A stretch of 64,000 bases of DNA from Macrostomum hystrix (taxonomy: Eukaryota; Animalia; Platyhelminthes), in NCBI GenBank assembly GCA_950097015.1, contig CATNEN010000026.1, positions 992,001-1,056,000 of the forward strand. Reading direction: 5' to 3'. Below the pieces are notes generated by a model. It was not told the DNA's origin. It ran no database searches and saw only the letters and a program-made list of their open reading frames with translations. The position numbers and the translations under genes are program-made. Positions 1 through 64,000 of the stretch are shown here, piece by piece (the first letter of the stretch is position 1; every line of letters begins with the position of its first letter).

Positions 1-324
1 ACATTACTAGCATCAAAAAGAATACGATAAGGCCGTTCAAAACGCATCGCCTTTATTTTGGCAGTCTAGACAGATTTTGCAATTAGCTCTTAGACCGGGG
101 GTCTACAGAAGCTAGAAAACATAAGGGCTTTCAACCTGCTTGGCAAACGCTTGTCAGAAAACAATGCCCAGTATATGATCTTTTTATCTGGATCAGCGAG
201 CGCTTTCGCAAAGTGAAGTGGAGTCGCTTCGAAATGCGAGATTTTTAGCTTAGTCTACAAAAGGGATTAATTAGAAGAATTGAGCTGAGCGGCATTCGCA
301 AAACGCTGGTAAGGAAGGAAGACA

Positions 325-807
325 ATGCTGCTAGCAGTCCTGATCCTGAACCTGGCAATGCAGCTCCCCTGCTGCAGCTGCCAGCAGGGCTCGAGCCCCG
401 ACTCGTGCCGCAGTTCCGTCTGGTTCCTGAGCCGGGACAGCACGAAGGAGTACTCACTGCTTGTCTCGTTCCCGGCTACAGGCGAGGCTGCCTGCCTGTT
501 CGCAGCCGCCGTTGGAGCCGCTGACGCCTCGCCATTAACGAGTCCCGACCAGTTTTTCTCAACGTACGACAATGACAATGACTTGCAAGACTATCCGATT
601 AGCTGCGCTGCAAGACCCTTTTCAGGCTGGTGGTTCGGCAGCTGCTTCTTTTTCAACCCAAACGGACGCTACGTGGATACAGAAGCTACCAGTCCGGGAC
701 AGACAGGCGGGCCCTGCCTAGTCTACACATGGCCCGGCTCCTCTTACCCGTTTGTTATGTGGTACTCGGTGCGAGAGTTCGAGTGCCTCGTCACCGAGTT
801 TGTCTAG
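325..807 (+). CDS. Secreted fibrinogen-related domain (FReD) protein, short/partial domain
   Basis: Hydrophobic N-terminus (MLLAVLILNLAM) followed by fibrinogen C-terminal motifs FFSTYDNDND, C..., GWWFGSC, NPNGRY. Confidence 0.7.
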   Translation: MLLAVLILNLAMQLPCCSCQQGSSPDSCRSSVWFLSRDSTKEYSLLVSFPATGEAACLFAAAVGAADASPLTSPDQFFSTYDNDNDLQDYPISCAARPFSGWWFGSCFFFNPNGRYVDTEATSPGQTGGPCLVYTWPGSSYPFVMWYSVREFECLVTEFV

Positions 808-1140
808 GCTTCAGTCTTTAGACAGTCGCAGTACGCATAACTTGAGATCAAAACAGCTGGCCCTTGATTACACTCCGTTAACTAGTTTCTTTCTCTAACA
901 AATATATCTAACAGTTCGGCAGATTTTAGGCTACAAATGTGTAATTTAAGAAATCTCACAAAGATATCCACGACTTTGTGGCGTGTCGCGGAAGGCCTCT
1001 TGTTTTCACTAAGTCCGGTCTGGGGGCGTTTTACAAACCCGAAATTTCACAACGTCGAACAAGATCGGAATTTCACTACGCCGAATAGCATTGCTGAGAT
1101 GAGAGACTTCATGACGTCACAAAGTCTCCTATTTTTGCAG

Positions 1141-1206
1141 TGCAATTCGACGTTGTGAAGCCTTGTGCAATTCGACGTTGTGAAGCCTTGTGCAATTCGA
1201 CGTTGT
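1141..1206 (+). repeat. 25-bp tandem repeat, about 2.6 copies
   Basis: TGCAATTCGACGTTGTGAAGCCTTG starts at 1141, 1166 and 1191 (partial). Confidence 0.9.
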
Positions 1207-1694
1207 CAAATTTAAACGTAATCAAATTTCGGGTTTGCGAAGGCGCCCCCGGTCTATGTATCGATTATTTTCCTGCCCCAGTGGGCCACCTCCAGTCTAG
1301 CCCACGCTCTTGTTTCTCTTACCCCTTTTGATTATATTCGGCCTGCCTTTTTAACTCAATGTACGCTGTAACCCTCTCCGTCTACCCCCTCTGAGCCTGC
1401 CTGCTTTGTTCACTCACCCTTCTGCCTTCATTGTTATCAGCTCAAAATAGATTTATGAGTTGGGGGCTCTGCTTTGATCGCGCCTTGGTTGTCTCTGCCG
1501 CCGCCTCTTACTAAAACTCATCCAATTCTTTGTTAATTTCGCATGCCGATTTAGTCGTAAACTTGATTGAGGCGAATGCTTTAATATCCCCGACTTATAA
1601 ACAAAGACTATTCAAAACTTCTCGGTTCAAAATTGAGTTCGTAGCCAAGCGAACAACCTGCAGCGTCACAATAAATTATTTCCCCGCATTCCAG

Positions 1695-2203
1695 GTTCAA
1701 CCAAGGAGTTCTTCCGCCGCTCGGAGGAGCCAACCTACAAGAAGATGTTCGAGCTGATGGAGCGAGACAAATCAGCGTATGCCAACTCGCTGAAGGAGGG
1801 CATCGACAGGGTGATCGAGTCGGACGGAAAGTACGCCTTCATTCTGGAGTCGAAGACCAACATCTACACCAATAACCGGAAGCCCTGCGTCACTATGATG
1901 GTCGGGCAGGAGTTCAGCCTGAAGGGCTACGGCATCGCCATCAGTCAGGAGAAGCACGAGCTGCGCGAGCGAATCAACGAGGCCGTCTTACAGCTGCGCG
2001 AGAGTCAGGATCTGGACCGCAAGTACAAGGAATGGTGGATTGAGAAGGGCGAGTGCCCGGAGGACGGCAGCCCGAAGCTGCAGCCGTTGGCCATCGGCAA
2101 TCTTTTGGGCGTGTTCGGCATCCTGATTGCAGGCTTGCTGCTGGCCATGGTCACAGCCCTACTGGAGTTCTGCTGCAGTGGTGGTGCCAGCGGTAGTCAG
2201 TGA
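1695..2203 (+). CDS. Ionotropic glutamate receptor (AMPA/kainate-like), terminal exon: S2 ligand-binding lobe, M4 helix, short tail
   Basis: Acceptor TTCCAG at 1689-1694, then (G)STKEFFRRSEEPTYKKMFE...YAFILES...KPCVTMMVG...KGYGIA...LQLRE...KEWW.EKGEC and a hydrophobic M4. AATAAA at 2434-2439. Confidence 0.92.
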
Positions 2204-3184
2204 ATATCTTACTGACAAACACTGTAGGAACGATTCCTTTTCGAATATATTAGCTCGTACCTAGCCTGGTTGGTTGTTAAACCAGTGCGGCGGTTGGCGG
2301 CTGTACATCGGTTGTACTCCTGTTCCGTGTGTTGCGCGCCCGCCCCTCCTCTCGCTTATTTATTTAAATGCTGTGCTTGAGTCCCCACTTGACTTGATTG
2401 GTTTTTTTTCTGCTTTTATTTCAATTTTAATCGAATAAATATACTTTGTGCACAATACTCGGCTTCATGGGGCGGCTTCGTGCCCTGTCATCCTGCCAAT
2501 CGCCTGTCTTGTTCAACTGGTTTAAAAGCTTTTCAAAATCAAACATCAATTTAGCGTTTTTTAATCTTGAAATCTGTCTGAATATATATCTTACTCTGAA
2601 TTTGCGCCTGTTTAGTTCTAGCCGTATGATTTTTTAAATTTGCGTTACAACTAGCATTCATAGAGCTTTAGCAATGCTGGATCTGAACCAAATCTCTAGT
2701 TGGCCACCCACAATTGTTTTGCTGAGACCCGGGTCGCAAGCTGATTGGCCCTACTATGTCTTCTCTATGTCCTCTCATTCAGCCAATCAGCCCTACGCAG
2801 CTTTGCCCCCCTCCACTCACGGGCGAGCGGTTATTAACCAGCCAATTCAACCCCCTTCATGCGCGCCGATTGGCTGGCTAGCAAACAAAGCGTTATAAGC
2901 GTTTCTACTCATTGAAATTTTGTTTTGATGTGCTAGCAAATAGTCAGAATGTAAAGGAAACTGGAAAGCAAGGAAATGCATGTATTCTTGACGATGTATG
3001 CAGTCTTTGCATCTGCTTCTGAGCGAACTTGAGTAAAGATAACATTTCATTGTTTGTTGATAAAGCAATTCGGCAATAAAAATGCAATTAAGTTCAAAAA
3101 CTAGTGCGGATTGAAATAATGTTTCAAAGCAGCATACAAAAAAGGAGATACGGAAGGAAATTCTTCAAATAAGTGTTTCAATGT

Positions 3185-3760
3185 TTAAGCGGCAAATTTT
3201 TTCGCTCTAACTCCTCGATTCTCCTGTTGTTGAAGCAATCGCCGCAGCGACTGAAGCCTGGCGAACGGGTCAGAGCCAGAGCACAGTCGCCAGCCGCCGT
3301 TATCATCCGACTCAACTGGCACCACGAAGTACTTGCTTAAACCCTTCTCCACAGCGAACTCACGTGACAAATCACCCGGCTGGAGTTGACAGCCGATCTT
3401 CTGCAGGCGGAGCACCTTGTCCACGCTCAGCCCTTCGAACGCCACAGTCGAGTCTACATCCAAGAAGGCCAAACCGTCGTCGCTGCAGTCTTTCTCCAGA
3501 AGCAGAAGGTCCTCACCGCAAACGCGGAAGAAGTGCACTGAGAGGCGAAGACGGCGCACGGACTTGGAGCAGATCAGCTCAGCTTGTCGCAACGAGTACC
3601 GACGGCGCACCGCGTCGAACCACAGGAAGCGAATGGCGTTGGAATCGTCCTGGCTGCTACCGTCGGCTCGCAGCTGACGCTTCTGACTCTGCTGCTGCTG
3701 CTGCTGTTGCTGCTCCAATTGTATTTGGCTTGTCGAGGTTGACTCCTTAGCCATCGGCAT
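3185..3760 (-). CDS. Hypothetical protein with N-terminal polyQ, no domain recognised
   Basis: 191 aa ORF with GC-rich coding-like composition between AT-rich flanks. Confidence 0.45.
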   Translation of the reverse strand: MPMAKESTSTSQIQLEQQQQQQQQSQKRQLRADGSSQDDSNAIRFLWFDAVRRRYSLRQAELICSKSVRRLRLSVHFFRVCGEDLLLLEKDCSDDGLAFLDVDSTVAFEGLSVDKVLRLQKIGCQLQPGDLSREFAVEKGLSKYFVVPVESDDNGGWRLCSGSDPFARLQSLRRLLQQQENRGVRAKKFAA

Positions 3761-3860
3761 CGAGCCTGAGGTGCGCCTATCGAAAATAAGAAAAGTAGTT
3801 GGGGAGTAGAAAAAAGATTTTTAGTATATTTTTATTTAAATTATATATTCTGGTAAGAGG

Positions 3861-3923
3861 TTAACACCTGGAGAGAGTCTGCTGCTTTTGCTGCTGCTGC
3901 TGCTGCTGCTGCTGCTTCTGCTG

Positions 3924-3968
<45 letters not shown>

Positions 3969-4454
3969 CTTCTTCTGCTGTCGTTGATGCTTCTTCTGTT
4001 TAATCGAGGTTTCTACTGCCGCTTTCGGCGTTGGTGGCAACGGTTTGATCGCCACCAACGTTTTAGACGTCTCGCCTCGGTGGCAGACGACTTTGGACGC
4101 GTCAACCGTGTGATTGGAGTTGTGGTGATGACATTGGCAGGCGCAGCAGGTCTGCAGTGGCGATTTCGAATTTCTAACAAGCTGGTCGCCCAGGTTGCTC
4201 CCGTCCTGAGGCGCCCGTCTCCAGTGCTTGCTGTCCGCATCGACTGCCGCGGTGTCGCTGCTAGACAACAGCGTTGCCAGGCCAGAAAGCTGCTTGATGG
4301 TTTTGCCCAGCCGTTTCTGGAAATCGCGCATGCTCTTCTCTGACTGCCGCTCCCTGGGGCTGCTGACAGTTGTCTTCGTAGAGCTGGTAGTCAGGTTGAA
4401 GCTTGTTGCTGGCATTTCTGTGCGCTCCCTATTGCCAACCGAACCAAGCATCAT
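3861..4454 (-). CDS. Hypothetical low-complexity protein with C-terminal polyQ
   Basis: 197 aa ORF with a CAG-rich tract at 3880-3985; GC-rich island in AT-rich context. Confidence 0.4.
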
Positions 4455-4587
4455 TTGACCGTTCTACTTCTGACGCAGTTGGGTTCAGTTTGTAGCGTAT
4501 TTTGATTAAAAGATTGTGCAAATGAAGTGCTCTCACTTGGCTTTAGAGGTCACTTGGTTTGGCCCATAGACTAAAAGCAGGGGGAAG

Positions 4588-4844
4588 TCCTAATATACTA
4601 AATCTCTGAGCAATATATGCAATCGACTAACTCCCGAACGGCTTAACCGAGTTTCACAATTCCTTCACCAAGGGATGTCAAATAGGCCCGAATCGGTACG
4701 CGTATTTGTTTCATCTTAACTTCATTGCTAAGGGGAATTAAATATTCGAAATACGGTTTTAGATAGGCTTTTTTAATGCATTTCTAATGCATTTAATTGA
4801 TTGAGCTGATAGGGACCACCCAGAGGGTGGCGAAAGCCAATTAG
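4588..4844 (+). mobile_element. Non-autonomous Helitron (DINE-1/Lep1-like), same family as the 11.2-19.8 kb array
   Basis: 5' TCCTAATATACTAAA, shared body GCAATCGACTAACTCCCGAACGG, 3' hairpin CCACCC-AGA-GGGTGG followed by TTAG|T. Confidence 0.75.
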
Positions 4845-4928
4845 TCAAATTGCTTAAGTTAGTAGATGCCCGTTTCCCGTTTGCCCGCCAACGCAGTCTA
4901 TGTCTTAAAGCATTTCATTTATTTGACC

Positions 4929-5120
4929 CGGGAAATAACTGATTTATTTCCCGCTCACCCGGGGCGATAAACTGAACTTTTTATCATAGACAACTCACAA
5001 ACACAAGCATAACCAAGGACAACTTGATAACTTATAATAAGTTGTCCTTGTATTGAATTACAACCAAGGAGTATTGAGGTCGCCTAGTCGCCTACTCTAT
5101 ACTAGGCGACCTCAATACTC
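4929..5120. repeat. Cluster of perfect inverted repeats
   Basis: Stems: 10 bp (4929-4938/4944-4953), 12 bp (5014-5025/5039-5050), 20 bp (5069-5088/5101-5120). Confidence 0.9.
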
Positions 5121-5559
5121 TTTGTTTACAACGCTCAAGCGTGCAGATAACGCCTATGTCTATGGTAAAATCCTATAGTCAATCTATTCAAACAGCGTGC
5201 TGATAATAAAAAACTACTATGGCAAAACCTTAACATGGTTTATCAGTTTGACTATTTTAAGTGACTATTTAACGAGACAACAGAACAGCAAAGAACTGAA
5301 TGAGAGGCCTGCGTCACTTTCGCAGTATTGTCCATTTTAAAGTAGATTAAAATGGCAAATGGCGTCATTTTGGCAAATTAAAGGTGCACCCACTCACGTT
5401 TCCATGAAAGTTGAGTGTCAAGGTGACCTGTCGTGGCTCGGCTTGGTTTCCGCTGTTAGCCACAGCGCGCTCTGCTGGCATAGACGTCTCCATTCGTTTT
5501 TATCGCCCATGGATGAGTTAGCTCCATGCAGCGATGAATGCAGTGCGCTGCACATAGCC

Positions 5560-6437
5560 CGTATCTCGGATGTGCGTCGACTTCCGAATTACAGGTACCG
5601 CTCGACTGTTTTCACCTGCTCCTGACTAGTCATTTTACAGATATCGGCATTCGAGTAACCAGCATAACCAGCAGAAAACTCATTGATGACAGTCGGACGG
5701 ACACAATGGGCCGTGTAGCGCTTGCTCAAACTGGCAGCCTCCGATATCTTGGTCATCATGGTCAGCTAGGGTGTTCACACCAAGCTCTTGCGAAGCGCAA
5801 TACCAGTTCAAGTTCTTCCACCTGGTCGTTTTTGGTTTCAAGAAAAACGGTGCAGTGCTCGTTGAAGCCAAACTTCCAGGCAAAGACTCGCGAAGTTTGT
5901 CTAGATACATTCGGAGCGCCGCTACGGGGCAGTTTTCAGCAGTCTCGATCATCAGCGCCTCCTTCACACCCATCACAGGCGTCCCGACCGAGTGCGTGAC
6001 CTACATTCTTGACTTGAAGCCGATTGACACGAAGCCGTCTTCCTTCAGGTCCGTCAGCCATTCGCGACCGCGAGTACCGAAATAGTAAATCCTGTTGTAA
6101 TATACCTCTTGCAGCAGAGTCGTTGGAGACTGCCTGTCAAAGTAGCGCGATAACTTTTGCATGTCTTCCAGTGTCAAAGTAAATTTCCGAGCCATAGCCT
6201 TCAGAGTCGCGTTCGCAGCATAGAAGGCATCGCCCTCAATGATGTTTAGTTGCCTGACCTGCATCAAGTAGCGGTAGATGGCCACACGAATGCAGATTAG
6301 CGACGCTGGTGAATAAAATCCGCCGTCAGGCTTACGAGTCGTGCCGTAGAACACTCGCAGCACACGGTTGACTTACTCCGGCTCAGCCGTCAGCAGATCA
6401 ATTTTTAAGGACGGATTCGATTCCACGAAGGCCAACA
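5560..6437 (-). pseudogene. Crypton-type (DUF3504) tyrosine recombinase, decayed; main body
   Basis: LRVFYGTTRKPDGGFYSPASLICIRVAIYRYL, YYFGTRGRE, CPVAALRMYLDKL, LGVNTL, RYTAHCVRPT (HxxR) and KMT...VERY (catalytic Tyr region), spread over several frames with stops. Confidence 0.85.
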
Positions 6438-6729
6438 AGTAGTATGGCGAATTATGATTCTGCCGCATTAGCACTGCGGAGATAGGCGGTAGTGTAAAAG
6501 CAAAAGGAGTGGTTGAATTCACTGTATAGAGATAGGAATCGGAGGCGGCCAATGGGATGTTATGACACTGCCGCATTAGCACTGGGGAGATGTTATGCAA
6601 TGTAAAATGTAAAATGATAGAAAGGAAACGAAGGCACTGCAGAGATAAGAGAAATGGCTGGCCTATCTCTTTGCATTGAGGATGGATTAACACTGCAGGG
6701 ATAGGAAGAGAGGCCGGCCTATCTCTTGT

Positions 6730-8047
6730 CGACCTGTCTTGTCTAGACGACCTGTCAGCTGGTTGATGGCTATACATCTGGTTCCAATGAAAAACTTCGC
6801 GGGCCAAGTTTTCGAGAGATTTTAGAAATCTAAAGATGCATTCATTTGGATCCGAATCGCAAAACGATTAGTACATTTCCTTTTTAAGCCTAAGTGCAGG
6901 TCCTAGAATGCCATCACGAGGTACCACAAGGTAAGCTGCGGCACAAGGCTCATGTTTGTGCAATTAAAGCAGGAGATTCAGTATTTTCGCGTAAAATAGA
7001 CTCCAGATCGGCATAGACAACGTATGGTGGACTGATCGTGTTTTGAAAGTTCTTGAACTTGATTTCATTCTGTCCTGGAACAGGAAGCGTTTCCTTCACT
7101 GGATATTCTGCATCAATTTTGCATTCAGTCAAGTGCTGTTGAAGTCGATCACTAGAGTAGAAAGAAGCTAAGCATGTTGTGCACCGCTTTCTCATGGCAA
7201 GACCATTTCGACTGTTCATCAGTCTGTCGAAATTGCTAATGGCGCACCAATGTTTCTCTCCGTAGCTGTCTTTGACGAGTAAAAGCAATAGATGGATTCG
7301 GTTTCCTGCGTCATGCTTGAGACGACGGATAAGGCTTACGCTGCCTTGCTGCCATGAAAATGCTGAGATACAAATTTGCGGATTTATCGCTTCAACACGA
7401 TCAATATCGGCAACAGCCATAACCACTAAAGTCAAGCACATGGATCCAATCATTGTAAGAAGAAATCCTACCAGGTGACTTTTTAACCTTTGGATCGATG
7501 TGGTGCAGAGCAGCAAGACAAGCATACTTGAAGCAGTCGTTGCCTGTGCTTGGTGGATTTATAACTGCGTTTTTGTTTTTCAGACTTGCAGCAAGATTGA
7601 ATCTTACGGCTCTGCCGCGGTGAAATCGAATTGGATTGTACTTAGCTAAACTAATGTCAATAAAATTAATTCGACGAATTGTCCAGCCACTGCCATGAGT
7701 ATTGAGCATGCTGCAGATTTTCTCAAATTCTTGCTCCTGTCCACTGAGCCAATCATTTAGGTGTTTCACGACATCGCTCTGATCAATGGCTTGCATCTTA
7801 AAGCTTATCCATTTATCTTCTTCAGCTAGCCCCTCTCCATCTCTTATTCTCTCCATATGGACATTCACCTTCAGCTGAATCTTGTAATGATGCCTTGAAA
7901 TTCTAATTTTTAGCGCGTCAATTATTAGATGCCGAGCTTGGGCAAAGAATTCAGATGGTAGAGTGTCGGAATGGCTTGGTCTTAGTCCTAGGAGTTCTAG
8001 TGTCTGGTCATAGGCTTCTGCAACTCTGCTGAGACTGACTGCCTGGC
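6730..8047 (-). pseudogene. polB: Truncated protein-primed PolB, N-terminal part up to just past ExoI
   Basis: GQAVSLSRVAEAYDQTLELL..., RINFIDISLAKYNPIRF, NDCFKYACLAALH, HWCAISNFDRL, PPYVVYADLES, colinear with 36012-38380. Frameshifts present; ends at a junction with TIR sequence near 6725. Confidence 0.9.
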
Positions 8048-8507
8048 CTAAAATGTGTGTTTTTTTAAAGAATTTATTAGCTCATGTGTATTGGTTAATA
8101 CGAGTCGAATACAATATACTCGTAACTTAGCCTTTATCTGATAAACATTCGCAACTTTAAAAAACCTTCCATAAACAGCCATTTGGATCAATAAGAATAT
8201 AGTTAGATGATTTGAGCATCACTCTCTTTTTAGTGGTTACAGAAATTCGTTCCTTAGGCATGTGACCCACATTCTCCTTGCTATATTACAGTCAACATTT
8301 GTGTTTTTGCTTGCTGTTTTATGCCTCGACTGTCCAAAATCGACTGCTGTTTGAGAAGTCCAGATCTCAATGTCTGCTGCTCTGGGGTTTATTTGAGCAA
8401 TGCTACATGCTACAGGCTTCAAGTTTAAACGAAAGGGCTAGCAGAAAACTTAAACCAAAATATTTCCAAGGCAAGTGCTTAATCAATTTCGAGCTTTAAT
8501 TTCTCAC

Positions 8508-8723
8508 CTAACTGCTCCACACTGTCTCCTTGCATGGGCTTATCTGGGCCAAAATCGGATTCACTAGCAACGCTACTGTGCTCAGTGCTGTCGCTAGTTC
8601 CGCTGCCGCCGCCGCCGCTGTCATCGCACCTATTGGTACTACCATCGCTTTCAATGCTGTCGGATGCATTAGTGATGACATTTTGCCCGCTGCTACCTCT
8701 GCTGATTGCACCTGATTGCTGAC
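8508..8723 (-). CDS. Predicted 216-bp phase-1/phase-1 acidic Ser/Gly-rich exon upstream of polB
   Basis: Acceptor CTTTTCCTCAG (intron ends 8724) and donor GTGAGA (intron starts 8507). Reads SQQSGAISRGSS...ESDFGPDKPMQGDSVEQL, open and in frame with both neighbouring exons. Confidence 0.65.
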   Translation of the reverse strand, partial: VSNQVQSAEVAAGKMSSLMHPTALKAMVVPIGAMTAAAAAAELATALSTVALLVNPILAQISPCKETVWSS

Positions 8724-8990
8724 CTGAGGAAAAGGACGCATTTAGTTAACTATAACTTAGCGATTTAAATTTACCAAATGATGGCTTTTTTCTCCAGAAA
8801 AGAGAGATAATGATAATCTCATTGCTCACGTCTCTACAGAACTTTATGTTCTGAAATCCTAGTTGTATAAACTGAGCCAAGCAATCGAATATGATTTTTA
8901 TGGTCCTATAGACATGTCATCAATCAGTAGCAGCTTTACAATAGTTCTATGCACTTAACATCAAGAATTAGGAAACTTTAGTCAACTCAC

Positions 8991-9537
8991 TGTCATCCTT
9001 GGCACTGCTGTCCGTTCCAGAATAGTGTTCTCCGTTTTGAGCACTGTTTCTGTCGCTTTTGTTTCTGATGATGTAGCTTTTGAAGCGATGGCTGCCTTCA
9101 ATAGACTCGTTAAAATCTTGATTTGATGATTCAAATAAACTTACATCTGTCTCAGACAGGTTGCTATGTGTCTCAGACAGGTTGCTATGTGTCTCAGACA
9201 GGTTGCTATGTGTCTCAGACAGGTTGCTATGTGTCTCAGACAGGTTGCTATGTGTCTCAGACAGGTTGCTATGTGTCTCAGACAGGTTGCTATGTGTCTC
9301 AGACAGGTTGCTATGTGTCTCAGACAGGTTGCTATGTGTCTCAGACAGGTTGCTATGTGTCTCAGACAGGTTGCTATGTGTCTCAGACAGGTTGCTATGT
9401 GTCTCAGACAGGTTGCTATGTGTCTCAGACAGGTTGCTATGTGTCTCAGACAGGTTGCTATGTGTCTCAGACAGGTTGCTATGTGTCTCAGACAGGTTTT
9501 CATCTGAGTCGGAAGATACTGTATTAATTTCAGTATA
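8991..9537 (-). CDS. Predicted acidic exon containing (SETHSNL)n encoded by a 21-bp VNTR
   Basis: Acceptor TTATTGCAG (9538), donor GTGAGT (8990, phase 1); part of ORF 8968-9543. Confidence 0.6.
9148..9497 (+). repeat. 21-bp minisatellite, about 16 perfect copies
   Basis: Unit TGTCTCAGACAGGTTGCTATG. Confidence 0.97.
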
Positions 9538-9985
9538 CTGCAATAAATTGGTAATCTAATCATTGAATATTGATGATTGCATCATGAAAACTGTTACAGA
9601 GAACTAGAAATAGATGGTACAGCTTTATCATTAGTTAAATGTAGTTAAGTACTCCATGCCTAAAAACGACGAAATTTCTTCATTTTTTTATTTATTGCTT
9701 ACATTCACATCACCTACAGACGCAGCAAATTCCAAAGCTTTTTCAACTCCGCTTGACGACTACTTCTTATCGCTGGAAAACAGTTTTCACAGAATAAAAA
9801 ATCTTCTACTCAAAACCTATAAAAATTATCAGCTGTTGCGTCCAATCTCCACTAATTTTAAGCACGGAAAATTTTCAATTTGATGAAAATTCGGAATTAC
9901 AGTGGCAAAAACATAATTTCATTGTTAAAAAATGTTATTTTGTAACCTGATCCGGTGACAGGTGGAAGAACGAGCTGCACTTGAT

Positions 9986-10792
9986 TCATTTTCGCTGGAA
10001 TCTCGTTCGCGGTTGGATCTCGTTCGCGGTTGGATTTCCACCAGCTGTTGGCATCACTCCATTTGAAGCTTCGACTGCATTAAACTCCCCCAGGGCCTCC
10101 ATTAGGAAATCAACATCTTGCTGAGGCAGCTGAACATCAGGGAGGCAGCTGGACGTCGGCAGAAGGCAGCTGAACATCAGGGGGTGGCAGCTGGACGTCG
10201 GCAGAAGGCAGCTGAACATCAGGGGGTGGCAGCTGGACGTCGGCAGAAGGCAGCTGAACATCACGGGGTGGCAGCTGGACTTCGGCAGAAGGCAGCTGAA
10301 TGTTGGCGGTTTGCCGCTGATGATCAATATCCTCATCGTCGCTCCACTCTTCCTCGTTAAAACTAACGCATGGACTGCACATCCAAAGTTGTTTGCCTCT
10401 AATTTGCGGCGGTTGACGATCGGCATGCGGCTCAGCGAAGTCATCGTCACTGTTGGCCTCGGCGATGACCGCATTGATAAGCTGGCTGAGGGCTTGCTTT
10501 CTGCCTGCCTCCTCGCTCGCCTGATCTTGGGCTTTTTGCAGCACACTGCGTCGCAAGTTGCGGACTCCATCGTCACCAGCAGGCAGCAGCTGATGTCCTC
10601 GATGCCGAAGAGCAGAAATTTTTTCCCGGGCTTAATCAACCCGCATTGCCAGCAAACAGACCATGTACTTTTGTTACAGCTCAAGTGGCGGTCCGACTTA
10701 AGACTACCAAGGACACTTTTGTGACAAGTTAAGCAAACTTCACAAGTTGCTAGAAATTCAACATTTTCCTTGGTTCTTGCTTTTGCTTTCAT
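9986..10792 (-). pseudogene. Frameshifted homolog of the Polinton Cys/His-rich protein at 39302-40189, with a 42-bp repeat
   Basis: CEVCLTC...DRHLSC...WSVCWQC, then in another frame GHQLLP...IRGKQ...EEEWSDDED. The 42-bp repeat at about 10127-10300 encodes PDVQLPSADVQLPP. TATATAAA (minus strand) at 10859-10866. Confidence 0.75.
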
Positions 10793-11107
10793 TTTTAGAT
10801 TTAATTGACGCTCGTATGTGCTTAAATCGGAATTTATTCCTGTTCAGGTAAAATCCTGTTTATATACTCATGCATCTTCCTTACACTCAATCCAGCAAAA
10901 AAACTGTTTATCCTCCTTTACAATATCTAGCTCCACACCCCCAAACAGTGTTCAGCGCCTATCTCGCCAGTGCGGCAGTGTCATAACATCCCATTGGCCG
11001 CCTCCGATTCCTATCTCTATACAGTGAATTCACCCACTCCTATGCTTTTACACTACCGCCTATCTCGCCAGTGCTAATGCGGCAGTGTCATAATTCGCCA
11101 TACTACT

Positions 11108-11205
11108 CCAACAGCCTTTTGACGTACTGATCCGTCTGTCGTCTGGTATTGTTACATTCAGCTAGATTCGAGGTAGGCTTTCCCGCTGGGTATTTTTGAG
11201 TAGTC
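11108..11205 (-). pseudogene. N-terminal piece of the Crypton recombinase ORF split by the Polinton derivative
   Basis: Removing 6438-11107 and one TSD gives the continuous frame NNTRRQTDQYVKRLLAFVESNPSLKIDLL...VNRVLRVFY. Confidence 0.8.
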
Positions 11206-11213
11206 TTCTTCTA

Positions 11214-12197
11214 TCTAATATACTAAAAATGAAAATCTTGCTTGCTTGCTTGTTTGCAATCGACTAGCTCCCGAACGGCTCAACCGATTTTCGCAATTCC
11301 TTCGCCAAAAGATCACAAATGGGCCGGAATCGGTACACGTAATTTTATTAAGCTTAATTCCATTTGCAAGGGGATTAAATATTCGAAAAACAGTTTTAAA
11401 TAGGCTTTTCTAATGCATTCTTGTTTTCAGCTTGTGCACAGTTAGGCCTCCAGTGCCAAATTTAATGATTGCATCAGAGCCAGTTTTGATAACGCACGCG
11501 CGTACTGATAAGAACTCACAGGGAGGCTACCCAGAGGGTAGCGAAGGCAGCTAGTCTTATATACTAAAAATGAAAATCTTGCTTGCTTGCTTGCTTGTAT
11601 GTTTGCAATCGACTAGCTCCCGAACGGCTCAACCGATTTTCGCAATTCCTTCGCCAAAAGATCACAAATGGGCCGGAATCGGTACACGTATTTTTATTAA
11701 GCTTAATTTCATTGCCAAGGGGATTAAATATTCGAAAAACTGTTTTAAATAGGCTTTTCTAATGCATTCTTGTTTTCAGCTTGTGCACAGTGAGGCTCCA
11801 GTGCCAACTTTAATGATTGCATCAGAGCCAGTTTTGATAACGAACTGATAAGAACTCAAGGGAGGCTACCCAGAGGGTAGCGAAGGCAGCTAGTCTTATA
11901 TACTAAAAATGAAAATCTTGCTTGCTTGCTTGCTTGCTTGTATGTTTGCAATCGACTAGCTCCCGAACGGCTCAACCGATTTTCGCAATTCCTTCGCCAA
12001 AAGATCACAATTGGGCCGGAATCGGTACACGTAATTTTATTAAGCTTAATTTCATTGCCAAGGGGATTAAATATTCGAAAAACTGTTTTAAATAGGCTTT
12101 TCTAATGCATTCTTGTTTTCAGCTTGTGCACAGTGAGGCTCCAGTGCCAATTTTAATGATTGCATCAGAGCCAGTTTTGTTAGGCGAGCGTACTGAT
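11214..12197 (+). mobile_element. Head-to-tail non-autonomous Helitron copies (11214-11554, 11555-11893, 5' part of a third from 11894)
   Basis: 5' TC(T/A)ATATACTAAAAATG plus (GCTT)n microsatellite; 3' hairpin GCTACCC-AGA-GGGTAGC followed by CTAG; junctions CTAG|TC. Confidence 0.9.
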
Positions 12198-12515
12198 AAG
12201 GAATTTCTCACCCAAATGTGCATAGCTGTGTCAACACCTGGCGAGATAATTATACTGCCCAATGTGCACAGGCTGAGCTGGCTTCTGTTATCTGTTCGGC
12301 ACTGAGATATTTTTTATTTTATTTATTGTGTTTTATTCTAACTCATTTAGCAGATATAGCACATTTCAATTATAGCAGATTCATTCACATCACAGCATAC
12401 TCCAAAGGCAACAGCTGAGAACTGAATTGATTCAAGTGATCGGCCTTTCTTGGCAGCAAGTAACATTTGTTGATTATACTTGCTTACTTACTTGCTTACT
12501 TGCTTACTTACTTGC

Positions 12516-15500
12516 AAAAGCATTGATAGATATCTAGGCTCAGCATTGATAGATATCTAGGCTCAGCGTGATAGTTATCTAGGCTCAGCATTGATAGTTA
12601 TCTAGGCTCAGCATTGATAGTTATCTAGGCTCTGCATTAATAGTTATCTAGGCTCAGCATTGATAGTTATCTAGGCTTAACATTTTTATAGATATTAAGG
12701 CTCAGCGTGATAGTTATCTAGGCTCAGCATTGATAGTTATCTGTGCTCAGCATTGATAGTTATCTAGGCTCAGCATTGATAGTTATCTATGCTCAGCATT
12801 GATAGTTATCTAGGCTGAGCATTGATAGTTATCTATGCTCAGCCTTGATAGTTATCTAGGCTGAGCATTGATAGATATCTAGGCTCAGAATTGATAGTTA
12901 TCTAGGCTCAGCATTGATAGTTATCTATGCTCAGCATTGATAGTTATCTAGGCTCAGCATTGATAGTTATCTATGCTCAGCATTGATAGTTATCTATGCT
13001 CAGCATTGATAGATATCTAGGCTTAGCATTGATAGATATCCAAGCTCAGAATTGATAGGTTCCAAGGGTCAGAATCGATAGAAAACTAGGCTCAGCATTG
13101 ATAGTTATCTAGGCTCAGCATTGATAGTTATCTAGGCTCAACATTGATAGTTATCTAGGCTTAGGATTGATAGTTATCTAGGCTTAGGATTGATAGTTAT
13201 CTAGGCTCAACATTTTTATAGATAACTAGGCTCAGCATTGATAGTTACCTAGGCTCAGCATTGATAGTTATCTAGGCTCAACATTGATAGTTATCTAGGC
13301 TTAGGATTGATAGTTATCTAGGCTTAGGATTGATAGTTATCTAGGCTCAACATTTTTATAGATAACTAGGCTCAGCATTGATAGTTACCTAGGCTCAGCA
13401 TTGATAGTTACCTAGGCTTAGCATTGATAGTTACCTAGGCTCAGCATTGATAGTTACCTAGGCTCAGCATTGATAGTTATCTAGGCTCAGCATTGATATT
13501 TATCTAGGCTCAACATTGATAGTTATCTAGGCTTAGGATTGATAGTTATCTAGGCTCAGCATTGATAGTTATCTAGGCTCAGCATTGATAGTTACCTAGG
13601 CTTAGCATTGATAGTTACCTAGGCTCAGCATTGATAGTTACCTAGGCTCAGCATTGATAGTTACCTAGGCTCATCATTGATAGTTATCTAGGCTCAGCAT
13701 TGATAGTTATCTAGGCTTAGGATTGATAGTTATCTAGGCTCAGCATTGATAGTTATCTAGGCTCAGCATTGATAGTTATCTAGGCTCAGCATTGATAGTT
13801 ATATAGGCTTAGGATTGATAGTTATCTAGGCTCAGCATTGATAGTTATCTAGGCTCAGCATTGATAGTTACCTAGGCTCAGCATTGATAGTTACCTAGGC
13901 TGAGCATTGATAGTTATCTAGGCTTAGCATTGATAGTTACCTAGGCTCAGCATTGATAGTTACCTAGGCTCAGCATTGATAGCTATCTAGGCACAGCATT
14001 GATAGTTATCTAGGCTCAGCATTGATAGTTATCCAGGCTCAGCATTGATAGCTATCTAGGCACAGCATTGATAGTTATCTAGGCTCAGCATTGATAGTTA
14101 TCTAGGCTCAGCATTGATAGTTATCTAGGCTCAACATTTTTATAGATAACTAGGCTCAGCATTGATAGTTACCTAGGCTCAGCATTGATAGTTACCTAGG
14201 CTGAGCATTGATAGTTATCTAGGCTTAGCATTGATAGTTACCTAGGCTCAGCATTGATAGTTACCTAGGCTCAGCATTGATAGTTACCTAGGCTCAGCAT
14301 TGATAGTTACCTAGGCTGAGCATTGATAGTTATCTAGGCTTAGCATTGATAGTTACCTAGGCTCAGCATTGATAGTTACCTAGGCTCAGCATTGATAGTT
14401 ACCTAGGCTTAGCATTGATAGTTACCTAGGCTCAGCATTGATAGTTACCTAGGCTCAGCATTGATAGCTATCTAGGCTCAGCATTGATAGTTATCTAGGC
14501 TTAGGATTGATAGTTCTCTAGGCACAGCATTGATAGTTATCTAGGCTCAGCATTGATAGTTATCCAGGCTCAGCATTGATAGCTATCTAGGCACAGCATT
14601 GATAGTTATCTAGGCTCAGCATTGATAGTTATCTAGGCTCAGCATTGATAGTTATCTAGGCTCAACATTTTTATAGATAACTAGGCTCAGCATTGATAGT
14701 TACCTAGGCTCAGCATTGATAGTTACCTAGGCTGAGCATTGATAGTTATCTAGGCTTAGCATTGATAGTTACCTAGGCTCAGCATTGATAGTTACCTAGG
14801 CTCAGCATTGATAGTTATCTATGCTCAGCATTGATAGTTATCTAGGCTGAGCATTGATAGTTATCTATGCTCAGCCTTGATAGTTATCTAGGCTGAGCAT
14901 TGATAGATATCTAGGCTCAGAATTGATAGTTACCTAGGCTCAGCATTGATAGTTACCTAGGCTTAGCATTGATAGTTACCTAGGCTCAGCATTGATAGTT
15001 ACCTAGGCTCAGCATTGATAGTTACCTAGGCTTAGCATTGATAGTTACCTAGGCTCAGCATTGATAGTTACCTAGGCTCAGCATTGATAGTTACCTAGGC
15101 TTAGCATTGATAGTTACCTAGGCTCAGCATTGATAGTTACCTAGGCTCAGCATTGATAGTTACCTAGGCTCAGCATTAATATTTATCTAGGCTCAACATT
15201 GATAGTTATCTAGGCTTAGGATTGATAGTTATCTAGGCTCAGCATTGATAGTTATCTAGGCTCAGCATTGATAGTTACCTAGGCTTAGCATTGATAGTTA
15301 CCTAGGCTCAGCATTGATAGTTACCAAGGCTCAGCATTGATAGTTACCTAGGCTCAGCATTGATAGTTATCTAGGCTCAGCATTGATAGTTATCTAGGCT
15401 TAGGATTGATAGTTATCTAGGCTCAACATTGATAGTTATCTAGGCTCAGCATTGATAGTTATCTAGGCTCAGCATTGATAGTTATCTAGGCTTAGGATTG

Positions 15501-18500
15501 ATAGTTATCTAGGCTCAGCATTGATAGTTACCTAGGCTCAGCATTGATAGTTACCTAGGCTCAGCATTGATAGTTACCTAGGCTGAGCATTGATAGTTAT
15601 CTAGGCTTAGCATTGATAGTTACCTAGGCTCAGCATTGATAGTTACCTAGGCTCAGCATTGATAGTTACCTAGGCTCAGCATTGATAGTTATCCAGGCTC
15701 AGCATTGATAGCTATCTAGGCACAGCATTGATAGTTATCTAGGCTCAGCATTGATAGTTATCTAGGCTCAGCATTGATAGTTATCTAGGCTCAACATTTT
15801 TATAGATAACTAGGCTCAGCATTGATAGTTACCTAGGCTCAGCATTGATAGTTACCTAGGCTGAGCATTGATAGTTATCTAGGCTTAGCATTGATAGTTA
15901 CCTAGGCTCAGCATTGATAGTTACCTAGGCTCAGCATTGATAGTTACCTAGGCTTAGCATTGATAGTTACCTAGGCTCAGCATTGATAGTTACCTAGGCT
16001 CAGCATTGATAGCTATCTAGGCTCAGCATTGATAGTTATCTAGGCTTAGGATTGATAGTTCTCTAGGCACAGCATTGATAGTTATCTAGGCTCAGCATTG
16101 ATAGTTATCTAGGCTTAGCATTGATAGTTATCTAGGCTCAGCATTGATAGTTATCTAGGCTTAACATTTTTATAGATATTAAGGCTCAGCGTGATAGTTA
16201 TCTAGGCTCAGCATTGATAGTTATCTGTGCTCAGCATTGATAGTTATCTAGGCTCAGCATTGATAGTTATCTATGCTCAGCATTGATAGTTATCTATGCT
16301 CAGCCTTGATAGTTATCTAGGCTGAGCATTGATAGATATCTAGGCTCAGAATTGATAGTTATCTAGGCTCAGCATTGATAGTTATCTATGCTCAGCATTG
16401 ATAGTTATCTAGGCTCAGCATTGATAGTTATCTATGCTCAGCATTGATAGTTATCTATGCTCAGCATTGATAGATATCTAGGCTTAGCATTGATAGATAT
16501 CCAAGCTCAGAATTGATAGGTTCCAAGGGTCAGAATCGATAGAAAACTAGGCTCAGCATTGATAGTTATCTAGGCTCAACATTTTTATAGATAACTAGGC
16601 TCAGCATTGATAGTTACCTAGGCTCAGCATTGATAGTTATCTAGGCTCAACATTGATTGTTATCTAGGCTTAGGATTGATAGTTATCTAGGCTTAGGATT
16701 GATAGTTATCTAGGCTCAACATTTTTATAGATAACTAGGCTCAGCATTGATAGTTACCTAGGCTCAGCATTGATAGTTACCTAGGCTTAGCATTGATAGT
16801 TACCTAGGCTCAGCATTGATAGTTACCTAGGCTCAGCATTGATAGTTACCTAGGCTCAGCATTAATATTTATCTAGGCTCAACATTGATAGTTATCTAGG
16901 CTTAGGATTGATAGTTATCTAGGCTCAGCATTGATAGTTATCTAGGCTCAGCATTGATAGTTACCTAGGCTTAGCATTGATAGTTACCTAGGCTCAGCAT
17001 TGATAGTTACCTAGGCTCAGCATTGATAGTTACCTAGGCTCAGCATTGATAGTTATCTAGGCTCAGCATTGATAGTTATCTAGGCTTAGGATTGATAGTT
17101 ATCTAGGCTCAGCATTGATAGTTATCTAGGCTCAGCATTGATAGTTACCTAGGCTCAGCATTGATAGTTACCTAGGCTGAGCATTGATAGTTATCTAGGC
17201 TTAGCATTGATAGTTACCTAGGCTCAGCATTGATAGTTACCTAGGCTCAGCATTGATAGTTACCTAGGCTTAGCATTGATAGTTACCTAGGCTCAGCATT
17301 GATAGTTACCTAGGCTCAGCATTGATAGCTATCTAGGCTCAGCATTGATAGTTACCTAGGCTTAGGATTGATAGTTATCTAGGCTCAGCATTGATAGTTA
17401 TCTAGGCTCAACATTTTTATAGATAACTAGGCTCAGCATTGATAGTTATCTAGGCTCAGCATTGATAGTTATCTAGGCTCAACATTTTTATAGATAACTA
17501 GGCTCAGCATTGATAGTTATCTAGGCTTAGGATTGATAGTTATCTAGGCTCAGCATTGATAGTTATCTAGGCTCAGCATTGATATTTATCTAGGCTCAGC
17601 ATTGATAGTTATCTAGGCTCAGCATTGATATTTATCTAGGCTCAGCAGTGATAGTTATCTAGGCTCAGCATTGATAGTTATCTAGGCTTAGGATTGATAG
17701 TTCTCTAGGCACAGCATTGATAGTTATCTAGGCTCAGCATTGATAGTTATCTAGGCTCAGCATTGATAGCTATCTAGGCTCAGCATTGATAGTTATCTAG
17801 GCTTAGGATTGATAGTTCTCTAGGCACAGCATTGATAGTTATCTAGGCTCAGCATTGATAGCTATCTAGGCACAGCATTGATAGTTATCTAGGCTCAGCA
17901 TTGATAGTTATCTAGGCTTAGGATTGATAGTTATCTAGGCTCAGCATTGATAGTTATCTAGGCTCAGCATTGATAGAAAACTAGGCTCAGAATCGATAAA
18001 TATCTAGGATCAACATTTTTATAGATAACTAGGCTCAGCATTGATAGAAAACTAGGCTCAGAATCGATAAATATCTAGGATCAACATTTTTATAGATAAC
18101 TAGGCTCAGCATTGATAGTTATCTAGGCTCAGCATTGATAGTTATCTAGGCTCAGCATTGATAGATATCTAGGCTCAACATTTTTATAGATATTAAGGCT
18201 CAGCGTGATAGTTATCTAGGCTCAACATTTTTATAGATATCTAGGCTCAGCACTGGTAGATATCTACGCTCAGAATGGATAGATATCGTACTTTAGATTT
18301 GATAGATATCTAGATAACTTCATTGCTTAAAAATCTATAGAATTTTAAGCTAAGAATCGATAGATATCGAAGATTAGAATTGATAGAAATCTTGGCTCAG
18401 CACGGGTAGATATCTAGGCTCAGTGTTGATAGATATTTAGGCTCAAAATCGATAGAAAGTTAAGCTCAGAATCGATAGATATCTTAGTTCAGAGTTGATA
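12516..18500 (+). repeat. 23-bp satellite array (about 6 kb) with degenerate edges
   Basis: Consensus GCATTGATAGTTATCTAGGCTCA with recurring variants (TTACCTAG, GGCTTAGG, CAACATTTTTATAG). Confidence 0.97.
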
Positions 18501-18581
18501 TCTATTGACTTACTAAATACTGTTTTATTATTGTAAAGTTGCCTTCAAGCTAAGGTCCCCAAAGGGGGCCTAAATTGCTAG

Positions 18582-19757
18582 TCTAATATACTAAAAATGA
18601 AAATCTTGTATGTTTGTTTGCAATCGACTAGCTCCCGAACGGCTCAACCGATTTTCAAAATTCCTTCGCCAAGAGATCACAAATGGGCCGGAATCGGTAC
18701 ACGTAATTTTATTAAGCTTAATTCCATTGGCAAGGGGATTAAATATTCGAAAAACAGTTTTAAATAGGCTTTTCTAATGCATTCTTGTTTTCAGCTTGTG
18801 CACAGTGAGGCTCCAGTGCCAATTTTTATGATTGCATCAGAGCCAGTTTTGATAACGAACTGATAAGAACTCCAGTGAGGCTACCCAGAGGGTAGCGAAG
18901 GCAGCTAGTCTAATATACTAAAAATGAAAATCTTGTATGTTTGTTTGCAATCGACTAGCTCCCGAACGGCTTAACCGATTTTCACAATTCCTTCGCCAAA
19001 AGATCACAATTGGGCCGGAATCGGTACACGTAATTTTATTAAGCTTAATTCCATTGCAGAGGGGATTATCTAATATACTAAAAATGAAAATCTTGTATGT
19101 TTGTTTGCAATCGACTAGCTCCCGAACGGCTTAACCGATTTTCACAATTCCTTCGCCAAAAGATCACAATTGGGCCGGAATCGGTACACGTAATTTTATT
19201 AAGCTTAATTCCATTGCAGAGGGGATTAAATATTCGAAAAACAGTTTTAAATAGGCTTTTCTAATGCATTCTTGTTTTCAGCTTGTGCACAGTGAGGCTC
19301 CAGTGCCAATTTTTATGATTGCATCAGAGCCAGTTTTGATAACGAACTGATAAGAACTCCAGTGAGGCTACCCAGAGGGTAGCGAAGGCAGCTAGTCTAA
19401 TATACTAAAAATGATCTTATATACTAAAAATGAAAATCTTGCTTGCTTGCTTGCTTGCTTGTATGTTTGCAATCGACTAGCTCCCGAACGGCTCAACCGA
19501 TTTTCAAAATTCCTTCGCCAAAAGATCACAAATGGGCCGGAATCGGTACACGTAATTTTATTAAGCTTAATTCCATTGCCAAGGGGATTAAATATTCGAA
19601 AAACTGTTTTAAATAGGCTTTTCTAATGCATTCTTGTTTTCAGCTTGTGCACAGTGAGGCTCCAGTGCCAATTTTAATGATTGCATCAGAGCCAATTTTG
19701 ATAAGGCACTGATAAGAACTCAAGGGAGGCTACCCAGAGGGTAGCGAAGGCAGCTAG
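18582..19757 (+). mobile_element. Head-to-tail non-autonomous Helitron copies (18582-18908, 18909-19068 truncated, 19069-19395, 19396-19414 stub, 19415-19757)
   Basis: Same 5' TC, body, 3' hairpin and CTAG as at 11214. Confidence 0.9.
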
Positions 19758-20359
19758 TCCACTATACTAAAAATGAAATGCTTGCTTGGTTGGTTGGTTG
19801 GTTGTAATTGATTTTCTCCCGAACAGCTCAACCGATTTTCACCATTTCTTCACCAAAAGATGCCAAATATGGGGACAATTATACACGTATTTTTATTAAG
19901 CTTAACTTTATTGCTAAGGGGATTAAATATTCGAAAAACATGATTTTTCAAAGGTCAAACCATCTTGGCCTATTGAGAATTTTACTCACTGCCGCTGAAT
20001 TGGAATTGCATCGTCAAATTGCGCAACACCCCCTCGCTGACTGAGTTAGAAGACTGCACTCTGGAGACAAATTTGAAATAAATGTACACAACCAACCGCG
20101 AGACTGAGTGTACTCTATTTTCTTACTTCATTGTACAAAGCCAGAACTTTGAGAATTCATTTTATAAGGCTGATTTCTGCACCCACTAACCAACAGTCGG
20201 AATAGCCGATGTGTAGGCACTAGGAATTGGTTAGGCTAGGCTAGGGTTCGATTCTGCACTGCGTCAAATCATTTAGACAAATTTTCAGCCAGTAGTGATT
20301 GAAGATTATTTTAATTTATTTTTTTCATTTCGAAAATAAAATATCATAAATCATAGCAC

Positions 20360-21225
20360 ACCGGCTAAACCAGAGTTTGAATCATGGCTAAACCAGAGTC
20401 TGAATCATGGCAAAACCAGAGTTTCAATCATGGCTAAACCAGAGTTTCAATCATGGCTAAACCAGAGTTTCAATCATGGCTAAACCAGAGTTTCAATCAT
20501 GGCTAAACCAGAGTTTGAATTATGGCTAAACAAGCGTCTTAATCATGGCTAAACCAGTGTTTGAATCATGGCTAAACTAGAGTCTGAATCATGGCTAAAC
20601 CAGAGTCTGAATCATGGCTAAACCAGAGTCTGAATCATGGCTAAACCAGAGTTTGAATCATAGCTAAACAAGCGTCTGAATCATGGCAAAACCAGAGTTT
20701 GAATCATAGCTAAACCAGAGTTTGAATCATGGCTAAACAAGCGTCTGAATCATGGCTAAACCAGAGTTTGAATCATGGCTAAACAAGCGTCTGAATCATG
20801 GCTAAACCAGAGTCTGAATCATGTCTAAACCAGAGTTTGAATCATGGCTAAACAAGCGTCTGAATCATGGCTAAACCAGCGTCTGAATCATGGCTAAACC
20901 AAAGTTTGAATCATGGCTAAACCAGAGTCTGAATCATGGCAAAACTAGAGTTTCAATCATGGCTAAACCAGAGTTTTAATCATGGCTAAACCAGTCCGAA
21001 TCATGGCTTAACCAGAGTTTAAATCATGGCTAAACCAGAGTTTTAATCATGGCTAAACCAGTCCGAATCATGGCTACACCAGAGTTTGAATCATGGCTAC
21101 ACCAGAGTTTGAATCATGGCAAAACCAGAGTTTCAATCATGGCAAAACCAGAGTTTAAATCATGGCTAAACCAGCGTCTGAATCATGGCTAAACCAGAGT
21201 TTGAATCATGGCTAAACCTGAGCTA
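20360..21225 (+). repeat. 23-bp satellite A, array 1
   Basis: Unit CATGGCTAAACCAGAGT(T/C)TGAAT. Confidence 0.95.
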
Positions 21226-21267
21226 TGTTGTTCTTATCAATTTTCTACAAAAGCAGCTAATATAAGA

Positions 21268-21690
21268 ATTCAACTGGGGAACATTGTTAGCTGGGGAGAT
21301 ATCATCAAATAGGGGATCATGGTAAACTGTGGGATTATTGTCAACTGGAGGATCATTGTCAACTGGAGGATCATTGTCAACTGGGGCATAATCATCAAAT
21401 AGGGGATCATGGTAAACTGGGGGATAATCGTCAACTGGGGGATCATGGTAAACTGGGGGATCATTGTCAACTGGGGGTTCATTGTCAACTGGGGAATAAT
21501 CATCAAATAGGGGATCATGGTAAACTGGGGGATCATTGTCAACTGGGGGATCATTGTCAACTGGGGGTTCATTATCATCTGGGGGATCATTGTGAACTGG
21601 GGGATCATTGTCAACTGGGAGATCATTTTCAACTGGGAGTCATCATCAACTGGGGGGATCATTGTCAACTGGGGAATCAACTGGGGAACG
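21268..21690 (+). repeat. 18-bp satellite B, array 1
   Basis: Unit GGGGGATCATTGTCAACT. Confidence 0.93.
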
Positions 21691-21780
21691 AAATAGGTTT
21701 TCGTTTTTGTTTGCTTTCAGGTGTGTTTTGTCCTTCTGCATTGCACAATATTTTTTGTCTGACCAGTAGTGCTCCCCGAA

Positions 21781-22580
21781 GGCTAAACCAGAGTCTGAAT
21801 CATGGCTAAACCAGAGTCTGAATCATGGCTTAACCAGAATTTAAATCATGGCTAAACCAGAGTCTGAATCATGGCTAAACCAGAGTCTGAATCATGGCTA
21901 AACCAGAGTCTGAATCATGGCTAAACCAGAGTCTGAATCATGGCTAAACCAGAGTCTGAATCATGGCTAAACCAGAGTCTGAATCATGGCTAAACCAGAG
22001 TCTGAATCATGGCTAAACCAGAGTCTGAATCATGGCTAAAACCAGCGTTTGAATCATAGCTAAACCAGAGTCTGAATCATGGCTAAACCAGAGTTTGAAT
22101 CATGGCTAAACCAGAGTCTGAATCATGGCTAAACCAGAGTCTGAATCATGGCTAAACCAGAGTCTGAATCATGGCTAAACCAGAGTCTGAATCATGGCTA
22201 AACCAGAGTCTGAATCATGGCTAAACAAGAGTCTGAATCATGGCTAAAACCAGCGTTTGAATCATGGCTAAACCAGAGTCTGAATCATGGCTAAACCAGA
22301 GTTTGAATCATGGCTAAACCAGAGTTTGAATCATGGCTAAACCAGAGTCTGAATCATGGCTAAACCAGAGTTTGAATCATGGCTAAACCAGAGCTTGAAT
22401 CATGGCTAAACCAGAGCTTGAATCATTGCAAAACCAGAGTTGGAATCATAGCCAACCAGAGTTTGAATCATAGTCAACCAGAGTCTAAATCATGGCAAAA
22501 CGAGAGTTTATATCATAGCCCACCAGGGTTTAAAACATGGCGAAATCTGAGTTTGAATCTTGGCTTACCCAGCGTTTGAA
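21781..22580 (+). repeat. 23-bp satellite A, array 2
   Basis: Same unit as 20360; period 23 (21781, 21804). Confidence 0.95.
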
Positions 22581-22584
22581 AAAT

Positions 22585-23145
22585 CAACGTCAACTGGGGA
22601 GTCATCATCAAAATGGGATCATGGTAAACTGGGGGATAATCGTCAACTGGGGGATCATTGTCAACTGGGGATCATTGTCAACTGTGGGATCATTGTCAAC
22701 TGGGGGATCATTGTCAACTGGGGGATCATTGTCAACTGGTGGATCGTTGTCAACTGGGGGTTCATTGTCAACTGGGTGATCATCATCAACTAGGGGATCA
22801 TTGTCAACTGGGGGAACATTGTCAACTGGAGGAACATTGTTAACTGGGGATCATCATCAATAGGGAGTCATCATCAACTGGGGGATCATTGTTAACTGGA
22901 GGATCTTTGTCAACTGGGGGATCATTGTCAACTGGGGGATCATTGTCAACTGGGGAGTCATTGTCAACTGGGGGATCATTGTCAACTGGGGGATCATTGT
23001 CAACTGGGGGATCATTGTCAACTGGGGGATCATTGTCAACTGGGGGATCATTGTCAACTGGGGGATCATTGTCAACTGTGGGATCATTATCAACTGGGAG
23101 ATCATCATCAACGGGGGGATCATTGTCAACTGGGGGTTCATTGTA
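22585..23145 (+). repeat. 18-bp satellite B, array 2
   Basis: Same unit as 21268; period 18. Confidence 0.93.
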
Positions 23146-23233
23146 GCTTTAAAAAGCTGTAAATTCAGCTGCTAAAAAGTATGTACTAGACGAATTAAAA
23201 GTATTTCTGCTCCCCGAAGGGGGGCAAAACTTG

Positions 23234-23560
23234 TGTCGTCTGGTATTGTTACATTCAGCTAGATTCGAGGTAGGCTTTCCCGCTGGGTATTTTTGAGTAG
23301 TCCATGTTCTGAAAACAATCATTTGTGTCTGATTTTCTAAGTTTGTTAATGGTTCCTATACTTTTTGCAAGCTCACCATTCTGTTACAATAGTGAGTCAG
23401 CGACCTGTCCGCAGGCTTTAGACTTTTCTTCCTTGCTACATACTTCATTGATTTAGTCAAATTCCTAAGTTTTTTATCTCTATTCATCCAAAAAATTTTA
23501 GGCGAAATTTCCGCTTTTGACTACCACGGACTCATCCAGCAGATGATTCAACTGAGACGT
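23234..23560 (-). repeat. Upstream/5' region of the Crypton-like element
   Basis: 23234-23302 is identical to 11137-11205; the continuation is homologous to 52678-52910. Confidence 0.7.
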
Positions 23561-24747
23561 GAGTTTGTCAACAGATGAGGTCTCAATTATTTCATGTAAC
23601 AATTTGTTTTATGTAGTCAGATTCTGTTGGCTTTTCAGGGCTTCGATGTAGTGCTGCTGTGTAACAGGATTCCAGATGGCTGGCCTTGGATAGTTTACGG
23701 TCTTGTACCCGCATGCCTCTTGCTGTGGCTTCATGTCCTGTATGCAGACTTTGTGGTAGTAAAATTGTGGTAGTGGCTGCTAGCTAGAGCTAGCGTTGTT
23801 GCACTTTACCCAATCAATGACTGTTGGTCAGTCATTCAGAAGAGTAATGAAATAGGTAGTGGGTAGTAATGAAATGTCCCGAAAGGTAATTGTTGACATG
23901 GACAAATCCAGTAACTCTGCTGCACCTCATTTGGTGTAGCACCATGCTAACCATGGACGGCATGCAAGCCAGCGCGGAAAAAGCCGAATGACCTTTTTTT
24001 ATCTCCGTAGTGTATTTCTAAATATAGAACATTCTATATAGGCTATCTCAATTAGGGTCGTCGTCTCTGGGGAAAACATGCACCGATTTAGAATACACGT
24101 ACAACACAGGTCCGTTTTGGTCTTGCTGGGGCCTTGGCTGGGTCTTGGCTGGACCAGACCCCCCTTTCAACATTATAGAAAGAGCCCAATGACACAAAAA
24201 TACCATCTATAGTGGCCAGTGAATATGCTTGTGGTTGCAGTATTATGGTTCATTGGCCTAGCTCACTGCTTTTTATTTCAGATGCAATCATTAAGCTAAA
24301 CTTGCTAAATCCCTCTTAAGTTTTGTTCAATCAATAAGAACTGAAATAGGTCTAGCCTGTTTTTTATTTACTGCATAGCTCCATATATGCTTGCAATGCC
24401 AAATCATAGGAGCTTGTCAAATAGTTATGTAATTCGCTGTTCAGCATTTAATCGTTAGCTAGCTAGCCGCCTATAGACAAAGTAGGCCTATTTTAATTGC
24501 AGATAGCAGCCACAAAGCACATCATTTAAATACGTCACAATGAAAAGAACTGTAACATAGGAATAAAATATTACATCAGTCTAATAACTAAGGAATACCG
24601 CTAAAGATTAGTTAAACTGGGTGGGTTAATTACGGAGATACTAAATACACAATTTAGTATCTTGTATTTTGTGTATAAGGTGACTCAAGCTAGGTTTGCT
24701 CGCAGGGCAAGTGTACTCACACAATCAGTCACAACATTAAGGTTAGG

Positions 24748-24790
24748 TTTAGGGTTACGGTTTGGTTTAGGGTTAGGTTTAGGAAAGGGT
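24748..24790 (+). repeat. Degenerate TTAGGG-like tract
   Basis: GGTTAGGTTTAGGGTTACGGTTTGGTTTAGGGTTAGGTTTAGG. Confidence 0.7.
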
Positions 24791-25016
24791 ATAATAGGTT
24801 GTTGTTAAAACGAATTCCATATTTGACTGGGCTGCTGATCAATTTCGAAAAACTCTGCCGCAGACTATTATTGGATTTAATCGAAATTCATAATAGATAT
24901 ACACTCGATTTGATTTGGCTTATTTTATGCGAATATTGAGCCTTATAATGAAACAAAAAAATTATTCAATATTTGGCTCTATTTAGGCACGCATTGGGAG
25001 ATAAAATAGGCAGAAA

Positions 25017-25611
25017 AGTAGTAGGGCGAATTATGACACTGCCGCATTAGCACTGGGGAGATAGGAAAGCAGTGTAAAAGGATAGGAGCGGGGCCTACAC
25101 AGTGGAGATATGCAGGCCAATCAGGTGGGTTTGTGCAGGAGCCCATTACTGTGCTTATGACACTGCCGCATTAGCACTGGGGAGATAGGAAAGCAATGTA
25201 AAATGATAGGAAGGAAACGAATGCACTGCAGAGATAAGAGAAATGGCTGGCCTATCTCTGTGCATTAGGGATGGATTAACACTGCAGGGATAGGAAGAGA
25301 GGCCGGCCTATCTCTTTGCGCTGGGTGATTAACACAGCAGAGATAGGAGTAGAGGGGGTGTGGGGGTGTGGGGGCGAAGCCCCCACATTTTAATTAGCCT
25401 TTAATTTTCTTGGTCACTCTGCCTCTGACAAACGGAACTCGCTGGCGCTGGCCCATTTAACCTCCAAGCAGCTGCACTGAGAGAACGTTAAATGCTACCT
25501 TGATGTCTGTGATGCAGGTCATTGCAAGGTCCTGCCTTGCTGGTCTATCTCTCTCTTTGCATTGGGGGTGGGTTAACACTGCAGGGATAGGAAGAGAGGG
25601 TCCGCCTATCA
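25017..25611 (+). repeat. Left TIR (595 bp)
   Basis: Reverse complement of 40963-41929 apart from 124-bp unit copy number and one substitution found (25433 vs 41141). Confidence 0.95.
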
Positions 25612-26034
25612 TTTGGCACTGCAAATAGTCCTCGGAAATTCCGTGGGGTCCTAGTGTGTGAACAAACGCCTATGTGTTTGCATAGTGGACTCTGTCGCAG
25701 GTAAATCTGTCTGAGAGGGAGAGAGACAGTCAGTGCAGTCTGATAAACCGATTGATTATTCAGTTCCACTCCTCCAATGGAATTTCACTTTTGCTCTGGT
25801 CTCTCATATTTTTTCATATGAAGACAACAACAAAACAACTGTTGGCCTGGGCAAAACAGTGAAACCACCATCTGTTTGCAGTGGGTATGGGCAACACTGT
25901 AGAGATAGGACAGTGGATGCGTAGCATAGATACATAAATTCAGCCTAATGTTATTATAAGTTTTCTTAGTATTACAAGTGTATGCGCCCACAGTCTCACC
26001 CACCCCATTACGTTAACCCACCCCACTCCGCTGG

Positions 26035-26042
26035 TATATAAG
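26035..26042 (+). promoter_or_regulatory. Candidate TATA box upstream of the PC4-like gene
   Basis: TATATAAG about 80 bp before an ATG in strong Kozak context (GCTACCATGG, ATG at 26124). Confidence 0.5.
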
Positions 26043-26123
26043 GGTGGGGATTTTTTATTATCGTTAAGAGAGGATTTCTGTTAAACTAATAGCCATTTCG
26101 TCACGGAAGTTTGACCTGCTACC

Positions 26124-26866
26124 ATGGATCTTAGCGACGGCTTTAAAGTTCAAGTACAGGATTCATCGCTATCCGACGCTTCTACTCTTCTGACGGGGAG
26201 CTGAAGCCTGGAATCCCTGGATTCAACTTGAACGTACACCAATGGGAGAAGCTGAAGCAGCTAAGGCGCCAACTCGTGCAGGCTGCAGTCAACCGACGAA
26301 ACGTCACTGCCAAGCTGGGCTCCGACAAGCTCGTAGAAGTCAAGCGAGGAGTCATCTGGCTCAAGCGACTGCCGGAGGACTGCACGGAGGATTTCCTGAG
26401 ACGGAATTCGATCGAGATGACTCCCCGTCTGTGGCGAGCGCTGTGGTGCCATGTCGACCGGATCAGTAGTGAGCTGAGAGGAAAGTCACCGGAGTGCGAG
26501 TACGAGCTGGACCCTCAGGACATCAAGACCGAGCCGGACATCGAGAATCGGGCGGGCCAACACTCTAGTGAGGATGCGGACGACGAGAAGACGCTGCTGA
26601 TTTCCGAGTCAGACAACGCAACCTCCGAACCGCTTCCAGCTGCAGCCCAACTATCGACGCCCAAAGCATTCGGCTGCATCCCACAGCAGGACAGCGACCT
26701 GTCTAAGGATCCTTACTGGTATCAGGCCCGTGCGGCTGCGGGTCTCAGTGTCAACTGCTTGATTGGAAGCCGCAAGCGCAAGCAGCCATGGCCTCTGCGT
26801 AGGAGTGATGCGATCAAGTTTCCGAAGCTGACGGATGACTCAGATGAAAACAAGGACAACGAGTGA
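26124..26866 (+). pseudogene. PC4/Sub1-like ssDNA-binding (transcriptional coactivator p15) domain protein with long C-terminal tail; one frameshift near 26150-26165
   Basis: MDLSDGFKVQVQ (ATG frame), then GFIAIRRFYSSDGELKPGIPGFNLNVHQWEKLK in the frame of ORF 26228-26866. This matches the PC4 core pattern IDIR.(F/Y)...G...PG.KGI.L...QW..L. Confidence 0.8.
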
Positions 26867-27147
26867 ATTTCCAAGTGACAGTACATGCATCAAATAATTT
26901 CTAACTTCATTCATTTGGTCAAATGCGCACTAAGCTTATTATCTATCCAGCCATATTTCAGCAATATAGGCTACAGAGTAATTTTGCTCTGTGCTTCTCG
27001 CAATAGCTAATTTAACTGTCTTTTTTGGCTTTATTTCTCGGTATATGTATCAAGACATTTTATAAACTACATTGTGTCAATACAACTTAAGAAAGTTGCT
27101 AAAGACAAAAAATAATATTGATTCTGACATCCTCTTCATGTTGGAAA

Positions 27148-28216
27148 ATGGAAAAGCTTTACTACAACCCCGCTCAGCCGGCCAGTTTCTCAGGTGCATC
27201 AAAGTTGCAGCAGCAACTAGGGAAAAATAATGAGGTGAAATCTAGAAAATACATTGAGCTGTGGTTAACTGAACAGCCCGTGCACACACTGCACAGGTCA
27301 GCTAGAAGGCGCTATCCCAGAGCACCAATCATAGTGCGATCCATTGACGATCAATGGGAGCTTGACTTGGTTGAGATGATTCCATTCGCAAAGTACAATA
27401 ATGGCTACAAGTACATTCTCACATGCATTGATGCGCTGTCCAAATGTGCATGGGCCAGGCCATTGAAAAATAAATCAGCTGCAGAAGTGCAGTCCGCATT
27501 CGAGAGCATTCTGAAATACTCAAAACGCCAGCCTCGCACAGTCCGCACAGATCAGGGGAAAGAGTTTCTTAACACTACTTTTCGCCAATTCTGCATAGAG
27601 CGGGGGATTCTGGCTTTCCCAACCAATAGTGAGCAGAAAGCAGCCATCATTGAGCGATGGAACAGAACTCTGAAGAGCAAAATGTGGCGGTATTTCACGT
27701 ACAAAAGCACCCTGCACTGGGTTGACGTGCTGTCCAAGCTAGTGAAGTCCTACAACAGCACTTACCATAGAAGCATAAAAATGGCGCCAACAAGCGTCTG
27801 CAAAGAGAATGAATCTGAGGTCTGGATGAACCTGTACGATGGGAAAGCAATTGAGACAATAGAGAAGCTGAAGAAACCGAAATTCTGCGACAATCAGTTA
27901 GTGAGAATTTCCAATGCACCCAGGGTGTTCCGAAAGGGCTACAAGGCCAACTGGAGCGAGGAAGTGTACACTGTGGTGGCCAGGGCCCCGAAGCACTACC
28001 CGTACATGTACAAGATTAGAGACATGAAGGGGGGAAGAGATTCGAGGCCTCTTCCATGAGCAAGAGCTGCAGGCTGTTCCGGACTCACAGCGGTTGTATG
28101 TGATTGAAAAGATTTTGAAGACTGAGAAACGTCATGGAAAAATCCGATATCTTGTGAAGTGGGCCGGCTACAACTCCACCGGGTGGGTGGATGAAAAGGA
28201 CTTAAGAAAAGTCTAG
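27148..28216 (+). CDS. Retroviral-like integrase with C-terminal chromodomain; +1 frameshift in a G6 run at 28029-28034
   Basis: YYNP...FSG, WELDL (D), RTDQGKEF (D), IERWNRTLK (E). After removing one G: KGEEIRGLFHEQELQ...YVIEKILK...YLVKWAGYNSTGWVDEKDL. Confidence 0.95.
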
Positions 28217-28263
28217 TAGTAAACCTATTTCTGTGATAAAGATATTTTCTATTATGAGAAACA

Positions 28264-29064
28264 GTGTTATCAACAGTGAACATGCTGAAGGTACCTAGTG
28301 ACTTTCATTTTCACCTGCCTTCACCTATTTACTTGGATCGAAATGTGGACTATGAGGCTGGTCTGGTTGAAATCCATCTGCCTGTTGCATGGTTCAATCT
28401 TGACGAACCTTACTGCATCACTGTCTCAGTTGGAAGAGAGCACGAGGCCCTGGTTCTTCAACCTGGACGCTTTGCTAGAGTGGAGGAGCTGGTGGAGTGC
28501 CTGAATGAGCTGCTGACCAACTCTGAGTCTCTGTTCTTTGATGCGAGAAGCGACAGAGATGCTGAAATGGAGGCAGACGAATCGGGTCTGCTGGGGCGGC
28601 GTGGTAGTGCAAGAGAGTTCGCTATAAAATTTGAAATATGCAACTCAAGAACTGTTGTGCAAAACAGTACCGCGGAAGCAGAGCTGTTTCTTCCTCCTAA
28701 CAAAATTCTGCAGTGGCTTGGATTCGGAAGTCAAGCAGTTACGATCCGACCTGGTCGCTTTGTGTCAAAGCATTACATTGGCTGCCCACGCACCAGCTTA
28801 ATTAATGTCCACTGCAGCATGGTTGAATCAACTAACTGCAACTGCAGCTCCCTGCTGAGAACTGTTAGCATGAATTCTGAAATTGAATGGGGTTACTATC
28901 TGAGCAAAGTGTTTAAGAAAACGACATTCTTTCCGATTCAGAGAGTCAATTTCCTACAAAGTATTCGAATTCAACTGCGAGACATTTTTGACTGCACATT
29001 TATCGCGCAGACTTGCAGTCCTGTTTTGCTGACCGTTCAGATTCGCGAAAAAAAAATTCAATGA
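28264..29064 (+). CDS. Minor capsid protein (penton, PX-like)
   Basis: SDFHFHLPSPIYLD...YEAGLVEIHLPVAWFNL and C-terminal INVHCSMVE...LLRTV...FFPI...IRIQLRD..., typical of the Polinton penton. The start is uncertain (ATG at 28282, or a frameshifted ATG at 28254). Confidence 0.85.
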   Translation: MLSTVNMLKVPSDFHFHLPSPIYLDRNVDYEAGLVEIHLPVAWFNLDEPYCITVSVGREHEALVLQPGRFARVEELVECLNELLTNSESLFFDARSDRDAEMEADESGLLGRRGSAREFAIKFEICNSRTVVQNSTAEAELFLPPNKILQWLGFGSQAVTIRPGRFVSKHYIGCPRTSLINVHCSMVESTNCNCSSLLRTVSMNSEIEWGYYLSKVFKKTTFFPIQRVNFLQSIRIQLRDIFDCTFIAQTCSPVLLTVQIREKKIQ

Positions 29065-29267
29065 ATTATCAGCAGCTGATTAGGCAATACTCGGGAGCTC
29101 AAACAGGAGCTCAAAAGTCAGTACTTTATGGCTGCGGGAGTTCTCCAGGGCTTATGACGTACCAGCCTCCACCAGATGCTTCATCATCATCATTAACAGG
29201 GCTGATCAATAGCAGCCGTGGCAAAACAAAAAGTCCTAAGAAATCGAAACGAAAGCAGAAAAAATGA
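29061..29267 (+). CDS. Small putative core protein with basic C-terminus
   Basis: MNYQQLIRQYSGAQTG...KTKSPKKSKRKQKK; ATGA overlap with the penton stop; located directly before the MCP. Confidence 0.6.
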   Translation: MNYQQLIRQYSGAQTGAQKSVLYGCGSSPGLMTYQPPPDASSSSLTGLINSSRGKTKSPKKSKRKQKK

Positions 29268-29431
29268 AAGAAGAATCAACTAGCCGGAACACTAGTCGCA
29301 AGAGAGGAAGGAAGACAAAGACTGGCAAGAAAAAGCTTAAGAAAAGGACTGACAAGAAAAGGAAAGCAACTGGAAGAAAGCGCAAAGTCAACAGAAAAAC
29401 TGTGAAACGGGTGCTCGACTCTCTGTCCTAG
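29264..29431 (+). CDS. 55-aa protamine-like basic protein, putative genome-condensing core protein (not in the ORF track)
   Basis: MKEESTSRNTSRKRGRKTKTGKKKLKKRTDKKRKATGRKRKVNRKTVKRVLDSLS: 26 of 55 residues K/R. ATGA overlap upstream; stop 3 nt before the MCP ATG. Confidence 0.65.
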   Translation: MKEESTSRNTSRKRGRKTKTGKKKLKKRTDKKRKATGRKRKVNRKTVKRVLDSLS

Positions 29432-29434
29432 GCG

Positions 29435-30718
29435 ATGGCTTACGGATTTAACCCAAGGCTCGATCTGTTCAAGGCGCCTGTGCTACAGACTTGTATTGAG
29501 AAATCTGCTTACGTTGACATTCATCCTGTGAATTCTATTGTTGCAAACTCACCCATTGAATTTGACTGCCACCAATCAGCTGATGAGTACACTGATTTAG
29601 TTAATTCATTTCTATACATTCGGTGTCGCATTGTGAGACTGAATGGTGCATTGATGAGGGAGGATGAGCTGGGTGAGGATGGAGTTGTTGCAGACCGCAG
29701 AGACAGCAATGTGCATCCGGAAAATTTTGTTCTATCTACAGCCTTCTCAGATGTAATTGTTAGCATTAACCAGCGAATCGTCTCTGGCGGTGACCAGCTG
29801 TACCCGTACCATGCCTACTTCAAAGCACTGATGAGCTCATCCGATGCCCAGCAACTCAAATTTCACCCTGCCGGTTTCCTGGAACCCGACTCAGCTGATG
29901 AGGACCACACTGAGAACCACAGGACCTCCCAATGGAGGGAATATGCGGGACCACTCCTTAGCGACATTTTCCAGTGCCCTGTGTTTCTGCTGAACAATTT
30001 GCACCTGCACATCAAACTGGTGCCCAGTGACGGAGCATTTGGAATCAGAGCTCCAGCCGCCAACGACACCGCCTACAGGATGGAAATATCGCACTGCATC
30101 CTCTATCTCCGCCGAGTCAAAGTTCTGCCCCACATCAGCTTGGCTCACGAGCAGGGGCTGGCTAATCAGAATGCGCTCTACCCAATTGAGCGAACTGAAA
30201 TGCAAAACTTCATCCTGCCCCAGGGAATTCAGTCAAAGAATATTGAAGGATTCACACATGGAAAGCTCCCGAAATTCATCATGCTGGCCTTCGTCAACCA
30301 CCGAGCCTTCAATGGGCACCATCATTCCAGCCCGTTCCAGTTCCAAAACTTCAACCTGAGTCAGCTTGCTCTCAAGAAAGGGGGTGAATCCATGTGCCAC
30401 GGGGCATTTACACCTGAGAACAATTCGTTTGTGAGAGAATATTTGCACTACCTGAAAAGCTGTCAATCTGCGAGCCACACCAACTCGGTTCCATCGATTC
30501 CCTACCAGCTCTTCTCAAACGAGAACACTGTGTTCGCATTCGATCTGACACCCGAGGGAGCGGCTCTGTGGTACGGGCAGAAGGAGGGAAACCTGCGGCT
30601 GGAGATTCGGTTCCGACAGGCCTTGGATGAAGCCGTGTCCCTGATTGTCATGTGTGTGTATGACTCACTGATTGAGGTCACCAAGCACAGGGAGCTATTG
30701 CTGGACTATTCATCTTAA
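29435..30718 (+). CDS. Major capsid protein (double jelly-roll, PY)
   Basis: LDLFKAPVLQTCIE...DIHPVNSI...PIEFD...EYTDL..., LYPIERTE, LPKFIMLAFV...AFNG...PFQFQNFNL, FAFDLTP, GNLRLEIRF. ORF intact, 427 aa. Confidence 0.95.
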   Translation: MAYGFNPRLDLFKAPVLQTCIEKSAYVDIHPVNSIVANSPIEFDCHQSADEYTDLVNSFLYIRCRIVRLNGALMREDELGEDGVVADRRDSNVHPENFVLSTAFSDVIVSINQRIVSGGDQLYPYHAYFKALMSSSDAQQLKFHPAGFLEPDSADEDHTENHRTSQWREYAGPLLSDIFQCPVFLLNNLHLHIKLVPSDGAFGIRAPAANDTAYRMEISHCILYLRRVKVLPHISLAHEQGLANQNALYPIERTEMQNFILPQGIQSKNIEGFTHGKLPKFIMLAFVNHRAFNGHHHSSPFQFQNFNLSQLALKKGGESMCHGAFTPENNSFVREYLHYLKSCQSASHTNSVPSIPYQLFSNENTVFAFDLTPEGAALWYGQKEGNLRLEIRFRQALDEAVSLIVMCVYDSLIEVTKHRELLLDYSS

Positions 30719-31263
30719 TGAAAGTTGATATGGATGCCCTTCAGCTGCGTTCTCTTGCTAGATCCTTCCTGCCCAGCAATCGAATCTTGATAATCACCCT
30801 TTGCTTAAAGCAAAAGACCTGGATAATAAACTGGGATGAAGGAAGAATGCGTGAGAAAATTCCCAATCACAACAGAATCATCAGCTTCTTCTTGATAAAA
30901 CACAGCGTCTCGTTTGGACACTGGGTTGCATGTTTTGTTGGCAATGGAAATGTAGTTGAATTATTTGATTCTCTCGGTTGGAATGCACAGACTCTGAGTG
31001 CCATCCACCAATTTTTTGCTAATAAATTCAAGTTTCCTTTCCGCATGCTTTGCAATGTTAACCGAATCCAATGCAGTCAGTCGGACAAGTGCGGACTTTT
31101 CTGTCTCTATTTTGCATATCAAAGATTTCTTTTGAAGCGATCATTCGAATGGATTCTGCGAAATCTACACGTGAAAGAAAACTGCCCGTTGAATGACAGA
31201 ATGCTTTGTCAGTTTGAAGCCAGCTTAAGAAAAAGAGGTTTATGGCGAAAAAGAAATAGTTGA
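30718..31263 (+). CDS. Adenain/Ulp1-like cysteine maturation protease
   Basis: GHWVA (H), LFDSLG (D), RIQ...DKCGLFC (Q, C); TAATG overlap with the MCP stop. Confidence 0.92.
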   Translation: MKVDMDALQLRSLARSFLPSNRILIITLCLKQKTWIINWDEGRMREKIPNHNRIISFFLIKHSVSFGHWVACFVGNGNVVELFDSLGWNAQTLSAIHQFFANKFKFPFRMLCNVNRIQCSQSDKCGLFCLYFAYQRFLLKRSFEWILRNLHVKENCPLNDRMLCQFEASLRKRGLWRKRNS

Positions 31264-31280
31264 AATAAAGCCTAAGTGAG

Positions 31281-31928
31281 ATGGAGTCAGAAAGAGTGTA
31301 CTATGATGTCCGCCTGCGGCAGGGCAGCTGCATGATGGTCTGCGGACCCACCAATGCTGGAAAGACAACCTTCGTGAAGCATCTAATACAGTACAGGGAT
31401 GTATTATTCGACGTCCAGCCTGGGAGAGTGCTCTGGTACTATGGAATCGCACAGCCAGCGCATGCTGAGTTGAGCAGTCTTGGTGTGCAATTGTATCAGG
31501 GATTACCCACTAACTTTGAGAGCTCATTGATGAGCAATGATCTGGTCATTTTTGATGACATGATTGATGAAACTTCTAACTCTGCCTCAATGCGAAATAT
31601 TTTCACTGGACTCGCCCATCACCTGCCATGCTTTCTTGTAATGCTCACTCAGAATATGTTTTTCAAGGGCAAGGAGTTGCGGACCATGAGCTTGAACGCG
31701 ATGTACTATGTGATCCTAAAAAACCCCAGAGACCAGCTGCAGATCGCTGCATTGGGCAGGCAGTGCTTTCCATAGAAGCCTGGCTTCCTGCTTGAGGTCT
31801 TCAAGCATGTCACAGCGCAGGGCAGGGGGAGCTACCTGTTTCTGGACTTTCACCCTTGCACTCCCGATGAGCTGCGAGTGCGAGCCAGAATTTTGCCCAA
31901 TCAGAGGCCACATCTGGTTTATGCTTAA
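31281..31928 (+). pseudogene. A32-like FtsK/HerA genome-packaging ATPase with an in-frame TAG at 31773-31775
   Basis: Walker A GPTNAGKT, Walker B LVIFDD, KNPRD motif. The frame continues past TAG as KPGFLLEVFKH...GSYLFLDFHP.TPDELRVR to TAA at 31928. Confidence 0.93.
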
Positions 31929-31971
31929 GAATATAGGTTGAGAAATGCTATTAGCCTGAATTATTGCAACT

Positions 31972-32295
31972 ATGGAAGTGTTCGAAGCTCATCAAAGTTT
32001 ATTTGAAGTCCTTGCCTCACACAAATATACAATTAGCCTCAAGCGCGCAATAATACAGCTGAGTCCGAAAGAAGCTTGCACTTTTCTTGTCGAGGCCTGC
32101 CACAACCTATTGGAAGAGAATTTGCCATTTTCTCTTGTTGAAAAGACAGCGCTATTGAAATCTAAAAATATAATCCGCAAGATTGCCCGGCAAAGAAAAC
32201 AGAGTGACTTACTCAAAGCTTCTTTTATCAGAATCCTCCCCACTCTGCTGAAACTTGTGAAAAAGAAGAGGAAAAGAGATGCACAAATTCAATGA
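31972..32295 (+). CDS. Conserved small Polinton protein (PW-like)
   Basis: LVEACHNLLEENLPFS...KTALLKSKNIIRKIA pattern, basic; expected position after the ATPase. Confidence 0.65.
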   Translation: MEVFEAHQSLFEVLASHKYTISLKRAIIQLSPKEACTFLVEACHNLLEENLPFSLVEKTALLKSKNIIRKIARQRKQSDLLKASFIRILPTLLKLVKKKRKRDAQIQ

Positions 32296-32956
32296 GATGG
32301 TTCTGATCTCAAGGTCCGAGTATGAAATGCTGAGGAGGAGTGCCAAGCCCATTGAGTCTGTGAGTGACACGGCCATAAAGCAGGCACAGATGAAATGCGA
32401 TGATATCCTGTTGGCCCAAGACTGCCCAGATGATATGAAGACAGCCCTGTACCAGAGTGCAATGCAAAGCTTGCTGGCAAAGCGAAAGCAGACAGGAAAG
32501 GAAGCTGCATCAGAAGAGAAGAAAGCGAAGTTGATGAAGGCTGAGATGCCTCAAAGAAGCTGGGAGGAAAAGATCTACCAGTCAGTGCCACAGAAGCTCA
32601 AACCGAGGGCTCGGAGTCTATGGGCCATCCTATCTGACAGCCAGTCTGCTATCCGGGTGTCCGATAATGGAGAGGTGAACATTTCTGGGAACTCGATTCC
32701 TAACTAAAACATTGTCGATTTGATTCTGCACACAGTGAAGGACTCAAAAAGTTCTGGTCAGCCTGTTGGATGGCCCGCTTTCAGTGACTTGCTTCGCCAA
32801 AAAAATCTCAATGTGCCTATGTCAGCTGTTGGAAAATCTGTACATCAAGAAATTTTTGATACAATTGAAGATGCACAGCCTTCACTCAAAGGATTGGGCA
32901 ACAGGTCTGCATGGCTGAGGTTGAACAGGGGGAGAAAACAGTATTTAAGAAAGTAA
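32279..32956 (+). pseudogene. Conserved Polinton protein (PZ-like) with an in-frame TAA at 32705-32707
   Basis: MVLISR..., DDMKTALYQ, SVPQKLKPRA..L, GEV.ISG..IP*NIVDLI, P.GW.AF..LL...NVP..AVG. ORFs 32279-32707 and 32720-32956 share one frame. Confidence 0.75.
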
Positions 32957-32997
32957 CGATCATCGAATTATGCCGGTTTCGAGGCACTCGCTTGAGC

Positions 32998-33849
32998 ATG
33001 AACTACATAGACATTCAGGGCTTCCCGTGCGATGGAGAGAAGGATGACTTCATCGTGAAGGAGTTGGCGATCCTTGAAGTCAGGAAAGGAAGCTATCACC
33101 TTTCACACCACGTGTACGCTCCACCGTATGATTGGCAGAGAGTTTCACCTGACATGCGAATGTACTACAAACAGCTTTCGAAAAATCTACATAAATTCAA
33201 GTGGACCGATGGAACCCGGCCATATTTGCAATTAGCTGACGACATTGTGAGCATTGGTAGCGGCGTCAACTGGACAAGCGGAGAGAAAAAATCGATTTTT
33301 CTAACTGAGTTGTTGGGCAGACTGGTCTACAACTTAGACGATTTGGTCTCACATTCTAACAAAGACTCTGATACCGCATGTGCAGTGAGCAACTCATTGC
33401 TGCACTACAGCTGGCTGAAACCAACAGCTTGCATCAACTTAAGAAGCGACAAGTGCTCATGGCATAGAAGCTCAAGCAATTGCAGTAGCAGCAGCAGCCA
33501 GACTTGCAATCAGAATGATGATCAAAGGCGCTGCAACCTTGAGAATCACCAACCTGGTTGGTGGAGTGGATCTGAGACTGACTGGAGGCAGAGGCGCCCA
33601 GCTTCCTCTAAGGGAGCTGGCTCTCAGCATGGCTCATGTGATCTACCGACCCGTGTGGCCCAGAGTGCTCATCAAGCAGATGCGGAATCCCAGAGTTACC
33701 CTACTGCTCTACCCTACTGGGCAACTGAGCATCTGTGGCGCAAAGAGCTACGCCGACTCGGTCAGGGCTGCCCGGCGCTTCGTCGCTATGCTGCATCGCC
33801 GAGTGCCGGCTCAGCTGCTGCCTCGTCAAGCTTTCGGTGTGAGGATTAA
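32998..33849 (+). CDS. DEDD/DnaQ-fold-like accessory protein, probably catalytically altered; long C-terminal read-through overlapping the TBP gene
   Basis: YIDIQGF...FIVKELA...HHVYAPPYDW...HKFKWTDG..PY...GEKK.IFL...VYNLDDL. The first acidic motif is D-I-Q rather than D-x-E. Confidence 0.6.
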   Translation: MNYIDIQGFPCDGEKDDFIVKELAILEVRKGSYHLSHHVYAPPYDWQRVSPDMRMYYKQLSKNLHKFKWTDGTRPYLQLADDIVSIGSGVNWTSGEKKSIFLTELLGRLVYNLDDLVSHSNKDSDTACAVSNSLLHYSWLKPTACINLRSDKCSWHRSSSNCSSSSSQTCNQNDDQRRCNLENHQPGWWSGSETDWRQRRPASSKGAGSQHGSCDLPTRVAQSAHQADAESQSYPTALPYWATEHLWRKELRRLGQGCPALRRYAASPSAGSAAASSSFRCED

Positions 33850-34090
33850 GACTATCACTGCGCATGGAAAACTTGCAATTCAAAATGTGCTAAATCTAAC
33901 AAGTTTGTCACATCTGCTACCAAATGCTGAATATGAACCCGAATCATTTTCTGCTTTAATTTTCAAATTACGATTTTGCAAGTGTCTGCTTTTTCACAGT
34001 GGGTCATTTGTTCTAAGCGGTGCTCGATCTTTGAATCAGCTACGAACCGACAGCATCCGTCTGCGCGAATTAGTTTTTTCTCTATTATAA
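33515..34090 (+). CDS. TATA-box-binding protein (TBP)-like protein, both saddle repeats, ORF intact (191 aa)
   Basis: Repeat 1: ITNLVGGVDL...LRELA...YRPVWPRVLIKQMRNPRVTLLLYPTGQLSICGAKSYADSVRAARRF. Repeat 2: IKTITAHGKL...LNLTSL...AEYEPESFSALIFKL...CLLFHSGSFVLSGARS. Colinear with the TBP core. Confidence 0.92.
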   Translation: MMIKGAATLRITNLVGGVDLRLTGGRGAQLPLRELALSMAHVIYRPVWPRVLIKQMRNPRVTLLLYPTGQLSICGAKSYADSVRAARRFVAMLHRRVPAQLLPRQAFGVRIKTITAHGKLAIQNVLNLTSLSHLLPNAEYEPESFSALIFKLRFCKCLLFHSGSFVLSGARSLNQLRTDSIRLRELVFSLL

Positions 34091-34771
34091 AATATAATCG
34101 GAAAATAATTTATCACGCACTTTGTTTGTCACCATACGGTTGACAAAAACAACGTTAACTGGAGCTCAAACTTCTTCAAGATGTATTTATTACATTTATT
34201 ATCCTCAACAAGTTGAATATGAAACAAAAAGATTGAAAACCCAACCGTAATGTAACCGAACATGAAATTAATAAAAAAACATTATAATACACAATTAAAG
34301 AAGCAAATGACGCTGAAAATGCGAAACCCCGGATGCAAACATTAAGCGCATACTAAAAAAAAAAAACTGTCTATGACAACGCAGATAAAAAAGCAACTAA
34401 TTTGCATCCTTATCGAGATGAGGAAGGATGATCACTAAGTTGATTTTACTTTAACGAGAGAATTAAAATTGTTACAGAGAAACGAGATTTTAATTAAAAA
34501 AATTAAAAATTAAAAAATAAGTTCAATTTATTTGTATCACGCGTTCTTCAAATGGAAACATTTGAAACAATTACTATTCAGATGCAACGCTGGCATGAAT
34601 GAAAAAAGTAGTATTAGTAGTCTCCGAAACAAGATCCAACATACTGAGCATGCTAGCAAATCTGAGCATTCCAGAAACAGAAAACTGTTTAAAATTTAAA
34701 AGTAAAAACGACAATTAAAAAAAGCAACAATTGTCCACGACAACTTCTAGCCGTCACTACTTTTTATGAAG

Positions 34772-37700
34772 TTAAGCAAACCTGATGCGCTTCTGCTGGC
34801 CATGGAAATCCTGGGTCAGAGCATAGTGGCCATAGGGAAGACTTCGATTGCGGCTCAGCCATACTCGCTTGTCTTCCCAAACTGAGAGGCTTCGCTTCTC
34901 CAATACTGATGTGTAAACGCTGTGCTTCTTTGAGACAATTGTGGTCATGGCAACCGTCTGCTCCTGTTTCGAATTGAGCGCGGCAGCGTAGTCAGCATGA
35001 GTGATTTGAAGCTTCACAACAGATTGTTTCACGCCCTTGGCAGTTTTTTTGGCTTTCGCAGTTGAACTCTCAGCGGGAAGAAATGAATACAGCTTTGGCC
35101 GCAGCAGGACCCATTCTTGGTAGGTACCACCGCAGGATTCATCTTTGACGCAGCCAAGCTTGCCTTTCAGTTCCTCGGAGTAGTGCGGATGGTCTCGGGG
35201 ATAGTTCGACGAATCAAGGATATTTTCCTCTCTGAGCTTCGGGATCACATGCGATGTGAGCTCGTGATTTCTGAAGGCGAGAAAAAACGAGTCCGTGTCG
35301 CCACCGCATACCATCATGTCCTTGGAGCCGTCTGGTTCACAGAAAAGCGGCCGGAGCTTATCATACAGCAGGCTGTACATGCACATCTTCGACAAGTCGA
35401 GCACTGCCTGGCCGACGAAAATGGCCTTGTCAAGCTTTACTTTGTCTTTCCTGAACTGAAAGATGGATAGATTTTCATTTACAATAAAAACTCCGGTGCA
35501 ATTTGTTCGAGAGGAATAAGTTTCAACTTGAGTAGCGCTTGTGCAGATGCGCACATCACACCGCTTGCGCACGTTCTCCATCGTCTTTCCGAACAAAGAA
35601 TTGTTCTTTAGTTTGTAGAAATCCTTGCTAAAATCGGATGTTGCAAGTGCCCTCTTGCTATTATTGCTTGCAATGTACGAAGCAAAGATTTTCTTCTGGT
35701 TGAATTCAATCATCTTGAGAATTGACTTGATCTTCATTCCGTGCTGCAGGTAGAAGCGCAAGATGGTGCTGTGGACAATATAGCCATCCTTGTCCGAACA
35801 GGTCAGCAGAAGTTTCTCTGTTGCAGAGAACTTAAAATCGACATTGCCTGAGCGCTGCTCCGCGATTTGCTTCCACAATTCCAGCATAAACGGTGAAAAC
35901 TGGTCAACCTGCGGCTTAGATTTCTCTGGCGCAAAAGGTAATTCCTCTGTCACATCATGAATATCGGCTGGATATTCAAGGTCAACCTGCACGAGATAGG
36001 CTACTTCAGCTTCAGGATCGAGAGATATGAACTTTTTGGCGTCCCAAGACTGCAGTTCCTTTTCTGTCACCCACCTGAATCCGCTGCATGAGACTCACGC
36101 AGTCCTGCTGCTCATCATAGTCAGGCAAACTTTGGTTGTTTGCTTTAACATGGTGCACATTAACGAAAGACATGCCACCTCTAATGCCTTGTTCGAATAA
36201 ATGGTACATGTCAGGGTCTGTTAGCTGTTCGAGCACAACACCAGTTGATTTGAGAGCAGAGTCGTAAGACAGACCAGGTGTAGTTAGATAGTGCACTGGA
36301 TCGAGCCCATCTTCAGATAGACTGGCGTGACGAAATGCCTCAAAAATGTCTGCTAACTGGCGCACATCCATTTCCAGGTAGGCTAGCATGTAGTCTCGCA
36401 GACTACGACATTCGAATGCGGCCCATGCTGCCTTTGCTCGATGGTATTCCTCATCAGAAATCGCACAGTCGGTAAGACGGTTGAAAAATGCATTTTTCGG
36501 TGGCAGACTAGTCTGTTCAAGAATGTTGAACTCGGTCAGGAAATCATACGGAAAGACTCCCTTTTGGCGAATAATGTCTTTTGAAAGCAGAGGCCTAGAC
36601 TCTAGCAGCTGCAGAGTCAGTTTACAGTCGTTCTCTGAAAGATTGGAAAACAAATTTGCCAAACTTCCCTTTAGAAAGCAAAGAGAATCGATGAACTGAA
36701 TGGTAAACATTAGTGGCAGTGTCTTCCCGTTTTTTGTGTAGGTGCCAACAGGAAACTCCACCCGAAGTGATAGATAGCGCTCCGAAGTCTGTGGGACAAC
36801 ATTGAGTTTCCAATTTGGCATGCTACCAAGTGCGGTAGAAAGAAGAAGATGCAAATCGTAACCGCCCAAATTGTGAAAAATGACAGGCAAAAACCTGCGA
36901 CGAAGCTGAGCCCGCATGTTGCACTCCTGGCACGCGGCTCCTTTGAACTGCCCCGTCAGGTGATCATGGTCAAAATGTTTGTCAGCGGAACTGCTGAACT
37001 CAGATTGACAGTAGTGGCATGATGTGGCGTCATTGAAATCTTTCATGTCCGTTAGAGAAGATTTATCCGCTGCTTGGTGACTGTGCACCCGGTTCCACTG
37101 AAAGATTTCCCTGGAAAGCTTTTCAAGGGAACTGAGAAAAGCAAGGATGCACTCCTTGGGATCAGCATTGCAAAATGATTGGTACATGTCTGCTTTAGGA
37201 CGAAGTTCAGGCCCCTTCATGCACGCTCTGGAAACCACTAAGTAGGCTGCTGCACATGGCTCATGTTGAGCGATCAGATCGGCAGAGTCTGGTTTTTGTT
37301 TCAAAATGGCTTCCAGGTCGGCATAGGTCACAAATGGTGGACTGATTGTCTTCTGAAATTCCTTGAAGTTGATTTCGTTTGCTCCAGGAACAGGAAGGAC
37401 TTCCTTGATGGGATTTTCAGAAGCGATTTGGCATTCTCTGCTGTGCTCTAGAAGTCTCTCGCTGCAGTAGAATGAGGTCAAGCATCTGGTGCACCACTTT
37501 CTCATGGCAAGGCCGGCGCGGCTGTTCATCAGCCTGTCAAAGTTATTAATTGCACACCAGTGCTCTAATCCATAGCTGCCGCTGACCAACAGAAGCATTA
37601 GATGAGTTCGACCTCCTGGCTCATGCTTGAGACGACGGAGCAAGCTCACGTTACCTCGCTGCCATAGAAATGCAGAAATGCAAATTCCTGGATTGCTAGA

Positions 37701-38380
37701 CTCAACGAGATCAATGTCAGCGACACTGACGGGCATGGAGATTCCAGCGAAGTCAAGCTCGTTCAACCATTCATCGTAAGACGACAGTCTGCCAGGCGAT
37801 TTTTTTATCTTTGGATCGGCACTGTGCAATGCGGCAAGACAGGCGTACATGAAGCAGTCGTTGCCGGTACTTGGCGGATTGACGACAGCTTTCTTGTTTT
37901 TCAGACTGGCTGGGAGGTTAAATCTGGATGTTCTACCCTGGCGGAATCGAATCGGATTGTACCTAGCTAGATGTATATCCAGGAAGTTTATCTGAGTTAG
38001 TGTCCAACCACTACCATTCGTGTTCAACATGCTGCAAATCCTTTCCAACTCTTGCTCCTGTGCAACCAGCCAATCATGCAGATATTGATAGGTGGCAGTG
38101 GCATCCACACTCTTGTCAATGGTCTGCAGTTTGCAGCTGACCCACTTGTCTTCTTCTGTTAGAATCTGTCCATCCTTTATTCGCGCCATACGGATATTCG
38201 ACCTTGGCTGAACTTTATAATGGTGAATACCGATTCTTCGCTGCACTTCATCAATGACTATGCTTCCAGCCTGGACAAAAAACTCGGATGGCAGAGTGCC
38301 TGCATTATCTGGCCTCAGTCTTAATATTTCTAGCGATTCATTGAATGCTTGGGAAACTGTGCTGAGATGAACTGCCTGAC
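34772..38380 (-). pseudogene. polB: Protein-primed B-family DNA polymerase, main exon; motif A deleted with a frameshift at about 36085-36092
   Basis: ExoI YADLEA, ExoII FHNLGGYD, ExoIII YLEMDV, GIRGG, motif B KLKNNSLFGK, motif C GDTDS. The expected DxNxLY-containing segment between CVSLM and CSGFRWV is missing. Confidence 0.96.
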
Positions 38381-38560
38381 CTAGAAACGGGAGTTGCAAA
38401 AAAAACATCAGTTTTTTTCTCCCTTCACCTTGTCAATTTCTAAAACAAAACGGTAACTACCTACAGTAATCACACATTAAGTTTTAATATCCCTTTGCTC
38501 AAGCTAACTGCACTTTGCGAAACTTAAAATATTTTACCAACTTATTAATTTCCGGCTTAC

Positions 38561-38807
38561 CATCATTTTCACCTTGCTCCGAGTGACCAGTGACCGAGCT
38601 TCTAGCGCCGCTGCTTCCTGGACTGCCACCATTCAAACTGAAACCGCTGGAGCCATTGCCATGGCCGCTGCTTGACTCAAAATCTGACAGACTTCCTTCC
38701 AATGATTCCGACAGATTTGTGCACGAAGACTCAGAAAGGTCCTCCTCCGACTCGGAATAGTCAGATTCATCTGACTCGGACAAGTGTGATAGAGTAAAAC
38801 TTAGCAC
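38561..38807 (-). CDS. Acidic Ser-rich exon predicted to splice in frame onto polB (intron 38381-38560)
   Basis: Donor G|GTAAGC at 38560 and acceptor TTTCTAG| at 38381, both phase 1. The join reads ...EQGEND-G-QAVHLS; the 5' boundary is uncertain. Confidence 0.7.
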
Positions 38808-39301
38808 AAAGAAGAAGCAAGTATGCTTTGTTATTTATTTTTCCAAAGATGTAAGCTTAATTGGATCGTTTATTTTAACAAGTTGCATTAATACAGAACG
38901 AGCAATCATAGCCAGAAAACCAATTCAGTAACGCATGCATAACGAGCAGGATGTTTTTAAGCCATACTGAAAGTCAGGGGAAAATGCAACTGAAGATAAA
39001 GCAGTACAGTTATAGAGCAGAATTAGCTGACAATTCGGTTGCACATTCCTTCACCAGTCATGATCTAACCACATCTAACCTTTATATTGACATATTTTGT
39101 CATGCCCCCTCTCTTCATCTTTTCTAAAAGCCTTTTTGAAATTCAAAAATTTTAAAAAGCTTTAAAACGCATTTTCTTTCATTCTTCGCAGTCTACGCTG
39201 GCGCAGGCTCAGGTGTGAAAGATTGACATTGAGAAACAGATTGCGCAAGTGGCGCGAGATCAAGTTTAAAGTCGAAATAAAGACAAAAAATGGCATTCAA
39301 T

Positions 39302-40189
39302 TTAGACTGGTGTGACAGTAATTTTGTTGCCATCAAGCACAACAACGTAGCCAGCCCCGGTTACGTATGGTAGCAGCAGATTTACAGTAAGAGCACTTGA
39401 AATCGCATTACCACCGTTGATAATGTTGTCTTCTGGAATGCTGACTGTCGGCACTTCTATTTCCGCTAGCAGTTCGGCCAGCTCGTCCCGTGCAACCGAG
39501 CCAGCTTCAGCGGTGGAGACGGCTGGAACCGCAGCCAAAGCAGCTGGAGCATCAGGAGTCAAGGCTTCGGCGAGCGGAGTGGCAATAGCATTGCCGACAG
39601 ACTCAATGTCCATATCGCTGCCTTCTTCTTCGATCATTGGACTGTCAGGCTGAACTAACATCTGCTTTCCTCTGATTGCCGGCACGCGAGCAGTGACTGC
39701 TGCAGCAGCTCCAGTCACCACGTCAAGGTCTCCGCTGGTGCTAGGGCCGTCCCTGTCAGGTGGACGCTGACTCGTCGTCATGGCGGGCGCAACGAAGTCC
39801 TCCCCAGAGCTAACACTCTCACTTCTGGGTGCCCTTGGTCTAATAATGCCATTGATCACCTGACTCAGTACATTGGACCGTTGCTTAGCAGCGACCACCT
39901 CAGTAGCCTGTTGCTTTGCCGCAGCCATAACTAATCGGCGGAAAGAGCGCGCTGCTTCTTCGTTGCCAGGCAGCAGCTGATGCCCGCGGTGCCGATTGAT
40001 CTTGGAGTTTTTTGAGCATTTGCCAAGTCCACGGAAAGGAGCTATTTCGGAGCACTGCCAGCAGACTGTCCATCTTGAAAGATTGGTGCATCTTGAATGC
40101 CGGTCGGCCTGCAGTCCTCCTTGCTTGCACTTCTTGCAGTCAGTGCACACCTCATAGTGCCAAGTGGATGCCATTATATTTATTTTCAA
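39302..40189 (-). CDS. Polinton accessory protein with N-terminal Cys/His cluster and acidic disordered C-terminus
   Basis: CTDCKKC...DRHSRC...WTVCWQC, GHQLLP, IRGKQ; a homolog is present in the deleted element at 9986-10792. Confidence 0.7.
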   Translation of the reverse strand: MKINIMASTWHYEVCTDCKKCKQGGLQADRHSRCTNLSRWTVCWQCSEIAPFRGLGKCSKNSKINRHRGHQLLPGNEEAARSFRRLVMAAAKQQATEVVAAKQRSNVLSQVINGIIRPRAPRSESVSSGEDFVAPAMTTSQRPPDRDGPSTSGDLDVVTGAAAAVTARVPAIRGKQMLVQPDSPMIEEEGSDMDIESVGNAIATPLAEALTPDAPAALAAVPAVSTAEAGSVARDELAELLAEIEVPTVSIPEDNIINGGNAISSALTVNLLLPYVTGAGYVVVLDGNKITVTPV

Positions 40190-40780
40190 AAATTAATTTT
40201 TGCTTGTTAAACTAGACTAATAAATCGCAGCAGAAGCGTTGGATTTGGGTGCTTATGTACCCAGACCACTGCCCTGGTTTGCAATACAGACCCATTTCCC
40301 ATGCAGCATTTTGATCAACGATCAGCGTTATCTATTCCCGGCTTCCATATTATTGAGCGGTCAGTGTGAGCATGGGGTTTGTGGATTTTATGACTGTCTC
40401 GCGCAGACCTCGACCTCTAATTCAGTTTACAACTTAATTGGGGCGCACAAGCAGGTAGGCAACCACGGCTGAACCTAGCAACAGCTCCTTAACTTGGAGG
40501 TGTGGGCTTATTGTTCAGTTTCCTTTTCACAAATAGCAGGCCTTGTTTTCAATTAGGCTAAATAGATCCAACCTTATGCAGAAGCGTAGCAAATGCTATT
40601 TGTTAAGAATTCGCGAACAAATGCATAATAGAGATTAGTAAAAACTTTGCAGCACTATTTCCAATAGCTTTTGTGAGCATATTCTACCCACTCTGTTCAC
40701 TTTTTCTCTGAATACGACCCATATATTCCCAGTGACAATAAGTTATGTTAGTCTGCCTCCCTTCACTCTTTAATATCTCT

Positions 40781-40900
40781 GCAAGTGCGGCAGTGTCATA
40801 GGCACAGCAATGGGCTCCTGCACTTTCTGTGCAAGTGCGGCAGTGTCATAGGCACAGCAATGGGCTCCTGCACTTTCTGTGCAAGTGCGGCAGTGTCGTA
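40781..40900 (+). repeat. 50-bp subterminal tandem repeat containing the TIR core motif
   Basis: GCAAGTGCGGCAGTGTCATA at 40781 and 40831, and a one-substitution variant at 40881. Confidence 0.9.
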
Positions 40901-40962
40901 ACATCCCATACATCTGATTATGATTCGGTAAGCCTTAACCATTTAGCATTTGCTGTGCCTAG

Positions 40963-41929
40963 TGATAGGCGGACCCTCTCTTCCTATCCCTGCAGTGTTA
41001 ACCCACCCCCAATGCAAAGAGAGAGATAGACCAGCAAGGCAGGACCTTGCAATGACCTGCATCACAGACATCAAGGTAGCATTTAACGTTCTCTCAGTGC
41101 AGCTGCTTGGAGGTTAAATGGGCCAGCGCCAGCGAGTTCCATTTGTCAGAGGCAGAGTGACCAAGAAAATTAAAGGCTAATTAAAATGTGGGGGCTTCGC
41201 CCCCACACCCCCACACCCCCTCTACTCCTATCTCTGCTGTGTTAATCACCCAGCGCAAAGAGATAGGCCGGCCTCTCTTCCTATCCCTGCAGTGTTAATC
41301 CATCCCTAATGCACAGAGATAGGCCAGCCATTTCTCTTATCTCTGCAGTGCATTCGTTTCCTTCCTATCATTTTACATTGCTTTCCTATCTCCCCAGTGC
41401 TAATGCGGCAGTGTCATAAGCACAGTAATGGGCTCCTGCACAAACCCACCTGATTGGCCTGCATATCTCCACTGTGTAGGCCCCGCTCCTATCCTTTTAC
41501 ACTGCTTTCCTATCTCCCCAGTGCTAATGCGGCAGTGTCATAAGCACAGTAATGGGCTCCTGCACAAACCCACCTGATTGGCCTGCATATCTCCACTGTG
41601 TAGGCCCCGCTCCTATCCTTTTACATTGCTTTCCTATCTCCCCAGTGCTAATGCGGCAGTGTCATAAGCACAGTAATGGGCTCCTGCACAAACCCACCTG
41701 ATTGGCCTGCATATCTCCACTGTGTAGGCCCCGCTCCTATCCTTTTACATTGCTTTCCTATCTCCCCAGTGCTAATGCGGCAGTGTCATAAGCACAGTAA
41801 TGGGCTCCTGCACAAACCCACCTGATTGGCCTGCATATCTCCACTGTGTAGGCCCCGCTCCTATCCTTTTACACTGCTTTCCTATCTCCCCAGTGCTAAT
41901 GCGGCAGTGTCATAATTCGCCCTACTACT
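40963..41929 (-). repeat. Right TIR (967 bp = 595 + 3 x 124)
   Basis: 124-bp units start at 41411, 41535, 41659 and 41783; the terminal core is at 41907. Confidence 0.95.
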
Positions 41930-42044
41930 CAGAAATATACAGGGGAAATCCCGCTCAAAGAAGGGATCTAATAAAAATTGAAAAATTGAATTAAAAATTG
42001 AAATAAAAAGGCATGCATGCAGGCCACACCGAGCTGCTTTCTCT

Positions 42045-42500
42045 GGCTGAGAGCATTGGCATGCCGGCCAGTTTGTGAAGGTATTCGGTGCTCAGGTAAG
42101 AAGGCTGAGAGCATTGGCATGCCGGCCAGTTTGTGAAGGTATTCGGTGCTCAGGTAAGAAGGCTGAGAGCATTGGCATGCCGGCCAGTTTGTGAAGGTAT
42201 TCGGTGCTCAGGTAAGAAGGCTGAGAGCATTGGCATGCCGGCCAGTTTGTGAAGGTATTCGGTGCTCAGGTAAGAAGGCACACCATAGCAGATGCGCAGA
42301 GCAAGGGTTTAGATCTTTTGCAGCTTGATCTGGTTGGTGACGCAGATCAGAGTCAATTAAGATTGGGGCGCCGTAGGTGAGAGCACTCTCACCGTAGGCC
42401 CTGTACAGCATCCTGAGAGTGACGCTGCTCAGTTGGGTGATCTTGGCGATGCGGCACAGGAACATGACAATGGCCCGACAACGTGTTCGCAACGTTGCCC
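42045..42500 (-). mobile_element. Non-LTR retrotransposon RT C-terminal remnant with a 58-bp tandem amplification (4 copies, 42045-42278)
   Basis: LRMLYRAYGESALTYGAPIL, LRICYGA, STEYLHKLAGMPML; repeat starts at 42045, 42103, 42161 and 42219. Confidence 0.7.
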
Positions 42501-43879
42501 ATGTGTTTGTTCAAGCAGAGATTGCAATCTTAGATAAGATGGAGCATGCTCCGCAGCTCTGCTTTATAAAGGACTAGACGTGTTCTCAGTACTTTTGCCA
42601 TTTTGATTTGATCAAAATGACTAGCTTACTTTTAAATCAGCTAACTAGTTGCAACTGTTGCGAAAAAGCTGCACTGAGAACCTAAAGAACCTAAAGAGCC
42701 TAAACCGAAAGGAACTAAGATAATGGTATAGCGAATACTATGGCCATGGCACTAGGTCTAGAACAGTCCGAAAGAATTGCCGTCACTTGAGGACAGGTTA
42801 AACTAGCTACATCTTTTTCTTGATGCGGCCTCCTATTTTAACTTCACAAATATTATAAATCGGCCAATAAATTGCCGATTGGCCGAAAGGGTCAAAAGGG
42901 TCGTTGTTGCTGTTGTGAGCTGCGTCTCACAATGACCTTGCCCCTGCGTCTCTAACCCTTCCACCCCTGCCACCTGCTCAAACCAGTTCTGGCCGGCCCC
43001 GGCTTAGGCCACCCTCCTTTTTCGTTGGTTGTCGTTCGCCCATTGGCTGCCCCATGCGCCGTCCTCGCTAGTCCAATCAGGCCTCTCGCCAAGGAGACTT
43101 CTGATTGGCTAGCCGGTCTCCTTCTCTCTCTCTCTTTGCTCTCAGCCTTGTGTGTTTGCCCCCCCAGCCCTGCGTGGCTTAGCCCTACCCCGTCCAGCCC
43201 TATGCCCTCGCCCCCACCCCACGCTGTTATTTATTAGCGCGCGCTGCCCGTGGCCAGCCCCGCGCCTCCCGAGTACTATTGCGAGAACGCTGCCCTCAGT
43301 TAGAGCGAACTTAAGAGTAAACGATCAATAATAAACTACGCAGCCTGAACTACAATACTTGCCATGAGTGCCACGTTCAATCCCTCCCGGTAAAAAAGCA
43401 TTCACGAGTTATTTATTTGTCCGTGCTGAAACCTTGTTCCTCTGCCCGACCTCTGCTAGTGTCAGAAGCTCATCATCATCCTTCTCCTCCAGAGTCTTCC
43501 CTCGAGTATGCGAAGTGTCGGTACGCCTCCAGACCGTCATCCACCTCTCTCTGGGGCTGTCGAGTGGCTACCCGCTCGCAGTCAAAGTATTCAGTCCGGG
43601 CTTAGCGAGTGTCGGTACGCTCCAAGTCCACCCCGTCTCTCCTCGGAGTGTCTGGACGCCTCGAGGGTCGCTGCTTCCCCTCCCTCCACCCCCGGCAAGC
43701 TTTGGGCGGTCCGTACCCGAACCCCTACTACCGCGTTGGCGAACTGCCGATCATACCGAGGAATTACAACAGCTGCCATCAGAAGCATTAAAAACAGACA
43801 CTGCAATAATAACTTAAGCCCAAATATTTAAGAAACGTATAATTAGAATACAGTGAAATGTGGAGTTGCCACAAAATCT

Positions 43880-44500
43880 CTGAATCCACCATTGCTAGAG
43901 CGATGAACTCCATGCTTATCTCACTGAAAGTCGCCACCAAGGATGCCGACGTGAGGCTTGCTGCGAATACAGGATGTGATACAAGCGAGGCGCGACAATG
44001 CTATGATGATGACGGGACTGCCTGTGAATGACCTGGCTGTGTTTATCCTGAGACTGGCTACAACCTATGGACGAGAAGGACGCAGGGTCGAGCAAGAGTT
44101 GGCCAGCCTGTGCGACGAACGGTGGTAACGCAGAGGGGTCCCAACAGGACGATGCGCTTGGCAGTGTCATCTGACCTGGGTCTTGTCCACTGTACGCTGC
44201 AGCGAGGTGGTCAGACACGAGAGAGATTTCAGCAGTTTATTTTGGAACTGGCTAACATCATACAGGCCGATGCTCCTGGCAGACGAGTTATTCTCATTTT
44301 CGATGGTCCAAATTTTCACCAAGGGATTGAGATACCTGAGCAGTTTGAGGATCTCATTCGTCTGCAAATTTTACCGGCGTACTCGCCGTTTTTGAATCCC
44401 GTGGAGATGGCGCACAGCGCTCTTAAGATGAGATCAAGCGGCGCCTTGTAGAGCCCGCAATCGTGTGACTGAGGAAAACGTTTGCCCACCAGGCATGACA
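43880..44500 (+). pseudogene. IS630/Tc1-mariner transposase remnant (DDE_3-type)
   Basis: ETGYNLWTRRTQGRARVG, RRVILIFDGPNFH, LPAYSPFLNPVEMAHSALK; first catalytic Asp not intact, frameshifts. Confidence 0.85.
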
Positions 44501-45421
44501 CGAGATGATTGGCGATACATGCTGATGGATCGGCTTGGAAGAGAATCGCTGCATGTCATTACTCCGCACAAGATCGCAGGCTGGGAGCTCCACTGCACTC
44601 GAAAGTTTGCTCAGTGTATCAACATGCAACCCTTTATTTGAACGCTTATAACATTATCAAAAAATTTTGCACCGCTTGTTTTGTTGTGTTCCTGCGTATC
44701 CTTTTCCAAATATATAGTTTCCGACAGTACATTATTTTGTAATTTCGTAAAACCACCACTTTGTTTTCAATATGGTTCTCACTTAGCGTTAAAAAATTCT
44801 CACTTTGCTTGCAAGGCGCGTGCCCAAAAAGCTGGGCTGCAGCGAGGGGTGGCCATAGACAATTGTGTTTTTGCTACTCAGTCTCAGATTGCTTGAAAAA
44901 AGTCTCACTTAGAATGCAAAAACCAATACTTACTTGTGCAATGCTTATAAAGAAACGGATCAAAAGCCTACCCTGTACTACAAAGTTCAATGTACAAACA
45001 AACAATACCAAAATATAGACCTACATCTAGTCTATAGTATACCTTTTTGCGTTCTATTTGGGCTTTCTTGCGAGCCATTTGGGCAGCGCAGGCAGTGGTG
45101 AGCGAGACTGGATAGTCACTTGGCGACACCATAAAATGCCGAGAGAAGCGCCGAGAGACCAATTTTTGTAATGTCCAAAAAATCTTGTCTTTGGTTGCCA
45201 TGGCAACGCTTTTCACTTCAGTACATAGACGGCCAAGTCTTTTACATGTTTTGCAAAAAACCGCATCCAACTGGGCAAAAGCGGCAATCGTTAAAAGTTG
45301 AAAAACGTGCTTTCCTATCCCGACACGTTGGTTACATCTTATCAAGATTAGATATCGCATCCGTAATGACCAAGAGAAAGACTCGCTTACGCTCGGCTTC
45401 CTCTTGGCCATTACTGGCTCA

Positions 45422-45605
45422 CTCATCCCAACTAGCTACAGCTTTTTCTTGATGCGGCCTCCTATTTTAACTTCACAAATATTATAAATCGGCCAATAAA
45501 TTAACAGATGCACAAAAGGGTCGTTGCTGCCATCAGAAGCATTAATAACAGACACTACAATAATAACTTAAGCCCAAATATTTAAGGAACGTATAATTAG
45601 AATAG
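45422..45605 (+). repeat. Direct repeat of 42802-42910 joined to 43773-43850
   Basis: Shared CTAGCTAC...TTGATGCGGCCTCCTATTTTAACTTCACAAATATTATAAATCGGCCAATAAATT and GCTGCCATCAGAAGCATTAA...TAATTAGAATA. Confidence 0.8.
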
Positions 45606-46478
45606 TGAAATTAAAGACAGGTATTGCTTCCATTTTTTTGCTGCAGAAAAATTACTACAATCAATTACAAAACAATCTAACAACTAACAAACAATCACAA
45701 AACGGTATTAAGGATGGAGAATTATATCCTAACCTCCAACTAATGATAATAATAACCACACAAATAGATAGACTGCTTCCTCTCGCATCCTTACTTTAAT
45801 TCGATATGTAGCAAGTCAAGTTAACCAATTAATGATCCCGGGATGGGGGATTTTGAATCATAGGAATCCGGGGAAAAGGATTCTATGTTTGGGAAACATA
45901 AATTAAATTGCGGAACCTTATCAATATATCATTAGCTCCATCACCAATTACTACTAAACAGAGAAATAAAACATGGGAATACAGGAACTGGGTCGCGGGG
46001 ATCGCAATTACAAACTAGATACGCGCACGCGCGGGGGTTCGAAAGGTCGACTGACAATGGGGCACTTCTGCTTCTTCAGCATGCATTACCGATTATTTTA
46101 GATTTCAAATGAAAACAGAAAAAAGACAATTCCGGTTTTTCTTCCTTCGCAGACCGGAAATAAGCGATCGTAAAAACATTTCTGTCTTTAAAAACAAAAC
46201 TAAATTAAGCAACGCTGTTAGCCAATGAGTATTATGACAAAATTATGAGTAAAATCGCCCACCAAACAGACTTCAGTAAAGTGTCTTCGACATTGTCCAC
46301 AGTCAAGCCGACACTCTTAGCCACAGCGTTTCTATCGCTTTTGAAATCCCAAGTGTTCGTCCCCAGTAGCGGCTTCAGGCCTTTTTCTCCTTCTGATTAC
46401 CCTGCAGTGGCGGCTCGTCCCCATTAGTTGATGGCGGCTGCTGTCCTCTTTGACGACAAAAGTAGACAACGACACCGA

Positions 46479-49400
46479 TCACAATAGCCACGATGATAAC
46501 AAGGGCAACAACAAAATCAATAATAATGATAGTATTGCCGCTGACGGCACTGCTCTGATTGGTGGCGGCGCTGTAGTTGTCGTTGGTTCCGGAGTCGTAG
46601 TCGTTGTTGGCGGCGCTGTAGTTGTCGTTGGTTCCGGAGTTGAAGTCGTTGTTGGCGGCGCTGTAGTTGTCGTTGGTTCCGGAGTCGTAGTCGTTGTTGG
46701 CGGCGCTGTAGTTGTCGCTGGTTCCGGAGTCGTAGTCGTTGTTGGCGGCGCTGTAGTTGTCGTTGGTTCCGGAGTCGTAGTCGTTGTTGGCGGCGCTGTA
46801 GTTGTCGCTGGTTCCGGAGTCGTAGTCGTTGTTGGCGGCGCTGTAGTTGTCGTTGGTTCCGGAGTCGTAGTCGTTGTTGGCGGCGCTGTAGTTGTCGCTG
46901 GTTCCGGAGTCGTAGTCGTTGTTGGCGGCGCTGTAGTTGTCGTTGGTTCCGGAGTCGTAGTCGTTGTTGGCGGCGCTGTAGTTGTCGTTGGTTCCGGAGT
47001 CGTAGTCGTTGTTGGCGGCGCTGTAGTTGTCGTTGGTTCCGGAGTCGTAGTCGTTGTTGGCGGCGCTGTAGTTGTCGTTGGTTCCGGAGTCGTAGTCGTT
47101 GTTGGCGGCGCTGTAGTTGTCGTTGGTTCCGGAGTCGTAGTCGTTGTTGGCGGCGCTGTAGTTGTCGTTGGTTCCGGAGTCGTAGTCGTTGTTGGCGGCG
47201 CTGTAGTTGTCGTTGGTTCCGGAGTCGTAGTCGTTGTTGGCAGCGCGATGTCGCAGGTGCGGAACAGCTGCGGGTGCAGGTCGCCCTTGGTTTTAGGAAT
47301 CTGGCTGAACTGGATCAGAGCTGGCATCGAATCGCTGCCTGGCACACAGGAAAAATGCACGCTGCCGTTGCTAAGCCAATTAAGGGCTACAGGCGCTGGG
47401 TTTTTATTACAGCCGGTCAAAATCTCACGAGTCCTGAAATCGAATAATTGACATTCTAAACCATATGATATTTACAATATCCTTTAGACTAGACTCGGGA
47501 TAGAGAAGCAGCACTCACACTTTCACTTGCTTGACAATGCAGTCGTCTATCGGATCTGAGTAAAACATGACCGGGTCTTCCTCGCTGAAGGAGGATTCGT
47601 TCACAAAGTAGCCGGTCCACAGTCTGAGATTAGTCAGGGCCAGTGGCGACTCGTAAGGATACTCGTCTTTCCTGGCTTTGTCTGAAGGAAGCGCAAAGAT
47701 GTGACAAGATTGAGCACAATTGAGCAAAAGTATCCTCATTAGAAATTCAAAAAAGAAATTCGTACTTCTCTCAGAGAATCTGCGCAGAAAGTCTAAGATA
47801 TCCCGGCCAGAAGAGGCGTTTCGGACAGTGAAAAAGTTGCCGAGTAAGAGTTTTCCAACCTGATTGGATTGAGCTGGCGACACATTCTCAGGAGTGACCA
47901 GGTAGCAGTAGTTATCGAGATCCATCATTTTCAAGTGGCAAAATTTTGGGTGCAGCACCCACGCATCCATCTGCAATCCCTTGGCATCGGAGCGGACTTG
48001 CTCATAGTCAGACTGGAATTCCAAAGTCAAGTAGTACGACCTGCAGAGTGAAGTGGGTAGTGAAGCAGCAGGGTCTCAACTCGCATTCTCATAAGAGAGC
48101 TCAGTAAGAAGCTGCAGTGCTACTCACGAGTCCCACAAGTTGATTATTTGCCGTCTTAACGGCAAGAATTGGAAACTGCGTGACACGGACGATTCACTGC
48201 ACCAGTACTCCTTCCGCCAAGCAGCTGAAATGTGTGCAGTCGGCTGATAGCAGCTGTTGTGAATACTCAATAATAATTAAACAGAGATGTTCGCAATATT
48301 TATAGAGTAACGAAATTACACTCGTAAAGCCAAAACGAAAGCACCACATTTTCCTTAATAAAAAGCCACACAATGCCGGCTTGTACTTCCACATTAGAGT
48401 TTAATTTCGTCGGCTTTCGATGCAAATTAACTCTGTGACTCGGAGTTTTAGTTGAATTACTATAAATGATTTCTCCTTGATAGAAGTGTTGAATTGTCGA
48501 GGGTTGAGAGGAAACTTAGAGGAAACTTTTGTCTTAAGCCAAGCCACTCACTCTCGTTGTACTTATGCCAGAAGCTGAACACGTCGGTTTTGTTGCAAAA
48601 CGGGTCAGTATTGTTGTCAAAGTCCACCACGGGCACGTCAATGTACATCTGTCTGGGCTGGTCATAGTTGATCGCCTTTAGAACCCAGTCGCACTTCAGG
48701 TTCTTCGTATAGCCCGGATCATCTCGGACATACGTCATCACCTGAAATAGACGCAGCTTTCTTTTATCCAGGCTCTAAGTGTGTCTTGGAGGTTGAGCAA
48801 GTCGTTTAAATAGCATTTTCTTCACACTTAGCCATCTATATAACTATTGCCAGCATTAGCTCGGATAAATACTTTTGTGGGGAGTCGCGGCCTCCTCAGT
48901 CCACGTACAGGCACACAGCCTTTGGAAGCGCAGTCTATAAATTGTCATTGGCTGCAAATCTGACCCAACTGGGTGCTAATAAAACTCGCTTTACTTGGCT
49001 ATTCTTAAGGCATGGCTTACGTACTCAGTACATAAGTATCCTCTAATCTAAGGATTTCTTATCTTCTGGTCGATAAAGGCCGTTTGCAACATACTACTCA
49101 CCCTCTGTGGGTTGAGATCACCAATTAAGACTCTAGTGACTTTGTAAACGGACATAACGTATGCGCCTCTGGTGTCCTGCATGCAGTGCTGATCTTCAGA
49201 CCTGGCAGTAGCTGAAAATGTTTAATAAATAATTAATAGCACAGATGTGAGCAGAACTCATTTCAAATAAAATTCTATTAAATCAGGGTTTGTAGCCTAG
49301 TGGTTTTCTCAAACTAATCGACTTGAAGGTCGGGGGTTCGACTCCGACTTCACTGGAACAACTTGTGTCCATTAGCAGGACAACTCACTCAGCATTGCTT

Positions 49401-49669
49401 CAGTTCACCCAGCTGTAAAACGGGTACTGGCTGGTAATTGAGGGTAGGTGTGGCCCCCGGTCCATGGACTGAACAGCTGCATGCTGCCTTCAGATGAGCC
49501 GCGCAATAGCTACGACTGTGCTGTGTTGCACATGTAGCCCCAACGGGCAATTGTAATCAGCGAATATAATTAATAACCAATATCATTATATAACCTCCAC
49601 GAACAAGCCACTTCACTTACCGATCAGCAGCAGAGAAATAACGAGTAATGAGCTCAGCTTTGTAGTCAT
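46479..49669 (-). CDS. Multi-exon cell-surface protein: signal peptide, CUB-like domain, Cys-rich lectin-like region, Thr/Pro mucin stalk, C-terminal hydrophobic (GPI-like) signal
   Basis: GT-AG exons with compatible phases: 49669-49621 (MTTKLSSLLVISLLLI), 49211-49102, 48741-about 48559 (GYTKNLKCDWVL...DFD...C..TDVF), about 48224-48130 (YWCS), from 48040 (LTLEFQSD...KG; CYLV; LWTGY), and a last exon about 47433-46479 ending AAILSLLLILLLPLLSSWLL. Internal boundaries are approximate. Confidence 0.8.
46563..47242 (-). repeat. 45-bp coding repeat, about 15 copies, encoding TTTTTPEPTTTTAPP
   Basis: Unit GGCGGCGCTGTAGTTGTCGTTGGTTCCGGAGTCGTAGTCGTTGTT. Confidence 0.97.
49286..49570 (+). mobile_element. 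tRNA-derived SINE in intron 1 (antisense to the host gene)
   Basis: A box TAGCCTAGTGG, B box GGTTCGACTCC (49335-49345), central CACCCAGCTGTAAAACGGGTAC typical of conserved SINE bodies, AT-rich tail. Confidence 0.75.
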
Positions 49670-50059
49670 GTTAAGCTTTCAGTTCTGAAACAGAGTTCAA
49701 AAATTAGATTTATGATGTTAGGATGCAAAAGTTTGTGCCTCATAAAAGCACATCTTGTATTGCTCCTAGTAAGCCTACTTCGATATTACTTCGATACTAC
49801 TACGCAACAGTAGTAATAATAAAAAAACCCACCTATCCATCCATCCATCCACCTTTACTAAATCTCTAATTAGTAAATGTAAGTGATACTAGTAAGAAAT
49901 AATTCATCTTTAGCAGAAAACCAATGCCCCCAATAGCAGAGAACCAACAATGCCCCTCTTAAGAATAGAACCAATGTCCCCTTAAGCAAGGTTCGCCCCC
50001 ATTTCAGCGAAGAACAATTCATAAATCGTCCTGCTTGCCATTTAAATGTTAGCTGCTTC

Positions 50060-50440
50060 AGGGCAGCTGTTATCTTATTTTCCATGTTTCTTGTCGATGT
50101 AGTTTGCCAGTGCTTCAGAGGTTTCCCTGTCGTCTTGTGCCGCCAATATGTGGTTAGATTTTTCTTCTGCTGTTAGGGACGTGAAATTAGGAGTTTCACG
50201 CCCTGAAATTTTCTTATCGAAATTCGAACGTGATGAGCTATAACTATTCCAACTGCACTTAAATAAGAACTGGAACTCGTTTTCCACTTCAATTTTGCAC
50301 TTACTACATAATATATTCTCATAAGGAACTTTCTGTCTGGCAGCTCGCAATGTTTCGCAAGCTAGCTTGTGGTTTCCTAGTCTAAACGAGGATAGAGTAC
50401 GACTCAACTCCGGGTAACATTTCTTTTACATATTATTCGG
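50060..50440 (-). mobile_element. LINE 3'-end remnant (CR1/L2/Crack-like C-terminal Cys region)
   Basis: SSFRLGNHKLACET...P.ENILCSKC..EVENEFQFLFKC. Confidence 0.75.
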
Positions 50441-50599
50441 CTGAATAATATAGCTAAAAATAATAAGAGATAAGAGTTGGGTCTGCTAATAGCTTAAAAA
50501 TGATGGAGTCCGGGCGGGTCCTCGCTGGCTGCGATCTAGTGTCACTAAATGAAACCATGAAAATAGTTTTGATGTGTTTATTAGCGTACTTTATGCATA

Positions 50600-50890
50600 A
50601 CTTGAAAAAGGAGGGGAATTTATAGATCCCAAAATTCGGTTTCTGCTCCCCAGAGGGGGCTAAAATTGCTAGTCCATCCAACCACCTATACTAAATCTCT
50701 AAAGTCTGTCTGTCTGTCTGTCGAACGACGCTCCACAGGCTGAATGTCTCAACCAAAATTGATCGTGTTTTTTTTAAACAGTCCAAATGTTACTCGCAGG
50801 ACACCGTGAAATTTTTGACAATTTTTTTGCTTTGATTCGAAAGGTATTAAATATTCGAAAAACTAGTTTTCCTAATGCATTTAATGAGAG
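50600..50890 (+). mobile_element. Helitron 3' end (to 50673) followed by another Helitron-like 5' portion
   Basis: GCTCCCC-AGA-GGGGGC hairpin plus AAATTGCTAG|T; then CTATACTAAATCTCT plus (GTCT)n and family body (TTAAATATTCGAAAAAC...CTAATGCATT). Confidence 0.7.
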
Positions 50891-52677
50891 GCCAAATAAG
50901 GTTAAATTCTTTGCTGACTGAATGGTAATTGCAATAATGATTGCATTATGATTTCTAGCGAAAAGGCTCGGCTACTCAGCTGTGTGAATAATGGAATTTT
51001 GAATAAATTTGAATTTGAATAATGGTCTTTAATATAAAAGCACTATTAAAGACTTGCATTTTTTAATTATCCTAGGCCTGTTGTAATGGTTGAAATGGAT
51101 AAATGAAAACAACTCAATTAACTAGGTATTTCAAATAGTTTAAAGTCTACCTTATGAAAACTGTATATTGTACATATAGGTCTTTGATGGTTCTTAGTAT
51201 GCTTCTCAGTATAGTTCTTAGTATGGTTCTTAGTATGGTTCTCAGTATATCTCTCAGTATCTTCTCACAAATGACTAACACAATGACTTCTTTTCCTCAA
51301 ACCACTTTTTTATATCTCGAACACACTTAAAGCTTCAACAATGACTTGACTTTCGGCCAACAATTTTACTCACACACTCTCTCACTCTCTTACACGCACA
51401 GCGAATTTATTTTTCTGTCTAAAAAAACTGAGGCTATATATACAAGAGTTTTTTAGCATTTGTTTAAATGGTGAATTTTCACAAAATAATATTTGCATGG
51501 TAATCATTAAAACAAAAATATTCATTCAGTATTACTTTCAATATAGTAAAGAGTAAAACATAATGTTGTTTTTTGGCGCGTATTTAATTTTTAGATTTTT
51601 TATAAAACATATTACAACAAAAAAATGAAACATATTTAAACTAAAACTGATCATGTATTTACAACGTTACACTAAGCTAAAAATGATTTTTTCTGGTTAT
51701 CTCTTCTGACGAAATAAGTGTGTATATTTCACTTTCAAATATTTCAAAAAAATTTAGATTTCCTTTTGAATTCAGGAAAATGGTTGGATAGCTTTATTAG
51801 CAACTGCTTTTTATTTGCACTAGTAATTGCTTCCTGAGATCAATGCATAAAATAATTTCAGTTTCTACTTTGTGTATTCTTTGAAGAGTTAAAATTAATG
51901 AAACTAAATATCTAAATTTCTTACTACAAATCTTACTAATTTTTTTTAAATACTTAAATTTAAATAAATAAAAAGAATCATACAACTAACTGGAAATATT
52001 TTTAAGGGAACTGATTTGTATATTAGCTTAGCTAGTTGAAATGTATATTCTGATTTTTAAAAAACCCTGCAAAGTGCTTTGATTGACCAGCTAAATAGCT
52101 ATATTAGCACTACCTACAACATCATATTGTACATAATTGCTGTAGCGAAATAAGTAATAATTAAAAAGTACAAAATGAGAAACACAACAGTTGTAAACGT
52201 TCTGTTGGAGGTTTTAACATTTCCGTAAATTGGTAATTTCCACAAAAAAATCGAGACATAGGAACTAGTCAAATCTATACTACAAAAGTAGGCTTGCTTT
52301 TAGTCGGTGCGCGAGAACACAAGAAAAGTTAAAAAAATGGGACTGTACCAATAGGAAGACATTATAATTTTTTATATTAATTTCATAATTAACTAAAAGA
52401 TCGCTATTTTACAACTCAGACTTTGTTTCACGTAAGAACAAAAAGATCATTGTAAGGTTTTGTTATTCTGTAATCTGAAATACGACAGATTTCTCGAAAA
52501 ACGACAGACACTATATAGCTAGAATATAACTAGAATTATTCTTGCTATTTTTTAGTTAAACTTTTATTTGGCGATTTTCCTGAAACAATTAGTTTTATTT
52601 TTGGTGCATGTTTTTGATGCAAAAAGCATCTTTGGTGCACTAAAAAGAAAATTCAAGCCTGTCCTAAAAACTAAAAT

Positions 52678-52910
52678 TACATTCACCTAGATTCGAGGTA
52701 GGCTTTCCGATGGGTTTTTTTTGAGTAGTCCATTTTTCTAGTTCATCATACTCTGTTACAATAGGGATTCAGCGACCTGTCCGCAGGCTTTAGATTTTTC
52801 TTATTTGTTAAATTCTTCATTGATTTAGTCAAATCCGTAAGTTTTTCATCTCTTTTCATTTTTAATTTGCTAGGAAAAATTTTGACTATACCACGGACTC
52901 TTCCAGCGAA
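52678..52910 (-). repeat. Second fragment of the Crypton-associated upstream sequence
   Basis: Homologous to 23247-23310 and 23378-23540 (CTAGATTCGAGGTAGGCTTTCC, CAGCGACCTGTCCGCAGGCTTTAGA, CCACGGACTC). Confidence 0.75.
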
Positions 52911-55140
52911 GAATTCCAGAAGAAGAATTCCAGTGAAGAACGTGCAGACGCTAGACTGGAGGGGTCAGAGTGTAAAGGGACACGGGAGAAAATCAATAAT
53001 AGAGATCAAAGGGTGGAGCTGGCAAATAACCGGGGTTAGAAAAGGAGATTAACACAAGGGTGTAAAGTGAACAGGATTGGTTCATAATAACTCGCGATTT
53101 CCCGACACTCCCCCAAAAATGGAAGCCATTTTTTATGAAATCATTTGGAAGGCATGACAGGGGTTGGGAAAGTTAATTGGGATAATTACGAGTCGCTAAA
53201 CGCAATTTAACTTCAGAAGCATTTATAAGAAAAAGAGATGTAGCTCAAAAGCAGGGATGACAGTTTAAAGAGATTAATTGTAGTTTATTCGATGGAGATT
53301 ATGTGAAAAATACACCAACACCAAAGGCGAAATGAATTAATACGAATACCAGTTGAACTCGGATAAGAGAGTGGATAAGCGAATGAAATCTCAATCTACT
53401 GGAGCGACTAGGCATTTTGTCTTTAAGTTTCACTGGTCCACAGAGAACGAATCCCAGATTGGACGACGCAGCCGCCGGTCCCTCACACCCACGAACGACT
53501 TTACCACCGACAATATCGTAGTAGTGATCAGCGCCAATTAGGATTGAGATCGGTGCTTGCATCACGAGGGTCGTACGGATCCGCTAAGTCCAAGCCGTTC
53601 AGGTGAGGGAATTCGTTCACTAAGACTGAGCGCTGAGGCTCGCAGATCTCTTTGACAACATTAGCACGCAATTTCAGAACTTAGTGTGAATCGATTTTTC
53701 GAATTGAGACTGAGACGCTACGATGCAATTGTGGTATTGATACCTGTAAAGGTCGACACCTTCAATGATTCAGTTGTGGCGGACTCGATGTTTAAGAGTT
53801 CACACACATCCTTCCTGATGTATGACCTATTGCTAGCCGTGTCCAACAAGACTCGGACTAGAAGTTCTCGTTGACCGTCAGTACTGAGCGAAATAGCCTT
53901 GGCGACAGGAAGGGCAACAGATGGGTTACTACTAACAAACATTGTCGCTGTAAAGCTGTGGGACAAGCTCGCCGATGAATCGGACACATTCCATCCATCT
54001 CGAGTGGCACACGCCGTGACCGTGGAGCCAGTATAGCTGACGCTGGATTTGAGTCGTTGAGCGTAGACGTAAACTGTCTTTTGAAGTGATGCATCTGTCT
54101 GCTCTGCGGAGGTCGGCAGACACTGGTCACGTGACATGGGTCTTTTCCCCTTTTCCCGCCTTCATTTTGAGCCACATGTATGTGCCGATCGCCAGTTTTA
54201 GGTTTATGAGCGGCAGGGATGCAAATGCTTACTTGATGAGCTCCTCCACAGTTTCTGCACTTTCGTGAGTCATTGCACATGCGAAGCCCATGGCCTGTGC
54301 GCAAGCAACGAAAACAGCGATTCTCTTGTTGCAGGAAGGTCCGGCGGCTATTGGCCGTGGCAACCTTTTTTCAAGCTTCTGACCTGTGCCCTAATCCACA
54401 GTAGGCGCAGTACACCTTGCCCGCAGGCCCTTTCTAGAAATTGTTTCGAGATTGGACTGCCAAGGTCGAAATCAAAGGTTTTGGCAGACTGACAAGCCGT
54501 TCACAATCTTGTACCGCCTTTTTGCCAATGCGGTAGCTCCCTTGCCAACCTCAATGTCTGCACTCGGAAGACGCAAGAACTATTTCACAGAATTTTTCAC
54601 AGAGTAATTTCGGCAGCAATCGACTTTCATACGAGGTGGTTTTCATGCCTCGAGGTTCAAGGCTGCGAACCGCAGCCGAAACATCATCATGAAACCGTTG
54701 AAGACTGGATAGAGAAATGTCCGTCAGCTGGTTCATAAGTTGGTTCATAAGGTCTCTAATGATTAGATCTGGTTAGCCAAAACGACCGGTGAGAATCTCG
54801 ATCGCGGCCTGGTAATTGGCACCAGTTACCGCGAGGCCTCGAATGCAAGTCTTTGCTGATTCGGAAAGAGATGCGAGCAGATAGTTGAACTTGTCAACCT
54901 CAGCAAGAGCCGAATTGACAGAAGAAGAGAATTGATCCCAAAAGAGCTGCCAACCGGCGATTGTGCCGTTGTATGTGGGCAGCTGACGCTGGGAAGTTTG
55001 ACATGAGGAAGGGCTTGAGCTTGAGCTTGCGTGCAATACTCAGGTTGCGAAGGAGCATCCGGCAAAGGCGATTTCCAAGTTGACGCTAACCTGCTTTCTA
55101 AGAGTTTAATGTACTTGCGACAACGAAATGATTTCTGCTC
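52910..55140 (-). mobile_element. BEL/Pao LTR retrotransposon remnant, internally deleted (no RT/RH/IN seen)
   Basis: Gag LPTYNG...WQLFWDQF...DKFNYLLASL...A...I.GL...NY..AI.IL..RFG, zinc-knuckle-like C..C..H..SIC, protease LLDTASNRSYI, ILIGADHYY. Candidate PPT GGGGGAG (53108-53114) followed by TG at 53107. Confidence 0.88.
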
Positions 55141-55151
55141 GTGACCATCAT

Positions 55152-55432
55152 TTTATTTAAAATGAGTTTTGCTAACATCTGTACTATTAATTATTTATTA
55201 AACATTTTCAGCTACTGCCAGGTCTGAATGTCAGCAATGCATGCACGACCTAGTCCGTAAACTGCCCGTTGAAATTGGAGACCCAAACGCGCAGAGGCTG
55301 AGTAGTATCTTGCAAACGGCATTTATCGACCAGAAGATAAGAAATCCTTAGATTAAAAGTGACTTATGTACTGAGTACGTAAGCGATGCCTTAATAATAG
55401 CCAAGTTAGCGAGTTTTATTAGCACCCAGTTA
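55152..55432 (+). pseudogene. Inverted partial paralog of the CUB/mucin gene (exon 2 at 55212-55297 plus flanking intron)
   Basis: Reverse-complement similarity to about 48960-49270. The exon reads TARSECQQCMHDL...PNAQR; the donor GTGAGT is changed to CTGAGT. Confidence 0.8.
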
Positions 55433-55889
55433 GCACCCAGGGGCGTGTCGTGCAATTTACGCCCTTGAGGGCCAACCTCCAAGGCACAGTGAGAGTGTAC
55501 ACTGTCTCAAGATGAGAAAGTTAGCGCAGCTGCATACACCTGTGTGAGTGTGTGCTCAGGAGTCAGTGAAATGGGCAGAATTGCCTCCTCGGTGGCTGCG
55601 AATTTCAGATAAGGTAAAAATGCATTTCACTGTTTAAAAGAAAACATTTTTACCCTTTCCTTACATAACTCAGGTACACATCATCATTCCTTAGTGACAG
55701 AAACTTTAAGTTATTTATGAATTCTACGATAATTTATGAAAGAATTGTTTTCTCGCTCGTCTACTTCTAGTAGAATTGTTGCCATTACAATTCCAAAACA
55801 CTTTTACTATATACTAAACATAGATTTACTGCTCTGATAAAAGTGCCCCATTAAAAATTAGTTCCGAGATATGAGAGTAAGTATGAGAT

Positions 55890-58800
55890 AGCAGGAAAGG
55901 ATTGGGAGAGTTGGTTTGAGGTTAAGTGCGGCATTGGGAAGGGGTTGGTTTGAGGTTGAGAGCGGCATTGGGAAGGGGTTGGTTTGAGGTTAAGTGCGGC
56001 ATTGGGAAGGGGTTGGTTTGAGGTTGAGAGCGGCATTGGGAAGGGGTTGGTTTGAGGTTGAGTGTGGCATTGGGAAGGGGTTGGTTTGAGGATAAGAGCG
56101 GCATTGGGAAGGGGTTGGTTTGAGGTTGAGTGCGGCATTGGGAAGGGGTTGGTTTGAGGTTGAGTGCGGCATTGGGAAGGGGTTGGTTTGAGGTTGAGTG
56201 CGGCATTGGGAAGGGGTTGGTTTGAGGTTGAGAGCGGCATTGGGAAGGGGTTGGTTTGAGGTTGAGTGTGGCATTGGGAAGGGGTTGGTTTGAGGATAAG
56301 AGCGGCATTGGGAAGGGGTTGGTTTGAGGTTGAGTGCGGCATTGGGAAGGGGTTGGTTTGAGGTTGAGTGCGGCATTGGGAAGGGGTTGGTTTGAGGTTG
56401 AGAGCGGCATTGGGAAGGGGTTGGTTTGAGGTTGAGTGCGACATTGGGAAGGGGTTGGTTTGAGGATAAGAGCGGCATTGGGAAGGGGTTGGTTTGAGGA
56501 TAAGTGCGGCATTGGGAAGGGGTTGGTTTGAGGTTGAAAGCGGCATTGGGAAGGGGTTGGTTTGAGGTTGAGTGTGGCATTGGGAAGGGGTTGGTTTGAG
56601 GATAAGAGCGGCATTGGGAAGGGGTTGGTTTGAGGTTGAGTGCGGCATTGGGAAGGGGTTGGTTTGAGGTTGAGTGCGGCATTGGGAAGGGGTTGATTTG
56701 AGGTTGAGTGCGGCATTGGGAAGGGGTTGGTTTGAGGTTGAGAGCGGCAATAGGAAGGGGTTGGTTTGAGGTTGAGTGTGGCATTGGGAAGGGGTTGGTT
56801 TGAGGATAAGAGCGGCATTGGGAAGGGGTTGGTTTGAGGTTGAGTGCGGCATTGGGAAGGGGTTGGTTTGAGGTTGAGTGCGGCATTGGGAAGGGGTTGG
56901 TTTGAGGTTGAGAGCGGCATTGGGAAGGGGTTGGTTTGAGGTTGAGTGCGACATTGGGAAGGGGTTGGTTTGAGGATAAGAGCGGCATTGGGAAGGGGTT
57001 GGTTTGAGGTTGAGAGCGGCATTGGGAAGGGGTTGGTTTGAGGTTGAGTGCGGCATTGGGAAGGGTTGGTTTGAGGATAAGAGCGGCATTGGGAAGGGGT
57101 TGGTTTGAGGTTGAGTGCGGCATTGGGAAGGGGTTGGTTTGAGGTTGAGTGCGGCATTGGGAAGGGGTTGGTTTGAGGATAAGAGCGGCATTGGGAAGGG
57201 GTTGGTTTGAGGTTGAGTGCGGCATTGGGAAGGGGTTGGTTTGAGGATAAGAGCGGCATTGGGAAGGGGTTGGTTTGAGGTTGAGTGCGGCATTGGGAAG
57301 GGGTTGGTTTGAGGTTGAGTGCGGCATTGGGAAGGGGTTGGTTTGAGGTTGAGAGCGGCATTGGGAAGGGGTTGGTTTGAGGTTGAGTGCGACATTGGGA
57401 AGGGGTTGGTTTGAGGATAAGAGCGGCATTGGGAAGGGGTTGGTTTGAGGTTGAGAGCGGCATTGGGAAGGGGTTGGTTTGAGGTTGAGTGCGACATTGG
57501 GAAGGGGTTGGTTTGAGGTTAAGTGCGGCATTGGGAAGGGGTTGGTTTGAGGTTGAGTGCGGCATTGGGAAGGGGTTGGTTTGAGGTTGAGTGCGGCATT
57601 GGGAAGGGGTTGGTTTGAGGTTGAGAGCGGCATTGGGAAGGGGTTGGTTTGAGGTTGAGTGTGGCATTGGAAAGGGGTTGGTTTGAGGATAAGAGCGGCA
57701 TTGGGAAGGGGTTGGTTTGAGGTTGAGTGCGGCATTGGGAAGGGGTTGGTTTGAGGTTGAGTGCGGCATTGGGAAGGGGTTGGTTTGAGGTTGAGAGCGG
57801 CATTGGGAAGGGGTTGGTTTGAGGTTGAGTGCGACATTGGGAAGGGGTTGGTTTGAGGATAAGAGTGGCATTGGGAAGGGGTTGGTTTGAGGTTGAGAGC
57901 GGCATTGGGAAGGGGTTGGTTTGAGGTTGAGTGCGACATTGGGAAGGGGTTGGTTTGAGGATAAGAGCGGCATTGGGAAGGGGTTGGTTTGAGGTTGAGT
58001 GCGGCATTGGGAAGGGGTTGGTTTGAGGTTGAGTGCGGCATTGGGAAGGGTTGGTTTGAGGATAAGAGCGGCATTGGGAAGGGGTTGGTTTGAGGATAAG
58101 AGCGGCATTGGGAAGGGGTTGGTTTGAGGTTGAGTGCGGCATTGGGAAGGGGTTGGTTTGAGGTTGAGTGCGGCATTGGGAAGGGGTTGGTTTGAGGTTG
58201 AGTGCGGCATTGGGAAGGGGTTGGTTTGAGGTTGAGAGCGGCATTGGGAAGGGGTTGGTTTGAGGTTGAGTGTGGCATTGGGAAGGGGTTGGTTTGAGGA
58301 TAAGAGCGGCATTCGGAAGGGGTTGGTTTGAGGATAAGAGCGGCATTGGGAAGGGGTTGGTTTGAGGTTGAGTGCGGCATTGGGAAGGGGTTGGTTTGAG
58401 GTTGAGTGCGGCATTGGGAAGGGTTGGTTTGAGGATAAGAGCGGCATTGGGAAGGGGTTGGTTTGAGGTTGAGTGTGGCATTGGGAAGGGGTTGGTTTGA
58501 GGATAAGAGCGGCATTGGGAAGGGGTTGGTTTGAGGTTGAGTGCGGCATTGGGAAGGGGTTGGTTTGAGGTTGAGTGCGGCATTGGGAAGGGGTTGGTTT
58601 GAGGTTGAGTGCGGCATTGGGAAGGGGTTGGTTTGAGGTTGAGAGCGGCATTGGGAAGGGGTTGGTTTGAGGTTGAGTGTGGCATTGGGAAGGGGTTGGT
58701 TTGAGGATAAGAGCGGCATTGGGAAGGGGTTGGTTTGAGGTTGAGTGCGGCATTGGGAAGGGGTTGGTTTGAGGTTGAGTGCGGCATTGGGAAGGGGTTG

Positions 58801-60842
58801 GTTTGAGGTTGAGAGCGGCATTGGGAAGGGGTTGGTTTGAGGTTGAGTGCGACATTGGGAAGGGGTTGGTTTGAGGATAAGAGCGGCATTGGGAAGGGGT
58901 TGGTTTGAGGATAAGTGCGGCATTGGGAAGGGGTTGGTTTGAGGTTGAAAGCGGCATTGGGAAGGGGTTGGTTTGAGGTTGAGTGTGGCATTGGGAAGGG
59001 GTTGGTTTGAGGATAAGAGCGGCATTGGGAAGGGGTTGGTTTGAGGTTGAGTGTGGCATTGGAAAGGGGTTGGTTTGAGGATAAGAGCGGCATTGGGAAG
59101 GGGTTGGTTTGAGGTTGAGTGCGGCATTGGGAAGGGGTTGGTTTGAGGTTGAGTGCGGCATTGGGAAGGGGTTGGTTTGAGGTTGAGAGCGGCATTGGGA
59201 AGGGGTTGGTTTGAGGTTGAGTGCGACATTGGGAAGGGGTTGGTTTGAGGATAAGAGTGGCATTGGGAAGGGGTTGGTTTGAGGTTGAGAGCGGCATTGG
59301 GAAGGGGTTGGTTTGAGGTTGAGTGCGACATTGGGAAGGGGTTGGTTTGAGGATAAGAGCGGCATTGGGAAGGGGTTGGTTTGAGGTTGAGTGCGGCATT
59401 GGGAAGGGGTTGGTTTGAGGTTGAGTGCGGCATTGGGAAGGGTTGGTTTGAGGATAAGAGCGGCATTGGGAAGGGGTTGGTTTGAGGATAAGAGCGGCAT
59501 TGGGAAGGGGTTGGTTTGAGGTTGAGTGCGGCATTGGGAAGGGGTTGGTTTGAGGTTGAGTGCGGCATTGGGAAGGGGTTGGTTTGAGGTTGAGTGCGGC
59601 ATTGGGAAGGGGTTGGTTTGAGGTTGAGAGCGGCATTGGGAAGGGGTTGGTTTGAGGTTGAGTGTGGCATTGGGAAGGGGTTGGTTTGAGGATAAGAGCG
59701 GCATTGGGAAGGGGTTGGTTTGAGGATAAGAGCGGCATTGGGAAGGGGTTGGTTTGAGGTTGAGTGCGGCATTGGGAAGGGGTTGGTTTGAGGTTGAGTG
59801 CGGCATTGGGAAGGGTTGGTTTGAGGATAAGAGCGGCATTGGGAAGGGGTTGGTTTGAGGTTGAGTGCGGCATTGGGAAGGGGTTGGTTTGAGGTTGAGT
59901 GCGGCATTGGGAAGGGTTGGTTTGAGGATAAGAGCGGCATTGGGAAGGGGTTGGTTTGAGGTTGAGTGCGGCATTGGGAAGGGGTTGGTTTGAGGATAAG
60001 AGCGGCATTGGGAAGGGGTTGGTTTGAGGTTGAGTGCGGCATTGGGAAGGGGTTGGTTTGAGGTTGAGTGCGGCATTGGGAAGGGGTTGGTTTGAGGTTG
60101 AGAGCGGCATTGGGAAGGGGTTGGTTTGAGGTTGAGTGCGACATTGGGAAGGGGTTGGTTTGAGGATAAGAGCGGCATTGGGAAGGGGTTGGTTTGAGGT
60201 TGAGAGCGGCATTGGGAAGGGGTTGGTTTGAGGTTGAGTGCGACATTGGGAAGGGGTTGGTTTGAGGATAAGAGCGGCATTGGGAAGGGGTTGGTTTGAG
60301 GTTGAGTGCGGCATTGGGAAGGGGTTGGTTTGAGGTTGAGTGCGGCATTGGGAAGGGTTGGTTTGAGGATAAGAGCGGCATTGGGAAGGGGTTGGTTTGA
60401 GGTTGAGTGCGGCATTGGGAAGGGGTTGGTTTGAGGATAAGAGCGGCATTGGGAAGGGGTTGGTTTGAGGTTGAGTGCGGCATTGGGAAGGGGTTGGTTT
60501 GAGGTTGAGTGCGGCATTGGGAAGGGGTTGGTTTGAGGTTGAGTGCGGCATTGGGAAGGGGTTGGTTTGAGGTTGAGTGCGGCATTGGGAAGGGGTTGGT
60601 TTGAGGTTGAGTGCGGCATTGGGAAGGGTTGGTTTGAGGATAAGAGCGGCATTGGGAAGGGGTTGGTTTGAGGTTGAGTGCGGCATTGGGAAGGGGTTGG
60701 TTTGAGGATAAGAGCGGCATTGGGAAGGGGTTGGTTTGAGGTTGAGTGCGGCATTGGGAAGGGGTTGGTTTGAGGTTGAGTGCGGCATTGGGAAGGGGTT
60801 GGTTTGAGGTTGAGTGCGGCATTGGGAAGGGGTTGGTTTGGG
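55890..60842 (+). repeat. 34-bp G-rich minisatellite, about 145 copies
   Basis: Unit GGCATTGGGAAGGGGTTGGTTTGAGGTTGAGTGC with recurrent variants (GATAAG, AGAGC, TGTGG, GCGAC, 33-bp G3 form). Confidence 0.98.
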
Positions 60843-61239
60843 ATGGGGTGGATGTGGGGTTGGGGAGGGATGGAGCAGGCACTGATGCCCCAACAAATCG
60901 ATTGCAAACAGTTGTATGGGGTCCCATTGTAACTCTGATAAAAAGAAGGCGATAGAACAAGGAATAAAGACAGGAGGCGGTGCAGGATAAAATTCAGAGC
61001 AAGAAATGAAGACAAAGGAAGCGTCGTATCCGTTTGGGCTGGCGACTCGCTTTAGCATCCTGGAGGAGCCGGCCATTTTGAGTAGATAATGATGTCCCCA
61101 GGGTGGTTAGGGAGAGCTTGGCCAAAGCCGTGACAACCGAGGTCCCTCCTAACTTGATTTGCTATAGTGCGGCCCGGCCATGAGAGGACGGGGACTATCT
61201 GTAGATGAGATCCCAGGGATCTGGGAGCTGAGGTGCAGC

Positions 61240-62010
61240 GGTGGTATCATCTGCAGCGTCCCGCCGGCCACGCCTGGCCAAAAGCAGTTTTGACCAACTC
61301 ACGAACTAATTCGACTTATCTTTCCCCAATTTTCCTATTCAGTTCTGCCCACAAGATCCCGCTGGGCTGGTCTCGATTGAAAATTAGCCTCAGAAATGCC
61401 GGGAAAGTGAATCTTCCTATATTGGATTACACGGCCAGAAATTGGAGCGGTGCAATTGGGATTTGGAAGATTGAGAGAGACCTGCGTAGCTGCTCAGATC
61501 CGCCTGTAGATTAAGCAGGGATGTGAATTTGATCAGGCCCGCGAGATACCCCTATTGCCCCAGTTTCATTGCCACCTGTTTCTATAATTTAGAAATAATA
61601 AGTAGAACTGGTAGTGGAACTACCAGAGACTCAAGAACTCGGGCCAATTTTTTGTTGCGCATCTTCTGAAACAAGAATCAAGTTGCCAGCCTTTCAGACC
61701 GTCGAGATATTCAATGGTTCTGGCCGAAAGTCAGATTTTTACCATAAGCGCTAGTGTATTTCATACACCTCTATACACGAATTAGCACTGCGCCTCAGTG
61801 CGGCCTTGCCAGGCCTTCGATATTTATCAGCATGTCACCCGAATGTGCTTGCATCATCTCCGTCTTCGGTGGTCACCTACCTTTATCTAGACGGACTGCT
61901 GGACCTTCAAGGGCGAAACTATAGACACCCTGACGCGAATTTCTCCAATTTCACTGATCAAGCCAAAATATTAGGGGCAGTTCAAGCGCAGGACACCACC
62001 GCCTAGTCTG
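61240..62010 (+). mobile_element. Possible highly decayed DIRS-like reverse transcriptase
   Basis: LASSP, YLYLDGLL (YLDD-like) and KILG in ORF 61806-62006; weak similarity only. Confidence 0.35.
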
Positions 62011-62918
62011 TCAACCAATCAGTCACCACCCAACGCTGTTAGCATTCAGGCGCTGCTTCAATCGAGCTTCGTAGTCCTACAGTTAACAAACACCCAACAT
62101 TCTTAGAATTCAATAGCATTTAAATCATCGCCTTTATCCTCAAGCCTCTAATGAGCCAGTCGATCTTTTCTAGCTCCTACGCTCGTAGTTGAGTTTTATC
62201 AATGTGTCTCTTCTAGGAGAGAAGCAAATTAAATTACAGCCTGCATCTGCAGCCACTGTTTCTGAGGAGAAATTTAGACAGCCGAGCAGTTCTGCTCCGC
62301 CACACGCATTTCCTCACCCTTCTTCTCTCCTTTTACTGACTTCCAGGGCGTCACAGCCACATCATGGAGCGGTCCTTTCAGCAGCGGAATTTCTGCAGAA
62401 GTATAACCACAAAGGAGGATGAAAAAACAAGGCCACGTTATAGGCAAGGTACAGTTTAGGCGAATAGACAGCCAAAGAAACGAATGGTTTAGCAATCCAA
62501 TGCAGCTACAAAGCAGGCTTATAATCAACTTATTTACAGGCAAATAGCGACTCTCGTGCTGCAATTATGCGTAAAAAAACTCGTATCGAGGCGCAATCTA
62601 TAGCTCTTCGCATTCAGCTCCCCAACTTTTCATCCTAAAGCGAACTTTAACCGAACAGGTAAAGCAACGAAACGCAGACACCGCGGCAGTTTTAAAAAAA
62701 TTAGGCACGTGCAGAAACAGTCTTAAGTCCAACTCAACCCCCCGCCGACTGTATCGTCAAATCCGATTTTTTTGCACGTCTCGAATTTTATCTACAAATT
62801 TTTTAGATCTCGACAAGTAGGTCCATCCCAGGAACCTACATCGAGTGTATCCGGGATAATTATCTGCAGGCGTATCCTGCTGGGGAGGGTACGCCTCATA
62901 ACTAGAGGTGACAACTTG

Positions 62919-64000
62919 CCTGTGTGTGTCTGTGTGTGCCTGTGTGTGCCTGTGTGTGTTTGTGTGTGCCTGTGTGTGTCTGTGTGTGTTTGTGTGTGTG
63001 TGCCTGTGTGTGCCTGTGTGTGTCTGTGTGTGTCTGTGTGTGTCTGTGTGTGTGTGTCTGTGTGTGCCTGTGTGTGTCTGTGTGTGACTGTGTGTGTCTG
63101 TGTGTGCCTGTGTGTGCCTGTGTGTGTCTGTGTGTGTCTGTGTGTGTCTGTGTGTGTGTGTCTGTGTGTGCCTGTGTGTGTCTGTGTGTGACTGTGTGTG
63201 TCTGTGTGTGTCTGTGTGTGACTGTGTGTGACTGTGTGTGATTGTGTGTGACTGTGGTGACTGTGTGTGACTGTGTGTGTCTGTGTGTGCCTGTGTGTGT
63301 CTGTGTGTGCCTGTGTGTGCCTGTGTGTGTCTGTGTGTGCCTGTGTGTGACTGTGTGTGTCTGTGTGTGTCTGTGTGTGACTGTGTGTGTCTGTGTGTGT
63401 CTGTGTGTGACTGTGTGTGTCTGTGTGTGTCTGTGTGTGTCTGTGTGTGACTGTGGTGACTGTGTGTGTCTGTGTGTGTGTGTCTGTGTGTGCCTGTGTG
63501 TGTCTGTGTGTGACTGTGTGTGTCTGTGTGTGTCTGTGTGTGTCTGTGTGTGACTTTGGTGACTGTGTGTGACTGTGTGTGACTGTGTGTGACTGTGTGT
63601 GATTGTGTGTGACTGTGGTGACTGTGTGTGACTGTGTATGTCTGTGTGTGCCTGTGTGTGCCTGTGTGTGTCTGTGTGTGCCTGTGTGTGACTGTGTGTG
63701 TCTGTGTGTGTCTGTGTGTGACTGTGTGTGTCTGTGTGTGTCTGTGTGTGACTGTGTGTGACTGTGTGTGATTGTGTGTGACTGTGTGTGCCTATGTGTG
63801 ACTGTGTGTGACTGTGTGTGACTGTGTGTGACTGTGTGTGTCTGTGTGTGCCTGTGTGTGACTGTGTGTGACTGTGTGTGTCTGTGTGTGCCTGTGTGTG
63901 ACTGTGTGACTGTGTGTGTCAGTGTGTGCCTGTGTGTGACTGTGTGTGACTGTGTGTGTCTGTGTGTGCCTGTGTGTGACTGTGTGTGACTGTGTGTGAC
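62919..64000 (+). repeat. Compound TG microsatellite ((C/A)TGTGTGTG(T/A/C)-like units) running off the window end
   Basis: Nearly pure TG with periodic CT, CC and AC interruptions. Confidence 0.98.

Follow-up and report, generated by a model that had tools for sequence, protein, structure and literature searches.

Organization of the element

The window analysed here comprises 64,000 nucleotides of Macrostomum hystrix DNA (contig CATNEN010000026.1). Positions 25017-41929 are occupied by a Polinton/Maverick element whose terminal inverted repeats (TIRs) are 99% identical and which has a target duplication of 6 bp. Its closest relatives with a name come from Macrostomum lignano. The TIRs start with AGTAG at 25017 and at 41929, and the longest arm pair measures 596 nt with 4 mismatches. 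Several features that define Polintons/Mavericks were found, namely long AG-start TIRs with a 6-bp duplication, a protein-primed polB with an rve integrase (both recognised by Pfam, as DNA_pol_B_2 and rve, and both broken in this copy), and a C5 protease with an ATPase. The ends and the gene order are those described in a first-pass annotation of the window.

25011-25016 and 41930-41935: target duplication CAGAAA
25017-25626, plus strand: left TIR, starting AGTAG
26124-26866, plus: PC4-like gene (Pfam PC4, E 6.7e-8; PDB PC4/Sub1 matches), 5' end out of frame with the domain
27148-28216, plus: integrase (Pfam rve, E 2.6e-14) with chromodomain (chromo, E 3.6e-6)
28282-29064, plus: putative penton/minor capsid ORF, named by position; no family match
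29061-29267 and 29264-29431, plus: two basic core-like ORFs
29435-30718, plus: putative major capsid protein (MCP), 427 aa, open; 25 homologs
30718-31263, plus: C5 cysteine protease (Pfam Peptidase_C5, E 5.6e-4, below the cut-off, which relatives pass)
31281-31928, plus: packaging ATPase (Walker ATPase; weak Pox_A32, A32-like, match, E 0.01)
31972-32295, plus: PW, name presumed
32279-32956, plus: PZ, name presumed
32998-33849, plus: DEDD-like ORF, C-terminal part Cys/His; 8 of 33 distant loci have homologs
33515-34090, plus: divergent two-repeat TBP, 191 aa, open (Pfam E 1.7e-24)
34091-34771, no strand: convergent AT-rich spacer, with AATAAA at 34270 on the plus strand
34772-38432, minus: protein-primed polB, type B2, in two ORFs
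38499-38834, minus: acidic Ser-rich ORF, possible 5' exon
39302-40174, minus: Cys/His protein with an acidic tail
40948-41929, minus: right TIR, containing 4.5 copies of a 124-nt unit

The gene labels of the first-pass annotation were borne out in part. Pfam matched PC4, the rve integrase, the chromodomain, the C5 protease, the ATPase, TBP and polB (the protease and ATPase weakly), but the names penton, PW, PZ, DEDD and MCP gained no confirmation from any tool; we take these from size, position and Polinton gene nomenclature. A Polinton would be expected to encode a double jelly-roll MCP and a single jelly-roll minor capsid protein. The MCP had no match in PDB or PHROGs, and a weak match to Pfam Capsid_N was seen in only one of 21 aligned relatives (E 0.032); at distant loci its relatives adjoin a Polinton integrase, protease and polB. 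The DEDD-like protein had no Pfam match and was assigned to no family. Its frame extends over the TBP start, a run-on also seen in P0010. The two short ORFs at 29061-29431 are indeed Lys/Arg-rich, and the spacer on which the two strands converge is AT-rich as described, with a GC content of 0.364 in its 1-kb bin, the remaining bins between 25001 and 42000 having 0.42-0.52. Scanning the spacer for sigma-70 promoters, which has no bearing on a eukaryote, gave chance level. The Cys/His protein, a candidate early activator, has a homolog in a remnant at 9986-10843 (E 9e-11 and 8e-14).

The window's copy is defective. The PC4 5' end is broken, the integrase is separated from its chromodomain by a break at about 28030, in-frame stops interrupt the ATPase (31773-31775) and PZ (32705-32707), and the two polB ORFs meet at about 36012-36094. 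No relatives were recovered from viral_contigs with the TBP and MCP alignments, or from metagenome_contigs with the TBP alignment.

The TBP and PC4-like proteins

That the element encodes its own TBP, as first proposed, is supported by two Pfam repeats, a saddle fold, an open frame, a selection signal and the same context in other copies. The structure model (pLDDT 82.8) gave TM scores of 0.85 to 1mp9 (Sulfolobus TBP) and 0.80 to human TBP; viral TBP-like folds matched it as well. Identity to plant and archaeal TBP is about 31-36%, whilst relatives are 72-79% identical with open frames of 190-202 aa. Among the differences listed, 12 of 17 fall on third codon positions in family copy X6 (p 0.002) and 9 of 14 in copy X5 (p 0.017), two tests that are not independent because most differences are common to both copies. 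By these comparisons, the TBP is kept under selection and lies in the same gene context in other copies.

Residues are given by yeast TBP numbers, linked to the plant TBP by an offset that we assume. The positions themselves were drawn from Table 1 of PMC12529657 and transferred via the plant protein. On the DNA face, N69, V71, L114, F190 and F207 are unchanged, and V122, T124, N159, V161, P191 and T215 are replaced by S, C, T, T, S and S. F116 has become Tyr. F99 is not clearly retained (Pro49 stands there, with Trp48 beside it), and the N-terminal kink residue may therefore be lost. The hallmark of the TBP family, four intercalating Phe and two central Asn, is accordingly incomplete at F116, F99 and N159. 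The changed residues are nearly invariant across 6 family members. The TFIIB-binding stirrup E-P-E (E141, E143) is intact in the window's TBP and in all 10 other element-type TBPs tabulated. A quick tree of 153 rows (3 of 145 search matches having been removed for short cover) placed the window's family in one clade (97) and five distant Polinton TBPs in another (99). It neither joined the two nor placed a donor, and the family clade is long-branched.

The PC4-like gene carries the ssDNA-binding domain of the PC4/Sub1 family by its Pfam and PDB matches. An open relative, P0183 (272 aa, 42% identical), has this domain at the N-terminus, then another conserved segment and finally an acidic tail. 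The top Atlas match of residues 1-130 of P0183 was a PC4 cluster of 134 aa at 0.89, which serves only as a lead. Inspection by eye suggested that PC4 is repeated in tandem, but this was not supported (hhalign probability 0.4%, no Pfam match, single-sequence model pLDDT 40).

Putative promoter boxes here and in distant Polintons

A shared non-TATA motif, predicted by the first-pass annotation, is present as TTAAGAA. On the sense strand of the 8191-nt plus block, all 8 sites lie 47-148 nt upstream of an ATG, including that of TBP. Positions at this distance account for 16.3% of the block (0.163^8 = 5e-7), and 1000 dinucleotide shuffles gave a mean of 0.75 sites so placed and a maximum of 4. When 7-mers were counted without bias in 12 upstream windows, TTAAGAA ranked first, present in 7 of 12, with none of 2000 shuffles exceeding 6. 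The sites occupy all three reading frames of the ORFs that they overlap, and TTA-AGA encodes 4 of 25 Leu-Arg pairs against 0.6 expected.

26035-26042, plus: canonical TATA-like TATATAAG, 89 nt before the PC4 ATG
26064, plus: one-mismatch box TTAAGAG, before the PC4 gene
27087-27093, plus: TTAAGAA, 61 nt before the integrase ATG
28202-28208, plus: TTAAGAA, 80 nt before the penton-like ATG
28913-28919, plus: TTAAGAA, 148 nt before core ORF 1
29236, plus: variant CTAAGAA, 28 nt before core ORF 2
29337-29343, plus: TTAAGAA, 98 nt before the MCP ATG
31225-31231, plus: TTAAGAA, 56 nt before the ATPase ATG
31925-31931, plus: TTAAGAA, 47 nt before the PW ATG, overlapping the stop that ends the ATPase frame
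32945-32951, plus: TTAAGAA, 53 nt before the DEDD-like ATG
33439-33445, plus: TTAAGAA, 76 nt before the TBP ATG

TTAAGAA is absent from the spacer and from the sense strand of the 5629-nt minus block, so that no minus-strand gene, polB and the Cys/His protein included, has an exact box upstream; 4 sites occur in the 47 kb outside. The PC4 gene has the canonical TATATAAG and a one-mismatch box but no exact one. In the divergent copies X5-X8, the stretch around the TBP box gave no alignment, only a 160-nt piece of depth 2.7 from 33444 being present there.

Distant Polintons with the separate TBP clade have a different box, TATAAAC, found 39 times in sense and never in antisense in five loci, and preceding 15 of 20 MCP starts. 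One partial contig (L027) has the box and no TBP; a 4.2-kb fragment (L022) has no TATAAAC in 6 upstream windows and no TBP. Loci L007 and L017 have a canonical TATATAAAG before TBP, whereas the window's TBP gene has TTAAGAA.

PC4 was found in none of 33 distant loci, all partial, 6 of which carry TBP; the search comprised phmmer on all 959 ORFs, and Pfam on 80 locus ORFs and a further 43 from L023 (a locus without its right end, for which 57 of the 93 ORFs of 40-399 aa were thus covered). The block opens with TBP in L023 and L026, but in L007, L017 and L028 TBP comes after DEDD. A TBP-PC4 kit bracketing the virion module, as the first-pass annotation had it, is therefore not supported. Within the family the two genes do travel together: the 12,377-nt record of X6 covers integrase to TBP, and its depth value recurs over a short part of the PC4 gene (a link read from the depth table). 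Their occurrence within the family is thus not sporadic; sporadic occurrence is what had been named as counting against a joint role.

A candidate late-gene switch and its alternatives

We consider it likely, with a probability of roughly 0.6, that the element's TBP reads TTAAGAA and recruits host TFIIB and RNA polymerase II, forming a one-protein late-gene switch. Host TFIID would transcribe the early genes that lack the box, namely polB, the Cys/His protein and PC4 behind its canonical TATA. The element TBP would then drive the integrase, capsid, core, ATPase, PW and DEDD-like genes together with its own gene, in positive feedback. Its kept C-terminal stirrup would dock TFIIB, and room for the G of TTAAGAA would come from residues at the centre of the DNA face that are smaller and more polar. 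PC4 would act apart, probably as an ssDNA-binding protein for strand-displacement replication. The window's copy, being broken in several genes, would rely on other copies. Several observations count against such a switch: F99 may be lost, the 160 nt ahead of the protease and of PZ contain no box, the box of core ORF 1 lies as far as 148 nt and the variant of core ORF 2 only 28 nt from the ATG, two further TTAAGAA sites (40603, plus; 27572, minus) have no explanation, TATAAAC is near enough to TATA for host TBP to read, L027 combines that box with no TBP in its partial contig, and L007 and L017 differ from the window's copy in the canonical TATATAAAG before TBP.

Alternatively, the box could be a promoter element whose reader is a factor of the host or a different protein of the element (Cys/His, DEDD-like, PW or PZ). 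The TBP would then serve as a helper, or as a decoy that sequesters TFIIB or lowers transcription of the host. We regard this as unlikely. In its favour, the DNA face is strongly altered, F99 and N159 included, whereas the TFIIB stirrup that a decoy would require is preserved; the element also encodes a conserved, acidic-tailed Cys/His protein, and EBV BcRF1 does not distinguish TATA from TATT in vitro (PMC4893493). However, the altered residues are nearly invariant in the 6 family members, so a new specificity fits better than loss; moreover, the box resembles a TATA box in its length, strand and distance, and each of the two TBP clades has a different one. The joint initiation kit of the first-pass annotation, in which PC4 would serve the virion genes as a coactivator or by melting their promoters, appears less probable still. 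The linkage in X6 and the one-mismatch box speak for it, as does the known coactivator role of cellular PC4 (from PDB names), but the lack of any PC4 match in the 33 partial distant loci and the unfixed position of TBP speak against it. Cellular PC4 has a regulatory N-terminal part, for which the element protein, with its domain beginning at the N-terminus, leaves no room. The phage T5 homolog, for its part, works in replication (PMC7549692). It is more likely that the PC4-like product is a separate ssDNA-binding protein than a partner of TBP.

A role for TTAAGAA in RNA processing, as a polyadenylation or trans-splicing signal resolving a polycistronic plus-strand transcript, would suit the 5 boxes within 40 nt of the upstream gene's stop, and trans-splicing is known in flatworms. 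It is nevertheless very improbable: most boxes lie within the upstream coding sequence ahead of the stop, none follows the last gene, the integrase box is intergenic, and the 40 nt downstream of the boxes are 20-55% pyrimidine, with YAG missing in 3 of 8. That the TBP is a captured passenger without a role would accord with a long-branched clade of no placed origin, but is largely refuted by open frames at 55-80% identity, the third-position bias, the fixed context in several copies and the TBPs of distant Polintons.

The best reading of the proposed switch is by analogy with the late viral pre-initiation complex (vPIC) of beta- and gammaherpesviruses, in which KSHV ORF24 or EBV BcRF1 acts at a TATT/TATTWAA box (PMC12529657, PMC4893493). 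Common to both, here at the level of sequence, are a virus TBP-fold protein with a more polar DNA face and a non-canonical TATA-like box before structural genes; host Pol II is used by the vPIC and proposed for the Polinton. At 752 aa, ORF24 is one of six proteins in a complex, the other five being partner activators, and is without the TFIIB acidic residues, whereas the Polinton has a bare 191-aa TBP in a 17-kb element and keeps them. With no homology beyond the TBP fold, the TBP and its box would work like the vPIC without being a member of it. The two-repeat saddle is shared with the cellular TBP/TRF family (Pfam PF00352), from which the Polinton protein differs in its replaced central DNA-contact residues, and with the TBPs of NCLDVs, which use them with their own RNA polymerase; the Polinton encodes none. 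Similarly, the PC4 core domain is shared with PC4/Sub1 and the phage T5 homolog (PMC7549692), but in P0183 it is N-terminal in a longer protein.

The AGTAG TIRs, 6-bp duplication, polB, rve integrase with chromodomain, C5 protease, ATPase and capsid-like genes are common to the adintoviruses among Polintons/Mavericks (Starrett et al. 2021, PMC8502044). A 'TBP' label appears there in the legend of a MELD-virus figure, in the section on non-animal datasets; the text covered yielded no TBP function, promoter box or PC4, and a word search of the supplement no TBP, TATA, PC4 or Macrostomum. Beyond this label, a Polinton TBP with a matching private box was not found in the literature covered, which included few subscription papers or Repbase reports.

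If the conserved TBP and box are a real switch, the boxes predict start sites and the late gene class, and the TBP predicts the switch itself; this bears on the question of whether animal Polintons go through a regulated cycle like that of a virus, with particles at its end. The DNA face of TBP is among the most conserved in biology, so much could be learned about TBP specificity from a natural variant that would read a box containing G. More tentatively, at slightly less than even odds and with two families (n = 2) behind the pairing, the DNA face and the box may change together between families (TTAAGAA, TATAAAC) whilst the TFIIB dock stays fixed, which would make this the smallest viral initiation system yet, running the late genes of animal Polintons. 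If true, nature would offer TBP-box pairs that are orthogonal to one another, and Polinton transposons would by implication pass through their life cycle in stages, as viruses do.

Structure and copies of the element

The element at 25017-41929 is a Polinton/Maverick. It is bounded by inverted repeats beginning AGTAG, the longest arm pair of which spans 596 nt with 4 mismatches. The right terminal repeat contains 4.5 copies of a 124-nt unit, and the 6-mer CAGAAA is present at both flanks. The gene order given in the first-pass annotation held for those genes with Pfam matches (PC4, rve integrase, chromodomain, C5 protease, A32-like ATPase, TBP and polB type B2), whereas the names penton, MCP, PW, PZ and DEDD received no confirming family match in family searches. 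Relatives of the MCP adjoin Polinton integrase, protease and polB, and the closest named proteins to those of the element belong to Macrostomum lignano, pointing to a Macrostomum flatworm as the likely host.

The element copy carries breaks at the 5' end of PC4, at the integrase/chromodomain junction and in the ATPase, PZ and polB, with open frames for TBP, MCP, protease, penton and PW. Since contigs from other copies differ from the window copy at the first three of these breaks, the breaks represent its own lesions or assembly errors and not the state of the family. The family has many copies: 313 contigs of sequence run X1 aligned to the element, 134 of them less than 95% alike. A single contig of 12,377 nt from run X6 covers the integrase through TBP.

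Other features observed in the window
5538-6372: fragments similar to a tyrosine-recombinase/Crypton-type element, located just left of a remnant Polinton
6438-11107: second Polinton (the remnant), of a related family, with an internal deletion, AGTAG terminal repeats and a 6-bp duplication, CCAACA
12519-24783 and 55910-63998: long satellite arrays with 23-, 18-, 34- and 10-nt units
24737-24783: short TTAGGG run, ~230 nt left of the element
44152-44451: DDE transposase fragment right of the element, presumably Tc1/IS630-like by motif
48993-55406: further inverted-repeat pair (134 and 100 nt, 89-92%) separated by ~6 kb, likely to represent a DNA transposon

The remnant Polinton carries a Cys/His homolog along with polB N-terminal pieces that are ~70% identical to those of the main element. 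It possesses neither the plus-strand gene block running from PC4 to TBP nor TTAAGAA, the box considered below, and is likely to be non-autonomous.

The element-encoded TBP

The proposal that the element encodes a TBP was borne out by two Pfam repeats (E 1.7e-24) within an open frame of 191 aa, a TBP-like predicted fold (pLDDT 82.8; TM 0.85 against archaeal and 0.80 against human TBP) and a third-position bias in the differences between copies. In the divergent copies, 12 of the 17 differences listed for X6 (of 19) and 9 of the 14 listed for X5 (of 16) fell at third positions of the TBP frame, most of the differences being common to both copies. At the level of sequence, the TBP gene is shown to be under selection.

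Five near relatives were present among 516 candidates, four of them full length with 72-79% identity; a sixth relative, P0012, was 55% identical. M. lignano gene models join TBP to PZ (P0008), to DEDD (P0010) and to pieces of MCP, ATPase and PZ (P0011), and thus TBP occupies the same context in other copies. At 32998-33849, the DEDD-like frame extends 335 nt past the TBP start, as it does in P0010. Because substitutions in this overlap fall preferentially at third codon positions of TBP, the extended DEDD-like frame is probably not maintained for the protein it would encode.

Yeast TBP numbers were placed on the element TBP, via plant TBP, with an offset that we assume to hold. The residues compared were those of Table 1 of PMC12529657. 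N69, V71, L114, F190, L205, F207 and V213 are kept, F116 is replaced by Tyr, and the position of yeast F99 is occupied by Pro49, with Trp48 adjoining. The element TBP has the substitutions V122S, T124C, N159T, V161T, P191S and T215S, which are near-invariant in the family. Both stirrup glutamates are present (E186 and E188 in this mapping); PMC12529657 numbers them E184 and E188 and describes them as absent from herpesvirus ORF24.

Putative promoter boxes in the element and in distant Polintons

A candidate for the shared non-TATA promoter motif that the first-pass annotation had suggested seeking was found in the window copy as TTAAGAA. The plus block contains eight sense-strand copies of it, each lying 47-148 nt upstream of an ATG; the genes concerned are those for integrase, penton, core 1, MCP, ATPase, PW, the DEDD-like protein and TBP. 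Shuffling the plus block 1000 times gave a mean of 0.75 occurrences and a maximum of 4, and the positional chance of eight such sites before an ATG is 0.163^8. In an unbiased count across 12 upstream windows, TTAAGAA was the top 7-mer. The boxes occupy all three frames of the ORFs they overlap, and protein coding is therefore not their explanation.

Core 2 is preceded by the variant CTAAGAA, and PC4 by a canonical TATATAAG together with a one-mismatch box site. No box was found upstream of the protease or PZ, nor an exact TTAAGAA upstream of the minus-strand genes. Two further sites, at 40603 (plus strand) and 27572 (minus strand), fall outside this pattern.

An MCP scan yielded 33 distant metagenome loci (25-48% identity), six of which contain a TBP. 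The TBP directly follows DEDD in L007, L017 and L028; in L023 and L026 it heads the block, and in L013 it is a fragment on the reverse strand. In the tree, five of the six group as a separate clade of shortened TBPs; in the four tabulated, N159 and V161 are replaced by S and T and the stirrup is kept. Genes of these Polintons share TATAAAC rather than TTAAGAA.

ORFs preceded by TATAAAC in distant loci
L023: 10 of 15
L017: 7 of 11
L026: 6 of 10
L027: 7 of 12
L007: 4 of 6

All 39 occurrences of TATAAAC counted in these loci were in the sense orientation, with 0 antisense, and the motif lies upstream of 15 of 20 MCP starts, a set that includes two duplicate locus pairs and in which two misses probably reflect a wrong Met. 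The two TBP clades thus go with two boxes, in a comparison of two families only, with TATAAAC being near-canonical. L027 has TATAAAC with no TBP within its partial contig. In or beside the distant Polintons we also observed an E2 ubiquitin-conjugating protein (L023:225-722), a RING finger (L026:1665-2168) and a dual-specificity phosphatase (L027:919-1260).

PC4 and a model of element transcription

TBP and PC4 had been read as a candidate private initiation kit bracketing the virion module. This arrangement is not conserved, no PC4 having been found in the 33 distant loci, all partial. The PC4 domain of the element is real, and an open 272-aa relative exists. A second PC4 repeat (window 26300-26490; residues 65-125 of the relative P0183) was considered on the basis of a conserved segment alike by eye, but gained no support from hhalign or Pfam. 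A protein-primed, strand-displacing polB requires a single-stranded DNA-binding protein. PC4-like domains bind single-stranded DNA, and the phage T5 homolog functions in replication (PMC7549692). For these reasons, PC4 is predicted to be the likely single-stranded DNA-binding protein of the element, while a role in transcription is conceivable.

The element's TBP and box would work similarly to the beta/gamma-herpesvirus vTBP and TATT system. Unlike that system, the element lacks a large ORF24-type protein or its partners and keeps the TFIIB dock; it is not a member of the herpesvirus vTBP class. Starrett et al. (PMC8502044) use the label 'TBP' in the legend to their Fig. 5 without stating a function, and the portions of the Polinton literature consulted did not describe any TBP paired with a box of its own in these elements.

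The genes, the fold, the selection, the pattern of residues and the box with its placement are shown here, and we assign a probability of about 0.6 to the proposed mechanism outlined below, in which the element TBP reads TTAAGAA. The main alternative, that some other factor reads the box and the element TBP is a helper or decoy, seems unlikely. In the proposed mechanism, host TFIID would transcribe the early genes, with PC4 produced early from its canonical TATA. The element TBP would then recognise TTAAGAA, dock host TFIIB via its stirrup and switch on the integration genes, the particle genes and its own gene.

Follow-up and report, generated by a model that had tools for sequence, protein, structure and literature searches.

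The Polinton element and its genes

The window analysed is a stretch of 64,000 nucleotides of Macrostomum hystrix DNA, and it contains a young Polinton/Maverick element of 16,913 bp, bounded by terminal inverted repeats (TIRs) and a 6-bp target-site duplication (TSD). The following features were assigned.

25011..25016, no strand: left TSD (CAGAAA)
25017..41929, no strand: whole Polinton/Maverick element
25017..25626 (+): left TIR
26035..26042 (+): consensus TATA box (TATAWAWR), by sequence alone, upstream of the plus-strand gene block
27118..28059 (+): retroviral-type integrase
28264..29064 (+): ORF in the position of a minor capsid (penton) gene, an assignment resting on position only
29435..30718 (+): putative major capsid protein (MCP)
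30718..31263 (+): adenain-like cysteine protease (weak match)
31281..31931 (+): putative P-loop (packaging-type) ATPase gene, broken by one in-frame stop
31972..32295 (+): small conserved ORF without assigned function
32279..32956 (+): conserved ORF without assigned function, interrupted here by one in-frame stop
32911..33849 (+): upstream ORF (312 aa, no assigned function), the last ~111 codons of which overlap the TBP N lobe in another frame
33515..34090 (+): TBP homolog (191 aa, core saddle only, pI 11.45)
33542..33796 (+): TBP N-terminal lobe (about residues 10-94)
33836..34084 (+): TBP C-terminal lobe (about residues 108-190)
34772..38408 (-): protein-primed family B DNA polymerase (pPolB) gene, convergent with TBP, broken by one frameshift and containing an Endonuclease_7-like segment
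38499..38807 (-): small acidic, Ser-rich ORF upstream of PolB, taken from the ORF list only
39302..40189 (-): ORF with a Cys-rich N-terminus (295 aa), the first gene of the minus-strand block
40948..41929 (-): right TIR, including a 124-bp tandem array (41363-41915, 4.5 copies)
41930..41935, no strand: right TSD (CAGAAA)

The inverted repeats include a 596-nt arm pair at 99% plus outer repeats, and the same hexamer directly flanks both TIR ends; thus the TIR/TSD-bounded element described in the original prediction was confirmed. The left TIR was also similar to that of L001, a diverged copy from M. lignano. The integrase matched Pfam rve with E=2.7e-14. Pfam DNA_pol_B_2 matched both pieces of the polymerase gene, Endonuclease_7 gave E=1.8e-7, and comparison with the intact 1152-aa ORF of L001 gave two HSPs in two frames at 75-78% identity. 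The protease candidate matched Peptidase_C5 only weakly (E=5.6e-4, 20.1 bits, just under the cutoff of 21.3). The ATPase gene gave only weak P-loop hits in the PDB, while it matched the 216-aa ATPase of L002, a Logan contig, at 77% identity in a single frame with one internal stop; its positional counterpart in L014, a related IMG/VR Polinton contig, hit Adeno_IVa2 and Pox_A32. The putative MCP had no Pfam or PDB sequence hit, but homologs at 27-80% identity lie next to rve, PolB, ATPase and protease genes in L014 and in L012 and L013, two distant metagenomic Polinton contigs. No Pfam or PHROG hit was obtained for the ORF at 28264..29064, and no Pfam hit for those at 31972..32295 and 39302..40189. 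The small ORF at 31972..32295 was conserved in the Logan contigs L002 and L005 and in L009, another M. lignano copy, at 48-57% amino acid identity. In case of the ORF at 32279..32956, the relatives L003, L005 and L006 (Logan contigs) have a single ORF of 215-230 aa, and in the window the two pieces lie in the same frame. Since three genes of this particular element carry one lesion each, it is probably not autonomous.

The pattern scan found a single consensus TATA box between 25017 and 41929. When the 160 nt upstream of each element gene were read by eye, no shared motif could be seen.

A TBP homolog with an altered DNA-contact face

The ORF at 33515..34090 starts with ATG and has no internal stop. 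In order to test whether it encodes a TBP, profile, sequence and structure searches were carried out. Pfam PF00352 (TBP) matched with E=1.7e-24 (85.9 bits against a cutoff of 22.9) in two stretches, the best of which covered residues 10-94, so both lobes are present. A sequence search of the PDB returned TBPs with E from 6e-17 to 2e-10, the only exception being one 12-bit chance-level match at E=1.5, and the HMMER alignments covered both lobes. The AlphaFold (AF2) model had a pLDDT of 95.8 and a pTM of 0.87, and the order of strands and helices was repeated in each lobe, as expected for the saddle fold. The top 44 PDB hits of Foldseek were all TBPs, with TM 0.76-0.83 and an rmsd of 2-3 Å for nearly all. 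Thus the observation of the original prediction, an intact two-repeat TBP homolog inside a Polinton, holds.

The residues were examined by column shares in an alignment with 63 other TBP-family proteins. The C-lobe Phe pair is kept (F145 and F160, F in 59/63 in both columns), as is the acidic stirrup pair (E141, E in 53/63, and E143, E in 61/63), which corresponds to the TFIIB-contacting positions C.L3.2 and C.L3.4 defined in PMC7221094. The first Asn is also kept (N13, N in 60/63). Tyr66 sits in the second N-lobe Phe column (F in 58/63, Y in 4/63) and Thr113 in the second Asn column (N in 58/63), as the original prediction had claimed. However, its placement of Trp in the first N-lobe Phe position was off by one: both HMMER and MAFFT put Pro49 in this column (F in 59/63), and Trp48 lies one residue before it. 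Consequently neither the full set of four DNA-kinking Phe residues nor the pair of minor-groove Asn residues is present. Further departures, which had not been listed before, were S72, C74, T115 and S168, together with Q70 and S164 in place of the two Gly-Lys lysines. All of these residues are invariant in the five full-length family members. W48, P49, Y66, S72, C74, T113 and S164 are also shared by P0009, a 54%-identical metagenome protein encoded on a 1.1-kb contig, which has H70, S115 and C168. The N lobe is almost invariant within the family. The pI of 11.45 exceeds the maximum of 10.27 among the 63 references.

Conservation, selection and relatives

An exhaustive HMM search of 1.84 billion cluster representatives gave only 5 proteins with E<1e-30 (at most 2.3e-44), Macrostomum proteins and one metagenome protein, while the next hit was at 1.9e-23. 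Identity to the 63 other TBPs was 22-32%. In the PDB search the protein scored higher against archaeal TBPs (60-65 bits) than eukaryotic ones (44-49 bits), but it was far below the NCBIfam archaeal TBP cutoffs (72 bits against 181-347). PHROGs gave nothing for TBP, and the exact protein of the window was not found on record. No labelled metazoan TBP appeared among the hits looked up. Hence, as judged from identity and score gaps, in a comparison without the host's own TBP sequence, rather than from a phylogeny, the gene is not a host retrocopy, which had been named beforehand as a refuting condition.

Further copies were found in L001 and L009, at about 71-74% nucleotide identity, and in the Logan contigs L002-L006. 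All keep the order ATPase, small ORFs, upstream ORF, TBP, and in L001 TBP is also convergent with an intact PolB ORF. Four diverged lineages thus retain the gene, with dN/dS of 0.20-0.26 in all six pairs and dS of 0.75-1.19, which indicates purifying selection. Evidence for expression is indirect: the GenBank gene models P0001 and P0007 come from an RNA-seq-guided annotation (PMC5730564).

The upstream ORF overlaps the first ~111 TBP codons in a second frame, which is open and ends at the homologous place in all four lineages. The probability of an open frame was 0.0006-0.05 under synonymous-codon permutation, and the other four frames carry 2-9 stops each. This ORF had no Pfam, PHROG or PDB hit and only one database homolog, and its AF2 model was uninformative (pLDDT 32).

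TBP-like genes were also detected in L012 and L013. Since these are not specifically similar to the present family (17 bits), both common descent and repeated capture remain possible. In L014 no TBP could be detected, so the gene is not indispensable to all relatives. Family-specific pattern scans of IMG/VR and of JGI metagenome contigs found no relative. The best non-family hits proved to be cellular genes when their context was checked: a Blastocystis TBP among housekeeping genes, an intron-rich gene of Penstemon, a gene on a prokaryote-style metagenome contig and an Adineta gene model with four TBP stretches.

A previous mention exists in Starrett et al. 2021 (PMC8502044), where TBP is labelled in the Fig. 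5 legend for MELD viruses with adintovirus-like PolB, mid-size PolB/integrase virus-like elements. It is only a figure label, in the section on non-animal datasets, without analysis of residues, selection or distribution. A TBP gene in such elements is therefore not unique, although it is undescribed for animal-type Polintons in the literature library searched.

TBP-like proteins of large dsDNA viruses (Nucleocytoviricota, mirusviruses) were found by Foldseek in BFVD at E down to 8e-12, but the similarity (TM 0.44-0.77 among the top 15 matches) was lower than to cellular TBPs. According to PMC7221094, almost all viruses with a TBP-like gene also encode their own TFIIB, they mostly carry their own RNA polymerase, and only about 40% of viral TBPs keep the C.L3.2 acidic residue. 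In the present element both Glu are kept and no TFIIB or RNA polymerase Pfam hit was found among the ORFs scanned, which left out the small ORFs at 32720 and 38499. Among cellular paralogs, TBPL1 (TRF2/TLF) has a TBP fold with Trp instead of Phe at the N-lobe DNA-contact position N.L5.1 (PMC7221094), read by the authors as changed promoter specificity; here N.L5.1 is Tyr, and the Trp sits in the stirrup next to a Pro. No labelled TBPL1 sequence came back from any search, and the present family appears only in Polinton contexts.

Possible role of the protein

The original prediction, in which the element carries its own promoter-recognition factor, either retargeting host Pol II with non-standard specificity or acting as a decoy, was partly supported. 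The analysis demonstrates the TBP fold with both lobes (the fold by profile match and predicted structure), the location within a TIR/TSD-bounded Polinton, the conserved gene order in diverged copies, purifying selection, the family-invariant changes at DNA-contact positions, the retained TFIIB-contact glutamates and the very basic charge, while DNA binding, altered specificity, partnership with host TFIIB and a role in element transcription, whether by retargeting or as a decoy, are inferred. With moderate confidence, we suggest that the protein is an element-specific core-promoter factor, encoded by a stable, selected gene of a Polinton/Maverick lineage in Macrostomum-type flatworms. In this view it binds and bends DNA with its concave face, which carries lineage-fixed substitutions at about half of the canonical minor-groove contact positions, so its preferred sequence is probably not the standard TATA box. 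The canonical acidic C-lobe stirrup would let it recruit the host's TFIIB-type factor and RNA polymerase II (or III) to element promoters; no RNA polymerase or TFIIB of the element's own was recognised among the ORFs scanned. However, two phosphate-contacting lysines and one intercalating Phe are lost, so canonical DNA bending might be impaired, no shared promoter motif was seen by eye, and the single consensus TATA box could simply serve host TBP. In logic the model resembles cellular TBP paralogs such as TBPL1 and the TBP-like late-gene factor of beta- and gamma-herpesviruses (KSHV ORF24, EBV BcRF1, HCMV UL87), by which a nuclear DNA virus without its own polymerase directs host Pol II to non-standard viral promoters (e.g. 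PMC7498053, PMC4893493). No sequence relationship to the herpesviral proteins was seen, and these are large, multi-domain, part of a six-protein complex and contact Pol II directly rather than through TFIIB; the analogy is thus one of function only.

Other roles were considered less likely. The protein could sequester host TBP partners (TFIIB, TFIIA, NC2, Mot1) or block host promoters without nucleating initiation, thereby reshaping host transcription to the element's advantage; this would agree with kept TFIIB-contact glutamates beside altered DNA-contact residues, and with a core lacking a regulatory N-terminal extension. Yet the altered residues are invariant under strong purifying selection, which fits a used DNA surface better than a relaxed one, and the extreme positive charge favours nucleic-acid binding, so this possibility seems unlikely. 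The charge would also suit an architectural DNA-bending protein that binds the repeat-rich TIRs in replication, integration or packaging, much as bending factors assist protein-primed replication origins. The tail-to-tail position with pPolB here and in L012, and the arrays of short and 124-bp repeats in the TIRs, speak for this. It is nevertheless also improbable, since the retained Glu pair has no obvious use in such a role, the two-lobe TBP-like proteins of archaea, eukaryotes and dsDNA viruses are discussed as transcription factors (PMC7221094), and in L013 the gene lies next to the ATPase and not PolB.

That the gene is a mere passenger, a captured host paralog, one-off retrocopy or decaying capture with no role for the element, is very improbable and already largely refuted. 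Polintons and other MELD viruses do pick up host genes, and Starrett et al. describe TBP among "homologs of host proteins" in the preprint legend, but the low identity to non-family TBPs, the large E-value gap, the presence in at least four diverged lineages in conserved gene order, the dN/dS of about 0.2 with dS near 1 and the second reading frame co-maintained over the N lobe are against it. A further-reaching possibility, not excluded but doubtful, is that a whole clade of animal (meiofaunal flatworm-type) Polintons carries TBP as an ancestral, near-core gene and runs its own promoter-recognition system on host polymerase, with the N lobe re-tooled for a non-TATA element and, in the Macrostomum lineage, overprinted by a second, co-selected frame of the upstream gene.

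The conserved dual-coding region over the TBP N lobe, inferred from sequence alone, is a clean case of gene overprinting in a eukaryotic virus-like element, and the TBP gene gives a marker for tracing a Polinton clade in flatworms and in metagenomes. It offers a compact natural example of how TBP specificity can be changed, as inferred here, while the adaptor surface is kept. Polintons/Mavericks are usually described as relying entirely on host transcription; a conserved, selected TBP homolog with a re-modelled DNA face but an intact TFIIB-contact site would mean that some of them bring their own core-promoter recognition, a strategy otherwise known from herpesviruses (a TBP mimic) and giant viruses (full orthogonal systems).

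A predicted TBP-fold protein and the Polinton that carries it

The existence of the proposed reading frame was examined first. An ATG-initiated ORF of 191 aa without any lesion was found at 33515..34090 on the plus strand. The TBP model of Pfam matched this protein with E=1.7e-24 in two stretches, and a sequence search of the PDB returned TBPs only, apart from one 12-bit chance-level match at E=1.5. Archaeal TBPs gave the best scores in this search (60-65 bits, E about 1e-16), while the eukaryotic TBPs scored 44-49 bits. The AlphaFold2 model, which was built on an alignment of 69 sequences, had a mean pLDDT of 95.8 and a pTM of 0.87, and the same order of strands and helices was seen in each half. 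Foldseek placed this model on solved TBPs at TM 0.76-0.83, with an rmsd of 2-3 A for nearly all of them, and the first 44 PDB hits were all TBPs. The match to the TBP-like proteins of giant viruses in BFVD was weaker (TM 0.44-0.77 among the top 15). The TBP fold is therefore established as far as computation can establish it.

The ORF lies within a Polinton/Maverick of 16,913 bp. The inverted repeats at the two ends are 99% complementary, and the hexamer CAGAAA flanks both ends. An rve integrase, an adenain-like protease (just under the Pfam cutoff) and a protein-primed family B polymerase were identified inside the element, together with a putative P-loop ATPase and a 427-aa putative capsid protein (MCP), whose homologs sit beside integrase, polymerase, ATPase and protease genes in other contigs. 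TBP is the last gene of the plus-strand block and lies tail-to-tail with the polymerase. The features concerned, and the repeats found elsewhere in the window, are the following.

25017-25626 and 40948-41929, the terminal inverted repeats (TIRs)
41363-41915, a 124-bp tandem array of 4.5 copies in the right TIR; the left TIR (25031-25211) has fewer copies, and shorter 50- and 56-bp repeats also lie in and near the TIRs
26035-26042, the only consensus TATA box inside the 16.9-kb element, just inside the left TIR region and ahead of the plus-strand gene block
32279-32956, an ORF with one in-frame stop relative to its single-ORF relatives
32911-33849, the 312-aa ORF upstream of TBP
33515-34090, plus strand, the TBP homolog
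36012-38408, minus strand, a polymerase ORF containing a segment that matches Pfam Endonuclease_7 (E=1.8e-7)
39302-40189, an ORF with a Cys-rich N-terminus
6429-8053, minus strand, a truncated second Polinton copy, with a TIR-like stretch (about 80% identical to the TIR of the main element) followed by the N-terminal part of a polymerase gene (about 70% identical), and without TBP
9986-10792, an ORF near the truncated copy, with a Cys-rich N-terminus that looks like that of ORF 39302-40189
8968-9563, a perfect short tandem repeat, open in several frames
about 12600-18300, a long AT-rich region with a regularly recurring TATAAAAA motif on the minus strand
55851-61076, about 5 kb with extreme GC skew (about 0.8) and very long ORFs open in several frames on the minus strand

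The tandem repeat at 8968-9563 and the AT-rich region look like host satellite or tandem-repeat DNA, and the GC-skewed stretch suggests a strand-biased repeat or satellite. Since its TIRs are nearly identical, the main copy is young. However, it is not intact, as the polymerase has one frameshift, and the ATPase and the ORF at 32279-32956 have one in-frame stop each. TBP and the ORF just upstream of it are unbroken.

Relatives, gene order and selection

The closest proteins were found in Macrostomum lignano (79% identity) and in Logan assemblies of several sequencing runs (68-76%), while the exact protein encoded here was not found on record. An exhaustive profile search of 1.84 billion cluster representatives returned only five proteins with E<1e-30, namely the family representative, three merged M. 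lignano gene models and one 183-aa protein from a JGI metagenome (54% identity). These are followed by a gap to generic TBPs at 1.9e-23 and weaker, the best of which are cellular genes in cellular neighbourhoods. Identity to 63 diverse TBPs never exceeded 32%, and the archaeal TBP models of NCBIfam scored 72 bits against cutoffs of 181 and above. The family is thus an isolated long branch, and it is not a recent copy of a host TBP.

Two other M. lignano loci (L001 and L009) are Polinton copies which are only about 71-74% identical in DNA across the syntenic region. The same order of ATPase, small ORFs, upstream ORF and TBP is kept in both. In L001 the TBP is convergent with an intact 1152-aa polymerase ORF, and TIR similarity is visible. 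The short Logan contigs L002-L006 show the same gene order. Pairwise Nei-Gojobori estimates among four lineages gave dN/dS values of 0.20-0.26, with dS of 0.75-1.19. One-off presence, nesting with the host gene and a dN/dS near 1 had been set beforehand as grounds for rejecting the original prediction. In the case of the first and the third the data point the other way, while identity and score gaps, rather than a tree, argue strongly against nesting with the host gene. There is also indirect evidence of expression, since the GenBank gene models that gave two of the related proteins (P0001 and P0007) come from an RNA-seq-guided transcriptome annotation (PMC5730564).

DNA-contact residues, partner residues and the overlapping reading frame

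The residues at the predicted DNA-binding face were compared with the corresponding columns of the 63 reference TBPs.

Residues at DNA-contact positions and their share in 63 reference TBPs (feature; residue here; share)
First Asn; N13 (kept); N in 60
C-lobe Phe 1; F145 (kept); F in 59
C-lobe Phe 2; F160 (kept); F in 59
First N-lobe Phe; Pro49; F in 59
Residue before the first N-lobe Phe; Trp48; usually R, Q or K
Second N-lobe Phe (N.L5.1 of PMC7221094); Tyr66; F in 58
Second Asn; Thr113; N in 58

Further majority residues are replaced at S72, C74, T115 and S168, and the lysines of the two Gly-Lys turns are replaced by Q70 and S164. Every one of these residues is invariant in the five full-length family members. 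W48, P49, Y66, S72, C74, T113 and S164 are also shared by the 54%-identical metagenome protein, which has H70, S115 and C168 at the other three positions. The protein is exceptionally basic, with a pI of 11.45 against a maximum of 10.27 among the references. The description in the original prediction is therefore right, except that Trp48, which had been put at the Phe position, is one residue before the Phe column and not in it. According to PMC7221094, changing the L5.1 Phe to Tyr affects TATA binding, and TBPL1 carries Trp at N.L5.1, which was read by the authors as a sign of different promoter specificity.

E141 and E143 occupy the two C-lobe stirrup positions (C.L3.2, C.L3.4) that contact TFIIB, and charge reversal at the human equivalents reduces transcription in vitro (PMC7221094). 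The same paper reports that only about 40% of viral TBPs keep C.L3.2 and that almost all viruses with a TBP-like gene also encode a TFIIB-like protein. Here both glutamates are invariant, and no TFIIB-like or RNA-polymerase domain was found in the element ORFs scanned.

An unexpected overlap was also observed. The 312-aa upstream ORF (32911-33849) runs about 335 nt into the TBP ORF in another frame, covering its first ~111 codons. This frame is open and ends at the homologous place in all four diverged lineages examined. When the synonymous codons of TBP were permuted, the second frame stayed open in only 0.06-2% of the trials using the whole-gene codon pool, and in 0.2-5% using the local pool. 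All 15-19 codon junctions at risk avoid a T in the preceding third position. The other four frames of the same stretch carry 2-9 stops each, and the same second frame has 3-7 stops in the remaining 80 codons of TBP. The overlap is GC-rich (0.56-0.59, against 0.38-0.46 in the rest), and the synonymous divergence of TBP within it is reduced relative to the rest of the gene in every pair, by about half in most. This also explains why the N lobe is almost invariant within the family. We conclude that this is probably a real overprinted gene pair. The upstream protein gave no profile hit and only one database homolog, and its predicted structure was unusable.

Wider distribution and interpretation

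The capsid-type protein has relatives down to 27-28% identity in metagenomes. A 14.7-kb beach-sand metagenome contig (L012, MCP 33% identical) has polymerase, integrase, ATPase and protease, as well as a 169-aa TBP-like gene (Pfam E=4.6e-14 on the C lobe), which is again convergent with the polymerase. An 18.5-kb contig (L013, MCP 28% identical) has a TBP-like gene in two adjacent ORFs, next to the ATPase. These TBPs are no closer to the Macrostomum family than to cellular TBPs (about 17 bits), although they resemble each other. In a third related contig, from IMG/VR (L014), no TBP could be detected; a terminal 169-aa ORF (11373-11885, minus strand) gave a weak, sub-threshold hit to the transcriptional coactivator PC4 (E=0.0034). 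Matches to Endonuclease_7, weaker than that in the window, appear in the polymerase genes of all three contigs. TBP-like genes therefore recur in this Polinton group, either by descent with fast divergence or by repeated capture.

In the library searched, no paper links Macrostomum with Polintons in any relevant way. The only Polinton-related mention of TBP found there is a gene label in the legend of Figure 5 of Starrett et al. 2021, in the section on non-animal datasets, which comes with no further analysis. The presence of a TBP homolog in a mid-size PolB/integrase element is thus not wholly new, while its conservation, its derived surface, its overlap with a second gene and its occurrence in animal-type Polintons appear undescribed.

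Taken together, the observation of an intact TBP homolog with an altered DNA-contact surface was confirmed, with one correction of the register. The interpretation offered with it, that the element carries its own promoter-recognition factor, is supported in part: the identity as a TBP encoded by a Polinton is secure, whereas the function of the protein, including any binding of DNA or TFIIB, is inferred. On present evidence we consider an element-specific core-promoter factor working through host TFIIB and polymerase somewhat more likely than not. An architectural DNA-bending role seems unlikely, a decoy slightly more so, and a mere passenger gene very improbable. The nearest analogy in function is the TBP-like late-gene factor of beta- and gamma-herpesviruses, which steers host Pol II to non-standard viral promoters, although this is an analogy only and no sequence relation was seen. 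The invariant stirrup glutamates, with no TFIIB-like or RNA-polymerase domain among the element ORFs scanned, fit a factor that plugs into the TFIIB and polymerase of the host rather than an orthogonal system.
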